Part shown: in pieces, positions 1 to 64,000 of the stretch | Layout: the number at the start of each line of letters is the position of its first letter | Position numbering within the stretch: the first letter of the stretch is position 1 | Made by a program: the position numbers and the translations under genes | The notes under the pieces: model-generated | Databases searched by the model: none | Told to the model about the DNA's origin: nothing | The model's input: only the letters and a program-made list of their open reading frames with translations | Assembly (NCBI GenBank): GCA_965649765.1 | Contig: OZ287755.1 | Location: 3,472,001-3,536,000 of the forward strand | Source of the DNA: Bispira polyomma | Lineage: Eukaryota | Direction of reading: 5' to 3' | DNA: 64,000 bases

Positions 1-261
1 TAGAATGCAGTTTAAATGTCACAAAAAGGAATTGTAACATGTTCCTTAAGCATCAATATGGGCAAACCTAGTATTTGAGGAAAAGTTTCAATGAAGTTAT
101 CTATATTTTTATACTTGCTTTCCTTTTTGAGATATGTTTGATCAAAATAAAATTATGTTATCATTTTTATTTCTGTTTCAATGCATAATTCATCCCAAAG
201 GAAAGTACAGGCATCACTCAAACAGCTGCCATTTACACAATGAGGTTTTTTTAAGTTTTTT

Positions 262-515
262 TAATTGGGATATATAATGTCCACTCTAGTACCTGCTTAG
301 GTTATATTGGGACGGGTAGTTGGAAACGCTGGAGGAAACACTGCATACAATCGGTCAAGGTTCTGCACTGAAACCAGTGGCCCACAGTAAGGAACTACCA
401 CCTTTCCCACATAGGCATCAACGTAAGTCGAACCCACGCCAGCCGATCCCAGAGGTGAGAGACCAGTGATTGTGAAGTGCAATGCTTGCTAACCACTAAG
501 CCACCGCCGCCCCCC
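262..515 (-). mobile_element. tRNA-derived SINE
   Basis: Minus strand starts GGGGGGCGGCGGTGGCTTAGTGG (Pol III A box), has B box GGTTCGACT (426-434) and a GTTTCCTCCAGC body motif shared with other degenerate copies in the window. Confidence 0.75.
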
Positions 516-519
516 ACGA

Positions 520-690
520 TGACTTTCATGGATAGGGTAACTTGTGCTAACACTGTCTCTGCAGTGAAGTCTTATATTTCCTGCTACATTCTCAAGCCAC
601 ATTAAGGTGCAATTGATATTCGAACCCATGACTTTGGAGGTAGGGGGCAAATGTGTTAAACAGTATATGACCAAACCCCCTACCGCCTAC
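520..690 (-). mobile_element. degenerate tRNA-derived SINE, adjacent to the first
   Basis: B box GGTTCGAAT at 618-626 on minus, G-rich 5' start near 680. Confidence 0.5.
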
Positions 691-1613
691 CATACCGTCA
701 ATATGTGAACATAGCAATATTAAGCATTACATGTAAACCAAACAAACTCCACTGGATAAAATTGTAGTTAATATAATATAAAACAATATAGAGGGTGTAG
801 TATAATAGGATAATATATGACAGAGTAATGTCTTCAAGCTTGATTAGTGTTTTCATGCTGTTTTGTACAGTGAAGCAGTGCTTCAATTGGCTTATGTTGA
901 AAAAATACTGCCCCAAGTATACCCGTACTGGATCACTAGACAGGGCTCATTATATCACATTAAAACTGTCCAAAGTCTAAATGGAGGACAGGTAGTAAAT
1001 GTTTCATGGAAATAAAACACAAGGTTAGATATTGAATAAAAAATGTCTGATTTCCAAAAAACTATAAACTTAAGTTGCATCAATAATGTGGTTGCCACAT
1101 TGAATTTTACACCAATCCCGTAGTATTTGGGATAATAGGTCTGGTTGGAACTTACGTCAACAGCTTAGGTCATATCAAGACAACCTGATTCATTCATGAA
1201 AGAAACAGCTGCTGATAAATCCCAAGGGCTGTATAAGCAATCCTGCGTGCACTACTGACCTCTGGCCTATATTAACTTTGACCTGTTTAATAATTCACAA
1301 TGTTAAAACTTTCAGTTTGTATCTTTTCTGATAAAAAATCACTTGCCAATAAAGTAGATATCTAAATTTGGCTAGTTTTCTCATTTATTGGAGTAACAGA
1401 GCTAATGACAATTAAAAATAAGGGTCACCAAAGACATGAAATGACAGTGACATTCAAAAACTTAGTAACATACATTAAGTAATATTGCAGCTGGAATTTC
1501 AACTTTCATAGTATGTGACTAATAATTGTCGTTAGTCTAAGAGCAAATGTGCCTTTTTAAAAAAAAAAAATGCTTTAAAATTTGCATTTAGAATCCAATT
1601 TAAATTAGTTTGG

Positions 1614-1876
1614 TCAGGTATTGTAAATCTTAACTAATTTAATAGTGTTGTTTTGGTTTTGGTTTTGTTTGTGTAAATTTAATTTTTTTTTCTTGCAAGA
1701 TGATGGTCTATACACATGGTGTTTTGTGGTATTTTTGGGTGACAAACGTGGTCTATACTGAGAAGTCATAGAAACCTGATATAAGAAATGTTTGTTTTGT
1801 CTGAAGACTTGCATAATTGACACTTCTGGTTTTGGTGTGGAATTTAGATTTGTGTAGTGAACTTCATCAACCTCAT
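1614..1876 (-). other. candidate terminal exon (phase 1) with ITIM-like VHYTNL motif
   Basis: Acceptor tttttttcgtttag| at 1877-1878; open frame xDEVDEVHYTNLNSTPKPEV... continuous with ORF 1614..1823 to a TGA. Confidence 0.3.
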
Positions 1877-2119
1877 CTAAACGAAAAAAATATGTTTAAA
1901 CAAGTGGCTTTTTCTACTAATTTACGTGGAAGCTTTTGAAAGTCATATCAGGCTCATCCAATATTTAGAAAAATATAACATAATTTTAAAGAAAGAACCA
2001 AATATGTCCATGTAATTTCATTTCATTTAAAACTAGAATGTTGTAATTGTCTTTTTTCGTATGTGGTAAGACTTTTACGGATGGTATGCATGGCAAGAGG
2101 CAGAGCGGTTACCATTTGC

Positions 2120-2310
2120 AAAACTTGACAAATCTGACATGACACCTATAACACAAAAAATATCATCTTAAGTCTCAGTAGTATATTGATTAATCCAATA
2201 ACTATACCCAATTTTATAGCTTATGGCCAACTTACATAAATATCAATATTTTCGTATATTTCTAATTGTACAGAATATAGTAAACAGTTATGTCAGATTT
2301 GTCAACTTTT
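2120..2310. mobile_element. MITE-like element with 24-bp inverted repeats
   Basis: AAAACTTGACAAATCTGACATGAC (2120-2143) vs GTTATGTCAGATTTGTCAACTTTT (2287-2310), 22/24 complementary. Confidence 0.55.
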
Positions 2311-2611
2311 TCTTAGGGGTCTTACGGACTGTAGACTACACCATACTACATGTCACTACAATAAAATAGAAATATAATAATATAGAGAGGTTCTTCACAC
2401 TGCTTGTTACAGTCCAAGTTCTAAGATGTGAGGTTAATAAGTTAAGATAGCTTCCAAAGTAGTTTGTTGGAGATGGATAAATTTGTAAGTCAGTAAAACT
2501 CTGTTTGAGGATTTTATTTTTTTCACGTTAGTATATATGTACATGTACAGATAAGATGTAAAGTAATAAAAATTTTAAAATTATTTTGAAATTTTTGACA
2601 CCCAAGCCCAA

Positions 2612-3588
2612 CTAAGAGGAAGGAGGAATGGTGGAAGCAAAAGTGAGGGGGACAACAGAAGCTGCTTCTGATGTCTGTTGCAAATAGGTCCACACAGCTG
2701 AAGATCTCCATAAGCCATGTGACATTATATTCTGTAATGAAACGTTATTGTTAAATGCATATGTGGCACCTGATCTTCTAAAAGTGTGGAAACCGTGGGA
2801 GTTGTATTCGATGTCAATGTGTTCTAAAAATTTTTGAAGGGCTGCCCTCACATGAGAATCCACCACAGGGTAGAAAGGTGGAGTAGCTAATGCAAATAAG
2901 GGTGCTTTGTGTGAAAGATTCCTGGGAGCAAGCAATTTCCTTAAAGCTAGTACAGGGCATAGTGTGCTATTGTGGAGTTCAGGAATCTGTATTGTGTGTG
3001 TATCAGATTTGTTCTGTAAATGTTTTGCCCACTTAAGTGTTATGTGTGCCCCAGGTGGTCTAAATGATAGGTCTTGCCTAAGAAAATGCCTGGTAGGATC
3101 AAATGCAGATTTTAAGTGTGCTGCTATATTGGAAAGTCTCAAAAATGTAAAAAATGCCATGATAAATATGGCCCTAAATAATAATGGATCTTCCAGGATA
3201 TTGCAAGCTTTGAAAATGTTAGCCAGTTGTTGTATGTCGAAGATGCCTTTATGTTTTGGCTTGAAAGCTGAATTATGTGTCAAGCTTCTCAAGAATAATT
3301 AAATGTATTTGTGTGATAACGGAGTGGGGTCTGGTTGATATTTTTGTATCATGTACTTGATAGCAGCTACATAGTTATTTATAGCCCTAGGTGATAGCAC
3401 CGCTTGAACCAGGTATTCTAGAAATACCAGTACTGAATGAACCGTTACTTGGTAAATGCCAGCAAAATGATTAAATGCCAAAAAAGTACTAAATTGTGAT
3501 TTATAAGCACTACCTGTCTTTGGTCTGATGGCAGTGTCAATTCTGTTCCACGCTTAGGCTACAAACTGGCTGCTGAGGTTGGTGGAGC
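2612..3588 (-). pseudogene. tyrosine recombinase of copy 1
   Basis: ORFs 2612..3292 and 3299..3481 with catalytic R..HxxR..H/W..Y motifs; frameshift and stop present; begins at putative acceptor 3589-3590. Confidence 0.9.
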
Positions 3589-3594
3589 CTGTAA

Positions 3595-6208
3595 TTACAC
3601 AGATAAATTAAGATTAAAGTATTCCAATGGAATTTGTTTCCACTGAAATTTATTGTTTAATGTATCTAACATTTCCACACAAGGTGGGTGAGCTGAATAT
3701 ACTCTAGATAAATCGTCTGCTATGATATTTTGTTTTCCAGGAATATGTTCTATGGTGACTGTTATATCAAATGATGCTGCTATCAGCCACAAGTTACTTA
3801 AGCAAAGTTCTAAGAAGTCGTCTTTAGTCTTTTGGGATCCGACAACCAATACTACAGCCATATTATCGCAAAGAATGTTTAATTTGCTGTGGGCCCAGTC
3901 ATTTGCCCAAATTCTAATAGCTATTATAATATTTAACATCTCGAGATGTGCAATATTTAAGTCTCGATTATAAACGTTATGTATTGGGGTTGCGTATACC
4001 TGGTCGCCCCAGACACCTCCAAAGCCTGTGAGGCAAGCGTCCAAGTGTAGTTCATTGGCGTGCGCAATTATGGTGGGGTTAATATAAATTATGTGATTCC
4101 ATTATAGGAAGGAAGAAATTTTAGAAACCATTGCAAATCACTTTTCATGTCCCCATTGACCTTAATGCGCTTCTCAGTACTGCCTCTAAAGGCCATTAGA
4201 AGTCTGTTTATGAAGGTGCGTGCTGGTTTTACACACTTGTGAATGTACAGCAGACTACCTAATAGGGATTATTTTTTGTTTTTAGAAATAAATTTTTTAT
4301 TTTAAATTTCCGAACATAGATTCCAAATTTAGGTAATGTTTTCCTTAGTAATAGAAGTTGTGCCCTTCTGAAAATCAATATCTATACCAAAACCTGTCAC
4401 GCTCTGTGTGGGTGAAGTGAGTTTCTCGCTATTCATGGGGAGACCTAATTTTTTTAATAATTCTGTCAAAATCTGAAAACCTTTTTGAGCCTTATGTTTA
4501 GGTACGATACATATGTAGTCATCGATGTAGCAAATTAAGTTGAAACCTGACTTATTCATATAGAATGCTACTGCATTTGAACATCGCTGAAAGGCCCCAC
4601 TCCCATGAACCCAGCCGAATGGAATCGCTGGATCCAGAAACAACTCGTTGTTCCAAGATATGCCCAATTTGATGGCCTCAGCTGGATTGACTCTAAGGTT
4701 ACAAAACGCGCTCGAAATGTCAATGTTAAATTGGTTCCTGAGTCAGTTCCTGAATACAACGACTTGCCTGTGTAATGTCGTCAATGGCTGGGAACTTCAA
4801 TTTAAATTGTATCTCGTCAAACAGTACTTTGTTGACATTATCATTCAGTGAATCGCCCTGGGGATAAGAGAGATTTAAAATTACTCGCCTTTTGTCAACG
4901 TCTTTCAGGCGGGTTAACAATGGAGAACAGTGAAAATGTGTAGAATTAATGGCTTTGACTGGGCCCAACATAGCTCCATTTTCTTTCTCTTTGTCTAGAT
5001 ATTGACCCACTGCCTTAGTGTATTGTAGACAGAGAAGTGGTTTTTTGTTTTAACATTGTTTAAGTTATCAGGATTAGTAAGACTCAAAGGAAAACCAAAT
5101 TTCACATACTGGATTACCAGCTAGTGAGGATAATCAGAAAAAAATGTTTTCCCAAGCACTTGGGTTCAAACCTGAAATGATTGAATACCTGGCTTTTTTG
5201 TAGTGACGAAGTTCAGTGTCACTAACCAGCTTGCCAATTTCAATCATTTTTTCTACTGAATCAATGTTAACAGGTTTCCTGTCCAGACCCTTAAATTTAA
5301 ATTTTGTAGGAGAAAGTGCAATGAAACCTATGGTTTTGTCTAGATCATTAATGTCAGTGTTACCAGAACTGGTATGTTCCTGTCTTCCTGGATATTTGTG
5401 CTATGACAGTTTTCAAAGAAGACAGACAGATGCATATGTGATTGTGGTGAGTCTCCCCTACTCACCTTTTCCTGCTTGCTTTTATTATAAATCATTTTAT
5501 TTCCATTTTTACTATTTTTAACAGGCCAGACGTCTGCTGCCTGTGACTGCTTAATTAAGACATCAATAACATTTTCCATGTAGAAAGATCCCTTTTATAG
5601 TAATAACAACAATTTTTAGATTGTTTTCTGGTGTCATAAGAATAATTGGCAACACTCGGTTGAATTTTTTTCACTATACTATCATCCAGCCAAATTTCAT
5701 CTTTGTATCTATCTATGATCTGCAGTTCACCTGTTGAAGTAATAACTGTTGGAGAATATACCATACAATAATATGTAGCACAACGGCTGAGGCAGTAAAA
5801 TCCCTTGCTAAATTTTGTATTTTCACTACAAATGTAAGCCACTGGGGCCATAATTCCCCCATAATTAGACATTTCAGATAAATAACAGATATCTGCACTT
5901 GAATAGTTTTTCCAGTAATACAACCAATCTTTTCCATCGGAATTGACTAAAAATTTATCTCCTAGATTTCCCTGTAAGCAATTTTCTGTTTCAACATATA
6001 TTACATTTTTACTACTTGTTTTAACACTACGAGTATCATAATGACCCCTTGGTATGTTCTCAACTACCTGCATGTGGACATTATTGGCAATATTGAAATT
6101 AATCTTGGCTTTATAATTACCATTATTTATTTTACTAGTAATACCTTTTCTTTTATTACTATTCACACAAATTATGTTACTTCTCTGCTTAATTCTATAC
6201 ACTTCCAA
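3595..6208 (-). pseudogene. pol (N-terminal extension, RT, RNase H) of copy 1
   Basis: ORFs 5555..6208, 4726..5010 (HCSPLLTR..KRRVILNLSYP), 4329..4667 (PFGW..YIDD), 3595..4044 (RNase H); several frameshifts. Confidence 0.9.
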
Positions 6209-6235
6209 TTCGCTGATTGGCTGACAGTATTGTCC

Positions 6236-6655
6236 CTAACGATTATTTGACTGTTCTGGATTTTTGTTCAAATTAGCCTGAAATTTAAAGCACTTGAATT
6301 CGGGATGCACTGCATCCTTGCCAAGTGTTTTCGAACAGTGCCAACAAATATGCCTGTAAATGGCATGGTCGGTTTTGTGGGAACATTTCCCATTATTGTA
6401 CAACTTACAGATCGTCTTAAATTCATTTTGTTTCCCCTTACTCAGATCATTGCTACCATTATTACCAGTATTGCTTACTAGTGCCATTTGAGATGCACTT
6501 AATCTATTTAAAATCCACTGCGTTTGGTTGTCCCATGTAAGTCACCCTTCCTCTATCTCCTGCATACTGTGGCCCCAGGCTGTGCGCACGACCGGCCAGG
6601 GGAGAGCTGCCGCATCCCTGAGTGTGTGAACTACCTGCTGGATCATGCGTTTCAT
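6236..6655 (-). pseudogene. gag C-terminal part of copy 1 with Cys/His zinc-finger
   Basis: LRDAAALPW..., CKLYNNGKCSHKTDH..HICWHC..HPEFKC; homologous to gag 30463..31716. Confidence 0.85.
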
Positions 6656-9446
6656 ACCCCTCGTGTAGGTAAACAGGGTGGGGGGGTGTGATTTTTTATT
6701 AAGAAAAACTATGAATGTCGATTAGTTGCTACACCAGGTTTTACATCTTTCGAACTCATCCTTGTCTCTGCTCACTGGAAAAACCAGTATTTAAATTTTG
6801 CAACAGTTTATCGGCCTCCTGGCCTCCATGTCTTTTGTTAGGTTTACTTGCTCGTTACCCTCTCCTACTGTATTCTGTGGGGATTTCAATATTCACATAG
6901 ACACCGCATCTGGAAATAGTAATCGGTTTTCCACAGTTTTGGAATCTTGCAATCTTACCCAACACATAAACTTTTCTACCCATATTCATGGGCATACACT
7001 AGACTGCTTGCTAACTCCTACTGATTTCAATGGTATCAAAAACATAAAAGCATTGGTTGCATCAGTGATCATTTTTCGATATCCTGTGAAATTGATGCTC
7101 CCTCCCCACCATCTTTTGATGTCACACAAATCACTTTTCGGCAATTTTAAAAAATCAATATGTCTGACCTTAGACGAGAGTTGGCAGATACGGTCTTCGT
7201 CAAGTCTCCTGCTGATAATGCCACTGACCTATACACACAGTACTGCACTGACCTGCAGTCTCTTATAGAACGCCATGCGCCATGTAAATCAAAGACATTG
7301 AAGAAGCCAGCACCTGAGTGGATCACCAGTAATTATCGTGAAATGAAGATGCTGCGCAGGCAAGCCGATCGAACATGGCGCCGAAACAAAACAGCTACAA
7401 ATAGATCTAGACTACGCCAATGGATCACCCGGTGTAACAACACTATAAATGACTCAAAACGTGCCTACTATACTAACATGATATCAAAAAGCGAGGGTGA
7501 CCCGAAGAAACTTTGGCAAAAACTAAATAACACCCTCCACCGTAAAAAATAGACTATACTACCCGAAAATTGCAATAGCAAATCACTGGCAAACATTTTT
7601 AGTACTTTTTTCACTGATAAAATTACCAAAATCCGTGACGGTTTCACATTAGCTGCCCCAAATGCCCCTTTACCAACAGCTCCACCAACTGTCTTCAACT
7701 GTTTCTCCACAGTAACTGTTGATGAAGTCAGGAAAATTATACTGGCATCACCCGTAAAATCTTGCTTGCTAGATCCGTGGCTCACATTCCTTGTCAAAGA
7801 ATGTATTGACATTTTATTGCCCTCAATCACAAAACTTATCAACCTCTCGTTGATAAATGGCATCTTTCCAGATGATTTTAAAAAGGCTATTGTCACTCCT
7901 TTAATAAAAAAACCTTCTCTTCCAAAGGCTGACTTGAAAAATTACCGTCCTGTCTCAGGCCTTTGCTATATCTCTAAGTTGGTAGAACGCGCGGTTGCCT
8001 TACAGATCAAACAACATGTTGACGTCAGCAATCTGTCCAATAAGTATCAGTCAGCGTAAAAAAGTGGTCATTCTACTGAGACTGCACTTCTCTGCATCAA
8101 AAATGATGTTCATACATCTTTATCCAAAGGTATGCCTACTGCCTTAGTACTGCTGGATCTGTCAGCAGCCTTTGATACTATTGATCACAAAGTTCTTCTT
8201 GAGTGCCTATCGTCCTGGTTCGGTATCAGTGGTATGGCGCTTAAGTGGTTCACAGCATATTTATCTGATAGATTCCAATCAGTCAAAATTGGCAATATCT
8301 TATCCGACCCAACATGGTCAAAATTTGGTGTTCCCCAAGGTTCCGTCTTAGGTCCCATTTTGTTTTCTATGTACACCACTACTATTATTGCTGCATACAA
8401 AAACATAAACTTTCACTTCTATGCTGATGATACCCAACTGTACATCCACCTTACACCTGACACTGCCCAGGTAGCTTTCACTTCCTTACAGAACTGCCTT
8501 GTTGATGTACAACACTGGATGGCAGCAAATAAACTCAAGCTGAACCCTGAGAAGACTGAGTTTATTTTGTTTGCCTCCAAGTCGCAACGGGAAAAATTGT
8601 CCAGCTGTTTTCCACTTGACATTCTTGGCAGCAGGTTTTTTCCAGCTGACAAAGTACGAAACCTGGGTGTGGTGTTCGACTCTGAATTTTCCTTCTCGAA
8701 CCATGTCGCATCGGTGTGTAGATCATGTTTTGTTGGCCTCCTTGATTTCAGGCGGATTCGACGCTATCTTTCAAAATCCACTGCAATCACTGTTGCCAAT
8801 GCTTTGGTCAGCAGCAGGCTTGATTACTGCAACTCTCTGTTCCGTTCCTTATCTCGTAGTGATCTCAGACGCCTTCAGAATATCCAACACTCATTGGCAC
8901 GTATTGTGACCAAAACATCTAAATTTTCCCACATTACTCCTGTACTCAAGTCACTGCACTGGCTCCCAATAAAATATCGTGTTGCTTTCAAAACAGCAAC
9001 AATAATATATAAATTTTTAAATTCTGGATTACCCACTTATTTTAGCCCCCATCTATCCAAATATACATGCTCAGTCAGGACTAGGCGCAGTAACCCTGAT
9101 AAATTATACCTTAACATTCCCACTTTCGACCCTCGCATCCACAAATCCAAAGTTCAGTTCAATCACTGCCTAGCTCATGATGACCCCCTCATTTGGAACA
9201 GCCTACCTGATCATGTTCGCCTGGCTCAAACTTTCTCCTCTTTCAGGAGTAAGCTGAAGGCCTATCTTTTTGAACAGGCTTTTCCACCTTAGCCGTCGCA
9301 ACCATCTATGGTAGTCTCCCTGATTACGACTTCCATCCGACCACTATTTTTGATTTTCGATTAACGGTTTGGGTTTGTTGCGCCTTAGAATTTGTTGTAC
9401 AAAGATTAAGCGCTATAAAAGTACGACTAGATTAGATTAGATTAGA
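6656..9446 (+). mobile_element. 5'-truncated L2-clade LINE inserted in gag of copy 1
   Basis: APE remnant (CGDFNIH, HGHTLD), RT (LDLSAAFDTIDH, GVPQGSVLGP, YADDTQLY) in ORFs 6798..9292; L2-like 3' end (GCGCCTTAG...AAGCGCTATAAAA), (ATTAG)n tail; TSD TTTCAT at 6650-6655 and 9447-9452. Confidence 0.92.
8132..9292 (+). pseudogene. L2 ORF2 reverse transcriptase and C-terminus
   Basis: 386-aa ORF with canonical non-LTR RT motifs; upstream ORF2 is broken by stops and frameshifts. Confidence 0.9.
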
Positions 9447-10430
9447 TTTCATCAAGACAGGGTCTGCTACTGGAAGGGCATTGTTGAGCTGATCAGCCGC
9501 CTATTGCGCCATAGACAAGTTGTCCAAAGTGGCTTTCCGTTTCGCATTCGCGCCTACCCACCCCTCGTTCGGCCATCAAAATTTGGGGTCTGACATGAAA
9601 ATGTCAGAACTGTTATAACGCCCAGAATGTTGTTTTACTGGAGCCTTACCTTAGAGAATGTCTCTCTGGATATTGGTCTCATACCCCGCTAATTGCCTGG
9701 CTATGGCAGCCTGTATGGCTGGTATCGCCCGAAGAGTGTCCAGTTGTGGAACCACGCCGTCCTTGGCAAAGTCCTGGTGAACCGGGGGTTGTGTGGTTGG
9801 ACCTGGATTCATCGCCCGCGTAGGACATAACGGAAGTGGAGCTATCGAAGCTGGAGCTGCCAATGTGGATTGGTGCGGTCCCGTGGTGTCTGCTGCCGGC
9901 CTAGTAAGTAGCGCTTATTGAGTCGTTTCAACCTTACTGATTCGCTGACTGAGTTCTGTGTTCGAGGTTTCCAGTCATCTGAGTATAGCCAGCATCTCTG
10001 AAGAGCTGTCTGTGCTAGCAGTAACGCTTGACATGGACTGTTGACTCGCTATGAGTGGTTGAGTGGCAGTCGCCCCCGACAGGGCCTGCAAACAGGAGGG
10101 TGTAACCCCAGCATAAGCAAGGTCTCTATCTGCAGTTGGATAGCCCAGAGCATGTGGAAGTAGAGACTCGGTGGTAATATTACTAGGTGCACGTGGAGGT
10201 GTGACCTGACCATAAGCGGCCCCGGAGTTGGTAGTGGTTGTGGACAAGAATTCTGGAGATGGTTCGAGAGGTCTAGATGCTAGAGCAGTTAACTGTGCTT
10301 GAACCTCGGAAACTATAAAGTCTGATACCTGCTTACCTCCCTTACTGAGGTCTGTTGGAATTACCGTGCTTTTCTTTGTCCTCGCCTTGGTCGACCTTGT
10401 AACTGGTGTTTTTCTAGTCGTTTTGCCCAT
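9447..10430 (-). pseudogene. gag N-terminal and central part of copy 1
   Basis: ORFs 9975..10505 and 9651..9863 (DGVVPQLDTLRA..); frame rejoins 6655 across the L2 TSD (VADPVLMK|RMIQQVV). Confidence 0.85.
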
Positions 10431-11016
10431 TTTCCTCTTATGGACCACACTATACATTAATGGTAACTGGATGTATAAAATTAAAAACAAACTAAAATAA
10501 AACAAATAAAAACACTATATACATTCCAGTTTTTAAAATGTCTGTGTTGCTTGTTCAAATTTCGAGTTAATAATGCTAACAAGATGGAGGGGAGCGGTCA
10601 TGGGTGACTAAACCTGAATTTGATTGGAGGTTGTCAAATAAACAGGAAAATAAAGGTTAGTTATAACCTAAGGTTTTTAAGTTTTAATAAATCTTATGTT
10701 GGACTGAACTAACAGACCCCTAGAGTAGTCGTGTTGTGCACATGCCACTACACCACACTGAACAACAATGAAATTTAATTTGGAGAAATCTTTAAAAAAA
10801 CCATTGTGTCATTGAGTGTTTCTATATTGTTTGTGCCAAATGGCTTTGGTGATGATGTATATATCTTCCCGCTCATGACTGAGGAGATGTACATTATGTG
10901 GTATATGTAGTGGTGCGTTGTGTTTGGTGTGACTAGTACTGTCTGGCAGTGATGTGTCATCCCTTGTGGTATAGTCTTGTGTAGTGCAGTTGGCGGTGTG
11001 TGAGGGCAGTTTTTAA

Positions 11017-11218
11017 ATGGCCTTACAAACCACAAACTACACTACACTACCCTATATGGGACAACCCACCACCGTACTAAGGTACTATATATACCAACCA
11101 TGGCACAGCACTCTGCAACCATATAAAATACATTTTAGTCTTAAATAATTCCTATATATTATCTTATTCCTATTTTTGGGGAGTGTTGTATTGTCAAGTC
11201 GTCGGTCTGTAAGGCCAT
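11017..11218. mobile_element. PIF/Harbinger (Tourist-like) MITE
   Basis: TIR ATGGCCTTACAAACC / GGTCTGTAAGGCCAT, flanked by TAA on both sides (11014-11016, 11219-11221). Confidence 0.7.
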
Positions 11219-12639
11219 TAAGGCCCTTTATGGTAACCAATCTGTCACCGGTTGCTACAAAAGCCACGAAACATGGGCAGAAATCTAGGTTTTGTCTTTG
11301 GTATGTAGCCTGGACTCTTATTCTTGCTACTCCTATTATATAGTGTTAAATATGTATACAAATAAAACACTATAAACATTTATTTATACAAAATGTGCTC
11401 AAGACACATAACTTATACCACACAATTATATGAATAGGTACAGTTGTTACCTCTAACAAACATTGTTTCCAGCCATAAATTATCTTCATTGTACACATTT
11501 CTGGTATAACTATCCATAAACTGTTTAAATGTATTTGGTGACACTATCCTTCAAACTACAGCTACAGTTATCTTTGGGTGTCAGTTAAGACAAATCCAGT
11601 GTAATTCCCAGATCTCACCTTGACAAATTTTGATCATGAATGCTGGCAAAACTGAAATTATTCATGGTTGGTGGCCAATTCCTCCTGATTATTCCTTCAT
11701 CACTATTCCAAATTTCAATAGTTGGAAACAGCTTACTTGAAGTTGAAGCTTTCTTGTAGCTTTCTTTTACAGACATTCGCTTATATATTGCCATTCCTTG
11801 ATCACATATACACAACCAACCTACATAGTTGGTAGGCAATTCCTTCTGATTGTTCCTAATTTTTTCTTAATCTACATCCCTCACTTATCTCTGTAGCAAA
11901 TTTCACATCCATCGAAGTATATTATTCTACTCTTGTGGTGGAGTCAGCTCTGGTATAGCAAATAATTGGTGGATAGTCGCTGACATTAAAAAAAATCCGG
12001 GCCTTTCATATATAATGATGAAGTATTGAAATTATCTATCATTCTCCTCGGCATACTTGCAACACCCTCTTCTATGTGTGACCTAGACATTAAGTAACAT
12101 GATCTTAGTACAAATTATTGACATGTAATATCAAGTTAATTAACACCTAACAGGTGAATTATATCCACTGAAATCATCAACAAAATAGTTACACTTCATT
12201 TACACACTGCTTTTTTTTCCTTGAAATCAAATCATATCCGACCCACTTTTTTCAGAGGCATCTGTGCCTAAGAATAAAACTTGCAATTCTGAACTGTTCC
12301 AAGGAAGATATTACTGACTAACACACACTGATGAGTGGGATGTTTTACAAGCATCCACTAACGAGTTCTAGTGCTCAGCAGTGCTGCAATGACGGCTCCT
12401 TTAATGAAGAACAAGCCTCCCCCTTTTAACACAGACTTAGGACTGTACGTCCATCCAAAGACCATATGAAATGAATAAAATAGTTACTAGGCGTCAACAA
12501 CCCATAAATATTATTCTATTTTTATTCATTTCCTTGCAATATATACTTGTTGGTGCAGCAAACTTTTTTGTTTAAACATTATACACAAGGCTGAATGCTG
12601 ACAGTAGTAATGGTGTGTATTTTACTCCCTCCAGCTGAC

Positions 12640-15600
12640 TGTAACCCATCACTAAAAAATTTCCTTCAGTTCCCGACAATACAAGCGCGAATTGTTGAAA
12701 AAGGCAAAATTAAATGAAATCCACATCAAATGGCGTAAACAAAACAAGGCCCACTGTGGTTTTATCCCTTTGTCTACATTGTTTACAAAAATATGGGACA
12801 ATAGTTCAGAAAATTTGGGTATTGATATTCTAGAAATGCATAATTTGTTGCGACAAGATGGTAGACAAAATTTCAAAGGTCTTCAATTACCAGTAAATTT
12901 CCAGCTTAATCCTGCGAGGTGGAAGCAATATTTGGGCGAATATTGGGATTGGCAGTTACCTCTACTCATTAAATATGGGTTCCCCCTTAACGTGTGTTGG
13001 GATAATATTAGCCAATCAGCGTGGCCCAATCACAAATCTGCTTTGGAATTTCATGAACACGTCAAGGTTCTATTTGAAGGAAGAATGTGACTATGGTGCA
13101 ATGCTCGGGCCATCTATGGACCCTCCAATCAAAAATTTGCATTTCTCACCAATGATGACACGCACAAAAACAACCTCAAGTAATAGGCGGATCATCGTTG
13201 ATCTGAGCTGGCCAAAGGGCCAATCAGTTAACGCTGGTGCTTCACCCACCACATACTTGGGTACAGATTTTATATTGTCTTATCCTTCTATTGACCATTT
13301 AACAAATAAGGTACTAAAACTGGGGAGAGGTTGTAAAATATTCAAAATTGACATTAGTAGGGCATTTCGACATGTGCCCATTGATCCTGGGGACATTGAT
13401 TTGTTAGGCCTGAAGTGGGGTTCTTATTTTATAGATAAGTCTATCTTTTAGAGAATTTCAGATGCAGTCAGATACATAATGCACTCTGAGGGTCATAATG
13501 TCCACAATTATTTGGACGATTTTTTATGCATCTCGCTCCCGAGTCAAATCGACAAAATTTACCAACGCTTGCAGGTACTGCTTTCTGAATTTGGACTTTT
13601 AGTCAGCAAGAAAAAATTAGTGCCTTCTAATACTGTGGTTATATGTCTGGGTATTAGTATTGATACTGTAAAATTTACTACTTCTATTCACATTGGAAAA
13701 TTGCAGGAAATTAAAAATATATGTGTCAGATGGAGAAGTAAAAAACCTTGTACCAAGAAAGAACTTCAGTCTTTGCTAGGGTCTCTATTATATGTTGCAA
13801 AATGTATTAGGTATGCTAGAGTATATTTGAATCGAATGTTGGCCTTGTTGAGAGATAACCACAGCAATAATAGATTTCCTCTTACTTAAGAGTTTACTAG
13901 GACCCATAGGTGATTTATTACGTTTATAAATCAGTATATAAAAATCAAGTATATAAATTGTCAGTCCCTACTAATATATCTCATCATAATATTGAGGCAC
14001 TGGAAATGATAAATATAATGGTAGCCTTAAAATTGTGGGCTGAGGCCTGGCGTGGCTTCCGAGTATTATTCAAGTGCGACAACCAAGCAGTGGTTAGTGC
14101 TCTGGAAATGGGGCAAACAAAAGATCCAATATTGGCTACTTATACTTGCAATATATACATGTGGGCCAGTTGTTTCGATATTGACATTAAAGTTGTACAT
14201 ATATTAGGCATTGATAACAATATAGCCGATTTATTGTCTAGGTGGGACAAAACCAAGAATAATAAACAAACTTTAGCTACTTTAGCAGGTCCTGTAGTTT
14301 GGTTAGATACTGACCACACTTTATTACAGGTGGATAATAATATATAGCATAAATACCTCTATTTGTATGTATTTCCTCAACAAATCCAATGGATAGGATG
14401 CTCACAAAGATGGCCTGCCAGAGATTGCATTCAGCTTCGCTGCTTCGACAGCTAAAGCCTATGACAGCATGTATAGACTTTTTCTGGCTTTTGGGGTCTT
14501 CATGAATTGGATCCCCACCCAGGTGAACGTTTTCAACTTTCTTGCATATTTAGAATTTTTAAATTTTAATGCTGTATCACCCTCTTAGATTGCAAATCAT
14601 TTGTCGGCCATCAAAGCTAAGTGCATCCTGTTCCATTTAAATGTTGATGTTTTTTCTGATCCACGAATTTCATATTTTACTAGAGCCTTGTTACTTAATA
14701 GACCTTTGCAAGTAAAATTAAAATGTATTTTTGACATACCCCTGCTTAGTGCTGTAATACAAAAGTGTAATTATATGTATATGGGTCAAGTATTCAAGGC
14801 TGTTTACCTTAGTAGTTTCTTCAGTTTTCTGCGACTCTTAAATCTATGTCCTCATTCAGTAAAGGATTTTTCACCTCTCAAGCATCTCGCCAGGGGCGAT
14901 ATCATGTTCAAGCCTGGTTACGTAGTCCTATTGGTAAAATGGTCAAAAACAATGCAAACTAATGATGCTGTACGACTCCTCACATTACCAGCTCTGTTAA
15001 ATTCTATTTTATGTCCAGTCACAGCCTTGAAGAACTTGTTGGCCATTACTCCTGCTGGTTCAAATTTTCCTTTGTTTCAGTCTAATCTTTCGGCTTCCTG
15101 GATCCCTCTTACTGACACCCGGGTCAGGCGCCATCTCAAAAGTGTGTTACAAATGCTGGGATTACAAAATTCAAATCTCTCCTTCCATGCTTTTCAACGT
15201 TCAGGTGCCACCTTTGCTTTTAATAATAATGTCCGAATCCAAGATATTCAGAGGCATGGCACCTGGACGTTGGATTGTGTGTGGAGATACGTCACAGACT
15301 CAGCCAATGCTGGTTCCCAGGTAGCCCACTCTTTCTTTGCAGCCCTGCGTACTTCTTCGTGATCTGGGTTTGGTGGTCTGCCACATTTTATGTGACAGTA
15401 CATGTTTATATTAATGTATTTAAATAGAAACTTAAAGTAACCATATTACTGTATTGGGCATAAGTCACCTTGCATAACACAGTACATAATGTACTCTTTT
15501 ATCTCAAATTTGATTCAATAATCTCAAACTTAACTTACATTTAAGTCTACCTTACTAGTTAACATGAGGTTGACTTATTGCAACCTTAAACTCAACATGT

Positions 15601-15860
15601 CTCTTCTTTGGCTTAACCTGACCTTAAATTCCAGTTAAGACACTCGTAGACTTAACTTAAGCTTGACACGAAATTTCGAATCAAGCCACACTTAACTAAA
15701 TTACAGATATAAAAGTATATTTATGGTCGCCTTATTCTCAATTTAAGGCTACCTTAGTAATTTCCTAAGGTGACCTTATGCCCTAACTTGATAACTGTGT
15801 ATATCTGCTAAGTAGTAGCCTAACACATTAGTGCCTAATAAAATCTTAAACCGCAATCTT
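12640..15860 (+). mobile_element. Ngaro-type YR retrotransposon copy 2 (family B), 5'-truncated
   Basis: RT ORFs 12692..13889 (RRIIVDLSWP, DISRAFRH, YLDD), RNase H 13910..14347, YR to 15362, conserved 3' module ending CGCAATCT (15852-15859). Confidence 0.9.
14380..15362 (+). pseudogene. tyrosine recombinase of copy 2
   Basis: ORF 14601..15362: FLRLLNL..KWSKTMQ..CPV..HAFQRSGAT..HGTW..Y; N-part frameshifted. Confidence 0.9.
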
Positions 15861-16749
15861 TTACTTGGTTATGCAAGTTTACATATTATTAAATAAGACG
15901 GCTACACAGGGGAACTGACACATATTTAGTACAATGTTAAAATTATATCCAAGCCACCTTGTATTATACACAGTAGTTTGTTTTCAGTGTTCCACCAACT
16001 ATACATTATTTTTTAATAATACACTGGTCGCCCAGTATTTTCTTATAAAAACATTTGTGAAAAAAGGAGATAAATTTCTAATCAACTGATTTTTCATTGT
16101 TATTTTTTTTTTTTTTTTTCAATTGTGAAATCTCGAAAAAGGTTTTTCATATGACATTGCAGGTTTTATTAGTTAAATTTTCAAGCAGCCCATGTTACCA
16201 GTTTTATATCGGACATTAATTAATAGACCATCCAATATGGATTCTAAGACATCTGTGAAAGTGTTATATTGAAAATTTATTAATAGATAATCCAAAATGG
16301 ATTCCAATTGCAGATACATATTTTTATCAATACTATCATTACTTCACAACTTCTCATTTTCAAAATTCCTTTTATCTACCTCTTCATTCCATAGGTTTCC
16401 ACTTACTTGCATTCCCCCACTTTATGTAAATCTTTTTTACCAAAGTTTTTTTAACTTAAAATCCCTGTTGCTTAGTTTCGAGCCATTGGGTGATCTATTG
16501 TGGTGAGAAAAAGACCAGTGTGACCTTCAAATTAAGTCACTTAGATTTATTTAATATACAAGTAGTCAGTGTACTTTACCTGATAGTGGATGTTCACAGG
16601 AAAGTTGGAAATGAATTTGATGTTAAACGCCTTTCCATCACTTGTTTATTAAATAGAACCTGATGATTTTCCTGTGTTTTGCTACTTGTCGGTCATTTTT
16701 GAATAAATTAACAAAACGTTGTTGTGGTGTTTTGAAAGCCTTACAGGAT

Positions 16750-18170
16750 TGAAAGTCAATTTAACAGCTAAGCAATAAATTAAGAAGCATTAAAGTGGTG
16801 GCCAAAGTTGACAATCTCAATATCGTAATACAGAAAACAGATGAAAACTTTGAAATAGTGCAATCTGAACTAGAAACTATTAAAGTGGAAACCCAATTCT
16901 TAGATAGTAGATTGGCCAGAGTGCAAAGTATTCTCGGTAACTTACAAAGAAATGGGTTGCAACAATAACTCAGATTCATGGAAAATATCTTACTCTTCTA
17001 TAACATTGCTCAACAGGCTGGGACAATGCCTGACAATACAGATGACGTTCTTCACAATTTTATGGGAGCTGAGCGTAAAATGTCAAATAGAGAAAGTGTA
17101 GTTTTAATTAAAGTCTATAGATTAGATATGAACATTTCAAAAGAATAAAAGACCAATACTAGATAGGTTTGGTGTCTTCAAGGCTTAGTTAAAAGTCCTT
17201 AGAAGTGCCAGAAATTTGGATCCCTCGAAGAAGTAATTAGCTTCCTCCAGAGTGACAAGAGAGGTAGAAAAAACTGCTGCCTCAGTACCAAGAAGCAAAG
17301 ATAAATGGCCAACAAGTAAGATGGATAGGAGACAAGCTGTCGATCGAGAATGACCTTATTCAAGTACAGAAGGACACTATAAAATTATAAAATATCTCAA
17401 CTATGATACTGAGAGATATGCAGCAGCAAAGTTCTTCCTCACACCGTCAAAGAATCTTATTAAACACAAAGTTTGAACATAATTTTTTGTCAGAAATATA
17501 AAGATGAAAATGGTAATATCATATCACTTTAGTGATCAACTTTAGTGATATACAGGTAAAGCTGATTAATGTATATGCTCGAAAGAAAGACTCACCGGTT
17601 TTTTTCATGCAACTTAAGGAACTTTTGGATTAAGAATAAGAAAACTGCTTTATAAATTTGTAGGAGGAAAGGGACTTTGGAAATTGAATTGTAGCCTTTT
17701 AAAAGATAAGGAATATGTAGATTTCGTAATTGTATTTTAAAAAAAGAAAAGCATAAATAGACTCTAGAGTATATGATTTACCATTTTTAAGAGTATATCC
17801 CAGAAAATGATATTAAATTCACAATAAATGATAAGTAATTCCTGGAAATGTTAATGTCAAGAGTTAGATGTGAAACAATCAAATTTTCAAGCTTTCGGAA
17901 AAGGAGCAGTGTAAGCTTAAAAAAGTGTAATAAAAGACATTGAAAATTTTAAAAATAATGCTGCATATGAAGAATAAAAGAAAAATTTTAAAAATAATAC
18001 AGGCTAGTGCTATTTGGGCGAGAACTTAATTGCTTAATAAAGGAGAAAAGCCTACCAAGTTCTTTGAAAAATATCATTATACAGAAAATAATTTTTAAAT
18101 GTATAAAATGGAATGATGGAAAGGGCATTACCGATCAAAAAGAAATGTTAAAAGAGATTCATTTTAATGC
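16750..18170 (+). mobile_element. decayed L1/Tx1-like LINE (ORF1 plus ORF2 fragments)
   Basis: Manual translation: coiled coil then RFMENILLFYNI..., QLPPE..KKLLPQYQEAK..GDKLSIE (ORF1-like); INVYA..DSPVFF, GKGLWKLNCSLLKDKEY, GEKPTKFF (ORF2-like). Confidence 0.7.
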
Positions 18171-18199
18171 AGTTTAGGGAGGTGGCTTCTATATTGAGG

Positions 18200-18450
18200 A
18201 AACAGAGGAAGGAGAAGATACGCATGGTCATGTCCAGTGACGCAGAGGAGGAGGCACTGGTGGACTTTTTGTGGGATCATGAATGGCTATACAAACAAGA
18301 GAGACCCACAATATAAAGACACCCAGGCTAATGAAATGTTGTGGCTGGAGTTTTGGATGGTGCTTGAACATGGAAGAAGTGAAGAAGTGGTTTTAATCAA
18401 AGAGGACTATCCATAGCAAGCTGATCATCAGGATGTCTGGCAAGGCAACA
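18200..18450 (+). pseudogene. MADF/Myb-SANT-like DNA-binding ORF remnant of a Harbinger transposon
   Basis: EEEALVDFLWDHEWLY..RDPQYKDTQANEMLW...VKKWF.SKRT..SKL..SG; convergent with the transposase remnant at 20658-20918. Confidence 0.6.
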
Positions 18451-18489
18451 CCTGAACAAATAATTTAAAAAAATGCGATACTAAGAATC

Positions 18490-20310
18490 ACCCAAAGGTA
18501 GAACTCAGGTTGAGTCAAGCACCCTTTATGTGGAAACACCCCTAAGTAGAACTCTGTTAAGTCAAGTACCCTTTATGTGGAAACCCTCTAACTAGAACTC
18601 TGTTAAGTCAAGCACCCTTTATGTGGAAACCCCCTAAGTAGAACTATGTTAAGTCAAGTGCTCTTTATGTGGAAACCCCCCTAAGTAGAACTTCGTTAAG
18701 TCAAGCACCCTTTATGTGGCAACCCTCTAAGTAGAACTCTGTTAAATCAAGCACCCTTTATGTGGAAACCCCCCCCCTAAGTAGAACTATGTTAAGTCAA
18801 GCACCCTTTATGTGGAAATCATCCTAAGTAGAACTCTGTTAAGGCTTTAGTGACGTAAACACAAAAAACGATCGCCGCTAAACCACGTTGTGAAGGAATC
18901 ACTGTCTAGAAACATACACTACATTGTTATAAAGGCCTCAAAGTCAATTTTTAAATACGATTTTTGCTTTATGAGTTGTGAAAATGATAGAGGACAGATT
19001 AAATAACAATTCAAGCTGAATTTTATAAATTTTAACACTGATTTTAACAATTTATCAGCAACAAATACTATGTATAAGAAGGTGTAAAATTGTAACAAAA
19101 ACATCAATATTTGTCCAAGTACACCCTCCACAAACGTGACACAATACACATACCAAGAAGGTATTAATACTGAAATATTGTACATGACTAGAAAAAGGAA
19201 AACATTAGCAATATTTTGAATGAATTCGTTTTTTCATGAAAGTACAAAAACGGGGATAAATAGAAAAAACATTAAAGTTACACTCTTCTGAACAGAACGA
19301 TACTTTGTATTCTTCGTTTAAAAAACATAAGGAAACATATTTAAAAATGTAATTCATTCAAAACAATATACACGTTCTATAAAGCTGTGTAGTATATATA
19401 ATATGTTTATATATGCTGGATCAATACTCGTATTGTGTCACAATAGACGGGGCTCTCTGCGAGAATTGTCTACAAATATGACGTTCTACCACAGATTTCA
19501 AATCGTGTGACGTCACAATACAAGAATCGTTTTCGGCTTTTTGATTAACTATGCAATAAAATAATGAAGTTTTAAATAGTATTTGAATATAAAAATATGT
19601 AAAACGATCATTAAATAACCATTTTATGACTGCTGTAGTAGGTATATGTGCTAAAGTTACAATTCGTAAATGCAATATGATTTATCGGCAACGTGTTTGT
19701 GTGTTTACGTTACTAAAGCCTTAAGTCAAGCACTCTTTATGTGGAAACCCCCCTAAGTAGAACTCTGTTGAGTCAAGCCCCCTTTATGTGGAAACCCCCT
19801 TAGGTAGAACTCTGTTCAGTCAAGCACCCTTTATGTGGCAACCGTCTAAGTAGAACTCTGTTAAATCAAGCACCCGTTATGTGGAAACCCCCCTAAGTAG
19901 AACTATGTTAAGTCAAGCACCCTTTATGTGGAAATCCTCCTAAGTAGAACTCTGTTGAGTCAAGCACCCTTTATGTGGCAACCCTCTAAGTAGAACTCTG
20001 TTAAGTCAAGCACCCTTTATGTGGAAACTCCCCTAAGTAGAACTCTGTTGAGTCAAACCCCCTTTATGTGGAAACCCCCTTAGGTAGAACTCTGTCCAGT
20101 CAAGCACCCTTTATGTGGAAACCCCCCAAGTAGAACTCTGTTAAGTCACGCATCCTTTATATGGAAATCCTCCTAAGTAGAATTCTGTTGAGTAAAGCAC
20201 CATTTATGTGGAAACCCCCTAAGGTAGAACTCTGTTCAGTCAAGCCCCCTATATGTAGAAACCTCTCAGTAGAACTCTGTTAGGTTAAGTCCCCTTTATG
20301 TGGAACCCAG
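18490..20310. repeat. ~46-bp minisatellite (about 20 copies), split by a MITE
   Basis: Unit GTCAAGCACCCTTTATGTGGAAACCCCCTAAGTAGAACTCTGTTAA, head-to-tail with no spacers; blocks 18490-18842 and 19721-20310. Confidence 0.95.
18843..19720. mobile_element. non-autonomous DNA transposon (Kolobok-like, TTAA target)
   Basis: TIR GGCTTTAGTGACGTAAACAC / GTGTTTACGTTACTAAAGCC; TTAA on both sides; removal restores a minisatellite unit. A TA-TSD reading is also possible. Confidence 0.85.
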
Positions 20311-20779
20311 TAAGCTTTTCATTAAATATACTTAAGTGGGGGAGTTGTTTAAATACATGTGTTTTTTTAGGCATCCTGGGGTTAGACTGTAAAATTATGT
20401 GTATGGGAGGGGGGCTAAGTATTTTTGTATTTGTGTGCATGTGTGTTAAGTTATTTGGGGGGCCAGCATGCTTTTTGTCATGAGGAGTTTTATGGGGGTT
20501 TTCTTTACAGTTTAAACATTGTTTTTGGTGTCCCTGAAAAGGGCCTTTTAGGTTTGTTCTTGGCTCAGCTTCAGGCTCAGGAGTAGACTCAAACTTGATC
20601 GTTCTGCCAGGGCATTACCCCCTTATTGTCGAAATATTGCATGAGTGGCTCACTCTGTTATTTTGATGCCCTGCTGGGATTTCTACAGTTGGGTGGGTTG
20701 TTTCCTCCAGCACATGCTGCTATCGGTGGGATAAGTGGGCCATCTTCTAGGATACCTGGATTAGCCATGCTGATAGCTA

Positions 20780-20925
20780 CGGTACTCATCAGAAGCACCA
20801 AGAATCTCTGGAATAATATCCCAAATGCATTTTTGACCACTCTTCGGCCTCTGGAGATCTTGTAATTGTATAACCTTTTATTCATGCTCATCCCCCATTG
20901 GGAGTAGGGTTTCATCAACCATAAA
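20780..20925 (-). pseudogene. PIF/Harbinger DDE transposase fragment
   Basis: [33 protein letters not shown] is the typical DDE_Tnp_4/HARBI1 C-terminal motif. Confidence 0.8.
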
Positions 20926-21689
20926 AAAATGTGAAATTACTGGCTTTTCCTCAGTTGCTGTCCATTACCCATCTCTGTAATTGTTTATTGAGTTGGAAAC
21001 AGCAGTGTTGAAGTATATTTTGCGGTGGGAAATGTGGCAACAGCACACAATTTCTACTCTGACTATTAAATCTACCAGACAAATGAAAACACATTTACCA
21101 TGCATTACCATATAACAATTTGGAAAATATGCCCTATTACAGTCAGTGGTCCTTAATAATCCCTTGTTAATATTTGTTTGACTTTTGTACGGGTAAAAAA
21201 TAAAGATGTCTTATTTTAGGTCTTGATAAGGTTATTTGACCGTGCCTTGCTAGAATGAGTTCTGACTTATAAAGGTTTTAAGTTTTGTGATAAACTTAGG
21301 TTAGGAAGTTCGATGCAGGTTTGGGAATATTTATTTCAATTCTATTTACATCTTCACATATCTTAAAAGTGTATATAAAATGTAAAAATATAGGCCAAAG
21401 CCAGAGTCAGTGTAAAAACACATATTTTTATCATGTAAAACAATATTCTAAAATAGATACCATACAAGGTGACTGACAACTGACACAGTAAAGAAATACC
21501 ATATTTAGCACAATTTTATTTAATAATCCATAACTACATATATTAACTAAACATTTCATAAAGTATGCACATATATTTATTTTACATTTTTATGTTTTAC
21601 TTTTCTCTGCCTTTTGGCGTGTATTGTATCTGTTTTAACCCAAAAGAGACCAACAGGTTATTTCGTGTGTTGCTACGCTGATAAATTGA

Positions 21690-21900
21690 CCCTGTGGTTG
21701 GTAGCATTAGCTACATAATCACTGGCATCTCGCTAATCTGGGTTTAAATCACATTTGTCCCTTCATAGGAAGGTAGGAATGTTTGCCAGATACTTGCCAC
21801 AGGCCGGTGGCTTACAATGCTTCAGCACTTGTTTCCTCCACCATTAAATGTGACCATCATATGATCTGTTGCAAGTGATGTTAAAATTCAACTAAAAATT
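21690..21900 (+). mobile_element. degenerate tRNA-SINE
   Basis: ATCACTGG..CTC head and GTTTCCTCCACCATTAAA..TGACC..GATGTTAAA tail similar to SINE at 262-515. Confidence 0.5.
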
Positions 21901-23439
21901 CAAATTCCCAAATGAGTTTTGTTGATGTGTCCCTGATGTACCTTTGCCCCTGTTTATTGCATTATCTCCCTACATAGATTAGATAACCTTCACATCAATC
22001 TTTCAATTTTTTGATTATGGTTGCTTAGTTGCCAGTGAGATATGTCCTGACCTGTGGGAGATGGTCCCATAACTTTAAACAACCATCGCTATCAATTGTT
22101 TACATATACAGTCACTGTATCTCTTGGGGACAATGGTAATTGAAATTAAAGTTTAATACACCAACTAGCACATCGGTATAGGTACAAATTAATCCTTGAT
22201 TACTCATTCAAAGTTGCAGAATTACTTACTCTATATTACTACTACACAATATTATTATTATTATTATTGTTGAAATATTTATATATCACCCTATTGATAT
22301 TATTTATTCGTTTTTCCTTTCAGTAACCTCAAGAGATTAAACATACTTTCTGTTTCGTCTGTAAGACCAACCAAAAGGGCTGGACCACATCAATTTAATT
22401 GAGTCTGGTCATCACCATTAGACAATGCGACGTGCTGACATCTTGCCCAAGAAAGTCAACCCACAATGAACCTTGTAGCATTAGCGGGAACAAGGGAATT
22501 TGCCATCACAAGACCAACTCCCCCAAACCGGAAGTCTGAGCAGGGACCTTCTGATCACCAAACTAACTCTATAAACCTGTACTATACAAAATGCTGAATT
22601 AAACTCTCAAGTTTATCTCGTTGCCAGTTTGGTGAAAAATTTACTGTTACAAAAGAATGAATGGCAGATTTTTTTTAGGATTTTATCAAAACACAAAACC
22701 CATATTTGCTGCAAATATGTCTTCGTCTATTTCGGGAAAAATGCCACTTTCAACTCCTTGCACTGCAATTAAGGCTGTTGAGGTTTAAGTCAAATATGTA
22801 CTTTGAAGAATGCTTAAAAATCGAGACTACAAATGCATAATGCTCCTAATAATTTGGTATATAGGTCACCTGCTTCAGCATCACTGGCTTCTCACCAATG
22901 TGAGTTCAAATCTGGTTGGTTTCTGCATGTAAAAAGTTGTAGGGGATAAAAGTTTTTGTCTCACCTCAACGTTAAGGAAAAAAACGGCATATCATGCTTA
23001 AAAAGTATCTTCTGTCCAGAGAAAATAGATATGTGTTTCTATCACCTTACATATTGTGCAAACTTACAAGAGAGTTTTTCAATGCGTTATCTGAGTAACA
23101 CACATACTGACGATTATGTCATTGGGTCCTATTTACAGGAAGGAAGGCTAAAAACTCATTAGGATTTGATAAGTAGTCATCCTCACAAACATCTGTTCAG
23201 TTAGAGGATTGACAGATGTTTGTACTAGTTGGTTGTATTTCTCTAGTGGATGACAAAAAGGTTCATGACAGAGCCCCACCATTTTTAGTAGTTATCTGAG
23301 CTACAAAGTATTTGCCTGTGTACCAGCTCACCCTTGGCTGGTATCAAACCCAGGTCATCTATATCCCTAAGCAAGCGTGTTAACGGCTCCAATGCATTGA
23401 GGCAGCATTGGCGTACCACCTCACAAGTAAACATGCGAG

Positions 23440-25296
23440 TACTTTAGTTATTTGTACTTCTGTAAACAAAGATAAAGGTCAAAGAAGTAGTGTCACAGGT
23501 ACTGACAGTATCGTACCTACTGTCGATTTTCTGAAACAAAACGCTCAAATAAAAATACGAGTTGAGCAGAGCTTAAGGCCATTAATAAGAATCCGTACTC
23601 ATGGGTAGCTCAAAAACTCGCCCCTCTTATTTGACATCGGTGCAGTGGGTTTATGTCTTCATTCGAATAGCTCATGCAAAAAAAATCACTAGAAATTATG
23701 GATGTTAGACTATATGGGGAGATTGATGGAAGACCCGCAAGATTTCTTATGGGAGACAGCAAAAGTATGCCACGCAGTATTGCAAACTAACATGGAAATG
23801 GACAAATTGTCGATGTTAGATGTTGAGTAAGTTGATCGTATACGTAGGGCTCATGCACCGTGACATCTCACATCCTCCAAAAATGTAAACAAATCCAATA
23901 CCAGGAATCTAACCAGCAAGAAATGGGGTTTCAAAAAAAGGTCCATGCCTTGTAGGTTCTTCCAAAATGGGACGTGTAAGCACCAGAATAGTCATAATAT
24001 AGGTGGACTGTTCTATAAACATAGCTGTTATACCTTCTAAGGCAGTCACAGCAAATATTTTGTACTAAATGTGACTTGAAGTCCCTTCTGGGGCTCTGCT
24101 GTATGTGGTCAAGTGTAAAAAAATATGCAAGAGTATTTCTAAATAGAATGCTAAATCTCCTAAGAAAATATTACACTAAAAACAAATACAAATCACAGAA
24201 GATTTCAGAGGAGACATGAACTGGTTTCGAACTTTCATAGAACACCTCAATGGGGCGTAATTTTTATGGCATAAAGCCACTGTACAAATTTAATTGGATG
24301 TTTGTCTCACAGGAATGTAGGCATATATTCAAACTAAGTGTACCAAATTAAGATTCCTATTAATATGACACAGATAAATATTGCTTATCTAGAAATGCTC
24401 AATATCCTTGTAGCTATCAAGCTTTGGGCAAAAAACTGGCTATGGCCAACAAATATTAGTGAAGTGTGACAATCAAGCGGTTAGAGTTTTACAAACTGGA
24501 CATACCAGAGACGCCACCTTCACTGCATACACCAGAAATATTTACATTTTTGCTAGCAAATTCGATATTGAAATCCAGGTAATACATATTTTAGATGTCA
24601 AAAACAGGATAGAAGACGAACTGTCTCGATGGAGTGAAGTAAGTAGACATTTGAAAAATGAAAAATGTATTAAAAATGCTTGAAGTTCAGTCTTCTGGTT
24701 CGACGTTTCACTCATTCTGGCATTGGGGTGCCCCCTTTGCTTTTAATAATAATGTCAAGTTACATTACAGACTAAGCAGATGCTGGCTCTCAGGTGGCGG
24801 ACTGCTTCAGCTCGTTCCCACAAAATACTCTTTAATTCTAGTTGGGGTTTGGTGGTCTGACAAAATTCTTTAGTCATCTGGCCTTATACCATCATCAATT
24901 TTTTAAATGTTTTATATAGTAAAAAGTTGGACAGTAAACAACAAAAGTTTCCTGTCTGGGCATAAGGTCACCTTTCAGTACATAAGTACATAATGTACTA
25001 GTTTACTGAAGTTTAGACTGAAACCAATCAAGTCAAACTTTAAATCATTTAACCTAAAACTTTAAATTTCTTTTTTAAGTTTAACTCAAATTTAAAATTC
25101 AAATTGCTAACCTTAAACTCAAAATTCCCTTTAAGTTAAGACTTAAATTAAGGATTAAGTTTACTTACTTAACTTCATAGTAAAAACTTACTTCATGTAA
25201 GGATACCTTATGCCCTTTGTATTGCATATCTTAACTGTGCATAAACTTTACTAGTATAAATCTAAACAATAAATAAAATTGTATTACTCGCAATCT
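23440..25296 (+). mobile_element. internally deleted YR retrotransposon (family B)
   Basis: gag remnant (TDSIVPTVDFLKQNAQ; GDLMEDPQDF..AKVCHAV), RNase H remnant (KCDNQAV..ELSRW), YR tail (FHSF..AFNNNV), same 3' module as copies 2 and 4. Confidence 0.8.
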
Positions 25297-25519
25297 GTTG
25301 CCATTGTCTTGATAACTTTAATTTCAACATTTAATTAATCTGACCAGTACCATGGGAAAATGCCAAAGGGTGTTGACATAAAGTTATCCATTAGTATAGT
25401 TCATTCGCACTAAAAAACACCAGGTTCTGTACAAATTTTTATTTGTGTTTTCCAAGACTTTGTCATCGTCCAAAGTGAAGCTAGTTTGACTATTATCACG
25501 CAAAATATATTTACCATAT

Positions 25520-25707
25520 CAGTTCACCTAAGTGTGTGCCCAGCTTAAGGAGGTAACGAGAAGTGATATTTTAGTATATATGTGGTGTAAAGATGTAATA
25601 AAACTCTAGGTTTGAGATTTTATTATTTACACGTTAGAACATAGTATACATGTAAAGAGGGTTAAAATAGAAAATTTTTTAAATTTTTAGATAATTTTAA
25701 AACACCC
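25520..25707 (-). repeat. split direct repeat B2
   Basis: Near-identical to 26639-26824. Confidence 0.95.
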
Positions 25708-26451
25708 GTAACAGTCCATATAAACGTATCATCAATAACAGTATATACGTTCACAAATCAAAAAAAAGGACTAGCCATAAAAGTTACAAATAAAAACAAC
25801 ATACTAGGTTAAACCTTTCACTGAGTAATATATTAGTTGCATATCTTCTATTAGAGAACAGTACTAACCTGTGTACAAGCACCAGGATTTTATCCATTAT
25901 CATAATAAATTCACATAAACTGTCCATCGTTCAAGAATATAACTTTACGACTGAAAAATCAGCCATGTACTTGGCCAGTATGCCAGTATCACAGTATATG
26001 ATGTCCAGTACCCCTAATTAATCAGACGTTTCAATATATTTCAATATGTTACCGTGCAGGGGCAACCACAAGCGGCTAGTTGGAGGAAGCCGGCCCTGCG
26101 GCACCGAATCGCCTAGCGGGGGGTCGTGATGTTCAGAGCTCTTTTTCTACCCTGGCCCCCTAAACGTGAACTCAGGGGAGGTTTAGAGATCACGACCCCT
26201 CACACGGACACGGACTACTCCCACCAGCGTCCAGTGGATGCACCTGCCAAGAATTTACCCAACTTTAAAGATCACACCTTAACATACTGCATCCTGTTGG
26301 ACGCCCTCATATAAGATTTTAAATACACTTTAAGCAAGCTACACGAATGCACTCCTGTCTATTCGTGGCTAATAACAATGCACTATTATATTGCTGTGGT
26401 AAGGGGAGGAGGTGGGATAACTTTTCCCTATGTTGCTTCTTCAGGGCCGCG

Positions 26452-26824
26452 TTTTAAAATGAAGACTAGAAAAAGGTGGGAAAAAGAATTGTTCTCCCAC
26501 ACAAAGAGAATGGGTGTATGTATGGATAAACAGAGTGAATAGTTAGTCGACTCGCCCCCAGGTATTAAGGTAGTTATAAATTTTATTATGTGTGAGGGTG
26601 AACTGAAGTGGCAGACCCCTTCATGGTCGTGCTTGCTACAGTTCACCTAGGTGTGTGCCCAGCTTAAGGAGGTAGCAAGAAGTGGTATTTTAATATATGT
26701 GGTGTAAAGATGTAATAAAACTCTAGGTTTGAGATTTTATTATTTACACGTTAGGACATAGTATGCATGTAAAGAGGGTTAAAGTAGTAAATTTTTAAAA
26801 TTTTTAGATAATTTTAAAACACCC
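26452..26824 (-). repeat. B1-A2 junction of split direct repeats
   Basis: 26639-26824 matches B2; 26452-26638 matches A1; the two abut directly. Confidence 0.95.
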
Positions 26825-26832
26825 AAGCCAAA

Positions 26833-27797
26833 CTAAAAAGAAGAAGGGATAGCAGAAGCAAAGGTGAGGGGGACTGTTGAAGCTGCTTGTGATGTTTTTT
26901 GTAAGTATGTCCAAACTGGTGATGAGCGCCAGAGCCCATGAGCCATGATATTCTGAAGGGATACGTTATTATTGAATGCAAAAGCCCCAGATCTTCTGAA
27001 TGTATGGAAACTGTGAGATTTTTGTGGAATTCCAGAGTGTGTGAGTGCTGAAGAAAGGGCAGAAAGTATGTGTGTATCTATGATTGATTCATAAGGTGGA
27101 GAACAGGCAGCAAATAAAGGAGATGTATCTGGTATAGGTCTAGAGTGCAATAGCTGTTGCAATGCCTTAACTGGCCATAAGTCTTTATTCTGTAATTTTG
27201 GAATCTGTACAATGTGTACTTCCCCTCTTGTCTGTAAGGTTTTCGCCCATTTTATTATTATGTGGGCCCCTGGTGGGCCAAAAATGACATCTTTTCTTAG
27301 AAGGTGCCTTGTAGGATCAAACTGAGCCCTTGGGTGTGGTGCAATGTTGGAAATTCTAAGAAAAGCCAAGAATGATAATAGAAATATAGCTCTATATAGA
27401 ATTGGATCAGAGAGAATTACACATGATCTGGAGATAAGATGGATTTCAAATATCCCTCTGGGTTGTGGTCTAAATTGAGAATTGTGTGTTAGGCTTCTGA
27501 GAAACATGGCCACTGTATTGTTTTCAAAAATACTCAAGTTCCAGGAATATCTTTTAGTCATGAATTTCAGGACTGAGAGGTGATTATTGATTGCAGCAGG
27601 TGCAGTACCATTCTGCACCAAGTATTTCATGAAGGCAATTACTATATGTGTATCTATAACTTCCACACCAGCAAAGCATGTAAATGCCATAAATGTCTTA
27701 AATTGACTATTGTAAGTTGAAAATGTCTTTGGCCGAAGGGCAGTGTTGATCCTTGCCCAGGCAGATCCCAGTAAGGCTTGTGTAGTTTCAGTGGAAC
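26833..27797 (-). CDS. tyrosine recombinase of copy 3 (open frame from putative splice acceptor)
   Basis: ORF 26833..27690 is open a further 107 nt upstream to tttcag|; FLRISN, KWAKT, HTFRRSG, HGLW, Y motifs. Confidence 0.9.
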
Positions 27798-27799
27798 CT

Positions 27800-30462
27800 G
27801 AAATTATAAATGAATATCAAATTCAAAGAAGTTCAGTGGGATTTGATGCCACACGAAGTTCTCTTGCATTAATACTATTTGTTCCTTATTTGAAAATTGG
27901 TCTGAATAAACTCTTGAAAGTGCATCTGCCTTTTATGTGTTCTATTTCTAGTTGTATGTCATAAGTGGCTGATAACAGCCATATGTTTTTAAGGCATAAT
28001 GCCAAGAAATCGTCCTTAGTTTTATTAGAGCCAACCACTAGAACCACTGCCATATTGTCACAGAAAACTCTTATTACATTATGGGACCACTGCTTTCCCC
28101 ATAATTTAAGTGCTAAGATAATATTTAGCATTTCAATGTGTACAACAGACACTTGCTTATTGTACACATTATAAAAAGGTGTTGCATAAACTTGATTATT
28201 GAAGCAGCCACCTAGACCTGTTAGGCATGTGTCGATATAAACTATGTTATTGTTACTAGTAATTGGAGAAATAAAGTTAATACCATTATAATTTTTCAAA
28301 AATTTTATGAACCAGCTTATGTCTGCTCTCATTTTGTTCGTAATTTTAAATCTTTTTGCCTGTGCATTAGCCCGAAAAACCATGAGTAGTCTATTGATAA
28401 AAATTCTGGCTGGCTTGACACACTTATGGATATACAGTAATTTTTCTAAGATGGAATTTTGCTCTGGAAATCCACTGCTTTTCATAGACTTCCTTTACAT
28501 AGTTGAAATGTTTCTTCGATTTTCTCTTGGGTAATACTGATCGTTCCTGCCTGTATGTCTATATCTATCACTAAACAGGTGACCTTAGTGTCAGGAGGTG
28601 ACAGTTTGTCTGGATTGGTGGGGAGACCTAAGGAATCTACTAATTTTCGTAACTCATGAAATGCTCCCTCTTGTCTTTATTCGATATGCAGACGTAGTCA
28701 TCGATGTAGCAGAAGACTTTATGGTTGTGCTTAGCCATGACGTAGGCAATCATGTCCGAACAGCGCTGAAATGTGGCCGAGTACCATAGCAGATACCTAG
28801 CTTGATAGCATCAACCGAGTCAACTCGTAAGTTCCTGGAAGCTCTGGCCACGTCCAGTTTTATGATTCGTGCTTCCGGTGCAGCTTGTATTTCTGCTACA
28901 ATGTCATCTATCATTGGAAATTTTAGAACAAATTTTGTACCGTCGAATTCTTGCTTATCTACATTGTCATTAAGCGAGGCCCCTTGTGGGTATGATAGAT
29001 TTAGAATAACGCGGCGTTTGTTTGTGTCCTTTGGGAGCAGAGTAGAGGGGAGCAGTGGTATAAGTCACTTTCTATATTCTTTACTGGGCCCAACATGGCA
29101 CCATGAGCACTTTCTTTCTCTAGATATTCCCTAACTGCAGTGTTATATTGGAGGGCAGAATAGTGGTTGTTTGCTTTTTGTATGTTCAATTGAGCCAAAT
29201 TTTCAATATTGAAATAATTATTTATCTGGGTGATCTTTAAGAATTTCCTCCCAACTGTGTAGGTTCAAACCCGAGACCAATGGAATTCTAGCCCCTCTGT
29301 AATTGGGGACCCCAGTTGAGTGAATAATGTTTGCAGTATATAATAGTTGTGGTATACTTGATATGAGAATGGGCTTCCTATCTGGGCCTTGAAATGTAAA
29401 GCTTGTGTCTGATAGAGCAATGAAGCCCTTATCCTTGTTGGGCAAGTTAAAGTCATAAAACTTTTCTTTATTAGTAAGTTTCTTATCAGTAGAAATTTCT
29501 GAAATTTTGTCGAAGAGGTCGGGCAACGCCATGATTATCTTGTCCTGAACATCCTTGTTCACATTATATACTTTATTCAAATTACATACATTACTTGGTA
29601 TATTAATACTATTCTGCTGCAAGTCAGCTTAGTTCATTTCTAATATATCATCTATAATTCCTGTGATGTGACGAGTATAATCATACCCATATGTTTTAAT
29701 ACCTTCAACATCCTTGTTGTACTTGTCATATATCTGTTTGGGTGTTAAGTCACCCTTATCCAAATTAGTTTCATTTACTTTATAATTTACATTATCTATA
29801 AATGCAGTTAATGTTACTTCAGTCACCATAGTATACAAGATGTCCAGTGGACTAGTTGGTAGCTGTTCACATTTAATATAGTTACATGATTGCCGATTGG
29901 CATTGTATTGCTGGATAAAAAACCCTGCCATTTTTGGTTTATGGATCTTAATATATAAAACTGGGAGTGGGTAATCCCAATGGTTGAACTTATGCGACCA
30001 ATTTGTCATTTGTATGGTGGCCTTAGCCATTATTGCAGGCTTGCTTAACCAGTTCTTATTTTTAGTCTGGTTACCACATTCCTTGTTCTGTGGGAGTACA
30101 TTATTGTTACCAACTGTTTGCAGTGCATTTGTATACAATAGTAAATTATTGCTATCAATTTGTACTTGCTCTTCATGCAATACCCTTGTTTCTATCTCAC
30201 AAGCTTTGATTACACCCTGACTAATCTCAGCTGTTGTACTACAGTTATCTTCTAGATTACCTAAAACTTTACTGACCTTTACAGTATCTAATTTATCTAA
30301 CTTTATATCAGCATCAGGTTTTTTTAAACTATCATTTGACTCAAGTTTGGTCATATCTGCTCTATTTTTATCAGAATCTAATGCTACAGTACAATCAACA
30401 TTATTATTGTTAACCCCAATATACTTTCCCAAAGTTCGTTTTACTAGTGGTTGGCTAATCTC
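27800..30462 (-). pseudogene. pol (N-terminal extension, RT, RNase H) of copy 3
   Basis: ORFs 29629..30432, 29218..29622, 29001..29198, 27886..28485; CYIDDY motif near 28700; frameshifts and deletions. Confidence 0.88.
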
Positions 30463-31716
30463 CTAACTGCTGTTACTTGGTTTGATCTCATGTTGTTTGG
30501 ATGAATTTGACCAGTAACATTTAAATTCTGGGTGCACCACATCCTTATGCAGCACAGTGGCACAGTGCCAGCAGATGTGCCTGTATTGCCCGTGATCTGT
30601 CTTGTTGTTACATTTGCCTGTGTTGTAAAGCTTACAGATGGTCCTGGAAGAAGTGGAGGCCTGATTGCCGTGCGAGTTGTACAAGCCGTGAGAGTGAGAC
30701 GAATGCGCCATGGCCATCTGGGATGCGTTGAGACGATTCAACGCCCACTGGGTGTTGTTACCCCACTGAAGACGACCCTCTTCTATCTCATGCATGTTAT
30801 GCAACCACGAAGTACGAACCACTTCCCACGGGAGTGAGGCAGCGTCTCGAAGAGATAAAATTACTTGCTGACACATTGCTTTCAAAATGGCCGGGTCTGT
30901 GACCTTCATTGCATTGGCTAGTTGCCCCGCCGCCCACTGGGGTAGTGAAAGTTTATCAAACGTAGGCCGTTTCCTGGACGTTCCCCCCACCCAACCTTCA
31001 TTCGCCCACCTCAATTTTGGATCTGTCGTCGGTATATCTGTGCTATTAAACCGCCCAGACTTTTGATGTGGGGTCGGCTTACCTTGGGCGAGTCTTTTCT
31101 GTGCTTGGATCTCGTATTCTGCCAGCCGTTTGTTCACTAGTGCTTGGACGTCGGATAGTGACTTCAATACATCCACCGTAGGTACTATAGCATCGGCTGT
31201 ATAGTCGACGTGAGCAGGAGGGAGCGTTGGCTGTGAAGGTACAGTTACTACAGGTAATGGTTGTGCTACAGTCGGGTGGGTCTGTGTGTTGGGAGCCGGC
31301 AAAGTAGTATTCTGGCTTACCTGTGTTTCCATCTGGTCTGGTCGACTCGTGATCCGTTCATTGGATTGCGAAAGTTTGTCCAGCATTACTAGCATTGATG
31401 ATATAATCTGGCCATCCGAACTTGACCCTATGGGGACGTTATGTTGCTGCTGTAGGACTTGTAAACGAGGACCTACTGTGTGAATCTGGGTTCCATGAAG
31501 TAACGGGGACGCGAATTGAGCAGGTAATACCTGGTTCAACGGGGTCTGTTGCTCCGTGGTGCTGCTGTCACTAGCTTCCCTGCTCACCAATTTCCGTCGA
31601 GACGTTTTGGCTTTACTGGTACTTTTACTAGTCTCTTTTTTCTTATTATCCAATGGTGTCTTTTTCGTTCTACCCTTCCTTGTACTGTATATGCTAAACT
31701 CAGAATTACCAAACAA
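30463..31716 (-). CDS. gag-like ORF1 of copy 3 with C-terminal zinc finger
   Basis: Open 417-codon frame; CKLYNTGKC..H..HICWHC..HPEFKC; start codon uncertain. Confidence 0.88.
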   Translation of the reverse strand: MFGNSEFSIYSTRKGRTKKTPLDNKKKETSKSTSKAKTSRRKLVSREASDSSTTEQQTPLNQVLPAQFASPLLHGTQIHTVGPRLQVLQQQHNVPIGSSSDGQIISSMLVMLDKLSQSNERITSRPDQMETQVSQNTTLPAPNTQTHPTVAQPLPVVTVPSQPTLPPAHVDYTADAIVPTVDVLKSLSDVQALVNKRLAEYEIQAQKRLAQGKPTPHQKSGRFNSTDIPTTDPKLRWANEGWVGGTSRKRPTFDKLSLPQWAAGQLANAMKVTDPAILKAMCQQVILSLRDAASLPWEVVRTSWLHNMHEIEEGRLQWGNNTQWALNRLNASQMAMAHSSHSHGLYNSHGNQASTSSRTICKLYNTGKCNNKTDHGQYRHICWHCATVLHKDVVHPEFKCYWSNSSKQHEIKPSNSS

Positions 31717-31772
31717 ACAAAATAAACTAAAATACTAAAACATAAAACCAATATAATAAAGTTCATGTAAAC

Positions 31773-31963
31773 TTTTAAAATGAAGACTAGAAAAATGTGG
31801 GAAAAAGTATTGTTCTCCTACAAAAAGAGAATGGATGTATGTATGGCTATATAGACAGAGTGAATAGTTAGTTGACTCGCCCCCAGGTATTAAGGTAGTT
31901 ATAAATTTTATTATGTGTGAGGGTGAACTGAAGTGGCAGACCCCTTCATGGTCGTGCTTGCTA
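31773..31963 (-). repeat. split direct repeat A1
   Basis: Near-identical to 26452-26638. Confidence 0.95.
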
Positions 31964-32089
31964 AAAAACCCTATTGTCTGCATCTCACTGGCTACTTCTG
32001 CACCTATTTAAATATATATAAATCAGTATATGAGAGGCTTTGTGGTACCTGCAAAACCATACACACACAATACTTAGAGTTTGGCTTGT

Positions 32090-32270
32090 GATCAGATGAG
32101 AAGTAAAATTTAGTCAGATTTAATGGTAGAAGAAACCATTACTGAATCAATGTAAACCACTGGCTCACAGTAAGTACCTGACAAACTTCCCCACATAATG
32201 GAGTGGACAGTATTAACCCCACATCGGCAAGAGGCCAGTCACAGTTTTGTGGTATAACTTCACAATAGTC
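32090..32270 (-). mobile_element. degenerate SINE
   Basis: GAAACC..AAACCACTGGCTCACAGTAAGTACC..CTTCCCCACAT resembles 335-415 of the first SINE. Confidence 0.5.
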
Positions 32271-33059
32271 ATTAAAGGATACAGTAGCCTTGGGGTTAGA
32301 TGTGAACACACAATAAGCCTCTCTGGTGGCAACCAGTGCTAAGTTATATATACATAAAATTACGGGGTTGACATAATAAGTTATAATACTGTGGAAAAAA
32401 TAGTAACATTTCAGCAATGTATTTTCTGGATTGTCTCTGTCATAACTGGATAACAGATTGGTATTTACTTTGAGATATTTTGGAGTCCCTCTGATTACTC
32501 GTTGTGTCAACATTTGGCCATGACTCTCATTAAATATTGTAGATAATTTTTATGAACACTTGTGATGCCTGTTCCTGGGTAATATTAAGATATTTCGGAG
32601 TCACTCTCTCCAATTATTAAACTGATTACTCGTTGTGTCAACCTCTATACGGCCTCTGCCCTTATAATGCCTCTGGTAGAAGTGTTCACTTCAACGATAC
32701 AGAACTAGACCTTTGCTCACATAGTGAGACAAAACGATAGAATGATACAATGCTGCCTAATGAGGCGAAAGTCTCTAGTAAGGCCAATCAAGCTGAAAGT
32801 AAAAACAATGATAATGTCAAGAATCCACAAGTTAATACTAAATACTTCCAGTTGTGATTAGTGCTATGCAACTTCACCTTATACTACACTCTCATCCAGA
32901 AGAATTGAAGAATATATCCATCCTTGGTAGATTGAATCATATTGTGATAAACTAACAGATGTAAAAATTAATGCAGAGTCATCGCTGAAAAAATAAAAAC
33001 ATAAAGCCATAAAAAACATTTATCTTATGGCTCGGTGACTAATCACTTGCTTCATATGT

Positions 33060-33300
33060 TTCGATTCGATTTGAGTTGGACGGCTATTCAAGACATTGTA
33101 TAGGTGATATTATTACAGGCAGTTTTAGTGCTGGAGGAAACCAATATACACTACTTGTTCAAGATTTAAAACTGTAAACCAGTGACTATTGGCAAGCAAC
33201 TGCCAACTTTCCCACTTAAAGCCCAGGCCAAGATTCAAATGAGTAACTTAGAGGTGGGAAGTGAGTGTGTTAGCATTGCGCCACAAAGGCACCCTCATTT
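33060..33300 (-). mobile_element. degenerate SINE
   Basis: GCTGGAGGAAACC..GTTCAAG..AAACCAGTG..CTTTCCCAC..AGAGGTG collinear with the first SINE. Confidence 0.55.
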
Positions 33301-33699
33301 CGTAGAGGAAAAGAACCAGCTACTTTCATGGGGTCTACCAAAAATTACAAGGGTTACATCTTGGTAGCTTAATACAGGTTTTATCCAGTCATCCACAATT
33401 ACAGCCAGGGTTAGAGCTGGGTGTCCTAATATGCTACTACCCGCATTACTTATAATTACACTGTTAAACAAGCAAAACGGTTGATAGCCTCTACTTTTTT
33501 TAGCTAATCGGCATGCAAATCACAAATGGTAACAAACTAAATCACAAATCTAATATTTCAAATGGATGGCAATTGCTATCATAGCTCAGATAATTTAATT
33601 AATGGCTCTCATAAACTGTTTGTATATGTCTTTTTTATTTAGCAGTATGGTTCCCCATGTTGTAGTAGTTCAGGCCTTTTATATTCTAAGATTGTACCT

Positions 33700-34060
33700 A
33701 TTTGTAAGGGTAGTGGAAAGTCAAACTGGTTTAGGTTGTCATATAGGTAATATTTTTACAGGGGCATTTGGGTATGCAGTTGATATTATTTTATTAGTCC
33801 CATTTTGCATTAAATACATTGTCTCAAATATGTAACTAATTTAATAGCGATTGTGATATGAAATTTAATCCATATAAGAGTAAGCGCCTCATATATGGGA
33901 ACAATATAACTCGGATAACAATAGCTAATATTTGTACTGAGTGTCAGTCAATGGAGATTTAATTGGTCCCAAGTTAGGTGAAGAAAACATTAAAAGTAAA
34001 ATAAATAACATGTTCGTGAATTTTAAGCATATCATCACTATATTTGGTAAGGCTTCATAT
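33700..34060 (+). mobile_element. non-LTR retrotransposon RT fragment
   Basis: GCHIGNIFTGAFGYAVDIILLVP, a decayed YADD motif. Confidence 0.6.
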
Positions 34061-34074
34061 ATCATTTTTGTTGC

Positions 34075-34870
34075 CATCGAATTTGGTTTTATCCAAATGC
34101 AGCTTTAGCTTATTTAGCGCCATCCAATTATGAACATCTGGTAAGCATTTCTAAAGTACTTCCAGGGCACCAATTGATGTGTTTGGAGTAAGATGCACGT
34201 AGATGTGTGTATGATCTGCATAGAAGTGATACTTTAGAAGAGAACAGGAGGAAAAAGTTTTGCTAATGGGTGTAGTGAATAATAGAAATAGAAGAGGTCC
34301 AAGAACAGACCCTTGTGGCACCCTAGATTTTAGCATTTGTAAGTCCGATAGAATATCGTCAATTTTAATAGACTGGTACCTGTTTGACAAATAGAAAACA
34401 AACAATTGCAAGAAAAAGTCCTTCAGACCAAACCAGGTTTTTAGTCTTTCAATGAGGACATTGCGATCAATAGTGTCGAAAGCAGCTGATAAGTCAAACA
34501 ATACTAATGCAGTGGGAACATCCTTTGATAAAGACATATGAATATCGCTTTTAATATAAAGCAAAACTGTTTCAGTTAAATCGTATTTTTTTATATGCTG
34601 ATTGGTAGGTGTTCTTAAGGCTGACTGTTGAGTTGTTGGGCTGCAGTCTTGTATATGGACTATGCTATATCTCAATTTTGAGATATATCATAGTCTATAT
34701 ACATGTCGAAAATATTTTAAGTAATTTTTTGGTAATGAAGCCATTTTTATTATAGGAGTGACAACAGCCCTTTTCAACATAGTTGGAAACACACCTTGAG
34801 CTAAGAAATTGGTAACCAGTTTTGTGATTGGTAGTAGAAGAATGTCCACACATTCCTTTTCAAGGAAAGT
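34075..34870 (-). mobile_element. L2 LINE RT fragment
   Basis: ORF 34151..34675 (DLSAAFDTID, VPQGSVLGP, YADHT), similar to the L2 at 6656-9446. Confidence 0.85.
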
Positions 34871-35358
34871 ATGCTATAACACGAGTAAATAACATGATAA
34901 CACGACCCTGGTATGTGGGATATGTTGCATTTTTTTTTTCAATGAGAAATATGTAGAGTGAATTGTCAGTATACTAGAATATGTGTATACATCTTGATAA
35001 GAGATTGTTAAAATGAATAAAAAATGTTACATGAAGGTTGTTATGTTTAGTAAACCTGTTAAAGCTCTACATTTACATCATTAAATATTTAGCTATAACA
35101 TATAGTTATATTTGCTGGTCAAAGATAAGAGGGATGTGATTATATCTTTTGATCCACACTGAAAATATTACAAAATGCAGTGTTGTTACTAGGTGTGAAC
35201 AAACAAATGTAATCAATTTTTACGGATTCTAATTCTAAATCCTGGATGAACAGATGAAAGAACTGGAAGTAATTCCAGTGTGATAAAGCTACAAATTAAT
35301 TGTAAAGGTCTGGTGAAAATCAAATAAAAGACAAGGCAGAGTTGATGTGATATTATGG

Positions 35359-35452
35359 GGTAGCGCCTCGGCGCTACCTTATTCAGTGCTGGGATACCAG
35401 GCTATTGTGAGGGGGCGGGGGCTGTCGACGACTATAAAAGCCCTCGCCCCCT
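35359..35452 (+). promoter_or_regulatory. putative promoter of copy 4: TATA box inside an inverted repeat, with upstream hairpin
   Basis: GGTAGCGCC-TC-GGCGCTACC (35359-35378); AGGGGGCGGGGGCT / AGCCCTCGCCCCCT flanking TATAAAAG (35433-35440); 150 nt upstream of gag ATG. Confidence 0.5.
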
Positions 35453-35591
35453 AACTTTTGCCGCCTTTTCGAAGTTTGCAGAACAACAAGCATTTAAAAA
35501 CGACGTGGCTTTTCAATTTATCTACTTTGATTTTAATGTTTTTAGTATTTTAACGGTTTTATTGTAGTATTATTCAAACTTATACCTAGTC

Positions 35592-36599
35592 ATGCCTCCG
35601 GTGAGAGAATATTCATGTTTTAAATGTTTTAAAAGACATGCAAAGCCCACAGGGAAACACTGCATTTTTGAGGATCAGGCCAGCCAGGACAGCCACACCC
35701 AGGAGTCCACTTCAAATGGTCAGATAAGTAATTCTATTTCGGAAGCTATTCTTAAACAGTTACAAACCATGAATGAAGCGATGGAAAAAATGAACAAACG
35801 GGTGCAGCTGACCGAGGCTGCCGAGGCAGCTCTGACCAAGAACCTCAACAGTGCTAAGGGTGGTAACACCGCTTCTGATTCCGGAATCAGTTCTGCCAGC
35901 TTGGAAAGTGACACCATTGTTCCTAGCGTCGATTTTTTAAAACAAAATGTTCAAATTCAAACCCAGGTCGAGCAGCGGCTCACTGAGTTAAAAACTCTGA
36001 ACAAAAACCCTCAAGGTAAAGTTAAATCGCAGAGGGGAGGCGGGACCGACGTTATTGTAAAACGAATAGTGGACTGGCCACAGAATCATGTCTTGTCGGG
36101 TTCTTCCAAAGCCAGGCCTTCTTATGATGACCTTACGCTACTACAGTGGGTCAGCGGTTTTACCCGGATTATCCAGGACGAGAAGTGTCCAAAAGTCAGG
36201 GCTGCCATGCTAGAATACATGGGGGGTTTGATGGAAGACGCGCAGGATTTTTCCTGGGAGGCCGCCAAGGTCTGTCACGCTGTAATTTTAACTAAAATGG
36301 AAATGGACAGGCTAAATTGGATGGAAACGGACAAAGTCGATAGAATCCGTAGGGCTCATGCCCAGAGGCACATACTTCCAAACACGGCTTCAGCAAATGC
36401 TGGTCGAAATTTGGGCGCTGGTTTAAAGAAAACTGGGGCGAAACAGAGCTCGGTTACATGCAGGTTCTTCCAGAAAGGAACTTGCAGGTATCCAACAAGC
36501 CACAAAACGGGTACCCAATTTACAAGCATACATGTGAGACTTGTGAGGCCAGCCACAGAACGAATATGTGCACTAAGAAAATTACAAAAAACTAGGTAA
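35592..36599 (+). CDS. gag-like ORF1 of copy 4 (N-terminal Cx2Cx3Hx7C finger; C-terminal finger frameshifted)
   Basis: 335-aa ORF; homology with 23480-24040; ancestral frame ends ...HTCETCEASH..CTKKITKN* at TAG 36593-36595. Confidence 0.85.
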   Translation: MPPVREYSCFKCFKRHAKPTGKHCIFEDQASQDSHTQESTSNGQISNSISEAILKQLQTMNEAMEKMNKRVQLTEAAEAALTKNLNSAKGGNTASDSGISSASLESDTIVPSVDFLKQNVQIQTQVEQRLTELKTLNKNPQGKVKSQRGGGTDVIVKRIVDWPQNHVLSGSSKARPSYDDLTLLQWVSGFTRIIQDEKCPKVRAAMLEYMGGLMEDAQDFSWEAAKVCHAVILTKMEMDRLNWMETDKVDRIRRAHAQRHILPNTASANAGRNLGAGLKKTGAKQSSVTCRFFQKGTCRYPTSHKTGTQFTSIHVRLVRPATERICALRKLQKTR

Positions 36600-36619
36600 C
36601 CACTGCCATGGGGCAGTGG
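36586..36619 (+). promoter_or_regulatory. putative -1 programmed ribosomal frameshift signal
   Basis: A_AAA_AAC (36586-36592) right before gag TAG; 7-nt spacer; stem CCACTGCC-ATGG-GGCAGTGG; -1 frame equals ORF 36616..36882. Confidence 0.7.
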
Positions 36620-37544
36620 CGTATGAAAATAGGAATAATGTAGTATGGACCAAAACGGTTTATAGCTCAAATTTTAAAAATTTTGATCTGTTTTGCAAGG
36701 AAACGGTACGTAAAATGTGCCAGTATGTTAAAGGAAAGAGAAATAGTTTCAGTTACAGTGACGCAGTTAAGGGCGGAACTGGTGTAGCTTGTAAATATAT
36801 AAAGCAAGACAACAATGTGTGTAAACAGCAGGGGCAGGAAAATACTGCCCAAAACAAAGGTAAATATAAATCTCGAGTTTAGAATGTCGTTGACCACAAA
36901 GTACAGGTGGGAAAACGTGTTTAACTTGAACAAAGGGTCAATAAAAGTCCAAAGTCTCCTAGTGAACAGACGGTCACCCTCTACAATAGATTTGCTGTTC
37001 TTGAAGAAAGGTTTGAGGGAAACAATAGGGATAGGGCTATAAGAGGTGATGAATGTTTTGACACCCCACAGAACCATGGAAATGGGGGGGGGGGGGGTAA
37101 AAGTGTTAACAAAACACCCAGTATGAAAGGCTCTGCCAATAACAAAAATTTCAATGGCTTGGGTAAAGAAAACAATAAAGGTGTGAAGCAGGCTAAGACC
37201 CCAGTGAAAGGTGTCAAAAACACTAAGACCAATAAATCACACATGGCTAGTAGTGACAAAGAGGGTGGAGGCCCCACAGTCACAACCCCAGTTCACTGTA
37301 TTATTCAGGGGAGTGGAGACTCCGGTGGTAATATTGGTGAATATAGTGTGGGGTCTGACAAATATTCCTGGGAACTGCGTCAGAAGCAAAATAAAAAATT
37401 ATTGCTAGAAAAAGCTCAAGGTGTGAACACGTTCAATGAATGGCAAACACAAACAGAATTTCCATATGGTTTTACTTCTATCAGTACTTTAGGTGACAGA
37501 ATTGTGGAAAAAATGCAAAGCATAAGAGTATGTCCATCTTAGAA

Positions 37545-38889
37545 ATGCATGAGTTAATTCGGGCTGATGGTAGAAACAATTTTTTGGGCTTACAAATACC
37601 TGTCCCTTCCCAGTTACAAGAGTAATTGTCGACCTTAGTTGGCCAAAAGGCGCTTCGGTTAATGCTGGGGTCTCACCATCAACTTACCTCGGTACTGAAT
37701 TTATTCTGTCATACCCATCTGTTGACAATTTGATGAAAGAAGTTCTTAGACTCTGTAAAGGTTGCAAAATTCTAAAGGTAGACGTCAGTAGGGCGTTTCG
37801 CCATGTGCCTATGGATCCGGGCGACATAGACTTGTTGGGCTTAAAATGGAAGTCCTATTACATAGATAAATCCCTACCTTTTGGTTACCAGAATGGTTCA
37901 ATGATTTTTCAAAGACTTTCGGACGCAGTTAGGTACATTATGAAATTAGAAGGCTTTACAGTGCACAACTATATCGACGATTTTTTGGCAATATCGCTCC
38001 CCAGCAAAATTGAGACTATTTACATCCAGATACAAGCACTTCTGGCGGAACTTGGGCTAACTGTCAGTGAGAAAAAATTATTAGCACCTGCCACAGAAGT
38101 AACGTGTCTGGGCATAGTAGTAAACACTGAAAACTTCACCTGTTCCATACCTCCCGAAAAATTACTCCAAATTAAAGCAGTTTGCGTTGAATGGCAAGGA
38201 AAAACCAATTGCACCAAGAGGGAGTTACAATCTCTTCTTGGTCTACTATTGTATATCGCAAAATGTATAAAATCTGCAAGGGTATTTTTGAATCGGATGC
38301 TCGAAATGCTGAGGCAAAATCATAGCAAGAGGCAGTTTAGGGTCACTACTGAATTCAGTAGGGACCTTAACTGGTTCATAAAATTTATGGAACAATTTAA
38401 TGGTGTTTCTTTCTTCTCTCATCATAAAGTTACAGCACAGATCGAATTAGACGCTTGTTTAACAGGTATGGGGGGATTTATGGAAACCAGGTGTATCAGC
38501 TAAAAATTCCGGAGCATATGAACCATGACAATATTGCAAATCTGGAAACGTTAAATATTCTAGTAGCTTTGAAAATCTGGGCCTCGGTGTGGCAGGGCCA
38601 TAAGCTACTGGTCAAATGTGACAATCAGGCGGTGGTAAGCCTACTGCAAAGTGGTAAAACCAGAGATTCCATCTTGGCCACGTATTCTAGAAACATTTAT
38701 ATGCTGATTAGTCAGTTCAACATTGAACTAAATGTCATACACATTATGGAGGCAAAAAATAAGGTGGCAGATTTGCTGTCAAGGTGGCAAGAAACCACTG
38801 ATAACCACCGATTATTACATCAATTGGCTGGGCCGGTTCGATGGATACCTACTGCAGAAACCTTATTGCATGTCAACCCGGATATTTAA
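37545..38889 (+). pseudogene. RT/RNase H of copy 4
   Basis: DVSRAFRH, LPFG, YIDD, DACLTG, LETLN, CDN, ADLLSR. Confidence 0.9.
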
Positions 38890-38920
38890 TGTATATCTAT
38901 TCTGTAATATTTGTATGTAG

Positions 38921-39888
38921 CCAAACATCCTGTTGAAGCACTACTCACTGGAAGGGCTGTTCATCGACTGAATTCTGCTTTTGCGCTTTCTACCAGCAAA
39001 GCTTATGACAGGATGTTTAGGCTCTTCTTGGCGTTTGAGGCCTTCATGTGTTGGCCCCCAGCTAAGGTGACAACGTTGAAACTCTTATGTTTCTTAGAGT
39101 TTCTTTCCAGTAATAGTGTCTCCCATGCACAAATTGTAAATTATATCTCAGCCATTAAGGCGCGTTATATTTTGGTCAGTGTTAATGTGGATGCCTTTTT
39201 GGATCCTAAGATCAGTTACTTTAACCGGGCTCTCCTGGTTAATAGACCACTGCAGGCCAAGCTTAAGTCTCTCTTATACCACTGATGACTGCTTCAATGT
39301 ATATGGGTCAGGTATTTAAAGCTGTGTACTTGTTAAGTTTCTTCAGCTTCCTAAGATTGTCCAACTTATGTCCCCATTCCATTAATGCTTTTTCCCCTTT
39401 AAAACATTTGGCTCAGGCTGATGTATTGTTTAAACATGGCTATGCAGTAATCATGATAAAGTGGTCCAAGACCCTGCAAACCAATGACCAAGTTAAGTTA
39501 ATTACCATTCCTGCTCTTTCTGGCTCTGTTTTTTGCCTGGTGAGGGCCATCAAAAATGTTTTGAGTATCACCCCTGGGGGTAAAAATCTTCCCCTGTTCC
39601 AATTTAAATTAGCAAGCCAGTGGATTCCTCTGACTGACACTTGGGTGCGCAGGCATCTTAAAAAATATCCTGCAGGTACTTGGTTTGTCGGCTTCTTCTC
39701 TCACTTTCCATGCTTTCCGGCGTTCAGGTGCCACTTTTGCATTTAATAACAATGTTCGTTTGCAGGACATTCAACATCATGGCACCTGGATGTCGAATTG
39801 CGTCTGGCGCTACATAACGGACTCCGCCGATGCTGGATCTCAGGTGGCAGATTCCTTCAAAGCTGCATTACAACCTACCCCTACATGA
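38921..39888 (+). pseudogene. tyrosine recombinase of copy 4
   Basis: ORFs 38911..39285, 39285..39746, 39685..39888 (HAFRRSGAT, HGTW, Y). Confidence 0.9.
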
Positions 39889-40686
39889 TTTCGTGTTTAG
39901 TGGCTGACGTTTTTATTGCCAGTCTCTATATAAAACTTTAAATGTAAATCTTAATAAATTGTAGAATAGTAAACGTAACATATATACCACACACAATATA
40001 TGTTGTCATGTAATAATTCAATAGCAGTAAAGAAAATCATATTTCTCTGGGCATAAGGTCCCCTTACAGTCAACTAGTACATAATGTACTCATTTGGCTT
40101 TGCTAATCCTCTTTTAACTCTAAACTTGAGTATTAGGAATTTAATTGCTTAAGGTGACCTCACACCTCAATTTTAGGTGACCTTATAAACATTAGGGTCA
40201 CCCTAACTTAAAAATTTAAGGTCAATCTTAATCTCCTATGGTCACCTCAACTTAACACTTTAGGGTGGTATTAAATCTCACGCATTGTGAGCTCCTGTGA
40301 CTTTAAGGTCACCTTATGCCCTGAACCACAACTGTACATAGTAAGACTAGCTGAAATTTCTAATAAATATTTTAACCGCAATCTGTGTTCTGCGTTTCAA
40401 ACTTATACCAAATTATTTTCACAACAGTTATAAAATATTTGGCCGTCTTTCCCGAGACACTGAAGTCAAAGCTGTCTTCAGAACTACCAAAAATTGAATA
40501 GCACACATGTTCCTTGTGTAATTGTATTGAAATAGTGACACTAACTCTAATGTGCATCAAAAATTCTCCAGCAAGGTCACAATTGTGAAAAAAAAATATA
40601 TATAACAAAAACAATAGATCAGAATAATGTGTGATCATGGAAACAATTAAGAAAGCAATAAGGCAAACCACACATCTTTACTTTAC

Positions 40687-41087
40687 CTTTTGGTGATTGC
40701 TTCCTTTTCCTTTCTGTTTGGCTAGTAAAATTTCATCATTCAAAGAGCCACTGACAGTAATGTAATGCTAGCGAGATCACCCACATGGTAACTGTCTATC
40801 TGATCAAGGGTGTTAATTCCGTAAGCCACTGTGACATCAAGGCACACCCAGGAGTCATTAAGTTCACTTTGGTCCCTTGGTACACCAGGTACAGCAGTGT
40901 ATGTGATACTATGTACACCACATGGATAGTTATGATTCTGACAGGCTAACAATGCTGACACTGAACACATATAGGGAGTAGGAGCTCTGGTGCCAAAAGA
41001 CTGACTGTCACAGCAACTACACTTAGTACAAATACCAATTTGTAGTGTAGGATTGTACTCATGGCAATAGATTGCTCGAGGTTTTAT
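40687..41087 (-). other. candidate (pseudo)exon: Cys-rich segment plus hydrophobic stretch
   Basis: Acceptor tctatatctag| at 41088-41089; 115 open codons IKPRAIYCHEY..CTKCSCCD..C..C..C..C..LASITLLSVAL*; donor AAG|gtaaag at 40685-40686. Confidence 0.3.
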
Positions 41088-41519
41088 CTAGATATAGAAT
41101 TGTAGATAAAGATCTCTAGAGATAATGTGCACTATCGGTAGTGATGTTTGAACCTTGAAACACCCAAATGTTAATGTCCTGGCTTGTCAATTTAGTAAAC
41201 CATCAGATAAAATGATATGTGCAGAAAACTTAATTTTCTGGTAAACTCCAAAAATATAGTTTAAACTTGATACAGCCTTACTTAGTTTAAACTTTAGCAG
41301 TATAGTTTAAACTTAGATATATTTAGAAAATATTCAAATGGTACTGTATGGGAAAACGATTGTCATGATACTATAATAAACAGGTCTTCGGTATCCCATA
41401 TTTATGAGCATGATTTCTTACCAATTTAGTTAGGACACATAATTACTCAGGTATCTTCAATACATGGTATCCATTTAAATATAGGTTGTGTGGCCAATTA
41501 TTATTAGTTAAATAGTTAC

Positions 41520-42620
41520 ATTAATTGTAATTGTTTGGTTACATTGGAACATAATCACAACAGATGAATGTTCCTGAATGCAAGTTGCTTTGATTCTAAC
41601 AAAAACTTGCATAAATGATATTTTTTAATATAAATTATTAAATCATGTTGCTATACACATGTTTACAATAGGTAATATTGTTGTATGTTTAGCGATAGAC
41701 TGTGGGCCTTTATGCTGTGGTCACACTCAGTATGGTCGCGTTATGTCTTAATTTCCATAAAGGACAGAAATTAATGTGCAAAGCGTGGCAAATTCTGGGA
41801 AATGTAGCAAAAAAATCAATTGATGGGCTGTTTTGTACACGTTTGGTACGCATCTGTACATGTTTTGTACACACATTTAACATGTTTTAAAAGCCGTTTC
41901 TATTATGTTTGTGTTGTTAGCCATGTTTTAAAATATGTTAGCCACGTTTTGAAACCAATTTCGTTCTCGTTTTTAATCTTATTTGTATGTATAGTTTGTT
42001 TTACTCCCGTCCTTTAAGTCAAATTAGCATTGAATATGTGTAATACGTTTCCCGCAAACGCACCAACTGTTTCAGGAAAGTTTTCAGAAAACAGCTAAAA
42101 ACGTATCAAATTTCTAGCAGTCCGAAATTTAAGACGTTTTTTGAAAAAAACAGGATATTAAGGGTCCAACATACTCATGCATGCTTACGCTTACTTACCT
42201 ACACTACATTCTGCTAAAGTTTCATTACATTTTACCTTACGTTCGCAATTTTTTGTGCGTAATCGAAAAGTAAGCCCACTGTGACCACGGCATTAGACGC
42301 CCCAGATAATGGACAGATCTCTATTGTTGACACTACTTTTCCATCCACTGCCAACTACTCATGTGATCAGGGATACAAGAGAATGCTTCCTAAATGGTAA
42401 CTGGTCTACAATACGTGTCATCGTGTCATCGTGTAAAGGTAATTTAAAAACAACTTACACCTTTAAAATGTACCTCACATACTGTAATATTAGTATGGGC
42501 ACATCGCAAATTGAGTTTAAACACCTTACTGGTAAGCCTGTCTTTTTAGTGGTGTGGCTTTACTCGTGTGCCTCTGTATAAACAAAACAGCCAAACAAGC
42601 CAGACCATTACATTGTAAAA
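41520..42620 (+). pseudogene. inverted, disrupted copy of the 566-bp Sushi exon unit
   Basis: Exon 41693-42438 (tttag|CGATAGACTGTGG...GACGCCCCAGATAATGG...TGTAAAG|gtaatt) with flanking intron homology; MITE insertion and ~20-nt deletion. Confidence 0.9.
41713..42292. mobile_element. PIF/Harbinger MITE inside the Sushi pseudo-exon
   Basis: TIR TGCTGTGGTCACA / TGTGACCACGGCA; TSD TTA (41710-41712, 42293-42295); empty site visible in intact array units. Confidence 0.88.
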
Positions 42621-44859
42621 ATAAATGTTTCGAGTGCCACATACATTACCACATCATAGGGTGTGGGTATAATATAAATGTCGAAATATTGTCCCTTTTA
42701 ACATACACCAAGTGTTTATATGTCGTACATAGAGTTATTGATCCATCAAGTGTAAAAAGAAGTTAAGTGTTTTATATATCTATAACTATACAATATACGT
42801 GAATCTAAATGTACACATGTACACACCCCACAAATCCTATGACAGGGTCTCAACCGATGACACTATAAATAAATGAATAAAATTGTCAAAGACTTCTGAT
42901 GACAAATCTCCATCAAGCATTCCTTATTTCTTATTATCCTCTCCATTAACACAAAGTGTTATTTTACCAGCAGGCAAATATGTCCAACACAAGCATGAAA
43001 ACCATTAAGAAGTAGGATGCCGTTAAAATACTTTGGAAAATTACAGCTGTCAATCAGAAGACAGAAAGAAAAACAGCTGGTACAGGAGCTAGACGTTTTT
43101 GTGTGTCACAAACGGTTCAATTAATTTCTGTTTTTAAAAAATCGTTATAATTGTTTTACTAGTACAGTAGCTCTTCGTAGTGGTAGGTAGTGATATCCTA
43201 CTAGTAAAGGGTCCATTTTTTGCCCCCACTCCGTGTGAAAAAGTACCAACATCATCACGATAAGTCATGAAACGTCAGAAAAATATCACGTCGTCACATT
43301 CGACAATCCCTTTATGGAAATGACGTCACTTTGACACGAAACTACTACGCTTTTAGTGTATATTGCTTTTGTACGTTGATGGACGTTAACACGTGTAGGT
43401 GTGACCAGGCCATAATAACCGTCAAAACAAAGTATGTGGAGAGTACACAGCGAATATAAAGTTGTGAGAGATAGACATTTATTATCCACTGTGACGTAGG
43501 TGTGACGTTTCCGTGGCTGTAATACAATGAAGTGTATGACTGTGTGTATGTAAACTTTAGTAGTTACATGAATTTCCAATGTTTTTAATGCCCGGTTAAA
43601 TCAATATTTCAGATAGAAACTTTTTAAAAAGAGTGATTTACATAAAACATGGACCTTAAACCACATCATGGTATCTCAAACTTGATTTAGTGATTTATAA
43701 ATATGTGTTTGAATTTAATCTTTTATAGTAACAACTCTGAACTTGTTGGCTTCTATATTTGCATTGTGACGTACATAATGAATGTGACGTACATAATGAA
43801 AGGTTTTGTGACGTAAACAAAACTATACAAAGTTTTGGGTTGTTTTAATAAGGTTATAGTAAACAACTTAACCCATTAATTATTTAAAACTTTCAATGTA
43901 TATAAAATATAAGCAATATGCAATGTTATTCTGTACAAAACCCGATTTTAGAGTGGTAGAAGGGTTTTTGAAGATAATTCTTGAAGGTCACAACTCTTTT
44001 AGTTTATATTATGTAATTTGCCTTGAATTTCCAATATAAGCATAAGAATTATATTTTATAAATGGATAATAAAGGTAAAACAGCCCTTGTGATGTATATT
44101 AAAAAATATATATGTCTTAAAAAGATAAAACACACAATACTTGCCCTAGCGGGCTCGTATTGTACTGATGATCTTCTTTTGTCATATATTTTTTTAATAT
44201 ACACCAATTGGGAGTTTTACTATTGTATACTGATACCACATATCAATGCTCGAGTACAACCCCCACGTGACAAAAGATCAGACAAAACAATACTGTAGCT
44301 GGCCGCATGTTAATGTAAGTGGCGTGGGGTGTGACCTCAGAGCTCTGTAACCAATCAGAACTATGGTGCATTAGCTAAGCTAGAATGTGTAATGCCCGAA
44401 TAGAACAAGCGGTGTACATTTGTAGGGACACTATTTTTTTGTTTTTTTGTAAAACTGCTATAATCTAAAGAAGATATTACTTAATGTAGTATATCCTTCA
44501 ACACAGTTTTGTAACTTTATTCAGTAATTGTTGAGATAACCTAGCTATCCTTCATCCCGGCTATCCTATAAAAAGCTAAAGTAGTATGACCTACTATATT
44601 ATGTTTGCTTTTCAGTATAGTTTTGTTGTAGTTTGTTTAAAACCTATTTTTTATTCTCCATTTATATGTATATTTTTTTGTACGTTTTTGCTGTTTAAAA
44701 GAAGAAACAACCTGTTTTTCATTTCAATACCTCACACTAGCAGTAATAATGTTATGTTCTTCATTTCAGTGCCTCACAATTATACTGGTAATATTAAGAA
44801 TTCTTAATTCGTCTTCACAGAATACAGACAAAGAACTCTTGTAATAGGGATTTGATAAC

Positions 44860-47130
44860 CTCTCAGAAAAAGGTATTAAATCATGTGAAAGAGTTTTATG
44901 CTAACCTTTATTGCAACAGGGATAATTCATCACAAAAAAATATATGGTTTAGCTACAATAGAAGGATTAGGTAAAGCCTTTAAACAGATAAAAAACATTA
45001 GAACACCAGGAATATATGGTCTACCAGCAGATATCTGTAAGGTTTTCTGGTGTAAATTAAATCATTTATGTTACATGCGATAAATGAGAGTTATAAAAAG
45101 GAAATTATGCCTTTTAGTCTGCGACAAGTTGTTATAAATTGCATTCCAAAAGAGACAAATCCAGAGAGCAGATATCATTGACAAGTGCTTTAATGAATTG
45201 TCAACTGGTGTTATAGCTTTAAGAATAAAAAGGGTTTTGTCCAAGCTGATATCAACAACACAAACTGGTTGTATTGAGGGTAGATTTAATGGAGAAACAA
45301 CTCGCCAAGTATATGATATAATGGCATGCACAAAAAAAAATTAATATAGATGGGTTATTGATGCTAACCTTCAATGTGTTTGGTTCTGAACAAATTTGGT
45401 TTTTGTCATGATCTAAGAAACTGGGTGTTGCTATTTAACGCTAAAATTAAAGCCCCTGTTCTCCTAAAAGGAGTACTTTTTCATTTTTCATCATAAAACG
45501 GGTTGGAAACAAGGTGATGCTTTGGCACCTTTTCTGTTCATACTATGTAGTCAAGTATTGTATTTATTAATTCAACACTATTCTAAGATTAAAGGTATCA
45601 CCATAACATATCAAGAATTTAAAATAACCCAATTTGCTGATGTTACCACCTTAATGTTACATGCTTGTGAGAGTTTCCTATCTGCGACTTTAAATGTTGT
45701 AGAAATATTTAGTACAATGTCTGGTTTAAAGATGAACACAACAAATTCAAAGATGATATGGATTAGAAGGAAACAAATGTAAAGATAAACAGCATTCAAC
45801 ATTTCATTTTGAGTGGAATTGTGAAACGTTTTTATTGCTTGAACTAGAGTTTCACATTGATTTAAGAAATGTACCTAGCATTTATTATACTAAAGTCCTA
45901 GCTTCGGTTAATAAATTGATATTAGCCTGGAGTAAATGAGCAGTAACACCTCTTGGAAAAGTAACAGTTATAAAACCATTGATTTTATCAAAATTGAATT
46001 ATTCATTTATGGCTATCCCTCTACCAAATATGGATTTTTATAAACACAGGAATGCACTTCTTTATAATTTCATATCTTGTGTACAGATAAATTGAAAATA
46101 TCTTTATGGTGCACGAAAATTGGTAAACATTGAATATTTTGTAAAATGAGTTTATACATTCGCCTTTTGCAAATATTACCTATTTTGGTCAATATTGGTT
46201 GAAAATATTAACATTACAGACTCAAAATGATTTTTAGCAGAAAATTTTCCAAATTGTTTCTTCTCATTCTCTGAAACATGTCAAAGTGCTCAGCATATCT
46301 TGCGAACTCCAACATGGTACACTGAGATTATTAGCAAAACAAATCGTTTTAGGTGGAGATGGTATCAAAAAGAATTACAGTTGTATGGTAGAGATAGTAT
46401 GCAAAAGGAATTACAGTTGTATGAGACCTTGTACAGTATGTTAAGTAAAGAGATCTTACAGTCATTATATAACCTTCCTATCATCAATTTCAATTTTATT
46501 GAATACTTCCAAGTAAAGAATTATCTGCTTCAATTTAATTAAAAAAAAATAAATATGAATTTATATTTTGATCTTGTAAAACCCTTTATTCCGGTATCTG
46601 TATCAATACTGCTTAAGAGTAAAAAGGGTTGCAAAGATATTGTAATGAAAATAAATCTTACGTAGAAAGCAGATACAAATTAAAATGGAATAAAGATGAA
46701 TATTGATACAACCACTTGGAAAACAATATTTTATATATGTTTCAATACTGTAAAAGATAATAGTCTCATTTGGTTTCAATATAAAATTCTGCATCGTATA
46801 CGTGGGACAAGATAACTTTCATTCAAAATTTCTATCCATGAATCACAGTCTTACAACTATGGATGAAATTGTCATTAAACATATATTTGAATATCACCTC
46901 AGAAGAAATATTATTTGGTTACTTATTAAAAGATGCAATGTTCCTTCCAATAATGTCATCTTCATTTTAACCAAATATTATATCTACTCCTTTTCCAGAA
47001 ATACCACCTCTTAAAACTTTGATAGCTTAATAAAAAAGTTAAATATATGTATGAATGTGAATATTATGTATTTAAGGAGAACAATAAAGAAAAATTTTTC
47101 AATGAGGTATAGTCATGATTTGTTAATATG
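44860..47130 (+). mobile_element. decayed L1/Tx1-like LINE ORF2
   Basis: RTPGIYGLPADICKVFW, KQGDALAPFLFILC, EFKITQFADVTT, SGLKMNTTNSK, PLGKVTVIKPLILSKL, WFQYKILHRI. Confidence 0.8.
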
Positions 47131-47599
47131 TTAGACTACAATCAAGTAAGTGAATAATAGGTATGAAATACAGAAATGACAGTTAAGTAAGTAAGAGTTA
47201 CGGGATTTACTTAAATTTTCATCAATTTTAGATATAGATATATATAACACAACATTATAGCATTGGTCACGATAGGGGTAGAGTGATAGAAATAAAAAAT
47301 AAAACCAAAAGTACCTAAAAGTTAAAAGTAGTATGTCTGATTACAGTAAAATGATATAGCAGGCCCCTATGTTGCTGTGCTATTCATAGTTCCCAATAAT
47401 GTGAAGAGTTTGCAAATATGGGTAGCAGTGAATGACCTTGTGGGGTCAGGGTGTATGACCGTGAGGTTAGTCTGAGGTCAACCAAGGTGGATTTGGTAGA
47501 AGCTAATGTGTATTTGTTGAACACAGTAAAAGATGTTTTGAGAATTTTATTATACATACAAGTTAGTAATGCTATATACAGGTATAAAAGCTTAACAGG

Positions 47600-48535
47600 G
47601 GCAGGATTTAAAATTTTGAAAGGGATTTTAAAGAACCCAAGCCAAACCAGGAAAATTTAGGGGTAACAGGCAAAAGAAAGAGGTACTACCGAAGCAGCCT
47701 TGTGTGTTGAGTTAAGATATATCCACACAGCTGAGGACCTCCAAAGACCATGAGACATAATGTTCTAAAGGGACACATTGTTATTAAAAGCAAATGTTGT
47801 ACCAGATCTTTTAAATGTATGGGAACTGTGTGATAGGACTGGTATGCCAATATGAACTAATATTCTCCTAAGAGCATTTCTCACGTGAAAATCTGTAATA
47901 GTGTTACATGTAGGTGACAAGGCTGCAAAAAGGGGGGCAGTATCAGGAAAAAAATCTAGATTTCAGTAAATTCCTAAGTGCTGTAACTCAACACATCACC
48001 TTGTCTAACTGTGGGATTTGAATGATTTGTGCCCGAGCTCTGTTTTGTAGGTTCTTAGCTTACTTGATAATGATGTGTGCCCCTGGTGGGCCAAAAATTA
48101 CGTCCTTCCAAAGCAGATGTCTGGAAGGACCAAATTTCTGAGTTGAGTTAGGTGCCAAATTGGACATTCGCAAGAACCCGAAACAAGTTAATAGGAAAAT
48201 AGCCCTATACAACTTGGGGTCCTCTAAAATTTCACAGGTTTTGGAAAAAAGTGTCAAATGTTGAATCTAAAAGATCCCTTTGGGATGAAGTTTGAAATGT
48301 GAGGTATGTTTAATACTTCTAAGGTATAATGCTAGAGTGTTGTGTGATAAAATTGACAAATCCCACTGAAATTTCTAAGCCATAAATTTTATGCCTGCCA
48401 AGTAGTTGTTGATCACCTTGGGTGATGAATAGTTTGTAAGAGATATTGTAAGAAAGCTATAGTTCAATGAGTAGTAAATTCTGGAACGAGTGTAAAATAG
48501 TCAAAACCTATGTAAGTTTTGAAGTGGTTGCTGTA
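47600..48535 (-). mobile_element. YR gene fragment and B-like tail of another family A element (copy 5)
   Basis: ORF 48060..48257 (FLRMSNLAP..FGPPGAHIIIK); SHTFKRSG..AFNNNVSL..HGLWRSSAVW.Y; TTTGGCTTGGG motif after the ORF. Confidence 0.85.
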
Positions 48536-48688
48536 AGCTGCTGTTGTAGATGGTCGCAGTGCTGAACATAGTTTTTTCCTTAAAATAGTTTTAAATATAT
48601 ATAATGGTCAAACTCTTGTACTATACTGTGTAAGACTGGACATGAAGAAATAAACACATACATTAAATGTTCAGACTTTATCAGTAGG

Positions 48689-49512
48689 TGTTACATATGG
48701 GGACATTGTGGTGTGTTGAAGAAAAACCGGTCTAGTTAGTACTAATGGTCTTACACTCTGCTGGAGTGATCTATTTATAGATTTGGGGAAACCCCTAAGC
48801 TTCTAGAAACCGGTTCTATTTTATTTCTGAAGGTTATTAAAGTTGTATTCATATGTATATCTCATCTCTGGAATGTCCTAGCGATTGCTTACACATTCTA
48901 GCAACCTTCTCTAGCAGTGGTATATATAAGGGTTGACAGCCTGGCCACAGAAGAGTGTTAATTGAGCTGAGGTGCTATATGAATGCTATATGAACTACTA
49001 TACTGTGGATATAAACTGTTATATACATTTTGTGGTGAACTCATTGGAGTGAACTAGATAAAAGTTGTGGATCTACCAGAGATTGGATTTACTGCATATA
49101 TACTGCATATTGGATATTGTTTGCATCCTGGACTGGATAGCTTAGTTGTGCAGACTCTCTGGATATATACATTTTGTGTGCGTGGACACTGAACAGATAA
49201 CAGGATACAGGCATTGTGTGGACATTGAGCGGATCTCAAGACAGATTGCTGGATACAGTGGACAAACTGGTTTAATTGTTATTTGAGTGGACAGGACTGT
49301 GGTCAGGTCAGATTGATTTCATTATTGTATTATTGTGTGAGCTATTAAGGGTATCTCAGTTGACTGTAATTTTGTAATTGTATAATTTTGTAATTCTGTA
49401 ATTGTTATTTTATTTGTTAAATAAATTTGTTAAGTGAAACTTTTTGTCTTTTCCTGTTACAACCTCAAAGCAACCGGTAATTGCTACCGCGCTGGCTCCC
49501 GTCACCGTAACA
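48689..49512 (+). mobile_element. solo LTR (824 bp)
   Basis: TGTTAC...GTAACA termini, 5-bp TSD GTAGG (48684-48688, 49513-49517), internal TATATAAG (~48922) and AATAAA (~49420). Confidence 0.85.
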
Positions 49513-49518
49513 GTAGGT

Positions 49519-52500
49519 TACATAGCACGACCCTAAAGGGGTCTCATCATTCAGTTCCCAATAGCAACTTATATATCTTCACCTTAACCCCTAGGGGCCC
49601 ATTTGAGTACTGTTCAATGACCTTGCTTTCATTGACCAATCGGAGACATTCGAACCCCAAATTTTCACTCTTAAAATGATATGCTTCCATATTGAATTTT
49701 GTTTTACTAGAGTCTAGCGTGTACAGATGTCTGGTTGGCCAGACTACTACAGCATCACACACTGCTGAATACACCGGTAACAGAATCGTACCCAGCACTG
49801 ACAAATTGAGGTCGATGCCAGATGTACAGACCATCGTTAATCAGAGATTAGCTGAATATGAAGTCAGGGCACAAGCTATCTTAACTAAGGTAAGGTTAAC
49901 TCTAGACAGAAGTCGGGACGTTACAGCAATACCGACATCGCTTGTACGGACCCGAGAATGAAATGGGCAAATGAAGGTTGGAGCGGCAGGTCCTCATGTA
50001 AGCAACCAATGTTCGATGAACTCTCCCTTCCCCAATGGGCTGCAAGGCAGCTTTATAACGATCTTTTGGTAGCTGATGCTCAACTATCACGTGCCATGAT
50101 TCTGCAGGTAGTGCTTTCTTTGAAGGATGCTTCGTTGCTTCCCTGGGAGGTGATGCGTACGGGTTTGGCTAGTAGTATGTAAGAAGTGGAGGAGGGTCGG
50201 TTGACCTGGAGCGATACGACCCAATGGTCGCTTAATAGAATCAGTGCATTACAGACGGCTATGGCCAACTCATCATATCCGACCAGTTTGACCAGTTCGC
50301 ATCCCCGCAGGTCCACAATATGTAAACTTTTCAACTTGGGAAAGTGTTCGCGCAAGACCGACCACGGTAACTACGGCGACTGTGTTAAAGAAAGACTCAC
50401 CTCATCCTGACCTTAAATACTGTAAAGCTACCACCACAAAACAGATGGAAAATAAAAGTAGTTAGGGCCTTGACCGACTACCAGTGAACGGAACATTTGC
50501 AGTAGTAGGGACATAACTGTAGGAAAAAGATTTCTTAAGTTAGAAAATTTGAGTAAAAACAGTACTGTAAAGCATGATAAAAGTAAAGACATGACGGATG
50601 ACACAGAAGTTGTTCATAATGATACAAATTATATGTATCATATATCCAGTATTGATAACACTGGTACTGTAGCACAGATTAATAGTGACCAAATTGAGCT
50701 AAATGGAAAGAAAATTATTATAGAAAAAAATTGCACACATGTAAACACACCCTATAAAGATCATGGGGAAAGAACCAGTATTAACCAAAATTTGGTCAAT
50801 AAAAGGAAAGGGGATTAAGAAAAGTTCCATTTGGGTACTGGAAATACTGTCATGAATGTTTTTAATTTCAGCAATAGTGATTCACACATGCAAAAGGTAG
50901 TAGTCACAATGTGTTGACCACTGTTTCCTGTGGTATTTATAAACTCGATAAATTCCAAACTTAACCTTTTGGATGGGGGAGGGATGGGAAGGGATGGAGT
51001 CCCATAAAGGGAAGTGAATATACAAAATGTTTTGATACCCCAAAAGGACCCATTCATATTTCAGATAAATTTTATATTGAAGTGACCATAATGGAAAGCC
51101 ATAAGAACATTGTGAATGATCATAATTTACACATTCTTAAGGACACTGATAACATTGTGGCTAAAAATACCGTATCATTATAAGAAAGATACTGAATGCC
51201 AGCAACGTTGTAATGTGAATTATACTGTGTATATAACTGATATTATTGACAAATGGATTAAGGCTGATAGTATATCTAACCTTAAGCAACTTAATACCAA
51301 GGACAAATTACTGGTTGAGAGACAAGCCAATTTCACGTTGTGTGAATTTAAGGATCACAGTGCATAATTAGATACTCAGAATAAGGCAATTAAGGATTAC
51401 AACTTTCCAGATAAGGATAAGGGATTTCTTGCATTGGCTAAAACAGAATTTGAATTTTGTGGCCCAGATAGGGCACCAGTTAATACCATTACAGTGCAAC
51501 AAATGGTGAACATAGCCCACACAATTATAAATTCTGGATGTGCCAATTATAAAGGCGCCAGAATCCCAGTAGCTTCTGGCTAACGAATCCAGACTTGGGA
51601 AAAGGTCTTGCTTGATTATCGGGACAAGTTGTTACTGCAGTTTTTAACTTTTGGTTTTCCACTTTTGCTTGAACATTCTAATAATTTAAAAGTTAAGGAA
51701 ATTTCCAATCATAGTTCTGCCCTGCAATATGCAGAGGCAATTAGTCAGTATATTAGTAAGAAACAAGTCAATGGTGGCATGTTAGGTCCAGTTAAGGAAG
51801 TAGAGAGCAAGTTGTTTCACTGTTCCCCCTTTCTCACCCATCCTGAGGACACACACAAACGCAGAGTGATCTTGAACCTCTCTTATCCAAAAGGCAATTT
51901 GGTTAATAGTACTGCAGACAAACAGCATTTTCATCAAATCGAGTCTGCTTTAAAGTTCCTAACTTTAGAGGAAATTGTCGCCAAAAAAGATTTTCAAACT
52001 TGACGTGGCTTGGGCCTTTAGGAACTTAAGAGTGGATCTGGTTGATTCTATGAAGCCAGGGATTTGTTTTAATAAAGATAAGTACATTGATCTGGCTATA
52101 GCGTTCGGGTGGATCCACGGATCAGCGATCAGAGATCCTCTGACATCATAGCACATACCATGAGTAAACGCAAACATGCAGTCCTCTGCTACATTGACGA
52201 TTACATTTGAATATCACCTGCTGATGAGGCAGAAGGCACGTTCAAAGAACTTTATGAGATAGTCACCTCGTTGGGGCTTCACCAAGATAAGATCTCTCGT
52301 CCTACTAAAAACATAACGTGCCTTGGTATAGACATTGACATAGATGAGGGCGTTATTAGTATTTCTAAGGATAATTGGAACAAACTTGTTGCTTGAATGT
52401 TGCCAACAAGCTTTTAATAAAAAAATAATGTCTAGAAGAAATTTCCAATCAGTTTTACGCAGGCTTTTATATGTTCACAAATGTGTGAAACCTGCTAGGA

Positions 52501-53450
52501 TTTTCATAAAATGATTGTTAATGGCTTTCAGAAAGAAAGCCCATGCCAAGCGTATCAATATTACTGGTAAATAAAGGCAGATTTGTTATGGTTCATACAA
52601 TCTAGGAGTATTTTTGATATTACTCATATACAACAGATTTCGAAAGCATGTGACATTTCAGGGGACCCCCCTTTGTATAGAGCAATATTTCTGGTGGCAT
52701 ACTTTGCAGACCTTAGAATCTCAAACATTGCTCCACATTCCAGAAGTAAATTTGACCCCACACATCACTTCCTTGGAAAGGATATTGTGTTTGGTCACCC
52801 AAGAGCCCATCGAATACTAAAATGGGCCAAAGAACTACAAAATAGATCAAAACATCATGTAATTCAATTACCCCAACTGGACAATGCTTCTCTCTGTTCA
52901 GTTAGAGCCCTCCATAAGTTGTTGGACTCAATAAGTTTACCTGGGGATTCTCTTCTATTTGTAACCTCTGGGTTTTCTCACTTCCCTGTTGTGGAAACAC
53001 ATGTCAGATCTGCTTTAACCTCAGTATTACAACATGTAGGTATACCGCACAAAGGTCATAGTTTCCATACAGTTAGAAGGTCAGGAGATACTTAGGCTTT
53101 TAATAATAATGTCTCCCTCCAAAACATTATGTCTCATGGTATGTATATCTTATGGAGGTCATCAGCAATCTGGGTTTACCTTCAAAAAAAAAAATCCCCG
53201 GTTGCTGCTACTATACCCCTGGCTTTTGCTTCATCTATACCTTCCTCCCTTTAGTTTGGCTTGGGTTATTTTAAAATTTTCTCTTAAATTTTAAAACTTT
53301 AAAACTTTTAACCATATCCTGTATATATTTTACTAATGTGTACATAAAAATAAACCTCAAACCACTATCAAAAGCATCTTACTGAATTTAACCTTTAAAT
53401 ACTGAATTCAATCCTGAAATACTTCAAGGTCACTACAACTTGGCTTACCA
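49519..53450 (+). mobile_element. Ngaro-type YR retrotransposon copy 6 (family A), deleted and degenerate
   Basis: A-type 5' motif AGCACGACCCTAAAGGGGTCT..TTCAGTT; gag remnants 49692..50410; RT 51400-52580 (YIDD near 52190); RNase H deleted near 52600; YR 52583..53253. Confidence 0.88.
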
Positions 53451-53499
53451 ACTTTGACCTTTTAAACCTTTTATCCTCACTTTGAAATCAGGAGAACTG

Positions 53500-54960
53500 G
53501 TACCACATGACAGTGGGTGCAAGTTCTTTGAACACCCACCAACTACCAGGATTATTACTTTGGAGGGAAATAAACGAAATCTGACTCCAATGCAGAAACT
53601 TCTTTTTTGGCACTGTAGCAGTGCAAATAAATTCAGACATCTGACCAAAGTTTCCCAATAAACTTTTGATTCTCTTGACGTATGTGTATGTCTCTGTATT
53701 TAATTTTCTTGTATGGTTGCATGGAGGAAAGATCATCTATCACACTGATGACCACATGTTGCTGAGAACATTCAACAACTTCCTATTGTGTGGCAAATAC
53801 CAATGTTTGGCATTATTGAAACCATCATCTTTCCATAATTAATGCATATTCCTACTTTGGCCAACAGCTATGTTGCATAGAGGTTACCCACTGGATTACA
53901 TAGAAGAAAGCCAGCCACGACACCCCATCATGCAGCAGGGCATAGTGAATAGAGACCTTGAAGTTGCTCTCTTTAAATAATCTTGTAAATATGCAACAAC
54001 ACCAATCAATGTTACCTTTGATGAACACCCTCGTCATGTTTTACTGTCAAAAGGCACTCATGCCCTGTATAATTCCCAAAGGCCTACTTTCTCTATGAAG
54101 CGTTCTGGTCTCAGGTATTGCCAGCTAGTTGCACATATTGAGAGACATTCTTTACTGGTCTGTCTGAGTTCATAAATTCATGTGGTCATCACAGCTAGAT
54201 GTAAAGTCCAGAGGATAAAGAAAATTTAGGATGGGAAAATGTGTTCACTTTCTAGAAAAAGGTCATTGCATTGGCAACGACCTATATAGCAGTATGATTC
54301 CGAACAAAGCAATATTATATGACACTAATGCTATGATTGGAAGAAGCTGGAAGAAATATCTTTAGAAAATAGGTCATAACCCTCAAAAAGTATTGTGTGA
54401 AATGCAAGACTAGTAGTTCCTCACACTGGGAATGTTATATTTGTTTGCTATGTACTTTATAATGGTTGTCCTGTTACTAGCTTTTTGAAAATTACTGTTT
54501 TCTAACTCAGTGCTAACCTTTTCCAGCCTGGCCATAATATTTGATGAACCATCTATCTTTGTTGCACATAGATCCAGTGCCCCTGTTGAAGCTTTACTAT
54601 AACTAGAAATGTCTTAGAGCCAAGATATGCGTACCCTTTTACCTAATATCCCATCTTAACTGCTGTATAAGAACAAGACATTTTCCATGTATTGGTCATA
54701 TGTAAATAGGTTATCTGCTATCTTGTCAATTTTTGTACAATACAGAATATGTGGAGAGTTTATACCACAGACAAGTTCTAAATAAAAAATAGGCTTGGTT
54801 GTCACCAACTGAAATAACTAGTAAAAAATCCACATGGGATTTTTCACTTTCATAAAGCTGAGAAAGGAAAAGACTATTGGGAGAATTGGAACATATATCT
54901 GCAAATAATTGTAACAGTTTGATCCATTTTATTTTTTTAATCAAAATTAGGTCAGCACAT
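53500..54960 (-). mobile_element. possible very decayed Penelope-like element (RT plus GIY-YIG traces)
   Basis: SHVDFL..FRTCLWYK resembles the PLE RT thumb region; CLNLFALLQCQK..CIG resembles GIY-YIG; weak. Confidence 0.35.
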
Positions 54961-55159
54961 TTAAGCAAGTATGTTGGTTGCTCCCAGACACCGTTACTAG
55001 CAATTGTATGTTGAATCAAAACAATGCAAATAAGTACAACTCAATGATTCAAATTTTGTCACTTTAGATCAATGCCTATCCAACAAAACCTATGTTGAGA
55101 AGACAAATGCAAAAGTCTGTGCAATAAACAATGTTTGTCAGCAAATGTACTGGAACAAG

Positions 55160-55659
55160 CTGGGGTGCTAGCCCATCCTCCTTAGTCCTGTACTACTCAG
55201 CTGCTGAGTATGATTTCCAGTGTAGGAAATATCAGCCCATACTAAGAAGATTAACCCAGCCATCAACGCTACCTGTCGCATAGTCACTGGAGGCCTGAGT
55301 TGAACCCAGTGGAGCTGACAATAACAGAGCCACCTTATGGCAAGAGACGCTTGCCAATGTTCCAACAACAACCATGTCCATAAGTGCCCAAGTACGTCCA
55401 CCTGGTGCTGACTCAAACTGGTCTGAATGGAAATGTTTTAAAAGACTAAGATCCGGTGTTGGCTGCTCAAAAGTGATACTCAAGAAATGGGGACATATCG
55501 ACACTGAAGATGTGACCTGGGAATGTGGCACAGTACCACAAACCATGGAACATTTACTGTGTTGTCCACTGCTGCAGCAATAATGCAAAGCTAAACATCT
55601 TAAGGAACACAATGACAGAGCTATAGACTGTGTTTAACTTTGGCTGAAACGCAAAATGT

Positions 55660-55691
<32 letters not shown>

Positions 55692-55712
55692 GACACAATA
55701 ATAAGAAGAAGA
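55160..55712 (+). mobile_element. 3' end of a Vingi/RTE-like LINE
   Basis: YSAAEY..AHTKKIN..CRIVTG; WKCFKRLRSGVG..KWG..ECG..QTMEHLLCCP zinc-knuckle; (GT)n and (AAG)n tail. Confidence 0.7.
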
Positions 55713-55730
55713 GTCAATGCAATACAGTTA

Positions 55731-55736
55731 TTTATT
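55731..55736 (-). promoter_or_regulatory. polyadenylation signal of the Sushi/cystine-knot gene
   Basis: AATAAA on minus strand 68 nt after the stop codon at 55804. Confidence 0.6.
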
Positions 55737-55803
55737 CTTACCCAAGTTAAACTGCCCATAGGCTTTAGGTAATTCAATGTGCGTGATTTACTTTCGTATC
55801 ATT

Positions 55804-56253
55804 TCAAGGTAACAAACATCCACATGCTTGAGGCTTGTGGATAGTCATCTTCTTGCAGCTGTCCATCTTCACGAAGACTATGGTAAGACTGGAGCAGAAA
55901 GTGAGATTCTCTACACAGCTCTCCTCAGGTGTAGTACCACTCCTCTTACCTCTACGATGACTCTTGCTGCTCTTGGTACCCTTGTTACTCTTATGATGCC
56001 TTTTGGTGCCCTTCTTATTCTTATGATGACTCTTGGTACTCTTGGTACTTTTGATACTCTTGGTACTTTTGGTACTCTTGGTACTCTTGCTACTCTTGGT
56101 ACTCTTGCTACTTTTGGTACTCTTGCTACTTTTGGTACTTTTGGTACTCTTGGTACTTTTGGTACTCTTGGTACTTTTGGTACTCTTGCTATTGCTACCA
56201 CTATGAACAACACAATGATGGGTATGGTTACCATTAGGCTCAGCTGGTTCGAC
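55804..56253 (-). CDS. terminal exon: (S-T/S-K)n basic repeat plus cystine-knot C-terminus (..SC...PQACGC)
   Basis: Acceptor ttgtttttacag|GTC phase 0; open to TGA; followed by AATAAA. Confidence 0.85.
   Translation of the reverse strand, partial: VEPAEPNGNHTHHCVVHSGSNSKSTKSTKSTKSTKSTKSTKSSKSTKSSKSTKSSKSTKSTKSTKSIKSTKSTKSHHKNKKGTKRHHKSNKGTKSSKSHRRGKRSGTTPEESCVENLTFCSSLTIVFVKMDSCKKMTIHKPQACGCLLP
56030..56192 (-). repeat. 9-bp coding tandem repeat (AGTACCAAR/AGTAGCAAG) encoding STK/SSK
   Basis: About 16 units, synonymous AAA/AAG variation in the STK frame. Confidence 0.95.
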
Positions 56254-56659
56254 CTGTAAAAACAATAAATATTTGCAGCTATACATATATATCAAATTGA
56301 TACTAATGGGACACCCATTGCAGTGGTAACACCTGGTGATTACTTTTGTGTCTCTCGTTGACTCTCTTTGTCAACACTCACTCCTGTAATTATTATATGA
56401 CTGTTGCTATGGCTGCCACGTCTTGCTTATGTTTAGTTATATTTTATGTCATGTTCAAACCACATTCAATGGTGATACAAACTAGTGCTGAAGTACTCTG
56501 AACCACCGGCCTATGTTTACACTATGGGTTAACAGATTATGTTGTTTTGTTTGTGAAGATGCCCAGCATCAATAAAGTGTGATCATATGCATAATAGTAA
56601 TAATAATAATACAAGTAGCAGATTTCTTGCACAAAATAAGCTAAACTAAAACACCTCAC

Positions 56660-56754
56660 CGTGAAAGTTTCATTGTCATGCTTAAATATGACCTCTTTGA
56701 CACAAGAAGTTTGAACACAGAATTCTTTGAGGTGAAACTGCTGTCCTTGTTGAG
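56660..56754 (-). CDS. internal exon (phase 1 to 0): QQGQQFHLKEFCVQTSCVKEVIFKHDNETFT
   Basis: Acceptor ctttaatttag|, donor ACG|gtgagg, 95 nt, phases fit both neighbours. Confidence 0.75.
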
Positions 56755-57812
56755 CTAAATTAAAGGCAATATAAATATATTAAATAACAAGTCATGTATT
56801 ATGTTAAAGCTAATTTAATAACATATATTGTTTGACAAGCCACATATAAAAATGGCCACACCATTTTTTTATCAATCTATAAGCAAATATAAACTATTGC
56901 TTGAAACATTTTCACCTCCATTACACGAGAAAAAATCGAATGCTTAAAGTGTATAAAAATTCTGTTGCTTTTTAGTTTTCTATTTAGCTGACAGTTAAAA
57001 TATACTTTAATCAAAACAATTTTACCCATACCCCTGTTCTGTTACAAAGTTTTCTTTATTTAATCTATGTAGATAGAAATGATTTTTCAATTTTTTTTTC
57101 TTGTGTTTGGTATCTAGTTTTTAAGGAAATGGTTACAACTTTGTTAGAGTACAACAGCCAAAGTGGCTTTCCTTTCCAAAACAATTTGTGTGACACATTG
57201 CTTTTACATTATTTAGTTGATGCATACAATATTTCTTTATTGACGCATCTTTGTGGAATTTAATTTGGATTTCTGAACTGCAAACCACCATCATTGTTCT
57301 GTTAATTCATTGTCCAATTGTCTCTAACATGGACACCTATTACTGTTTCTGTAATGGACAGGTCACAAGAATGTACTGCTTTCATACACTTTGTATTAAT
57401 TAGTAGAAGATTGCAAACGTCCATGAAGCATTTTTTTTGCATACGGCTTACACCATTACAAAGTTCACTTGATGTTTACAATTTTATTTTACTTTTTTAA
57501 ATCGATTATTAGTACTATTACATTGTCATCTATCACTTTCTGCTCACGCCTTTACAACACAACAATTAACAACAATAAAACAAAAGGAAGACTTCAACCA
57601 TTTCACTGTTTACTTTCTTTATCAACAACACCCAAGTCACTGTTACAGAATGTAAGAGAAAGTAACATACCAAACGTAATACTTTGGCAATCCACTCGGT
57701 TAGAGATGAACAATCTATGATTAATTATTATGTGACTAAAATATTGACAAATTCAATACTTTTTATATTACTTCTATTACATAACCCCAACCCAGATCAA
57801 CTATAATCCTAC

Positions 57813-57956
57813 CATTAAGGGTGATTTCCACCTCATCTTCTTTAGTTTTGATCTTTTTCTTGCGAAAGTCACAGCGGATGTTGATATCAGAGGATGAATA
57901 TTCAAACTGTGTTTCACAGTTCCTTTTTGAGAAATGTATAGGGTCGTCACAAATTT
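57813..57956 (-). CDS. internal exon (phase 1 to 1): ICDDPIHFSKRNCETQFEYSSSDINIRCDFRKKKIKTKEDEVEITLN
   Basis: Acceptor cttttgatctccag|, donor AATG|gtagga, 144 nt open; an alternative donor at 57770 is possible. Confidence 0.7.
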
Positions 57957-58287
57957 CTGGAGATCAAAAGCAATTATTATTAATAATAAAGTATTCCCTT
58001 ATTCGTTTTCTAAGCACTGTCAAACAATTAGCATTTAGGCTGATTAAAATGTCCTACTACATGTACTATACTACATATCAAACCTTCAAATGAAGTTACA
58101 GTTATGTTTACAAAGTACTGGTCTGAATAGTTTAGCTGCTTTGTTTATACAGAGGCAGACAAGTGAAACCACATCCCTAAAATGACAGGCTTACTAGTAA
58201 GATGTTTAAACTCAATTTGTGATGTGCTCATACTAATATTACAGTATTTGAGGTACATTTTAATGGTGTAAGTTGTTTTTAAATTAC

Positions 58288-58461
58288 CTTTGCACAACGG
58301 CTCTGTCAAAGACCAGTTACCATTTGGTAAGCATTCTCTTGTAGGAGTACCACTGAGGATATATCCTTGATCACACGAGTAGTTGGCAGTGGATGGAAAA
58401 GTGGTGTCACCAATAGAGATCTCTCCATTATCTGGGGCGTCTAAAGATCCACAGTCTATTG
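58288..58461 (-). CDS. Sushi/CCP domain exon (3'-most)
   Basis: 174-nt phase 1-1 exon tttag|CAATA..AAAG|gtaatt; C..P.NG..Y.C..GY...G...C...G.W....P.C consensus. Confidence 0.92.
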
Positions 58462-58853
58462 CTAAATATACAACAATATTACCTAATGTAAACATGTGTA
58501 TAACAATGTGATTTTATAATTGATATTAAAAATATCTCATTACTACATGTTTTTGTTAGAATCAAATCAACATGCATTCAGGAACATTCATCTAATGTGA
58601 TTGTAACCAAGCAATTACTGTTAATATAACATTCTAAATAGCATGTTATTAACATGGACATCAACAACAATTTTTGCTATGTAATGGTCTGGCTAGTTTA
58701 AATGTTTTGTTTATACAGAGGCAGACAAGTGAAACCACATCCCTAAAATGACAGGCTTACTAGTAAGATGTTTAAACTCAATTTGTGATGTGCTCATACT
58801 AATATTACAGTATTTGAGGTACATTTTAATGGTGTAAGTTGTTTTTAAATTAC

Positions 58854-59027
58854 CTTTGCACAACGGCTCTGTCAAAGACCAGTTACCATTTGGTAAGCAT
58901 TCTCTTGTAGGAGTACCACTGAGGATATATCCTTGATCACACGAGTAGTTGGCAGTGGATGGAAAAGTGGTGTCACCAATAGAGATCTCTCCATTATCTG
59001 GGGCGTCTAAAGATCCACAGTCTATTG
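58854..59027 (-). CDS. Sushi/CCP domain exon
   Basis: Same splice sites and consensus, +566. Confidence 0.9.
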
Positions 59028-59419
59028 CTAAATATACAACAATATTACCTAATGTAAACATGTGTATAACAATGTGATTTTATAATTGATATTAAAAATA
59101 TCTCATTACTACATGTTTTTGTTAGAATCAAATCAACTTGCATTCAGGAACATTCATCTAATGTGATTGTAACCAAGCAATTACTGTTAATATAACATTC
59201 TAAATAGCATGTTATTAAGATGGACATCAACAACAATTTTTGCTATGTAATGGTCTGGCTAGTTTAGATGTTTTGTTTATACAGAGGCAGGCAAGTGAAA
59301 CCACATCCCTAAAATGACAGGCTTACTAGTAAGATGTTTAAACTCAATTTGTGATGTGCCCATACTAATATTACAGTATTTGAGGTACATTTTAGTGGTG
59401 TAATTTGTTTTTATATTAC

Positions 59420-59593
59420 CTTGACACAAAGGCTCTGTCAAAGACCAGTTACCACTTGGTAAGCATTCTCTTGTAGGAGTACCACTGAGGATATATCCTT
59501 GATCACACGAGTAGTTGGCAGTGGATGGAAAAGTGGTGTCACCAATAGAGATCTCTCCATTATCTGGGGCGTCTAAAGATCCACAGTCTATTG
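59420..59593 (-). CDS. Sushi/CCP domain exon
   Basis: Same; CLPSG/CQ variant. Confidence 0.9.
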
Positions 59594-59985
59594 CTAAATA
59601 TACAACAATATTACCTAATGTAAACATGTGTATAACAATGTGATTTTATAATTGATATTAAAAAGATCTCATTACTACATGTTTTTGTTAGAATCAAATC
59701 AACTTGCATTCAGGAACATTCATCTAATGTGATTGTAACCAAGCAATTACTGTTAATATAACATTCTAAATAGCATGTTATTAACATGGACATCAACAAC
59801 AATTTTTGCTATGTAATGGTCTGGCTAGTTTAGATGTTTTGTTTATACAGAGGCAGGCAAGTGAAACCACATCCCTAAAATGACAGGCTTACTAGTAAGA
59901 TGTTTAAACTCAATTTGTGATGTGCCCATACTAATATTACAGTATTTGAGGTACATTTTAGTGGTGTAATTTGTTTTTATATTAC

Positions 59986-60159
59986 CTTGACACAAAGGCT
60001 CTGTCAAAGACCAGTTACCACTTGGTAAGCATTCTCTTGTAGGAGTACCACTGAGGATATATCCTTGATCACACGAGTAGTTGGCAGTGGATGGAAAAGT
60101 GGTGTCACCAATAGAGATCTCTCCATTATCTGGGGCGTCTAAAGATCCACAGTCTATTG
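59986..60159 (-). CDS. Sushi/CCP domain exon
   Basis: Same; CLPSG/CQ variant. Confidence 0.9.
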
Positions 60160-60551
60160 CTAAATATACAACAATATTACCTAATGTAAACATGTGTATA
60201 ACAATGTGATTTTATAATTGATATTAAAAAGATCTCATTACTACATGTTTTTGTTAGAATCAAATCAACTTGCATTCAGGAACATTCATCTAATGTGATT
60301 GTAACCAAGCAATTACTGTTAATATAACATTCTAAATAGCATGTTATTAAGATGGACATCAACAACAATTTTTGCTATGTAATGGTCTGGCTAGTTTAGA
60401 TGTTTTGTTTATACAGAGGCAGGCAAGTGAAACCACATCCCTAAAATGACAGGCTTACTAGTAAGATGTTTAAACTCAATTTGTGATGTGCCCATACTAA
60501 TATTACAGTATTTGAGGTACATTTTAGTGGTGTAATTTGTTTTTATATTAC

Positions 60552-60725
60552 CTTGACACAAAGGCTCTGTCAAAGACCAGTTACCACTTGGTAAGCATTC
60601 TCTTGTAGGAGTACCACTGAGGATATATCCTTGATCACACGAGTAGTTGGCAGTGGATGGAAAAGTGGTGTCACCAATAGAGATCTCTCCATTATCTGGG
60701 GCGTCTAAAGATCCACAGTCTATTG
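60552..60725 (-). CDS. Sushi/CCP domain exon
   Basis: Same; CLPSG/CQ variant. Confidence 0.9.
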
Positions 60726-61117
60726 CTAAATATACAACAATATTACCTAATGTAAACATGTGTATAACAATGTGATTTTATAATTGATATTAAAAATATC
60801 TCATTACTACATGTTTTTGTTAGAATCAAATCAACTTGCATTCAGGAACATTCATCTAATGTGATTGTAACCAAGTAATTACTGTTAATATAACATTTTA
60901 AATAGCATGTTATTAACATGGACATCAACAACAATTTTTGCTATGTAATGGTCTGGCTAGTTTAGATGTTTTATTTATACAGAGGCAGACAAGTGAAACC
61001 ACATCCCTAAAATGACAGGCTTACTGGTAAGATGTTTAAACTCAATTTATGATGTGCCCATACTAATATTACAGTATTTGAGGTACATTTTAGTGGTGTA
61101 ATTTGTTTTTATATTAC

Positions 61118-61291
61118 CTTGACACAATGGCTCTGTCAAAGACCAGTTACCATTTGGTAAGCATTCTCTTGTAGGAGTACCACTGAGGATATATCCTTGA
61201 TCACACGAGTAGTTGGCAGTGGATGGAAAAGTGGTGTCACCAATAGAGATCTCTCCATTATCTGGGGCGTCTAAAGATCCACAGTCTATTG
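61118..61291 (-). CDS. Sushi/CCP domain exon
   Basis: Same; CLPNG/CQ variant; the ORF-shortening stop lies in the intron. Confidence 0.9.
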
Positions 61292-61683
61292 CTAAATATA
61301 CAACAATATTACCTAATGTAAACATGTGTATAACAATGTGATTTTATAATTGATATTAAAAATATCTCATTACTACATGTTTTTGTTAGAATCAAATCAA
61401 CTTGCATTCAGGAACATTCATCTAATGTGATTGTAACCAAGCAATTACTGTTAATATAACATTTTAAATAGCATGTTATTAACATGGACATCAACAACAA
61501 TTTTTGCTATGTAATGGTCTGGCTAGTTTAGATGTTTTATTTATACAGAGGCAGACAAGTGAAACCACATCCCTAAAATGACAGGCTTACTAGTAAGATG
61601 TTTAAACTCAATTTGTGATGTGCCCATACTAATATTACAGTATTTGAGGTACATTTTAGTGGTGTAATTTGTTTTTATATTAC

Positions 61684-61857
61684 CTTGACACAACGGCTCT
61701 GTCAAAGACCAGTTACCATTTGGTAAGCATTCTCTTGTAGGAGTACCACTGAGGATATATCCTTGATCACACGAGTAGTTGGCAGTGGATGGAAAAGTGG
61801 TGACACCAATAGAGATCTCTCCATTATCTGGGGCGTCTAAAGATCCACAGTCTATTG
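61684..61857 (-). CDS. Sushi/CCP domain exon
   Basis: Same; GVTT variant. Confidence 0.9.
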
Positions 61858-62249
61858 CTAAATATACAACAATATTACCTAATGTAAACATGTGTATAAC
61901 AATGTGATTTTATAATTGATATTAAAAATATCTCATTACTACATGTTTTTGTTAGAATCAAATCAACTTGCATTCAGGAACATTCATCTAATGTGATTGT
62001 AACCAAGCAATTACTGTTAATATAACATTTTAAATAGCATGTTATTAACATGGACATCAACAACAATTTTTGCTATGTAATGGTCTGGCTAGTTTAGATG
62101 TTATGTTTATACAGAGGCAGACAAGTGAAACCACATCCCTAAAATGACAGGCTTACTGGTAAGATGTTTAAACTCAATTTGTGATGTGCCCATACTAATA
62201 TTACAGTATTTGAGGTACATTTTAGTGGTGTAATTTGTTTTTATATTAC

Positions 62250-62423
62250 CTTGACACAAAGGCTCTGTCAAAGACCAGTTACCACTTGGTAAGCATTCTC
62301 TTGCAGGAGTACCACTGAGGATATATCCTTGATCACACGAGTAGTTGGCAGTGGATGGAAAAGTGGTGTCACCAATAGAGATCTCTCCATTATCTGGGGC
62401 GTCTAAAGATCCACAGTCTATTG
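62250..62423 (-). CDS. Sushi/CCP domain exon
   Basis: Same; TPARE/CLPSG variant. Confidence 0.9.
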
Positions 62424-62815
62424 CTAAATATACAACAATATTACCTAATGTAAACATGTGTATAACAATGTGATTTTATAATTGATATTAAAAAGATCTC
62501 ATTACTACATGTTTTTGTTAGAATCAAATCAACTTGCATTCAGGAACATTCATCTAATGTGATTGTAACCAAGCAATTACTGTTAATATAACATTTGAAA
62601 TAGCATGTTATTAACATGGACATCAACAACAATTTTTGCTATGTAATGGTCTGGCTAGTTTAGATGTTTTATTTATACAGAGGCAGACAAGTGAAACCAC
62701 ATCCCTAAAATGACAGGCTTACTAGTAAGATGTTTAAACTCAATTTGTGATGTGCCCATACTAATATTACAGTATTTGAGGTACATTTTAGTGGTGTAAT
62801 TTGTTTTTATATTAC

Positions 62816-62989
62816 CTTGACACAAAGGCTCTGTCAAAGACCAGTTACCACTTGGTAAGCATTCTCTTGCAGGAGTACCACTGAGGATATATCCTTGATC
62901 ACACGAGTAGTTGGCAGTGGATGGAAAAGTGGTGTCACCAATAGAGATCTCTCCATTATCTGGGGCGTCTAAAGATCCACAGTCTATTG
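62816..62989 (-). CDS. Sushi/CCP domain exon
   Basis: Same; TPARE/CLPSG variant. Confidence 0.9.
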
Positions 62990-63381
62990 CTAAATATACA
63001 ACAATATTACCTAATGTAAACATGTGTATAACAATGTGATTTTATAATTGATATTAAAAAGATCTCATTACTACATGTTTTTGTTAGAATCAAATCAACT
63101 TGCATTCAGGAACATTCATCTAATGTGATTGTAACCAAGCAATTACTGTTAATATAACATTTGAAATAGCATGTTATTAACATGGACATCAACAACAATT
63201 TTTGCTATGTAATGGTCTGGCTAGTTTAGATGTTTTATTTATACAGAGGCAGACAAGTGAAACCACATCCCTAAAATGACAGGCTTACTAGTAAGATGTT
63301 TAAACTCAATTTGTGATGTGCCCATACTAATATTACAGTATTTGAGGTACATTTTAGTGGTGTAATTTGTTTTTATATTAC

Positions 63382-63555
63382 CTTGACACAACGGCTCTGT
63401 CAAAGACCAGTTACCATTTGGTAAGCATTCTCTTGTAGGAGTACCACTGAGGATATATCCTTGATCACACGAGTAGTTGGCAGTGGATGGAAAAGTGGTG
63501 TCACCAATAGAGATCTCTCCATTATCTGGGGCGTCTAAAGATCCACAGTCTATTG
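63382..63555 (-). CDS. Sushi/CCP domain exon
   Basis: Same; CLPNG/CQ variant. Confidence 0.9.
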
Positions 63556-63947
63556 CTAAATATACAACAATATTACCTAATGTAAACATGTGTATAACAA
63601 TGTGATTTTATAATTGATATTAAAAAGATCTCATTACTACATGTTTTTGTTAGAATCAAATCAACTTGCATTCAGGAACATTCATCTAATGTGATTGTAA
63701 CCAAGCAATTACTGTTAATATAACATTTTAAATAGCATGTTATTAACATGGACATCAACAACAATTTTTGCTATGTAATGGTCTGGCTAGTTTAGATGTT
63801 TTGTTTATACAGAAGCAGACAAGTGAAACCATATCACTAAAATGACAGGCTTACTGGTAAGATGTTTAAACTCAATTTGTGATGTGCCCATACTAATATT
63901 ACAGTATTTGAGGTACATTTTAGTGGTGTAATTTGTTTTTATATTAC

Positions 63948-64000
63948 CTTGACACAAAGGCTCTGTCAAAGACCAGTTACCACTTGGTAAGCATTCTCTT
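63948..64000 (-). CDS. Sushi/CCP domain exon (partial, cut by window edge)
   Basis: 3' part RECLPSGNWSLTEPLCQ and donor at 63946-63947. Confidence 0.85.

What the first reader, a model, noticed from the sequence alone, without database searches (positions are those of the whole stretch)
26833..31716. YR recombinase appears to be made as a spliced GagN-YR fusion, conserved across two divergent Ngaro families
Seen: the YR frames open right after an AG acceptor placed just past the RNase H stop, and mid-gag carries a strong donor at the same Q-G|-K position. Copy 3: CAAG|GTAAGC (31083/31082) and tttcag|GT (27798/27797). Copy 1: TAAG|GTAAGG (9650) and ttacag|GC (3588). Copy 4: CAAG|GTAAAG (36015) and atgtag|CC (38921). 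Copy 6 keeps the donor AAG|GTAAGG (49889). In copies 1, 3 and 4 both sites are phase 1, so removing the intron (3.3 kb in copy 3, 2.9 kb in copy 4; gag C-half plus pol) joins GagN in frame to the YR N-terminal domain. Inference: a subgenomic spliced mRNA, analogous to retroviral env, tethers the recombinase to a Gag domain (with a zinc finger in copy 4), e.g. for particle loading. I cannot verify whether this is already published.
Basis: partly seen in the sequence, partly recalled or inferred. Interest (0 to 1): 0.88.

Follow-up and report, generated by a model that had tools for sequence, protein, structure and literature searches.

The report
Spliced Gag-recombinase fusion in Ngaro retrotransposons
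A large group of jumping genes in an animal genome keeps a matching pair of splice signals at fixed places across dozens of very different families, so its integration enzyme is likely made by splicing it onto the front half of the Gag protein rather than by the ribosome slip the literature assumes.

Summary
Confirmed and much wider than reported. The window holds five decayed Ngaro-like tyrosine-recombinase (YR) retrotransposons; the cited donors, acceptors and phase-1 arithmetic are right. I examined 146 copies (47 families, median YR identity 35%, one from another organism). The mid-gag donor glycine is GGT in 42 of 42 families that keep it, against 44 of 155 at control glycines. An AG ends 80 or 83 nt before a conserved YR tyrosine in 46 of 47 families, always phase 1. 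YR meanwhile sits in all three frames relative to pol, up to 334 nt past its stop, and often lacks an early ATG. This argues against the published frameshift model for these elements. A spliced GagN-YR protein (~520-540 aa) is the best reading (0.8). GagN carries a predicted self-associating coiled coil, so docking onto Gag is plausible. No RNA junction was seen: no RNA run was listed and no spliced genomic copy was found. Gag-Pol appears to use -1 frameshifting in most families; in one clade it uses UAG readthrough, with a covarying 2.3-2.8 kb RNA pairing. This scan noted spliced Ngaro/DIRS-like elements before on other DNA; I found no paper on it.

The parts
31773..31963 (-). Copy 3, split direct repeat A1 (5' end)
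   Evidence: D2, D3; 94% and 85% to A2
31083..31677 (-). Copy 3, predicted exon 1 coding part (GagN, about 198 codons; coiled coil and conserved helix pair). The family start codon is lost in this copy.
31077..31086 (-). Copy 3 splice donor CAAG|GTAAGC, phase 1, at Gln-Gly-Lys
27798..31082 (-). Copy 3 predicted intron, 3285 nt (Gag core and zinc finger, all of pol)
   Evidence: inference
30463..30465 (-). Copy 3 gag stop TAG followed by G, pol in the same frame (likely readthrough)
30444..30456 (-). Proximal half of the long-range pairing, just after the gag stop
28029..28041 (-). Distal half of the long-range pairing, in RNase H codons Leu-Val-Val-Gly, about 2.4 kb downstream
27804..30462 (-). 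Copy 3 pol (long variable N-terminus, RT, RNase H), broken by stops and frameshifts; homologous stop at 27806-27804
27796..27811 (-). Copy 3 splice acceptor TTTCAG|GT, AG ending at 27798, 6 nt after the pol stop, phase 1
26833..27797 (-). Copy 3 predicted exon 2: tyrosine recombinase, 320 codons (SAM-like N-domain and catalytic domain)
26639..26824 (-). Copy 3 repeat B1
   Evidence: D1, D4
26452..26638 (-). Copy 3 repeat A2, directly after B1
25520..25707 (-). Copy 3 repeat B2 (3' end)
36012..36021 (+). Copy 4 donor CAAG|GTAAAG, phase 1
38908..38922 (+). Copy 4 acceptor ATGTAG|CC, AG ending at 38920, 31 nt after the pol stop, phase 1 (weak by the generic matrix)
9644..9653 (-). Copy 1 donor TAAG|GTAAGG
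3587..3595 (-). Copy 1 acceptor TTACAG|GC, phase 1 to the YR anchor
49886..49895 (+). Copy 6 donor TAAG|GTAAGG; its acceptor region and YR N-terminus could not be mapped

Best explanation
These Ngaro-like retrotransposons carry a conserved phase-1 splice donor in mid-gag and a conserved phase-1 acceptor just past the pol stop, and likely use them to make a spliced mRNA that would encode the N-terminal half of Gag fused to the whole tyrosine recombinase. The unspliced RNA would give Gag and Gag-Pol and serve as genome; Gag-Pol would come from a -1 frameshift at A AAA AAC in most families, or from UAG readthrough aided by a long-range pairing in clade A. Removing a 2.5-3.8 kb intron would give a GagN-YR protein of about 520-540 aa that uses the gag start codon. 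GagN holds a zinc finger or basic head, a predicted coiled coil and a conserved helix pair. The coiled coil would most likely let the recombinase co-assemble with Gag, so that it travels with the RNA and cDNA it must integrate (about 0.5 given splicing). Shown: signals, phases, conservation, frame relations. Inferred: the splice, the pairing of these two sites, the protein and its role.
For: Donor: GGT in 42 of 42 families with Gly (43 of 47 mapped; one single-copy family has GAT) versus 44 of 155 control glycines; +3 is A in 43 of 43; GT in 124 of 129 mapped copies. The flanking residues vary (Q/S/T/P/K/R/H/I before, K/N/I/T after) while G|GTA stays. Acceptor: AG at -80/-83 in 46 of 47 families and 135 of 145 copies, all phase 1; -3 is C or T in 46 of 46, -5 T in 41, -6 T in 40; the codon over it encodes S, V, T, L, I, P or A. 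The pol-stop-to-acceptor gap is 3-334 nt and YR lies in all three frames relative to pol. The first in-frame ATG falls after exon-2 codon 27 in 16 of 43 families, yet codons 1-27 show a coding pattern (637/361/1167 differences at positions 1/2/3 in 76 family pairs). The donor ranks a median 2 of about 289 GT sites and the acceptor 9 of about 250 AG sites (41 families, recalled matrices). L085 from another organism has CAAG|GTAATT and TTTTGTAG|GC, with YR opening 306 nt after pol ends. The donor Gly188 falls in the low-confidence linker (188-190) after helix 164-186 of the Gag model. Three copies of GagN 66-190 scored 0.48 against a best control of 0.01, through residues 77-106. That mark was reached by 21 of 30 solved same-chain pairs and 0 of 23 single chains; in eukaryotes by 17 of 29, in animals by 7 of 16. 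The runs agree in at least 29% of contacts, pLDDT is about 48, and three copies is unlike the calibration.
Against: No junction was observed in RNA. No spliced genomic copy was found in four families searched. In 20 of 43 families an in-frame ATG lies at or before exon-2 codon 10, so YR could start on its own there; one young family has an ATG overlapping the pol stop. Several clade B acceptors and some donors score weakly (ranks 46-51 of about 250 AG; donors down to 37 and 83). One family (L123, single copy) lacks the AG. Families share ancestry, so the counts are not independent events, and 145 of 146 copies come from one genome. A branch point was not tested.
Confidence: 0.8

Rival explanations
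1. Both signals are real splice sites but do not pair with each other. The YR acceptor takes a donor in the 5' leader (env-like, YR starting at its own ATG), and the mid-gag donor joins another acceptor to make a shortened Gag or a non-coding RNA.
For: Pairing is not observed. 20 of 43 families have an early in-frame ATG. Other phase-1 donors exist in gag of single families. Earlier scan notes describe one donor with several acceptors in related elements.
Against: A non-coding first exon would not hold the acceptor at phase 1 in 46 of 46 families. 16 of 43 families have no ATG until inside the SAM-like domain. The mid-gag site is the best or second-best donor in half of the families over a region that includes the leader. 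No second conserved acceptor was found: the AG at +18/19 after the clade A gag stop is explained by base pairing.
Confidence: 0.1
2. YR is made from unspliced RNA by reinitiation, internal entry or a non-AUG start, and the GT/AG motifs are by-products of protein or RNA-structure constraints.
For: An ATG overlaps the pol stop in the L024 family and NTG codons sit there in some neighbours. Exonic AG conservation can arise from codons, as at offset -47 in 24 of 47 families.
Against: The donor's T is a free third codon position and is fixed, while control glycines vary. Residues across both sites vary while the nucleotides do not. Start codons are not conserved in place. The U-rich tract and YAG follow spliceosomal consensus.
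Confidence: 0.06
3. YR is reached by a programmed ribosomal frameshift from the end of pol, giving Gag-Pol-YR, as Poulter and Butler 2015 propose for Ngaro (quoted in PMC13003380).
For: YR is in the -1 frame with a short overlap in 25 of 45 families. A T TTA AAT heptamer lies in the overlap of a few clade A families. The elements do use -1 frameshifting at the gag-pol junction.
Against: Multi-copy families have YR in frame 0 (L041, L046, L124) or +1 (L059, L095, L050, L119). Some have no overlap, and L085 has 306 nt of non-coding spacer. No slippery site is shared at the pol-YR junction. The model does not explain the donor.
Confidence: 0.04

Closest known systems
Ngaro retrotransposons (order DIRS; Goodwin and Poulter 2004, not held; described in PMC4157794, PMC9210276, PMC13465315, passages read)
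   Same: gag, RT/RNase H and YR on one strand; A1...B1 A2 B2 split direct repeats; no methyltransferase.
   Different: The published view is that YR is translated by a frameshift from RT/RH (Poulter and Butler 2015, as quoted in PMC13003380). Here the evidence points to splicing from mid-gag. No hydrolase-sized ORF lies after YR in copy 3.
Murine leukemia virus SD' RNA and P50 (PMC10496198, passages read)
   Same: A donor inside gag is joined to an acceptor late in pol, giving an N-terminal Gag fragment fused in frame to integrase sequence; the product is packaged in virions.
   Different: P50 carries only the last 116 aa of integrase and is accessory; the working integrase comes from Gag-Pol. 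Here the whole recombinase would come from the spliced RNA. SD' RNA is retrotransposed, whereas no spliced copy was found here.
Retroviral env, foamy-virus pol and copia gag subgenomic spliced RNAs (recalled, no call)
   Same: A retroelement uses the host spliceosome to express a gene that cannot be reached from the genomic RNA.
   Different: Those use a leader donor or shorten gag; none is recalled to fuse half of Gag to the complete integration enzyme.
Tombusvirus long-range readthrough signal (PMC3234231, search listing and start of abstract only)
   Same: A stop codon before the polymerase frame, with a nearby sequence that pairs with a partner kilobases downstream.
   Different: Here it is in a retrotransposon, the partner lies in RNase H codons, both halves lie inside the predicted intron, and function is untested.

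Membership tests
Ngaro retrotransposons | Split direct repeats A1 ... B1 A2 ... B2, internal pair downstream of YR | tested here: met
   Copy 3, L024 and L142 show the full pattern; L029 shows A1/A2 and a short B match; copy 4 showed none at the settings used
Ngaro retrotransposons | gag, RT/RNase H, YR in that order on one strand | tested here: met
   (RVT_1, RVT_3/RT_RNaseH, Phage_integrase, Phage_int_SAM_1)
Ngaro retrotransposons | No methyltransferase domain | tested here: met
   No methylase family in 5 of 5 pol frames scanned; pol ends right after RNase H
Ngaro retrotransposons | RT/RNase H phylogeny groups with reference Ngaro elements | not testable with these tools
   No named Ngaro reference sequences were available; the YR tree has only my own loci
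Tyrosine recombinases | Catalytic R ... HxxR ... H/W ... Y residues | tested here: met
   FLR, HxFRR, HG.W and W.Y columns in alignment A1; assignment of roles is recalled
DIRS1-like elements | Inverted terminal repeats with an internal complementary region | tested here: not met
   No inverted repeats of 40 nt or more in 6 of 6 regions
PAT-like elements | Methyltransferase after RNase H | tested here: not met
U2-type spliceosomal intron | GT donor and YAG acceptor with consensus context | tested here: met
U2-type spliceosomal intron | Phase match that keeps the reading frame | tested here: met
U2-type spliceosomal intron | Branch point | not tested
   TTTAAC/TTTGAY-like motifs about 20-30 nt upstream were seen by eye but overlap RNase H codons; not scored
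U2-type spliceosomal intron | Junction present in RNA | not testable with these tools
   No run on record as RNA was listed
Retroviral-type capsid Gag | Capsid fold | tested here: inconclusive
   Best Z 5.7 (rmsd 4.8, 90 aligned) to unrelated helical chains; no Foldseek match at E 0.001

The most novel reading that the evidence does not exclude
Ngaro retrotransposons in general make their only integration enzyme as a spliced GagN-recombinase fusion, an ancestral and lineage-wide design in which a Gag coiled coil loads the recombinase into the particle. One RNA is decoded three ways: splicing for the recombinase, and either -1 frameshifting or a tombusvirus-like long-range-assisted readthrough for Gag-Pol.
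Probability: 0.4. Interest if true: 0.85.

Novelty: new variant of a known kind. Interest (0 to 1): 0.74.

Why it matters
How YR retrotransposons express their recombinase has been a guess; the standing guess for Ngaro is a ribosomal frameshift. These data give a different, precise and cheap-to-test answer: one junction per family. If true, Ngaro YR proteins are annotated about 200 residues too short, the enzyme would reach its cDNA substrate through Gag rather than through a Pol polyprotein, and host splicing control becomes a lever on their mobility. The covarying long-range pairing after the gag stop would be a readthrough signal of a kind I know only from RNA viruses (recalled).

Tried and rejected
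RNA evidence: no RNA holder listed. The three runs of unrecorded kind were laid on L024; they look like DNA (700-820 million letters of contigs, cover across the whole element). None of the 15 joints shown matches the predicted junction; 56 more were not shown. This says nothing on expression. Spliced genomic copies: exact acceptor-side motif searches in four families gave 4, 0, 0 and 0 hits. The one AAG hit is a point change in an unspliced copy. Of the three TAG hits, one lies in L039, seen as unspliced; two were not read. Eleven loci picked for long YR frames (L061-L072 except L068, whose coordinates were picked for the same reason but show a short frame) were not gag-YR joins; those with long frames run on from pol. 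Fused proteins in the protein collection: 241 YR relatives of 178-569 aa (the 120 listed are at most 348 aa) and one longer hit, a Pol-YR frame with a deletion; these look like plain ORF calls, so the blank is weak. Viral and prokaryote contig scans gave no relative. A second acceptor for GagN-Pol (AG at +18/19 after the clade A stop) was considered and set aside: it is absent in the L018 family, L127, L130 and copy 1, and is explained by the long-range pairing. The gag stop TAG|G as an acceptor would be phase 0, with no conserved phase-0 donor. Fold searches on the Gag model found no clear match; Pfam found none. One search had three mis-anchored or deleted rows (L020, L127, L130); redid the count on 11 of 12 clade A families (L127 had no motif match; L130 and L085 were left out).
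Full report
Observation. The window is G000:C8:3472001-3536000 of a 1.04 Gb assembly. In copies 3 and 4 both sites are phase 1 and the spans between them are 3285 and 2905 nt. Copy 3 has the Ngaro layout A1-gag-pol-YR-B1 A2-B2, with RT, RNase H and phage-integrase domains in relatives. All window copies are decayed: copy 3 has lost its gag start and has a broken pol, copy 1 is split by a LINE, copy 2 lacks both sites, and copy 6 lacks the YR start.

Sample. The genome holds thousands of candidate YR matches (13,234 first-look candidates, 125 scored). I fetched 140 copies chosen by hand from four searches for length of open frame and diversity (fetched in 10-12, 26, 50, 54, 55). To these I added the five window copies and one element from another organism (L085). 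Of the 146, 145 could be anchored on a conserved YR tyrosine. They form 47 families at 80% YR identity; representatives are a median 35% identical (range 25-83%, 868 pairs) and fall in at least three clades. The sample is not random and is biased to well-preserved copies.

Donor. The site was mapped in 43 of 47 families and 129 of 146 copies. The family codon is GGT in 42 and GAT in one single-copy family; 124 of 129 copies have GT. Four other conserved Gag glycines use GGT in 44 of 155 cases (Fisher p 4e-19, not corrected for shared ancestry). Position +3 is A in 43 of 43 and +4 is A in 40; +5 is G in only 22. Flanking residues vary. With a recalled generic matrix the site ranks a median 2 of about 289 GT sites, in the top five in 27 of 41 families, but as low as 37 and 83 in two. 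In the AlphaFold model of L029 Gag (mean pLDDT 66, pTM 0.37) the donor glycine lies in a three-residue low-confidence linker between helix 164-186 and the helical core.

Acceptor. An AG ends 83 nt (99 copies) or 80 nt (36 copies) before the anchor tyrosine in 135 of 145 copies and 46 of 47 families, always phase 1. Other offsets have AG in a median of 2 families; the exception is -47 with 24, inside a conserved codon run. The two offsets differ by one codon and were chosen. The context is U-rich with C or T at -3 in all 46. The codon over the site encodes seven different residues. The site ranks a median 9 of about 250 AG, in the top ten in 25 of 41 families; two clade B families rank 46 and 51.

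Against other ways to reach YR. The pol stop was mapped in 45 families. YR is in the -1 frame in 25, frame 0 in 11 and +1 in 9; four families give negative gaps from decayed copies, and the other 41 have gaps of 3 to 334 nt. Multi-copy families agree internally on frames 0 and +1. L085 has intact gag, pol and YR frames, with 306 nt between the end of pol and the opening of the YR frame. No single frameshift or readthrough can serve all of these. In 43 families with an open copy, the first in-frame ATG is at or before exon-2 codon 10 in 20, at scattered places, and after codon 27 in 16, as late as codon 97; the SAM-like domain starts near codon 16. Codons 1-27 differ mostly at third positions (637/361/1167, 76 pairs), so they are translated even where no ATG precedes them.

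Mechanism. The simplest reading is a spliced RNA from the gag start through the mid-gag donor to the YR acceptor, encoding about 200-215 residues of Gag plus 320-325 of YR. This is inferred, not observed. GagN contains a zinc finger or basic head, a predicted long helix (74-109) and a conserved helix pair. A three-copy complex job on residues 66-190 scored 0.48 (best control 0.01) through residues 77-106, a coiled coil. The mark was reached by 21 of 30 solved same-chain pairs and 0 of 23 single chains, and by 7 of 16 animal pairs; run agreement was at least 29%, pLDDT about 48, and the alignment was not used. It supports self-association but does not show it. Co-assembly of GagN-YR with Gag is therefore my preferred role; borrowing only a start codon, a nuclear signal or a nucleic-acid-binding head is the alternative.

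Gag-Pol. Clade B has A AAA AAC at the end of gag and a hairpin behind it, with pol in the -1 frame; clade A has TAG-G with pol in frame. An earlier scan note (one donor, three acceptors) led me to test a conserved AG 18-19 nt after the clade A stop as a Pol acceptor. It is missing in some families and turned out to be part of a 9-13 nt stretch that pairs with RNase H codons 2.3-2.8 kb downstream: 91 of 99 Watson-Crick pairs in 11 families, with covariation at synonymous positions, and 0 of 5000 partner shuffles reaching that value. I read it as a readthrough signal like that of tombusviruses (PMC3234231, listing and start of abstract only); this is untested.

What failed. No RNA run was listed, the runs laid look like DNA, and no spliced genomic copy or fused protein record was found. 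The junction remains unseen.

Literature. Ten full-text searches were run; eight concerned DIRS/Ngaro expression, one MLV P50 and one tombusvirus readthrough. I read term-matched passages of PMC9341512, PMC7192593, PMC6681497, PMC4157794, PMC3783388, PMC4495291, PMC13003380, PMC9210276, PMC9940879, PMC12477816, PMC5633606, PMC13465315 and PMC10496198; no whole text and no supplements. None of the passages describes splicing of gag to YR. PMC13003380 quotes Poulter and Butler 2015: YR translation in Ngaro is probably by programmed frameshift. PMC3783388 notes that fungal Ngaro YR may be in frame or shifted relative to RT-RH. The two key reviews were not held, and Repbase entries could not be seen, so prior mention cannot be excluded. 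The nearest precedent is MLV P50 (PMC10496198). Three earlier notes of this scan report spliced DIRS/Ngaro-like elements in other genomes; they are unchecked leads, not support.

Verdict. Observation confirmed. Spliced GagN-YR is likely (0.8), a new variant of a known kind of element and of a known kind of retroelement gene expression. It contradicts the standing model and can be tested with one set of junction reads. Interest 0.74.

Noticed in passing
window 30444-30456 and 28029-28041 (-); L024 about 2910-2925 and 5650-5670: In clade A a stretch just after the gag UAG pairs with RNase H codons 2.3-2.8 kb downstream: 91 of 99 Watson-Crick pairs at +11..+19 in 11 families, with changes on both sides at +11, +14, +17 and +19. 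Shuffling partners among families gave a mean of 74.5, and 0 of 5000 shuffles reached 91 (relatedness not corrected). Likely a readthrough signal.
   Followed up: yes
window about 36585-36625 (+); L041-L106: Clade B gag ends in A AAA AAC followed after about 7 nt by a CCACTG-loop-CAGTGG hairpin (hairpin in 15 of 16 clade B families), with pol in the -1 frame; several clade C families have the same slippery site without that hairpin.
   Followed up: partly
L024 family, G000: At least 40 copies are 99-100% identical over 350 nt and the A repeats of L024 are identical: a recent burst. L024 has a third A repeat and second B 1084 nt further on.
   Followed up: partly
window 6795-9289 (+): A LINE-type endonuclease/RT element (RVT_1 at 8060-9289) is inserted in the opposite orientation into gag of copy 1, just inside the predicted intron.
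   Followed up: no
window 2600-53100: Five Ngaro-like copies of different families lie within about 51 kb, in both orientations; whether this is a hot spot was not tested.
   Followed up: no
window 58148-63607 (-): A 566-bp tandem unit, about ten near-identical copies, each with an open frame that looks like a sushi/CCP exon (domain name recalled, not scanned).
   Followed up: no
window 55914-56291 (-): A short 9-nt-period repeat reading VPKVPRVPK in one frame.
   Followed up: no
alignment A2: Clade A Gag has a basic N-terminal head where clades B, C and L085 have a CxxC-HxxP-G-C zinc finger; all share a C-terminal Cys/His finger that the splice would remove.
   Followed up: partly
L096:1-1900 and 7100-8001: This copy sits inside a 36-bp minisatellite present on both sides.
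   Followed up: no
P0001, P0002, P0009, P0012, P0014, P0015, P0027, P0057; P0123-P0125: YR proteins from other assemblies begin with I-S-G, I-S-D or I-V-G, and related Gags have Q/K/P-G-N at the donor place: the amino-acid footprints of TTNCAG|R and AG|GTAA. Their DNA was not seen.
   Followed up: partly

What the first reader, a model, noticed from the sequence alone, without database searches (positions are those of the whole stretch)
55804..64000. Unusual protein architecture: long poly-Sushi stalk ending in a Spaetzle/neurotrophin-like cystine knot
Seen: phase-compatible splicing 58288 to 57956-57813 to 56754-56660 to 56253-55804 gives (Sushi)n-EICDDP..RCDFRKK..QQFHLKEFCVQTSCV..[STK insert]..SCVENLTFCSSL..MTIHKPQACGC. 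The order C...Q-x4-E-x-C-x4-C...C...P-x-x-C-x-C resembles cystine-knot cytokines of the Spaetzle/NGF/IL-17 type (my pattern recognition, not a search result). A complement-control repeat rod joined to a dimerising cytokine-like knot is not an architecture I recognise. It could be a secreted immune, adhesive or matrix protein.
Basis: partly seen in the sequence, partly recalled or inferred. Interest (0 to 1): 0.82.

Follow-up and report, generated by a model that had tools for sequence, protein, structure and literature searches.

The report
Secreted poly-Sushi protein, orphan non-knot tail
This is a complete invertebrate gene for a long secreted protein of 16 near-identical Sushi modules, and its cysteine-rich end piece is predicted to be a compact beta-sandwich carrying a very positively charged loop, not a Spaetzle/NGF-type cystine knot.

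Summary
On the minus strand, 174-nt phase 1-1 Sushi exons repeat every 566 bp: 10 full units and part of an eleventh in the window, 16 in all. They are followed by three unique exons, 57956-57813, 56754-56660 and 56253-55804. All junctions are canonical. A signal-peptide exon lies about 3.4 kb beyond the window, giving a model of about 1181 aa.

The cystine-knot reading is not supported.
- Sequence searches: the tail has no Pfam or PDB match. A search of 1.84 billion representative proteins gave only three spurious hits.
- Conserved cysteines: distant paralogs lack the first Cys of the "CGC" motif and the "HHC" Cys.
- Structure: AlphaFold2 (pLDDT 76.8, pTM 0.71) gives an eight-strand beta-sandwich. 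Its nearest solved folds are jelly-roll modules (IFT25, GOLD, DOC, CBM32; Z about 8), and no knot cytokine is in the top 50.

The Ser/Thr/Lys insert (93 aa, net +31) sits in a disordered loop. That loop ranges from 17 to 918 residues among paralogs, and RRGKR is not conserved.

The tail is under purifying selection (dN/dS 0.26-0.32). No RNA data were available, so function (an extended protein binding negatively charged targets) is inferred. The scan noted the array and the insert before, on this same stretch.

The parts
58288..64000 (-). Sushi (CCP) exon array. Each 566-bp unit holds one 174-nt phase 1-1 exon and a 392-nt intron. Exon starts are at 58461 + 566n. There are 10 full units and the 3' part of an eleventh in the window. 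Six exon starts lie beyond it, up to window-equivalent 66951 (L006:2951), making 16 in all.
   Evidence: Pfam Sushi E 4.1e-12. PDB CCP matches. Exon and intron divergence between units are 1.0% and 1.4%, with 5 nonsynonymous and 2 synonymous variable sites.
57813..57956 (-). Tail exon 2, entered and left in phase 1. It encodes (E)ICDDPIHFSKRNCETQFEYSSSDINIRCDFRKKKIKTKEDEVEITLN and holds 3 Cys. Its second half supplies the first two strands of the predicted beta-sandwich.
   Evidence: Dropping these strands lowers model confidence.
56660..56754 (-). Tail exon 3, phase 1 to 0. It encodes (A)QQGQQFHLKEFCVQTSCVKEVIFKHDNETFT and forms a long beta-hairpin with the C-x4-C pair. It is conserved even in the distant paralogs.
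55804..56253 (-). Tail exon 4, 149 codons plus the TGA stop at 55806-55804. It consists of the VEPAEP..HHC head, the low-complexity insert, and the conserved 40-aa end TPEESCVENLTFCSSLTIVFVKMDSCKKMTIHKPQACGCL.
55933..56205 (-). Polycationic Ser/Thr/Lys(/His) insert. Between HCxx and EESC there are 93 aa: 31 K+R, 0 D+E, 46 S+T and 6 H. The DNA is a 9/27-nt tandem repeat. The insert maps to the disordered loop of the model.
55942..55956 (-). RRGKR, a possible proprotein-convertase motif at the end of the insert. It is not conserved among paralogs.
   Evidence: Sequence. Paralog comparison.
55731..55736 (-). AATAAA polyadenylation signal, 67 nt after the stop codon.

Best explanation
This is a complete, probably functional gene of an unidentified invertebrate (1.04-Gb genome) for a secreted protein of about 1181 aa.

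Exon 1 lies just outside the window (L006:3397-3469, minus strand). It encodes a hydrophobic signal peptide, MKLLLMLFVIICQGPTYGHTVIGP.

Sixteen near-identical Sushi/CCP modules follow, each on its own phase 1-1 exon. They should form a long, semi-flexible rod. The module number changes easily by unequal exchange between the 566-bp exon-plus-intron units.

The last three exons encode a family-specific, disulfide-rich C-terminal domain with 11 Cys. It is predicted to be a compact eight-strand beta-sandwich, not a cystine knot.

One surface loop of that domain has been expanded by a 9-nt repeat into a 93-aa Ser/Thr/Lys tract with net charge +31.

Inferred mechanism (not shown): the rod holds out a C-terminal binding module whose polycationic loop sticks electrostatically to polyanionic targets. 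Candidates are microbial envelopes, sulfated glycans, nucleic acids, or an acidic matrix or mineral. This is analogous to the lysine-rich loop of the aberrant fifth CCP domain of beta2-glycoprotein I (established knowledge). Both the reach (Sushi number) and the stickiness (loop length) evolve quickly among paralogs.
For: Gene model
- All 19 introns use AG/GT with matching phases, and there is a single open reading frame.
- The signal-peptide exon is conserved in paralogs.
- AATAAA follows the stop.
- The intronless paralog shows the same joins.

Selection
- dN/dS of the tail exons is 0.26-0.32 between the three paralogs compared here.

Fold
- AlphaFold2 gives pLDDT 76.8 and pTM 0.71, with about 90 in the strands. 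The insert site is a loop with pLDDT below 50.
- The best VIA matches are Z 8.6 to IFT25, 8.2 to the TMED1 GOLD domain, 8.1 to the HERC2 DOC domain and 7.9 to a CBM32, all at rmsd 2.3-2.6 A over 88-95 residues.

Loop
- Loop length is 17, 49, 49, 51, 93 and 918 residues in six family members. It is almost free of acidic residues in all but the shortest.

Orphan status
- No Pfam or PDB match.
- The word search found nothing.
- The search of 1.84e9 representatives gave only 3 hits, to bacterial cadherin/Ig repeat proteins and one other unrelated long protein.
Against: - There is no transcript evidence. The only runs that hold the stretch are DNA.
- Differences between array units look neutral: 5 nonsynonymous against 2 synonymous sites, and exon divergence of 1.0% against 1.4% in introns. 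The array is therefore very young or homogenised, and its length is not shown to be selected.
- The fold rests on a 14-row alignment of same-genome paralogs. ESMFold2 could not fold the chain confidently.
- Z of about 8 is what models without a true match typically score (note).
- The folded piece lacks the first 27 tail residues, which hold two Cys.
- No binding, localisation or expression data exist, so the function is pure inference.
Confidence: 0.6

Rival explanations
1. One reading: the tail is a Spaetzle/NGF/IL-17-type cystine-knot cytokine module, released or activated by cleavage at RRGKR, which dimerises at the end of a Sushi rod.
For: - The tail holds 11 cysteines, an odd number.
- There is a C-x4-C pair in exon 3 and a C-G-C at the very C-terminus.
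- Long beta-hairpins are predicted.
- An R-X-K-R motif lies upstream of the last five Cys.
Against: - No knot family matches in Pfam at E <= 10.
- The first Cys of CGC and the HHC Cys are absent in the C11 and C4 paralogs.
- The model is a globular eight-strand sandwich, and no knot cytokine is in the top 50 structural neighbours.
- RRGKR is not conserved.
- Only 5 Cys lie downstream of the motif, too few for a free-standing knot.
- The dimer test gave no verdict.
Confidence: 0.06
2. The locus is a recently amplified, unexpressed or decaying family member, and the open frame persists only because the array is young.
For: - No RNA evidence.
- Variation between array units looks neutral.
- The family includes clear pseudogenes: the C5:15.29 Mb pair with a shared TAA, and the rearranged C9 copy.
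- A degenerate inverted copy of the unit lies 16 kb away in the window.
Against: - All 20 exons are open with canonical splice sites. The start codon, signal peptide, stop and AATAAA are all in place.
- The tail exons show purifying selection against paralogs.
Confidence: 0.15
3. The tail is a very divergent member of a known jelly-roll binding module (galactose-binding-like/CBM32/discoidin, GOLD or CUB-like). It acts as a lectin, and the charged loop is only a glycosylated spacer.
For: - Structural neighbours at Z 7-8.6 include CBM32, discoidin-like, GOLD and DOC domains.
- The distant paralogs place the tail after a Sushi and a calcium-binding EGF module. From established knowledge, that is a context where CUB-type modules are common.
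Against: - No sequence or profile match to any such family.
- Z of about 8 is in the background range.
- No CUB chain is in the top 50.
- No sugar-binding residues can be named.
Confidence: 0.15

Closest known systems
Spaetzle / NGF / coagulogen growth-factor cystine-knot cytokines
   Same: A secreted, Cys-rich, all-beta C-terminal piece. A basic motif lies upstream of the last cysteines, and the sequence ends in C-x-C.
   Different: No profile match. The C-x-C is not conserved in the family. The predicted fold is a globular eight-strand sandwich, not two-finger knot architecture. The insert sits inside the domain rather than between a pro-domain and the knot.
Beta2-glycoprotein I (four CCPs plus an aberrant fifth domain with a lysine-rich membrane-binding loop)
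   Same: A CCP rod ending in an atypical C-terminal domain that carries a polycationic loop. The Sushi exon also hits beta2-GPI by sequence (E 1e-13).
   Different: The tail here is not a CCP: it has no Trp, no CCP Cys pattern and no Pfam hit. The loop is 93 aa of S/T/K repeat, not a short CKNKEKKC-type loop. The analogy is functional and untested.
Complement receptor 1 / factor H type long CCP arrays
   Same: Many tandem CCP modules, one per phase 1-1 exon. The array is built from near-identical genomic units, like the CR1 long homologous repeats whose number varies by unequal crossing-over (established knowledge). The best PDB sequence hit is CR1.
   Different: There are 16 almost identical single-module units of 566 bp. 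There is no transmembrane region or known complement-binding signature, and the C-terminal domain is an orphan.
C-terminal cystine-knot (CTCK) domains of mucins, von Willebrand factor and Slit
   Same: A Cys-rich domain at the extreme C-terminus of a long repetitive secreted protein, with an odd Cys count.
   Different: No C-x-G-x-C or CC motifs, no Pfam Cys_knot hit, and a predicted beta-sandwich fold.
Jelly-roll beta-sandwich modules (IFT25/galactose-binding-like, GOLD, DOC, CBM32)
   Same: These are the best structural neighbours of the model: Z 7.9-8.6, rmsd 2.3-2.6 A, 88-95 residues aligned.
   Different: Sequence identity is only 8-13% with no profile match. The scores are in the range the tool calls a common arrangement. 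The tail is extracellular and rich in disulfides.

Membership tests
Growth-factor cystine knot (Spaetzle PF16077, NGF PF00243, Cys_knot PF00007, IL17 PF06083, coagulin and others) | Profile or sequence match to a knot family | tested here: not met
   hmmscan of each tail exon and of the contiguous 127-aa tail at E <= 10 found no knot family. No PDB sequence match.
Growth-factor cystine knot | Six knot cysteines, including the terminal C-x-C, conserved across the family | tested here: not met
   The distant paralogs on C11 and C4 read EGC and KGC in place of CGC, and they lack the HHC Cys. Only six Cys are family-wide: C-x4-C, C-x6-C, C and C.
Growth-factor cystine knot | Elongated two-finger beta fold resembling solved knot cytokines | tested here: not met
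   The AF2 model is an eight-strand compact sandwich with pTM 0.71. Foldseek against the PDB found nothing at E <= 1e-3. The VIA wide top 50 are all jelly-roll or sandwich modules.
Growth-factor cystine knot | One disulfide threaded through a ring made by two others | not testable with these tools
   Model coordinates are not returned, and there is no experimental disulfide map.
Growth-factor cystine knot | Homodimerisation | tested here: inconclusive
   Complex prediction with two copies returned no answer: score 0.00, with the chain's own fold uncertain.
Sushi / CCP / SCR (PF00084) | Pfam score above the gathering cut-off, four Cys plus the conserved Trp, one module per phase 1-1 exon | tested here: met
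   46.8 bits against a cut-off of 20.7, E 4.1e-12. The sequence IDC..YSC..REC..NWS..PLC has the expected pattern. PDB hits to CR1, CR2, C2 and beta2-GPI.
CTCK (mucin/vWF C-terminal knot) | C-x-G-x-C and CC motifs; Pfam or SMART CT match | tested here: not met
   The motifs are absent from the sequence, and there is no Pfam hit.
Galactose-binding-like / GOLD / DOC jelly-roll modules | Significant structural similarity over the whole domain, plus a family profile match | tested here: inconclusive
   Z 7.9-8.6 over 88-95 residues, but the tool's own background is Z 7-8. There is no profile match.

The most novel reading that the evidence does not exclude
The tail is a previously undescribed extracellular beta-sandwich domain family. 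One surface loop serves as an expandable platform for polycationic repeats, ranging from 17 to 918 residues among paralogs. It is combined with a Sushi rod whose module number varies independently (1-2, at least 10, and 16 in different paralogs). That would make it a secreted adhesion or recognition protein with two separately tunable properties, reach and charge, both evolving by repeat slippage and unequal exchange.
Probability: 0.3. Interest if true: 0.6.

Novelty: new variant of a known kind. Interest (0 to 1): 0.38.

Why it matters
The striking claim, a complement-type rod fused to a dimerising cytokine knot, does not survive testing, so no new cytokine class is indicated.

What remains is a clean example of a lineage-restricted extracellular gene family with three features:
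- An orphan disulfide-rich C-terminal domain with no relatives among 1.84 billion representative proteins.
- A loop in that domain that tolerates polycationic expansions from tens to about 900 residues.
- Sushi arrays amplified independently in each paralog as exon-plus-intron macrosatellites.

If the gene is expressed, it is a candidate for charge-based adhesion, matrix or microbe binding in this animal. It would also be a useful case for studying how repeat instability tunes extracellular proteins. The partly intronless paralog is a tidy natural record of the family's splice junctions.

Tried and rejected
- **Joined model left out.** The spliced protein was not sent to any search or folding tool. 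Exons were searched one by one by reference. The contiguous 127-aa open frame of the intronless paralog (L009:3051-3431:-) stood in for the joined tail. Its first 27 tail residues, which hold two Cys, lie before an in-frame TAA and were not folded.
- **Alignments.** MAFFT alignments A1 and A2 of short exon fragments were misaligned and discarded. A3 and A4 were used instead.
- **Word search.** The tail, searched inside the 999-aa C9 exon, gave 0 hits.
- **ESM Atlas.** By features, the best score was 0.77, to IBR zinc-finger clusters; this is noise. By shape, TM was at most 0.59 to assorted sandwiches.
- **Big HMMER search.** The three hits were two bacterial cadherin/Ig repeat proteins and one other unrelated long protein. 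They were rejected as spurious.
- **RNA evidence.** The only holders are three runs of unrecorded kind. Their contigs run straight through the introns, so they are DNA and show no joints.
- **Dimer test.** Complex prediction gave no answer, so it counts neither for nor against dimerisation.
- **Minimal core.** Folding exon 3 + exon 4 without the exon-2 strands gave a weaker model (pLDDT 66.2, pTM 0.54). This suggests the domain starts in exon 2.
- **Organism.** Attempts to identify it through earlier scan notes failed.
- **Literature.** Two word searches found no description of such an architecture, but they were unfocused because the taxon is unknown.
- **Retrocopy dN/dS.** These values were not used, because the tail alignment was off by one codon.
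Full report
**Observation**

The window is G000:C8:3472001-3536000 of a 1.04-Gb genome. GC is about 35%, and the sequence has typical metazoan introns and retroelements. The organism could not be named.

Read on the minus strand, the region 58288-64000 is a tandem array with an exact 566-bp period. Each unit holds one 174-nt exon flanked by TTTAG| and |GTAAT, entered and left in phase 1.
- The exon translates to a textbook Sushi/CCP module: Pfam PF00084, E 4.1e-12, 46.8 bits against a cut-off of 20.7.
- It has PDB sequence matches to CR1, CR2, C2, beta2-glycoprotein I and selectins.

I fetched the next 30 kb of the contig. The array has 16 units, ending at window-equivalent 66951.

A further exon lies upstream, at L006:3469-3397 on the minus strand.
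- It starts with ATG and encodes MKLLLMLFVIICQGPTYGHTVIGP.
- It ends at a CCAG|GTTAAGT donor in phase 1.
- The same signal-peptide exon stands upstream of three paralogs.

They are 57956-57813, 56754-56660 and 56253-55804. An AATAAA lies 67 nt after the stop.

The model has 20 exons and 3543 coding nt, giving 1181 aa.

**Junction support**

No RNA run holds the stretch. The three runs that do are DNA: one 1998-nt contig runs through two introns with no differences and no joints. The 566-bp unit stands at about 9-16 times the depth of the unique part. That fits a many-copy array, although the tool warns that depth is not a copy number.

The junctions are supported another way. The genome holds a family of these tails.
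- Three intact close paralogs lie at C8:37.51 Mb, C5:55.55 Mb and C12:34.87 Mb. They have the same three exons and the same splice positions.
- A copy at C5:15.29 Mb, with an inverted duplicate at 15.30 Mb, has the last Sushi, exon 2, exon 3 and exon 4 fused in one frame without introns.
- That copy reads ...EPSCEGICDDH......EISLNAPPGQKF... and ...GDFMVEPAVP....
- It keeps its upstream intron and carries a shared in-frame TAA. It therefore looks like a 3'-biased intron-loss copy that later decayed. The mechanism is my inference.

**What the tail is not**

I searched each exon by reference, and used the naturally contiguous 127-aa open frame of the intronless paralog (64-75% identical to the window's exons).

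Sequence searches found nothing.
- No Pfam family matches at E <= 10, so none of the cystine-knot families does.
- No PDB sequence matches.
- A word search through proteins of 550-1750 aa found nothing.
- The exhaustive HMMER search of 1.84 billion representatives returned three hits at E 5e-8 to 5e-4. They were two bacterial cadherin/Ig repeat proteins and one other unrelated long protein, which I reject.

The tail is therefore an orphan at this sensitivity. Relatives below roughly 45% identity over such a short domain would not have passed the threshold.

Cysteine conservation also argues against a knot.
- The window's tail has 11 Cys.
- Two distant paralogs, on C11 and C4, have the arrangement Sushi, calcium-binding EGF, then tail.
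- They keep only six of the cysteines (C-x4-C, C-x6-C, C and C).
- They read EGC and KGC where the window has CGC, and they lack the HHC cysteine.
It probably pairs with the HHC Cys, since the two appear and disappear together (inference).

**What the tail looks like**

AlphaFold2 on the 127-aa piece, with a 14-row paralog alignment (A3), gave mean pLDDT 76.8 and pTM 0.71. It predicts eight strands at about 90 pLDDT and one disordered loop at residues 66-79.
- Foldseek found no PDB match at E <= 1e-3.
- The exhaustive VIA search of 48,161 chains put jelly-roll/sandwich modules first: IFT25 at Z 8.6, TMED1 GOLD at 8.2, HERC2 DOC at 8.1 and a CBM32 at 7.9, with rmsd 2.3-2.6 A over 88-95 residues.
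- No NGF, Spaetzle, coagulogen, TGF-beta, PDGF or IL-17 chain is in the top 50.
- The Atlas shape search agreed only loosely, with TM at most 0.59.
- Removing the 20 exon-2 residues lowered confidence to pLDDT 66.2 and pTM 0.54. The domain therefore begins in exon 2.

Caveats:
- The alignment is shallow.
- ESMFold2 did not fold the chain confidently.
- Z of about 8 is the tool's stated background.
- The first 27 tail residues were not modelled.

I therefore call the fold a compact disulfide-stapled beta-sandwich of unassigned family. I do not call it a member of any named one.

**The insert**

The 9/27-nt repeat at 55960-56188 encodes a 93-aa tract between HHCVV and EESC.
- It holds 31 K+R, no D or E, 46 S+T and 6 H.
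- It maps exactly to the disordered loop of the model.

In the family, the same loop is 17 aa in the intronless copy, 49-51 aa in three paralogs, and 918 aa in the C9 exon. The C9 version consists of SHHKGKKGTKGTK repeats.

RRGKR is present here, and RRRGNR is in the C12 paralog. The others have KGKK, KSTK or nothing. Convertase cleavage is therefore possible but is not a family feature. If it occurs, the two chains would stay disulfide-linked, because the site lies inside the domain.

**Selection and dynamics**

The tail exons are under purifying selection: dN/dS is 0.26, 0.29 and 0.32 among the three paralogs compared.

The array units differ by 1.0% in exons and 1.4% in introns, with 5 nonsynonymous and 2 synonymous variable sites. 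They are very young or homogenised.

Each paralog has its own homogenised array:
- one Sushi at C8:37.51 Mb,
- two at C5:55.55 Mb,
- at least ten identical-protein exons on a 1252-bp period at C12,
- sixteen here.

**Mechanism**

Shown:
- a complete open gene model with a signal peptide,
- a CCP array,
- an orphan tail under constraint,
- a polycationic loop of hypervariable length.

Inferred: the product is a secreted, rod-like protein whose C-terminal sandwich is a binding or anchoring module. The cationic loop adds non-specific electrostatic affinity for polyanionic targets. This resembles the way the lysine-rich loop of domain V lets beta2-glycoprotein I bind anionic surfaces (established knowledge, not tested here).

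The odd Cys count leaves room for an intermolecular disulfide. The dimer job gave no verdict.

**Verdict**

- Observation: confirmed.
- Architecture: real and unlisted in the libraries searched.
- Cystine-knot cytokine reading: not supported.
- Novelty: a new variant of the multi-CCP secreted proteins, with an orphan C-terminal domain.
- Interest: moderate. It rests mainly on the expandable loop and the double repeat instability, and is held down by the lack of any expression or functional data.

The scan had already noted the 566-bp array (s1-577506) and the STK insert (s1-577520) on this same stretch.

Noticed in passing
window 41515-42622: A degenerate copy of the 566-bp Sushi unit in inverted orientation, 82% identical. 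It is split by about 600 bp of other sequence, and its Sushi pseudo-exon (42290-42407, + strand) is frameshifted.
   Followed up: partly
L011:4194-7190 (G000:C9:6914193-6917189, minus): A 999-codon open frame made almost wholly of SHHKGKKGTKGTK repeats and ending in the conserved tail. A second frame of the same repeat is also open for 951 codons. No exon 3 was found nearby. A signal exon, one Sushi and a partial exon 2 lie 15 kb away on the other strand (L012), so the locus looks rearranged.
   Followed up: partly
L009 and L010 (G000:C5:15.292 Mb and 15.302 Mb): An inverted duplicate of a partly intronless family member with a shared in-frame TAA. Its upstream exon fuses a signal-peptide-like stretch, a peritrophin-A-like Cys domain and a Sushi. 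The CBM_14 match is E 0.0034, 17.9 bits, below the 22.1 cut-off.
   Followed up: partly
L017 + L020 (G000:C12:34.871-34.883 Mb): An independent homogenised Sushi array in a paralog. At least ten exons encode the identical 57-aa module on a 1252-bp period, with one spacing of 1886 bp.
   Followed up: partly
window 56518-56612 (intron between tail exons 3 and 4): This stretch matches dozens of places across the genome at 75-83% identity, so it is a dispersed repeat and not part of the gene family.
   Followed up: no
L007-L008 (window-equivalent about 82000-86500, minus strand): Long open frames typical of a LINE (endonuclease and reverse-transcriptase-like) lie about 15 kb upstream of the gene's first exon.
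   Followed up: no
window 55663-55691: A perfect (GT)14 microsatellite just after the polyadenylation signal.
   Followed up: no

Follow-up and report, generated by a model that had tools for sequence, protein, structure and literature searches.

The kringle IV-2 (KIV-2) repeat of the human LPA gene consists of units of about 5.5 kb with two exons each, and its copy-number polymorphism is documented. In CR1 (CD35), the length variants are of unequal-crossover origin, and each repeated unit comprises several SCR exons and covers tens of kb. The respective papers describe the LPA repeat as a coding VNTR (PMC11201333), report that the S allotype of human CR1 surpasses the F allotype in size by one LHR (PMC2189269, PMC2188588), and propose that copy-number variation of the SRCR exon repeats in human DMBT1 is kept by selection (PMC9038570).

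A window of 64,000 nucleotides from the genome of Bispira polyomma (contig OZ287755.1, positions 3,472,001 to 3,536,000; C8 below) contains, on the minus strand, part of a gene that resembles these systems in different respects. Very probably, this gene encodes a secreted protein in which all Sushi domains derive from a single exon-plus-intron block multiplied head to tail. As in LPA KIV-2, exon and intron are repeated in tandem inside the gene, the copies are near-identical with the introns included, any number of them stays in frame, and the repeated module is disulfide-rich and glycosylated and belongs to a secreted protein (glycosylation and secretion are predictions for the array gene). 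Thus, the locus shows the organization of a KIV-2-type coding VNTR, namely a head-to-tail, in-frame array of a unit with a whole exon and intron. The two systems differ in the unit, 566 bp with one exon compared to about 5.5 kb with two exons, and in that LPA is documented as polymorphic whereas the array gene is known from one assembled haplotype; as an analogy, the comparison is apt. CR1 shares with the array gene the Sushi (SCR) domain type, and its length varies through added copies of a genomic block, as may be the case for the array gene, but its unit includes multiple SCR exons and is present in few copies, as opposed to 16 copies of a single-exon unit, and beyond the shared domain the array protein is not a relative of CR1. 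DMBT1 also combines a tandem array of domain exons with a secreted glycoprotein, in its case one involved in pattern recognition; it differs by the SRCR domain, the longer units and the existence of population data.

The array includes 16 units of 566 bp with an exact period. It extends from window position 58104 to about 3 kb beyond the window end (approximately 67022 in continued numbering, which corresponds to C8:3539022); the part within the window (58104-64000) contains the complete units U1-U10 and U11, which is cut by the window end. An own-genome search places the array at C8:3530104-3539037, with 15 units in full length and one that measures 445 nt, in agreement with the comparison of the units in register. 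The array is missed by TRF because the period ceiling of that program is 500; it was replaced by a repeat search and the in-register comparison, and the repeat search of the window detects a 300-nt stretch in 10 copies and a 237-nt stretch in 11, always with a start-to-start spacing of 566. Upstream of 58104, the sequence bears no relation to the unit (25-31% identity). Each unit consists of one 174-nt exon and a 392-nt intron. The 16 units are 96-99.8% identical to each other and contain no indels; among the 10 full units in the window, 1 to 24 of the 566 positions differ, again with no indel. The lack of indels, given some 32 positions that vary, is slightly unusual (Poisson p ~0.03 under an assumed indel rate). 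Variable sites make up 7 of the 174 exon positions and 25 of the 392 intron positions (Fisher p=0.33), that is, the introns are about as conserved as the exons. A previous reading of this DNA, made from the sequence only, had recognized such conservation and a coding exon-plus-intron tandem array with an exact 566-bp period, starting at 58110 and consisting of at least 11 units; the array is real, but it starts at 58104 and the total is 16 units.

Sushi domains are characterized by four cysteines and a conserved tryptophan within about 60 residues, and it is common, although not universal, that each domain is encoded by a single exon whose borders are phase 1-1. In all 16 units of the array, the exon is flanked by the acceptor tatttag/CA and the donor AAG/gtaat (AG/GT throughout), is symmetrical (phase 1-1), has an open frame with 4 cysteines and two N-glycosylation sequons, NYS and NWS, and encodes one 58-residue Sushi/CCP domain, with the split codon G/CA for alanine. 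A Pfam search with the exon of U5 (60552-60725) identifies the Sushi family, PF00084, with an E-value of 1.2e-11 and a score of 45.2 bits (cut-off 20.7) over profile positions 1-56 of 56, and the pattern C..C..C..W..C is matched 16 times on the minus strand. The other Sushi exons, numbered from the 3' end of the gene and all on the minus strand, are those of U1 (58288-58461; 174 nt, phase 1-1, the last Sushi exon in the gene), U2 (58854-59027), U3 (59420-59593), U4 (59986-60159), U6 (61118-61291), U7 (61684-61857), U8 (62250-62423), U9 (62816-62989), U10 (63382-63555) and U11 (63948-64000 within the window, 63948-64121 as a whole); those of U12-U16 lie beyond the window. The residue variants N47S, K58Q, T41A and D19V, listed in the sequence-only reading together with the phase 1-1 exons and the two sequons per domain, are all present: K58 is found in U1 and U2, D19V in U7, and T41A in U8 and U9. 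In addition, the two units that carry E14D lie past the window end. Owing to the symmetry of the exon, the frame is kept whatever the copy number.

In the most plausible scenario, all Sushi domains would go back to one 566-bp block, composed of the 174-nt phase 1-1 exon and 392 nt of intron. Its head-to-tail multiplication is likely to have proceeded by misaligned recombination or by slippage during replication, between sister or homologous chromatids. Later, the array would have been reshaped by additional unequal exchanges and by conversion, and each gain or loss would make the stalk longer or shorter by 58 residues, along with two N-glycosylation sequons. The 5' edge of the array is cut at unit position 137, so that a simple duplication model requires a second event.

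The distribution of the variants among the units bears on this history. Adjacent units differ at 5.6 positions on average, compared to 9.7 for non-adjacent ones, and the edge units are the most divergent in the array. The variants form blocks shared by multiple units and an alternating two-unit pattern, and in a four-gamete test on 18 informative sites, 28 of the 153 site pairs show all four combinations. K58, a silent site and four sites in the intron set the units U1 and U2, at the 3' end of the gene (58104-59235), apart from all other units. Thus, the blocks, mosaics and private alleles of the two 3'-most units that had been described previously are borne out. This pattern fits unequal exchange or conversion, in line with the earlier claim, whereas the notion that such exchange is ongoing is something that we infer from one assembled haplotype. 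The likeness within the array greatly exceeds that between paralogous arrays, which are 72-78% identical (78% in the exon, 76-80% in the alignable intron), and this holds for introns as well, the pattern produced by concerted evolution; separate recent expansions would leave the same pattern. A doubtful but conceivable alternative is a single burst, that is, a short series of duplications via slippage or a rolling-circle-like process, after which only point changes accumulated, with no continuing exchange. The low divergence is compatible with this history, and stepwise duplication of blocks of 1-4 units, a kind of higher-order duplication that is found in the paralogous C12 array, can yield a block structure; however, the four combinations in the 28 site pairs need either exchange between units or recurrent mutation, and the units at the edges are clearly of greater age than those of the core.

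The gene that harbors the array reads right to left in the window and is compact (about 11.7 kb). The gene model consists of a signal-peptide exon, the 16 Sushi exons and three 3' exons that encode a Cys-rich tail, with the coding pieces adding up to 3543 nt, exactly 1181 codons in frame. In the predicted 1181-residue protein, the Sushi domains are joined by 4-residue linkers and followed by a tail of about 230 residues that includes a basic TKS repeat. The signal-peptide exon lies beyond the window, where its ATG occupies position 67469 of the continued numbering (L001 3469), and is conserved in the C12 paralogue, with an identical phase-1 donor. The C-terminal Cys-rich module opens with exon A (57813-57956, minus strand; 144 nt, phase 1-1, three cysteines), which is followed by exon B (56660-56754, minus strand; 95 nt, phase 1 to 0, two cysteines) and the last coding exon, C (55804-56253, minus strand). 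Exon C contains a 9-bp coding repeat (TKS/SKS), the sequence RRGKR and five cysteines, and ends with ACGCLLP and the stop codon TGA at 55804-55806; a putative AATAAA signal, read from the sequence, is located about 70 nt after the stop codon (55731-55736, minus strand). In the copy at C5:15.29M, the last Sushi exon and exons A, B and C abut at the predicted boundaries without introns, and because this intron-less paralogue reproduces them, the 3' junctions of the gene model are confirmed. The model predicts that all 16 Sushi exons are spliced in, and the intron-less copy lends indirect support to their presence in the mRNA and protein. It is unlikely that, with the array real, cassette skipping, as considered in the sequence-only reading, or splicing at only some of the identical sites leads to shorter or variable proteins. 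The 16 acceptors and donors are indeed alike and any subset of phase 1-1 exons would be in frame, but no sequence feature favors exon skipping, choosing among near-identical exons would be pointless, and neither the 392-nt introns nor the splice sites are unusual.

The tail does not show recognizable similarity to described domains in the searches performed. An exon-by-exon Pfam search finds no family at a meaningful E-value (the best values, 0.28-0.85, are all noise), a PDB search with a profile of 8 tails of the family retrieves no chains at E<=10, and an Atlas search gives no usable match. For a candidate cystine knot of the Spaetzle/neurotrophin type, the exon-wise Pfam and tail-profile PDB searches yield no match to a knot family. 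A chitin-binding exon similar to that of the C5 copy is not detected by tblastn at the array locus and at C12; in C5 itself, this exon is below the Pfam cut-off (18.5 vs 22.1 bits).

Members of the same family are encoded elsewhere in the genome, with 7 own-genome matches for exon A and 9 for the tail of exon C. The number of Sushi exons is 1 at C8:37.5M, 2 at C5:55.5M (about 500 bp apart), 11 in the C12 array and 16 at the array locus. The C12 paralogue (C12:34871719-34886870) has the same architecture as the array gene (signal-peptide exon, Sushi exons, exons A, B and C), but its 11 exons reside in 1251-bp units, which are 98.5-100% alike, include a 5.6-kb higher-order duplication, lack the exon through deletion in two cases and are 72-78% identical to the 566-bp units; these differences point to a separate amplification. 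Given that the paralogues differ in unit length (about 500, 566 and 1251 bp) as well as in the number of Sushi exons (1, 2, 11 and 16), the amplification recurred. The TKS coding repeat in the tail also varies, from 0 to about 900 residues across the paralogues.

Comparison of the array gene with three paralogues yields a pooled dN/dS of 0.28-0.34 for the tail (p=0.0008 for the contrast of N versus S), whereas for the Sushi exon, dN between paralogues is 0.29-0.34 and dN/dS is 0.77-1.3, with more non-synonymous change than in the tail (p=2e-4 and 4e-7). These values show that purifying selection acts on the tail but not on the Sushi exon. Within the array, the exon changes, 5 non-synonymous and 2 synonymous, match the neutral prediction, and therefore little can be concluded from the intact frames of copies this young. 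The neutral ratio, the Sushi dN/dS of about 1 and the existence of dead family members (a pair at C5:15.29M, which has a TAA stop, and a split solo unit at 41505-42622 of the window) are what would be expected if the locus were decaying, a young neutral expansion in a disused gene. Such decay appears improbable, considering that the signal peptide, the 16 exons, the 34 splice sites, the three tail exons and the stop codon are all intact and in frame, and that the tail evolves under purifying selection.

The read-depth check of copy number that had been suggested with the original description of the array supports a multi-copy state in two samples. Of the 3 sequencing runs listed, none is recorded as RNA. 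The contigs of these samples, which span introns and intergenic DNA and hence look like DNA, include a 596-nt loop contig (566+30, the first 30 letters being the same as the last 30). The loop has a depth of 166.5 and 196.4 in sample S1, against 14.9 and 17.7 for the flank contig, and of 905 against 102.5 in sample S2, so that its word depth is 9-11 times that of the adjacent single-copy contig. The copy numbers implied by word depth are 12.0-14.6 in S1 and 12.3-14.5 in S2, according to two crude methods that use contigs rather than reads, contig depth not being the same as copy number; these values, about 12-15, are somewhat under the 16 assembled copies. By main-path depth, S1 has 14.6 and S2 has 12.3 units, a difference between samples that the total-mass estimate does not uphold. 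Sample-specific letters in X3 (58309, 58311 and 58794-58830) were considered as an allelic difference and rejected: at 90% likeness they may be paralogous, and X1 and X2 have no cover there. That the assembler over-expanded or mis-built a true locus of one or few units is very improbable, the perfect period without indels, the depth estimates of 12-15 rather than 16 and the single assembled haplotype notwithstanding, because contigs built independently in two samples close the 566-bp loop at 9-11 times the word depth of the adjacent contig, and the units carry structured variants instead of being identical.

Runs of near-identical Sushi domains are encountered in other proteins as well. The predicted proteins P0064 and P0110 contain 11-13 such domains in a row, so that this pattern is not rare; these domains, however, are only 47% identical to the array Sushi domain and are flanked by other domains (IgGFc_binding in P0064). 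In a representative protein set, 9609 Sushi matches are found, and the best 150, ranked by E-value and not by identity, are 33-50% identical to the array domain, none exceeding 50%. A search of a set of 5.8 billion proteins gives no candidate for the Sushi exon, the 116-aa open frame (region 12-69) or exon C (region 100-149), a blank that says little given that a length window and word sharing limit this search. Among the papers listed by a literature search on proteins with Sushi domains and knots, there is no similar architecture.

The multiplication of a symmetric exon together with its intron, our preferred explanation, is a familiar route of protein lengthening, and the general knowledge of tandem exon duplication is unchanged by this locus. 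It does represent a clean, young case of a modular extracellular protein growing in this manner, and it would gain in value should its length turn out to be polymorphic among individuals or its tail to be a signaling ligand. The series of paralogues with 1, 2, 11 and 16 copies and differing unit borders in one genome could inform on the birth and homogenization of such arrays, on the number of identical disulfide-bonded domains that a secreted protein can tolerate in succession, and on whether stalk length is selected. A speculative extension, which we consider rather unlikely as it stands, is that stalk length itself is the evolving trait in a lineage-restricted family of secreted proteins with Cys-rich tails, in which three paralogues underwent separate amplifications of the Sushi block (2, 11 and 16 copies of about 500, 1251 and 566 bp, respectively) and the Sushi surface evolves at the pace of silent sites, next to a conserved tail with a TKS repeat that ranges widely in length. 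If this is the case, selection would favor diversity of reach and surface, similar to molecules of immune or gamete recognition, and length alleles would be expected to differ between individuals.

The array on the minus strand is confirmed as 16 units of 566 bp, numbered from U1, the last in the gene, to U16, the first, within a full predicted gene model. From 58104 to the window end, a repeat search detects ten copies with a length of 300 nt and eleven with a length of 237 nt, every start-to-start spacing being exactly 566, and an in-register comparison of the 10 complete units within the window reveals 1-24 differences per 566 positions in each pair, with zero insertions or deletions. The array is missing from the TRF list because the longest TRF period is 500. 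In an own-genome search covering 1.035 Gb in 75 contigs, in which the window is C8:3472001-3536000, the array occupies C8:3530104-3539037, with 15 full-length units plus a 445-nt one, and so extends past the window end. When the in-register comparison is carried into the next 30 kb, 15 units are 96.3-100% identical to unit 5 and the 16th, partly homologous, is 81% identical, with no further homology beyond it in that stretch; the sequences 1, 2 and 3 periods upstream of 58104 are unrelated (25-31% identity). Thus, the exact period claimed in the sequence-only reading holds throughout, and its count of at least 11 units becomes 16 once the array is followed beyond the window.

At its 5' end, the array breaks off sharply at unit position 137 of U16, and at its 3' end it fades across positions 530-565 of U1. 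A single-exon paralogue is alignable without a break over unit positions 66-565; therefore, the original duplication junction lies near 565/0, the truncation of the first unit being a later event. Beside the unit junction, an intron stretch of about 100 nt (58113-58211, present in every unit) matches a dispersed repeat found on at least 5 other chromosomes with 74-79% identity, and positions 58127 and 58159 are meeting points of many loose-ended contigs. This repeat might have been the seed of the first duplication.

Each unit contains one 174-nt Sushi exon (minus strand, acceptor ending in ..ttgtatatttag, donor starting with gtaat), the remaining 392 nt being intron. The exon is in phase 1 at both ends, as noted earlier, with the split codon G/CA (Ala) at the border, and its product of 58 residues, A-IDCGSLDAPDNGEISIGDTTFPSTANYSCDQGYILSGTPTRECLP(N/S)GNWSLTEPLC(Q/K), matches the whole Sushi profile (PF00084, E 1.2e-11, 45.2 bits, the cut-off being 20.7). 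The AG, the GT, the open frame, the four cysteines and both NYS and NWS are retained in all 16 exons, in agreement with the two predicted N-glycosylation sequons per domain.

Comparison with the paralogue on contig C12, which has an identical start and phase, revealed a conserved first exon with its ATG at 67469 (numbering continued beyond the window; minus strand). This exon encodes MKLLLMLFVIICQGPTYGHTVIGP, which reads like a signal peptide, judged by eye from its hydrophobic stretch, and ends in a phase-1 donor, CCAG/gttaagta. Downstream of the Sushi exons, three more predicted exons on the minus strand are compatible in phase: exon A (57813-57956, 144 nt) has phase 1 at both ends, exon B (56660-56754, 95 nt) leads from phase 1 to phase 0, and the last, exon C (55804-56253), ends in TGA, with AATAAA about 70 nt past the stop. 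The coding sum, 73+16x174+144+95+447, is 3543 nt, exactly 1181 codons. The junctions from the last Sushi exon to A, from A to B and from B to C are reproduced in the paralogue at C5:15.29M, where the pieces are joined directly, with no introns, exactly as the model predicts. This copy is probably dead, given a TAA within exon A and its inverted-pair state, but it still preserves a record of the splicing of the family mRNA. The copy (C5:15292047-15294407; L007 2047-4407) keeps an intron upstream of the intron-less part, has an inverted twin near C5:15301460-15302175, and carries a weak chitin-binding stretch (CBM_14, 18.5 bits, under the cut-off) fused ahead of the first of its Sushi domains. 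Its structure resembles that of a partly processed copy or of one with intron loss biased towards the 3' side.

Searched exon by exon, the Cys-rich tail (exons A, B and C) matches no Pfam family; no PDB chain matches a profile of eight family tails, and nothing was found for the tail in the Atlas. Exon C contains a coding minisatellite with a 9-bp unit (TKS/SKS) in 17.8 copies (55960-56188, minus strand); the matching repeat of the C9 paralogue occupies an open reading frame about 2.8 kb long (L009 4220-7150), and the C5:15.29M copy is devoid of it. This repeat gives the protein family a second part of variable length.

Copy number was assessed from contigs of three sequencing runs belonging to a single study (X1 and X2 from one sample, X3 from another); no run is recorded as RNA, and all are DNA-like in behaviour over 55700-61699. 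The unique flank (56159-58156) is a single 1998-nt contig with word depth 14.9, 17.7 and 102.5 in X1, X2 and X3, respectively. For the array, X1 and X2 yield a 596-nt contig (depth 166.5 and 196.4, respectively), and X3 yields a 427-nt piece (depth 905). Because 596 is 566+30 and the first 30 letters of the contig are its last 30, it has the form that a 31-word graph gives to a head-to-tail loop. With 16 units on both haplotypes, the expected mean word occurrence is 12.2 (11.4 for the X3 piece); the observed array/flank ratios of 11.2, 11.1 and 8.8 correspond to about 14.6, 14.6 and 12.3 units, and total depth over the array bins to 13.2, 14.1 and 14.5 copies, or 12.0, 12.2 and 12.6 without the first bin, which includes a piece of a dispersed repeat, all these counts being approximate since contig depth is not a copy number. 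The word-depth check thus indicates that both samples genuinely carry the unit in multiple copies, about 12-15, and reveals no reliable difference between them.

With the edges of the array set aside, variable sites number 7 of 174 in the exon and 25 of 392 in the intron (Fisher p=0.33), so the introns are indeed about as conserved as the exons. Of the seven exon changes, two are silent and five are amino-acid replacements, namely the four variants already listed (D19V, T41A, N47S, Q58K) and E14D, a proportion expected in the absence of selection. The mean number of differing sites is 5.6 between adjacent units and 9.7 between units that are not adjacent. Seven alleles are confined to U1 and U2, the two 3'-most units for which private alleles had been claimed; one more is shared by U15-U16, one by U3-U5 and one by U8-U9, and two are shared by U11-U14. 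From U14 to U11, site 34 reads A, C, A, C in turn, as if a pair of units had been duplicated together, and all four combinations occur at 28 of 153 pairs of informative sites. Together, the shared-allele groups, the alternation and these pairs show that the description of the variants as blocks and mosaics was correct.

Selection acts differently on the two parts of the protein. Against three paralogues (139-144 codons), the tail shows dN 0.08-0.11 and dS 0.29-0.32 (dN/dS 0.28-0.34), with a significant contrast between non-synonymous and synonymous change (p=0.0008), whereas the Sushi exon shows dN 0.29-0.34 and dN/dS 0.77-1.3, no different from 1 (p=0.52); non-synonymous change is significantly higher in the Sushi exon (p=2e-4 and 4e-7). 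The gene family is therefore a working one, and the stalk domain retains its scaffold residues, the remainder being free to change.

Own-genome searches yield 7 matches to exon A and 9 to the exon C tail, and the main difference among family members is their count of Sushi exons, which is one at C8:37.5M, two (about 500 bp apart) at C5:55.5M, 11 on C12 (C12:34871719-34886870; L004-L006) and 16 at the present locus. The C12 units are 1251 bp long and 98.5-100% alike; two have lost the exon, and a block of four and a half units was copied whole in a 5.6-kb higher-order duplication. They are only 72% identical to the present units overall (78% in the exon, 76-80% in alignable intron parts). The unit lengths and borders differ, which argues for separate amplifications rather than one inherited array. 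Isolated unit copies also exist. A dead solo copy (41505-42622, plus strand, opposite to the array; 81-82% identity) has a Sushi exon that is interrupted by a roughly 580-bp insertion with TTA on both flanks and that also has an internal deletion; its twin at C2:3300960-3301913 has the identical split, so the broken unit itself was copied to another chromosome. A fragment 1.8 Mb away on the same chromosome (C8:5316852-5317161; L008 4829-5014), 95% identical to the unit, comprises a K58-type exon, with its start replaced, and the downstream intron. Tail-only distant relatives on C4 (L013 2814-2996) and C11 (L014 3377-3592, 4056-4202), with 36-40% identity, share the cysteine spacing of the tail and end in GC, not CGC, which suggests that small Cys-rich proteins of this type form a broader family.

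None of the best 150 matches by E-value in the representative protein set exceeds 50% identity to the Sushi domain, the 5.8-billion-protein set gave no match, and no entry for the gene itself turned up in these protein sets, the reach of the searches being limited. Public sets do include predicted proteins, P0064 and P0110, with 11-13 near-identical Sushi domains each. Of the earlier interpretation, the parts that stand are the kind of locus, a coding tandem array of exon plus intron, and the likely mechanism, unequal crossover or conversion, supported by the allele blocks and the 28 of 153 pairs, whereas length polymorphism, transcription and variable exon skipping are putative. Arrays of the same kind are kringle IV-2 of LPA (PMC11201333), the long homologous repeats of CR1, themselves made of Sushi domains (PMC2189269, PMC2188588), and the SRCR repeats of DMBT1 (PMC9038570). 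Thus, the kind of array is already familiar, and the B. polyomma locus adds another member.
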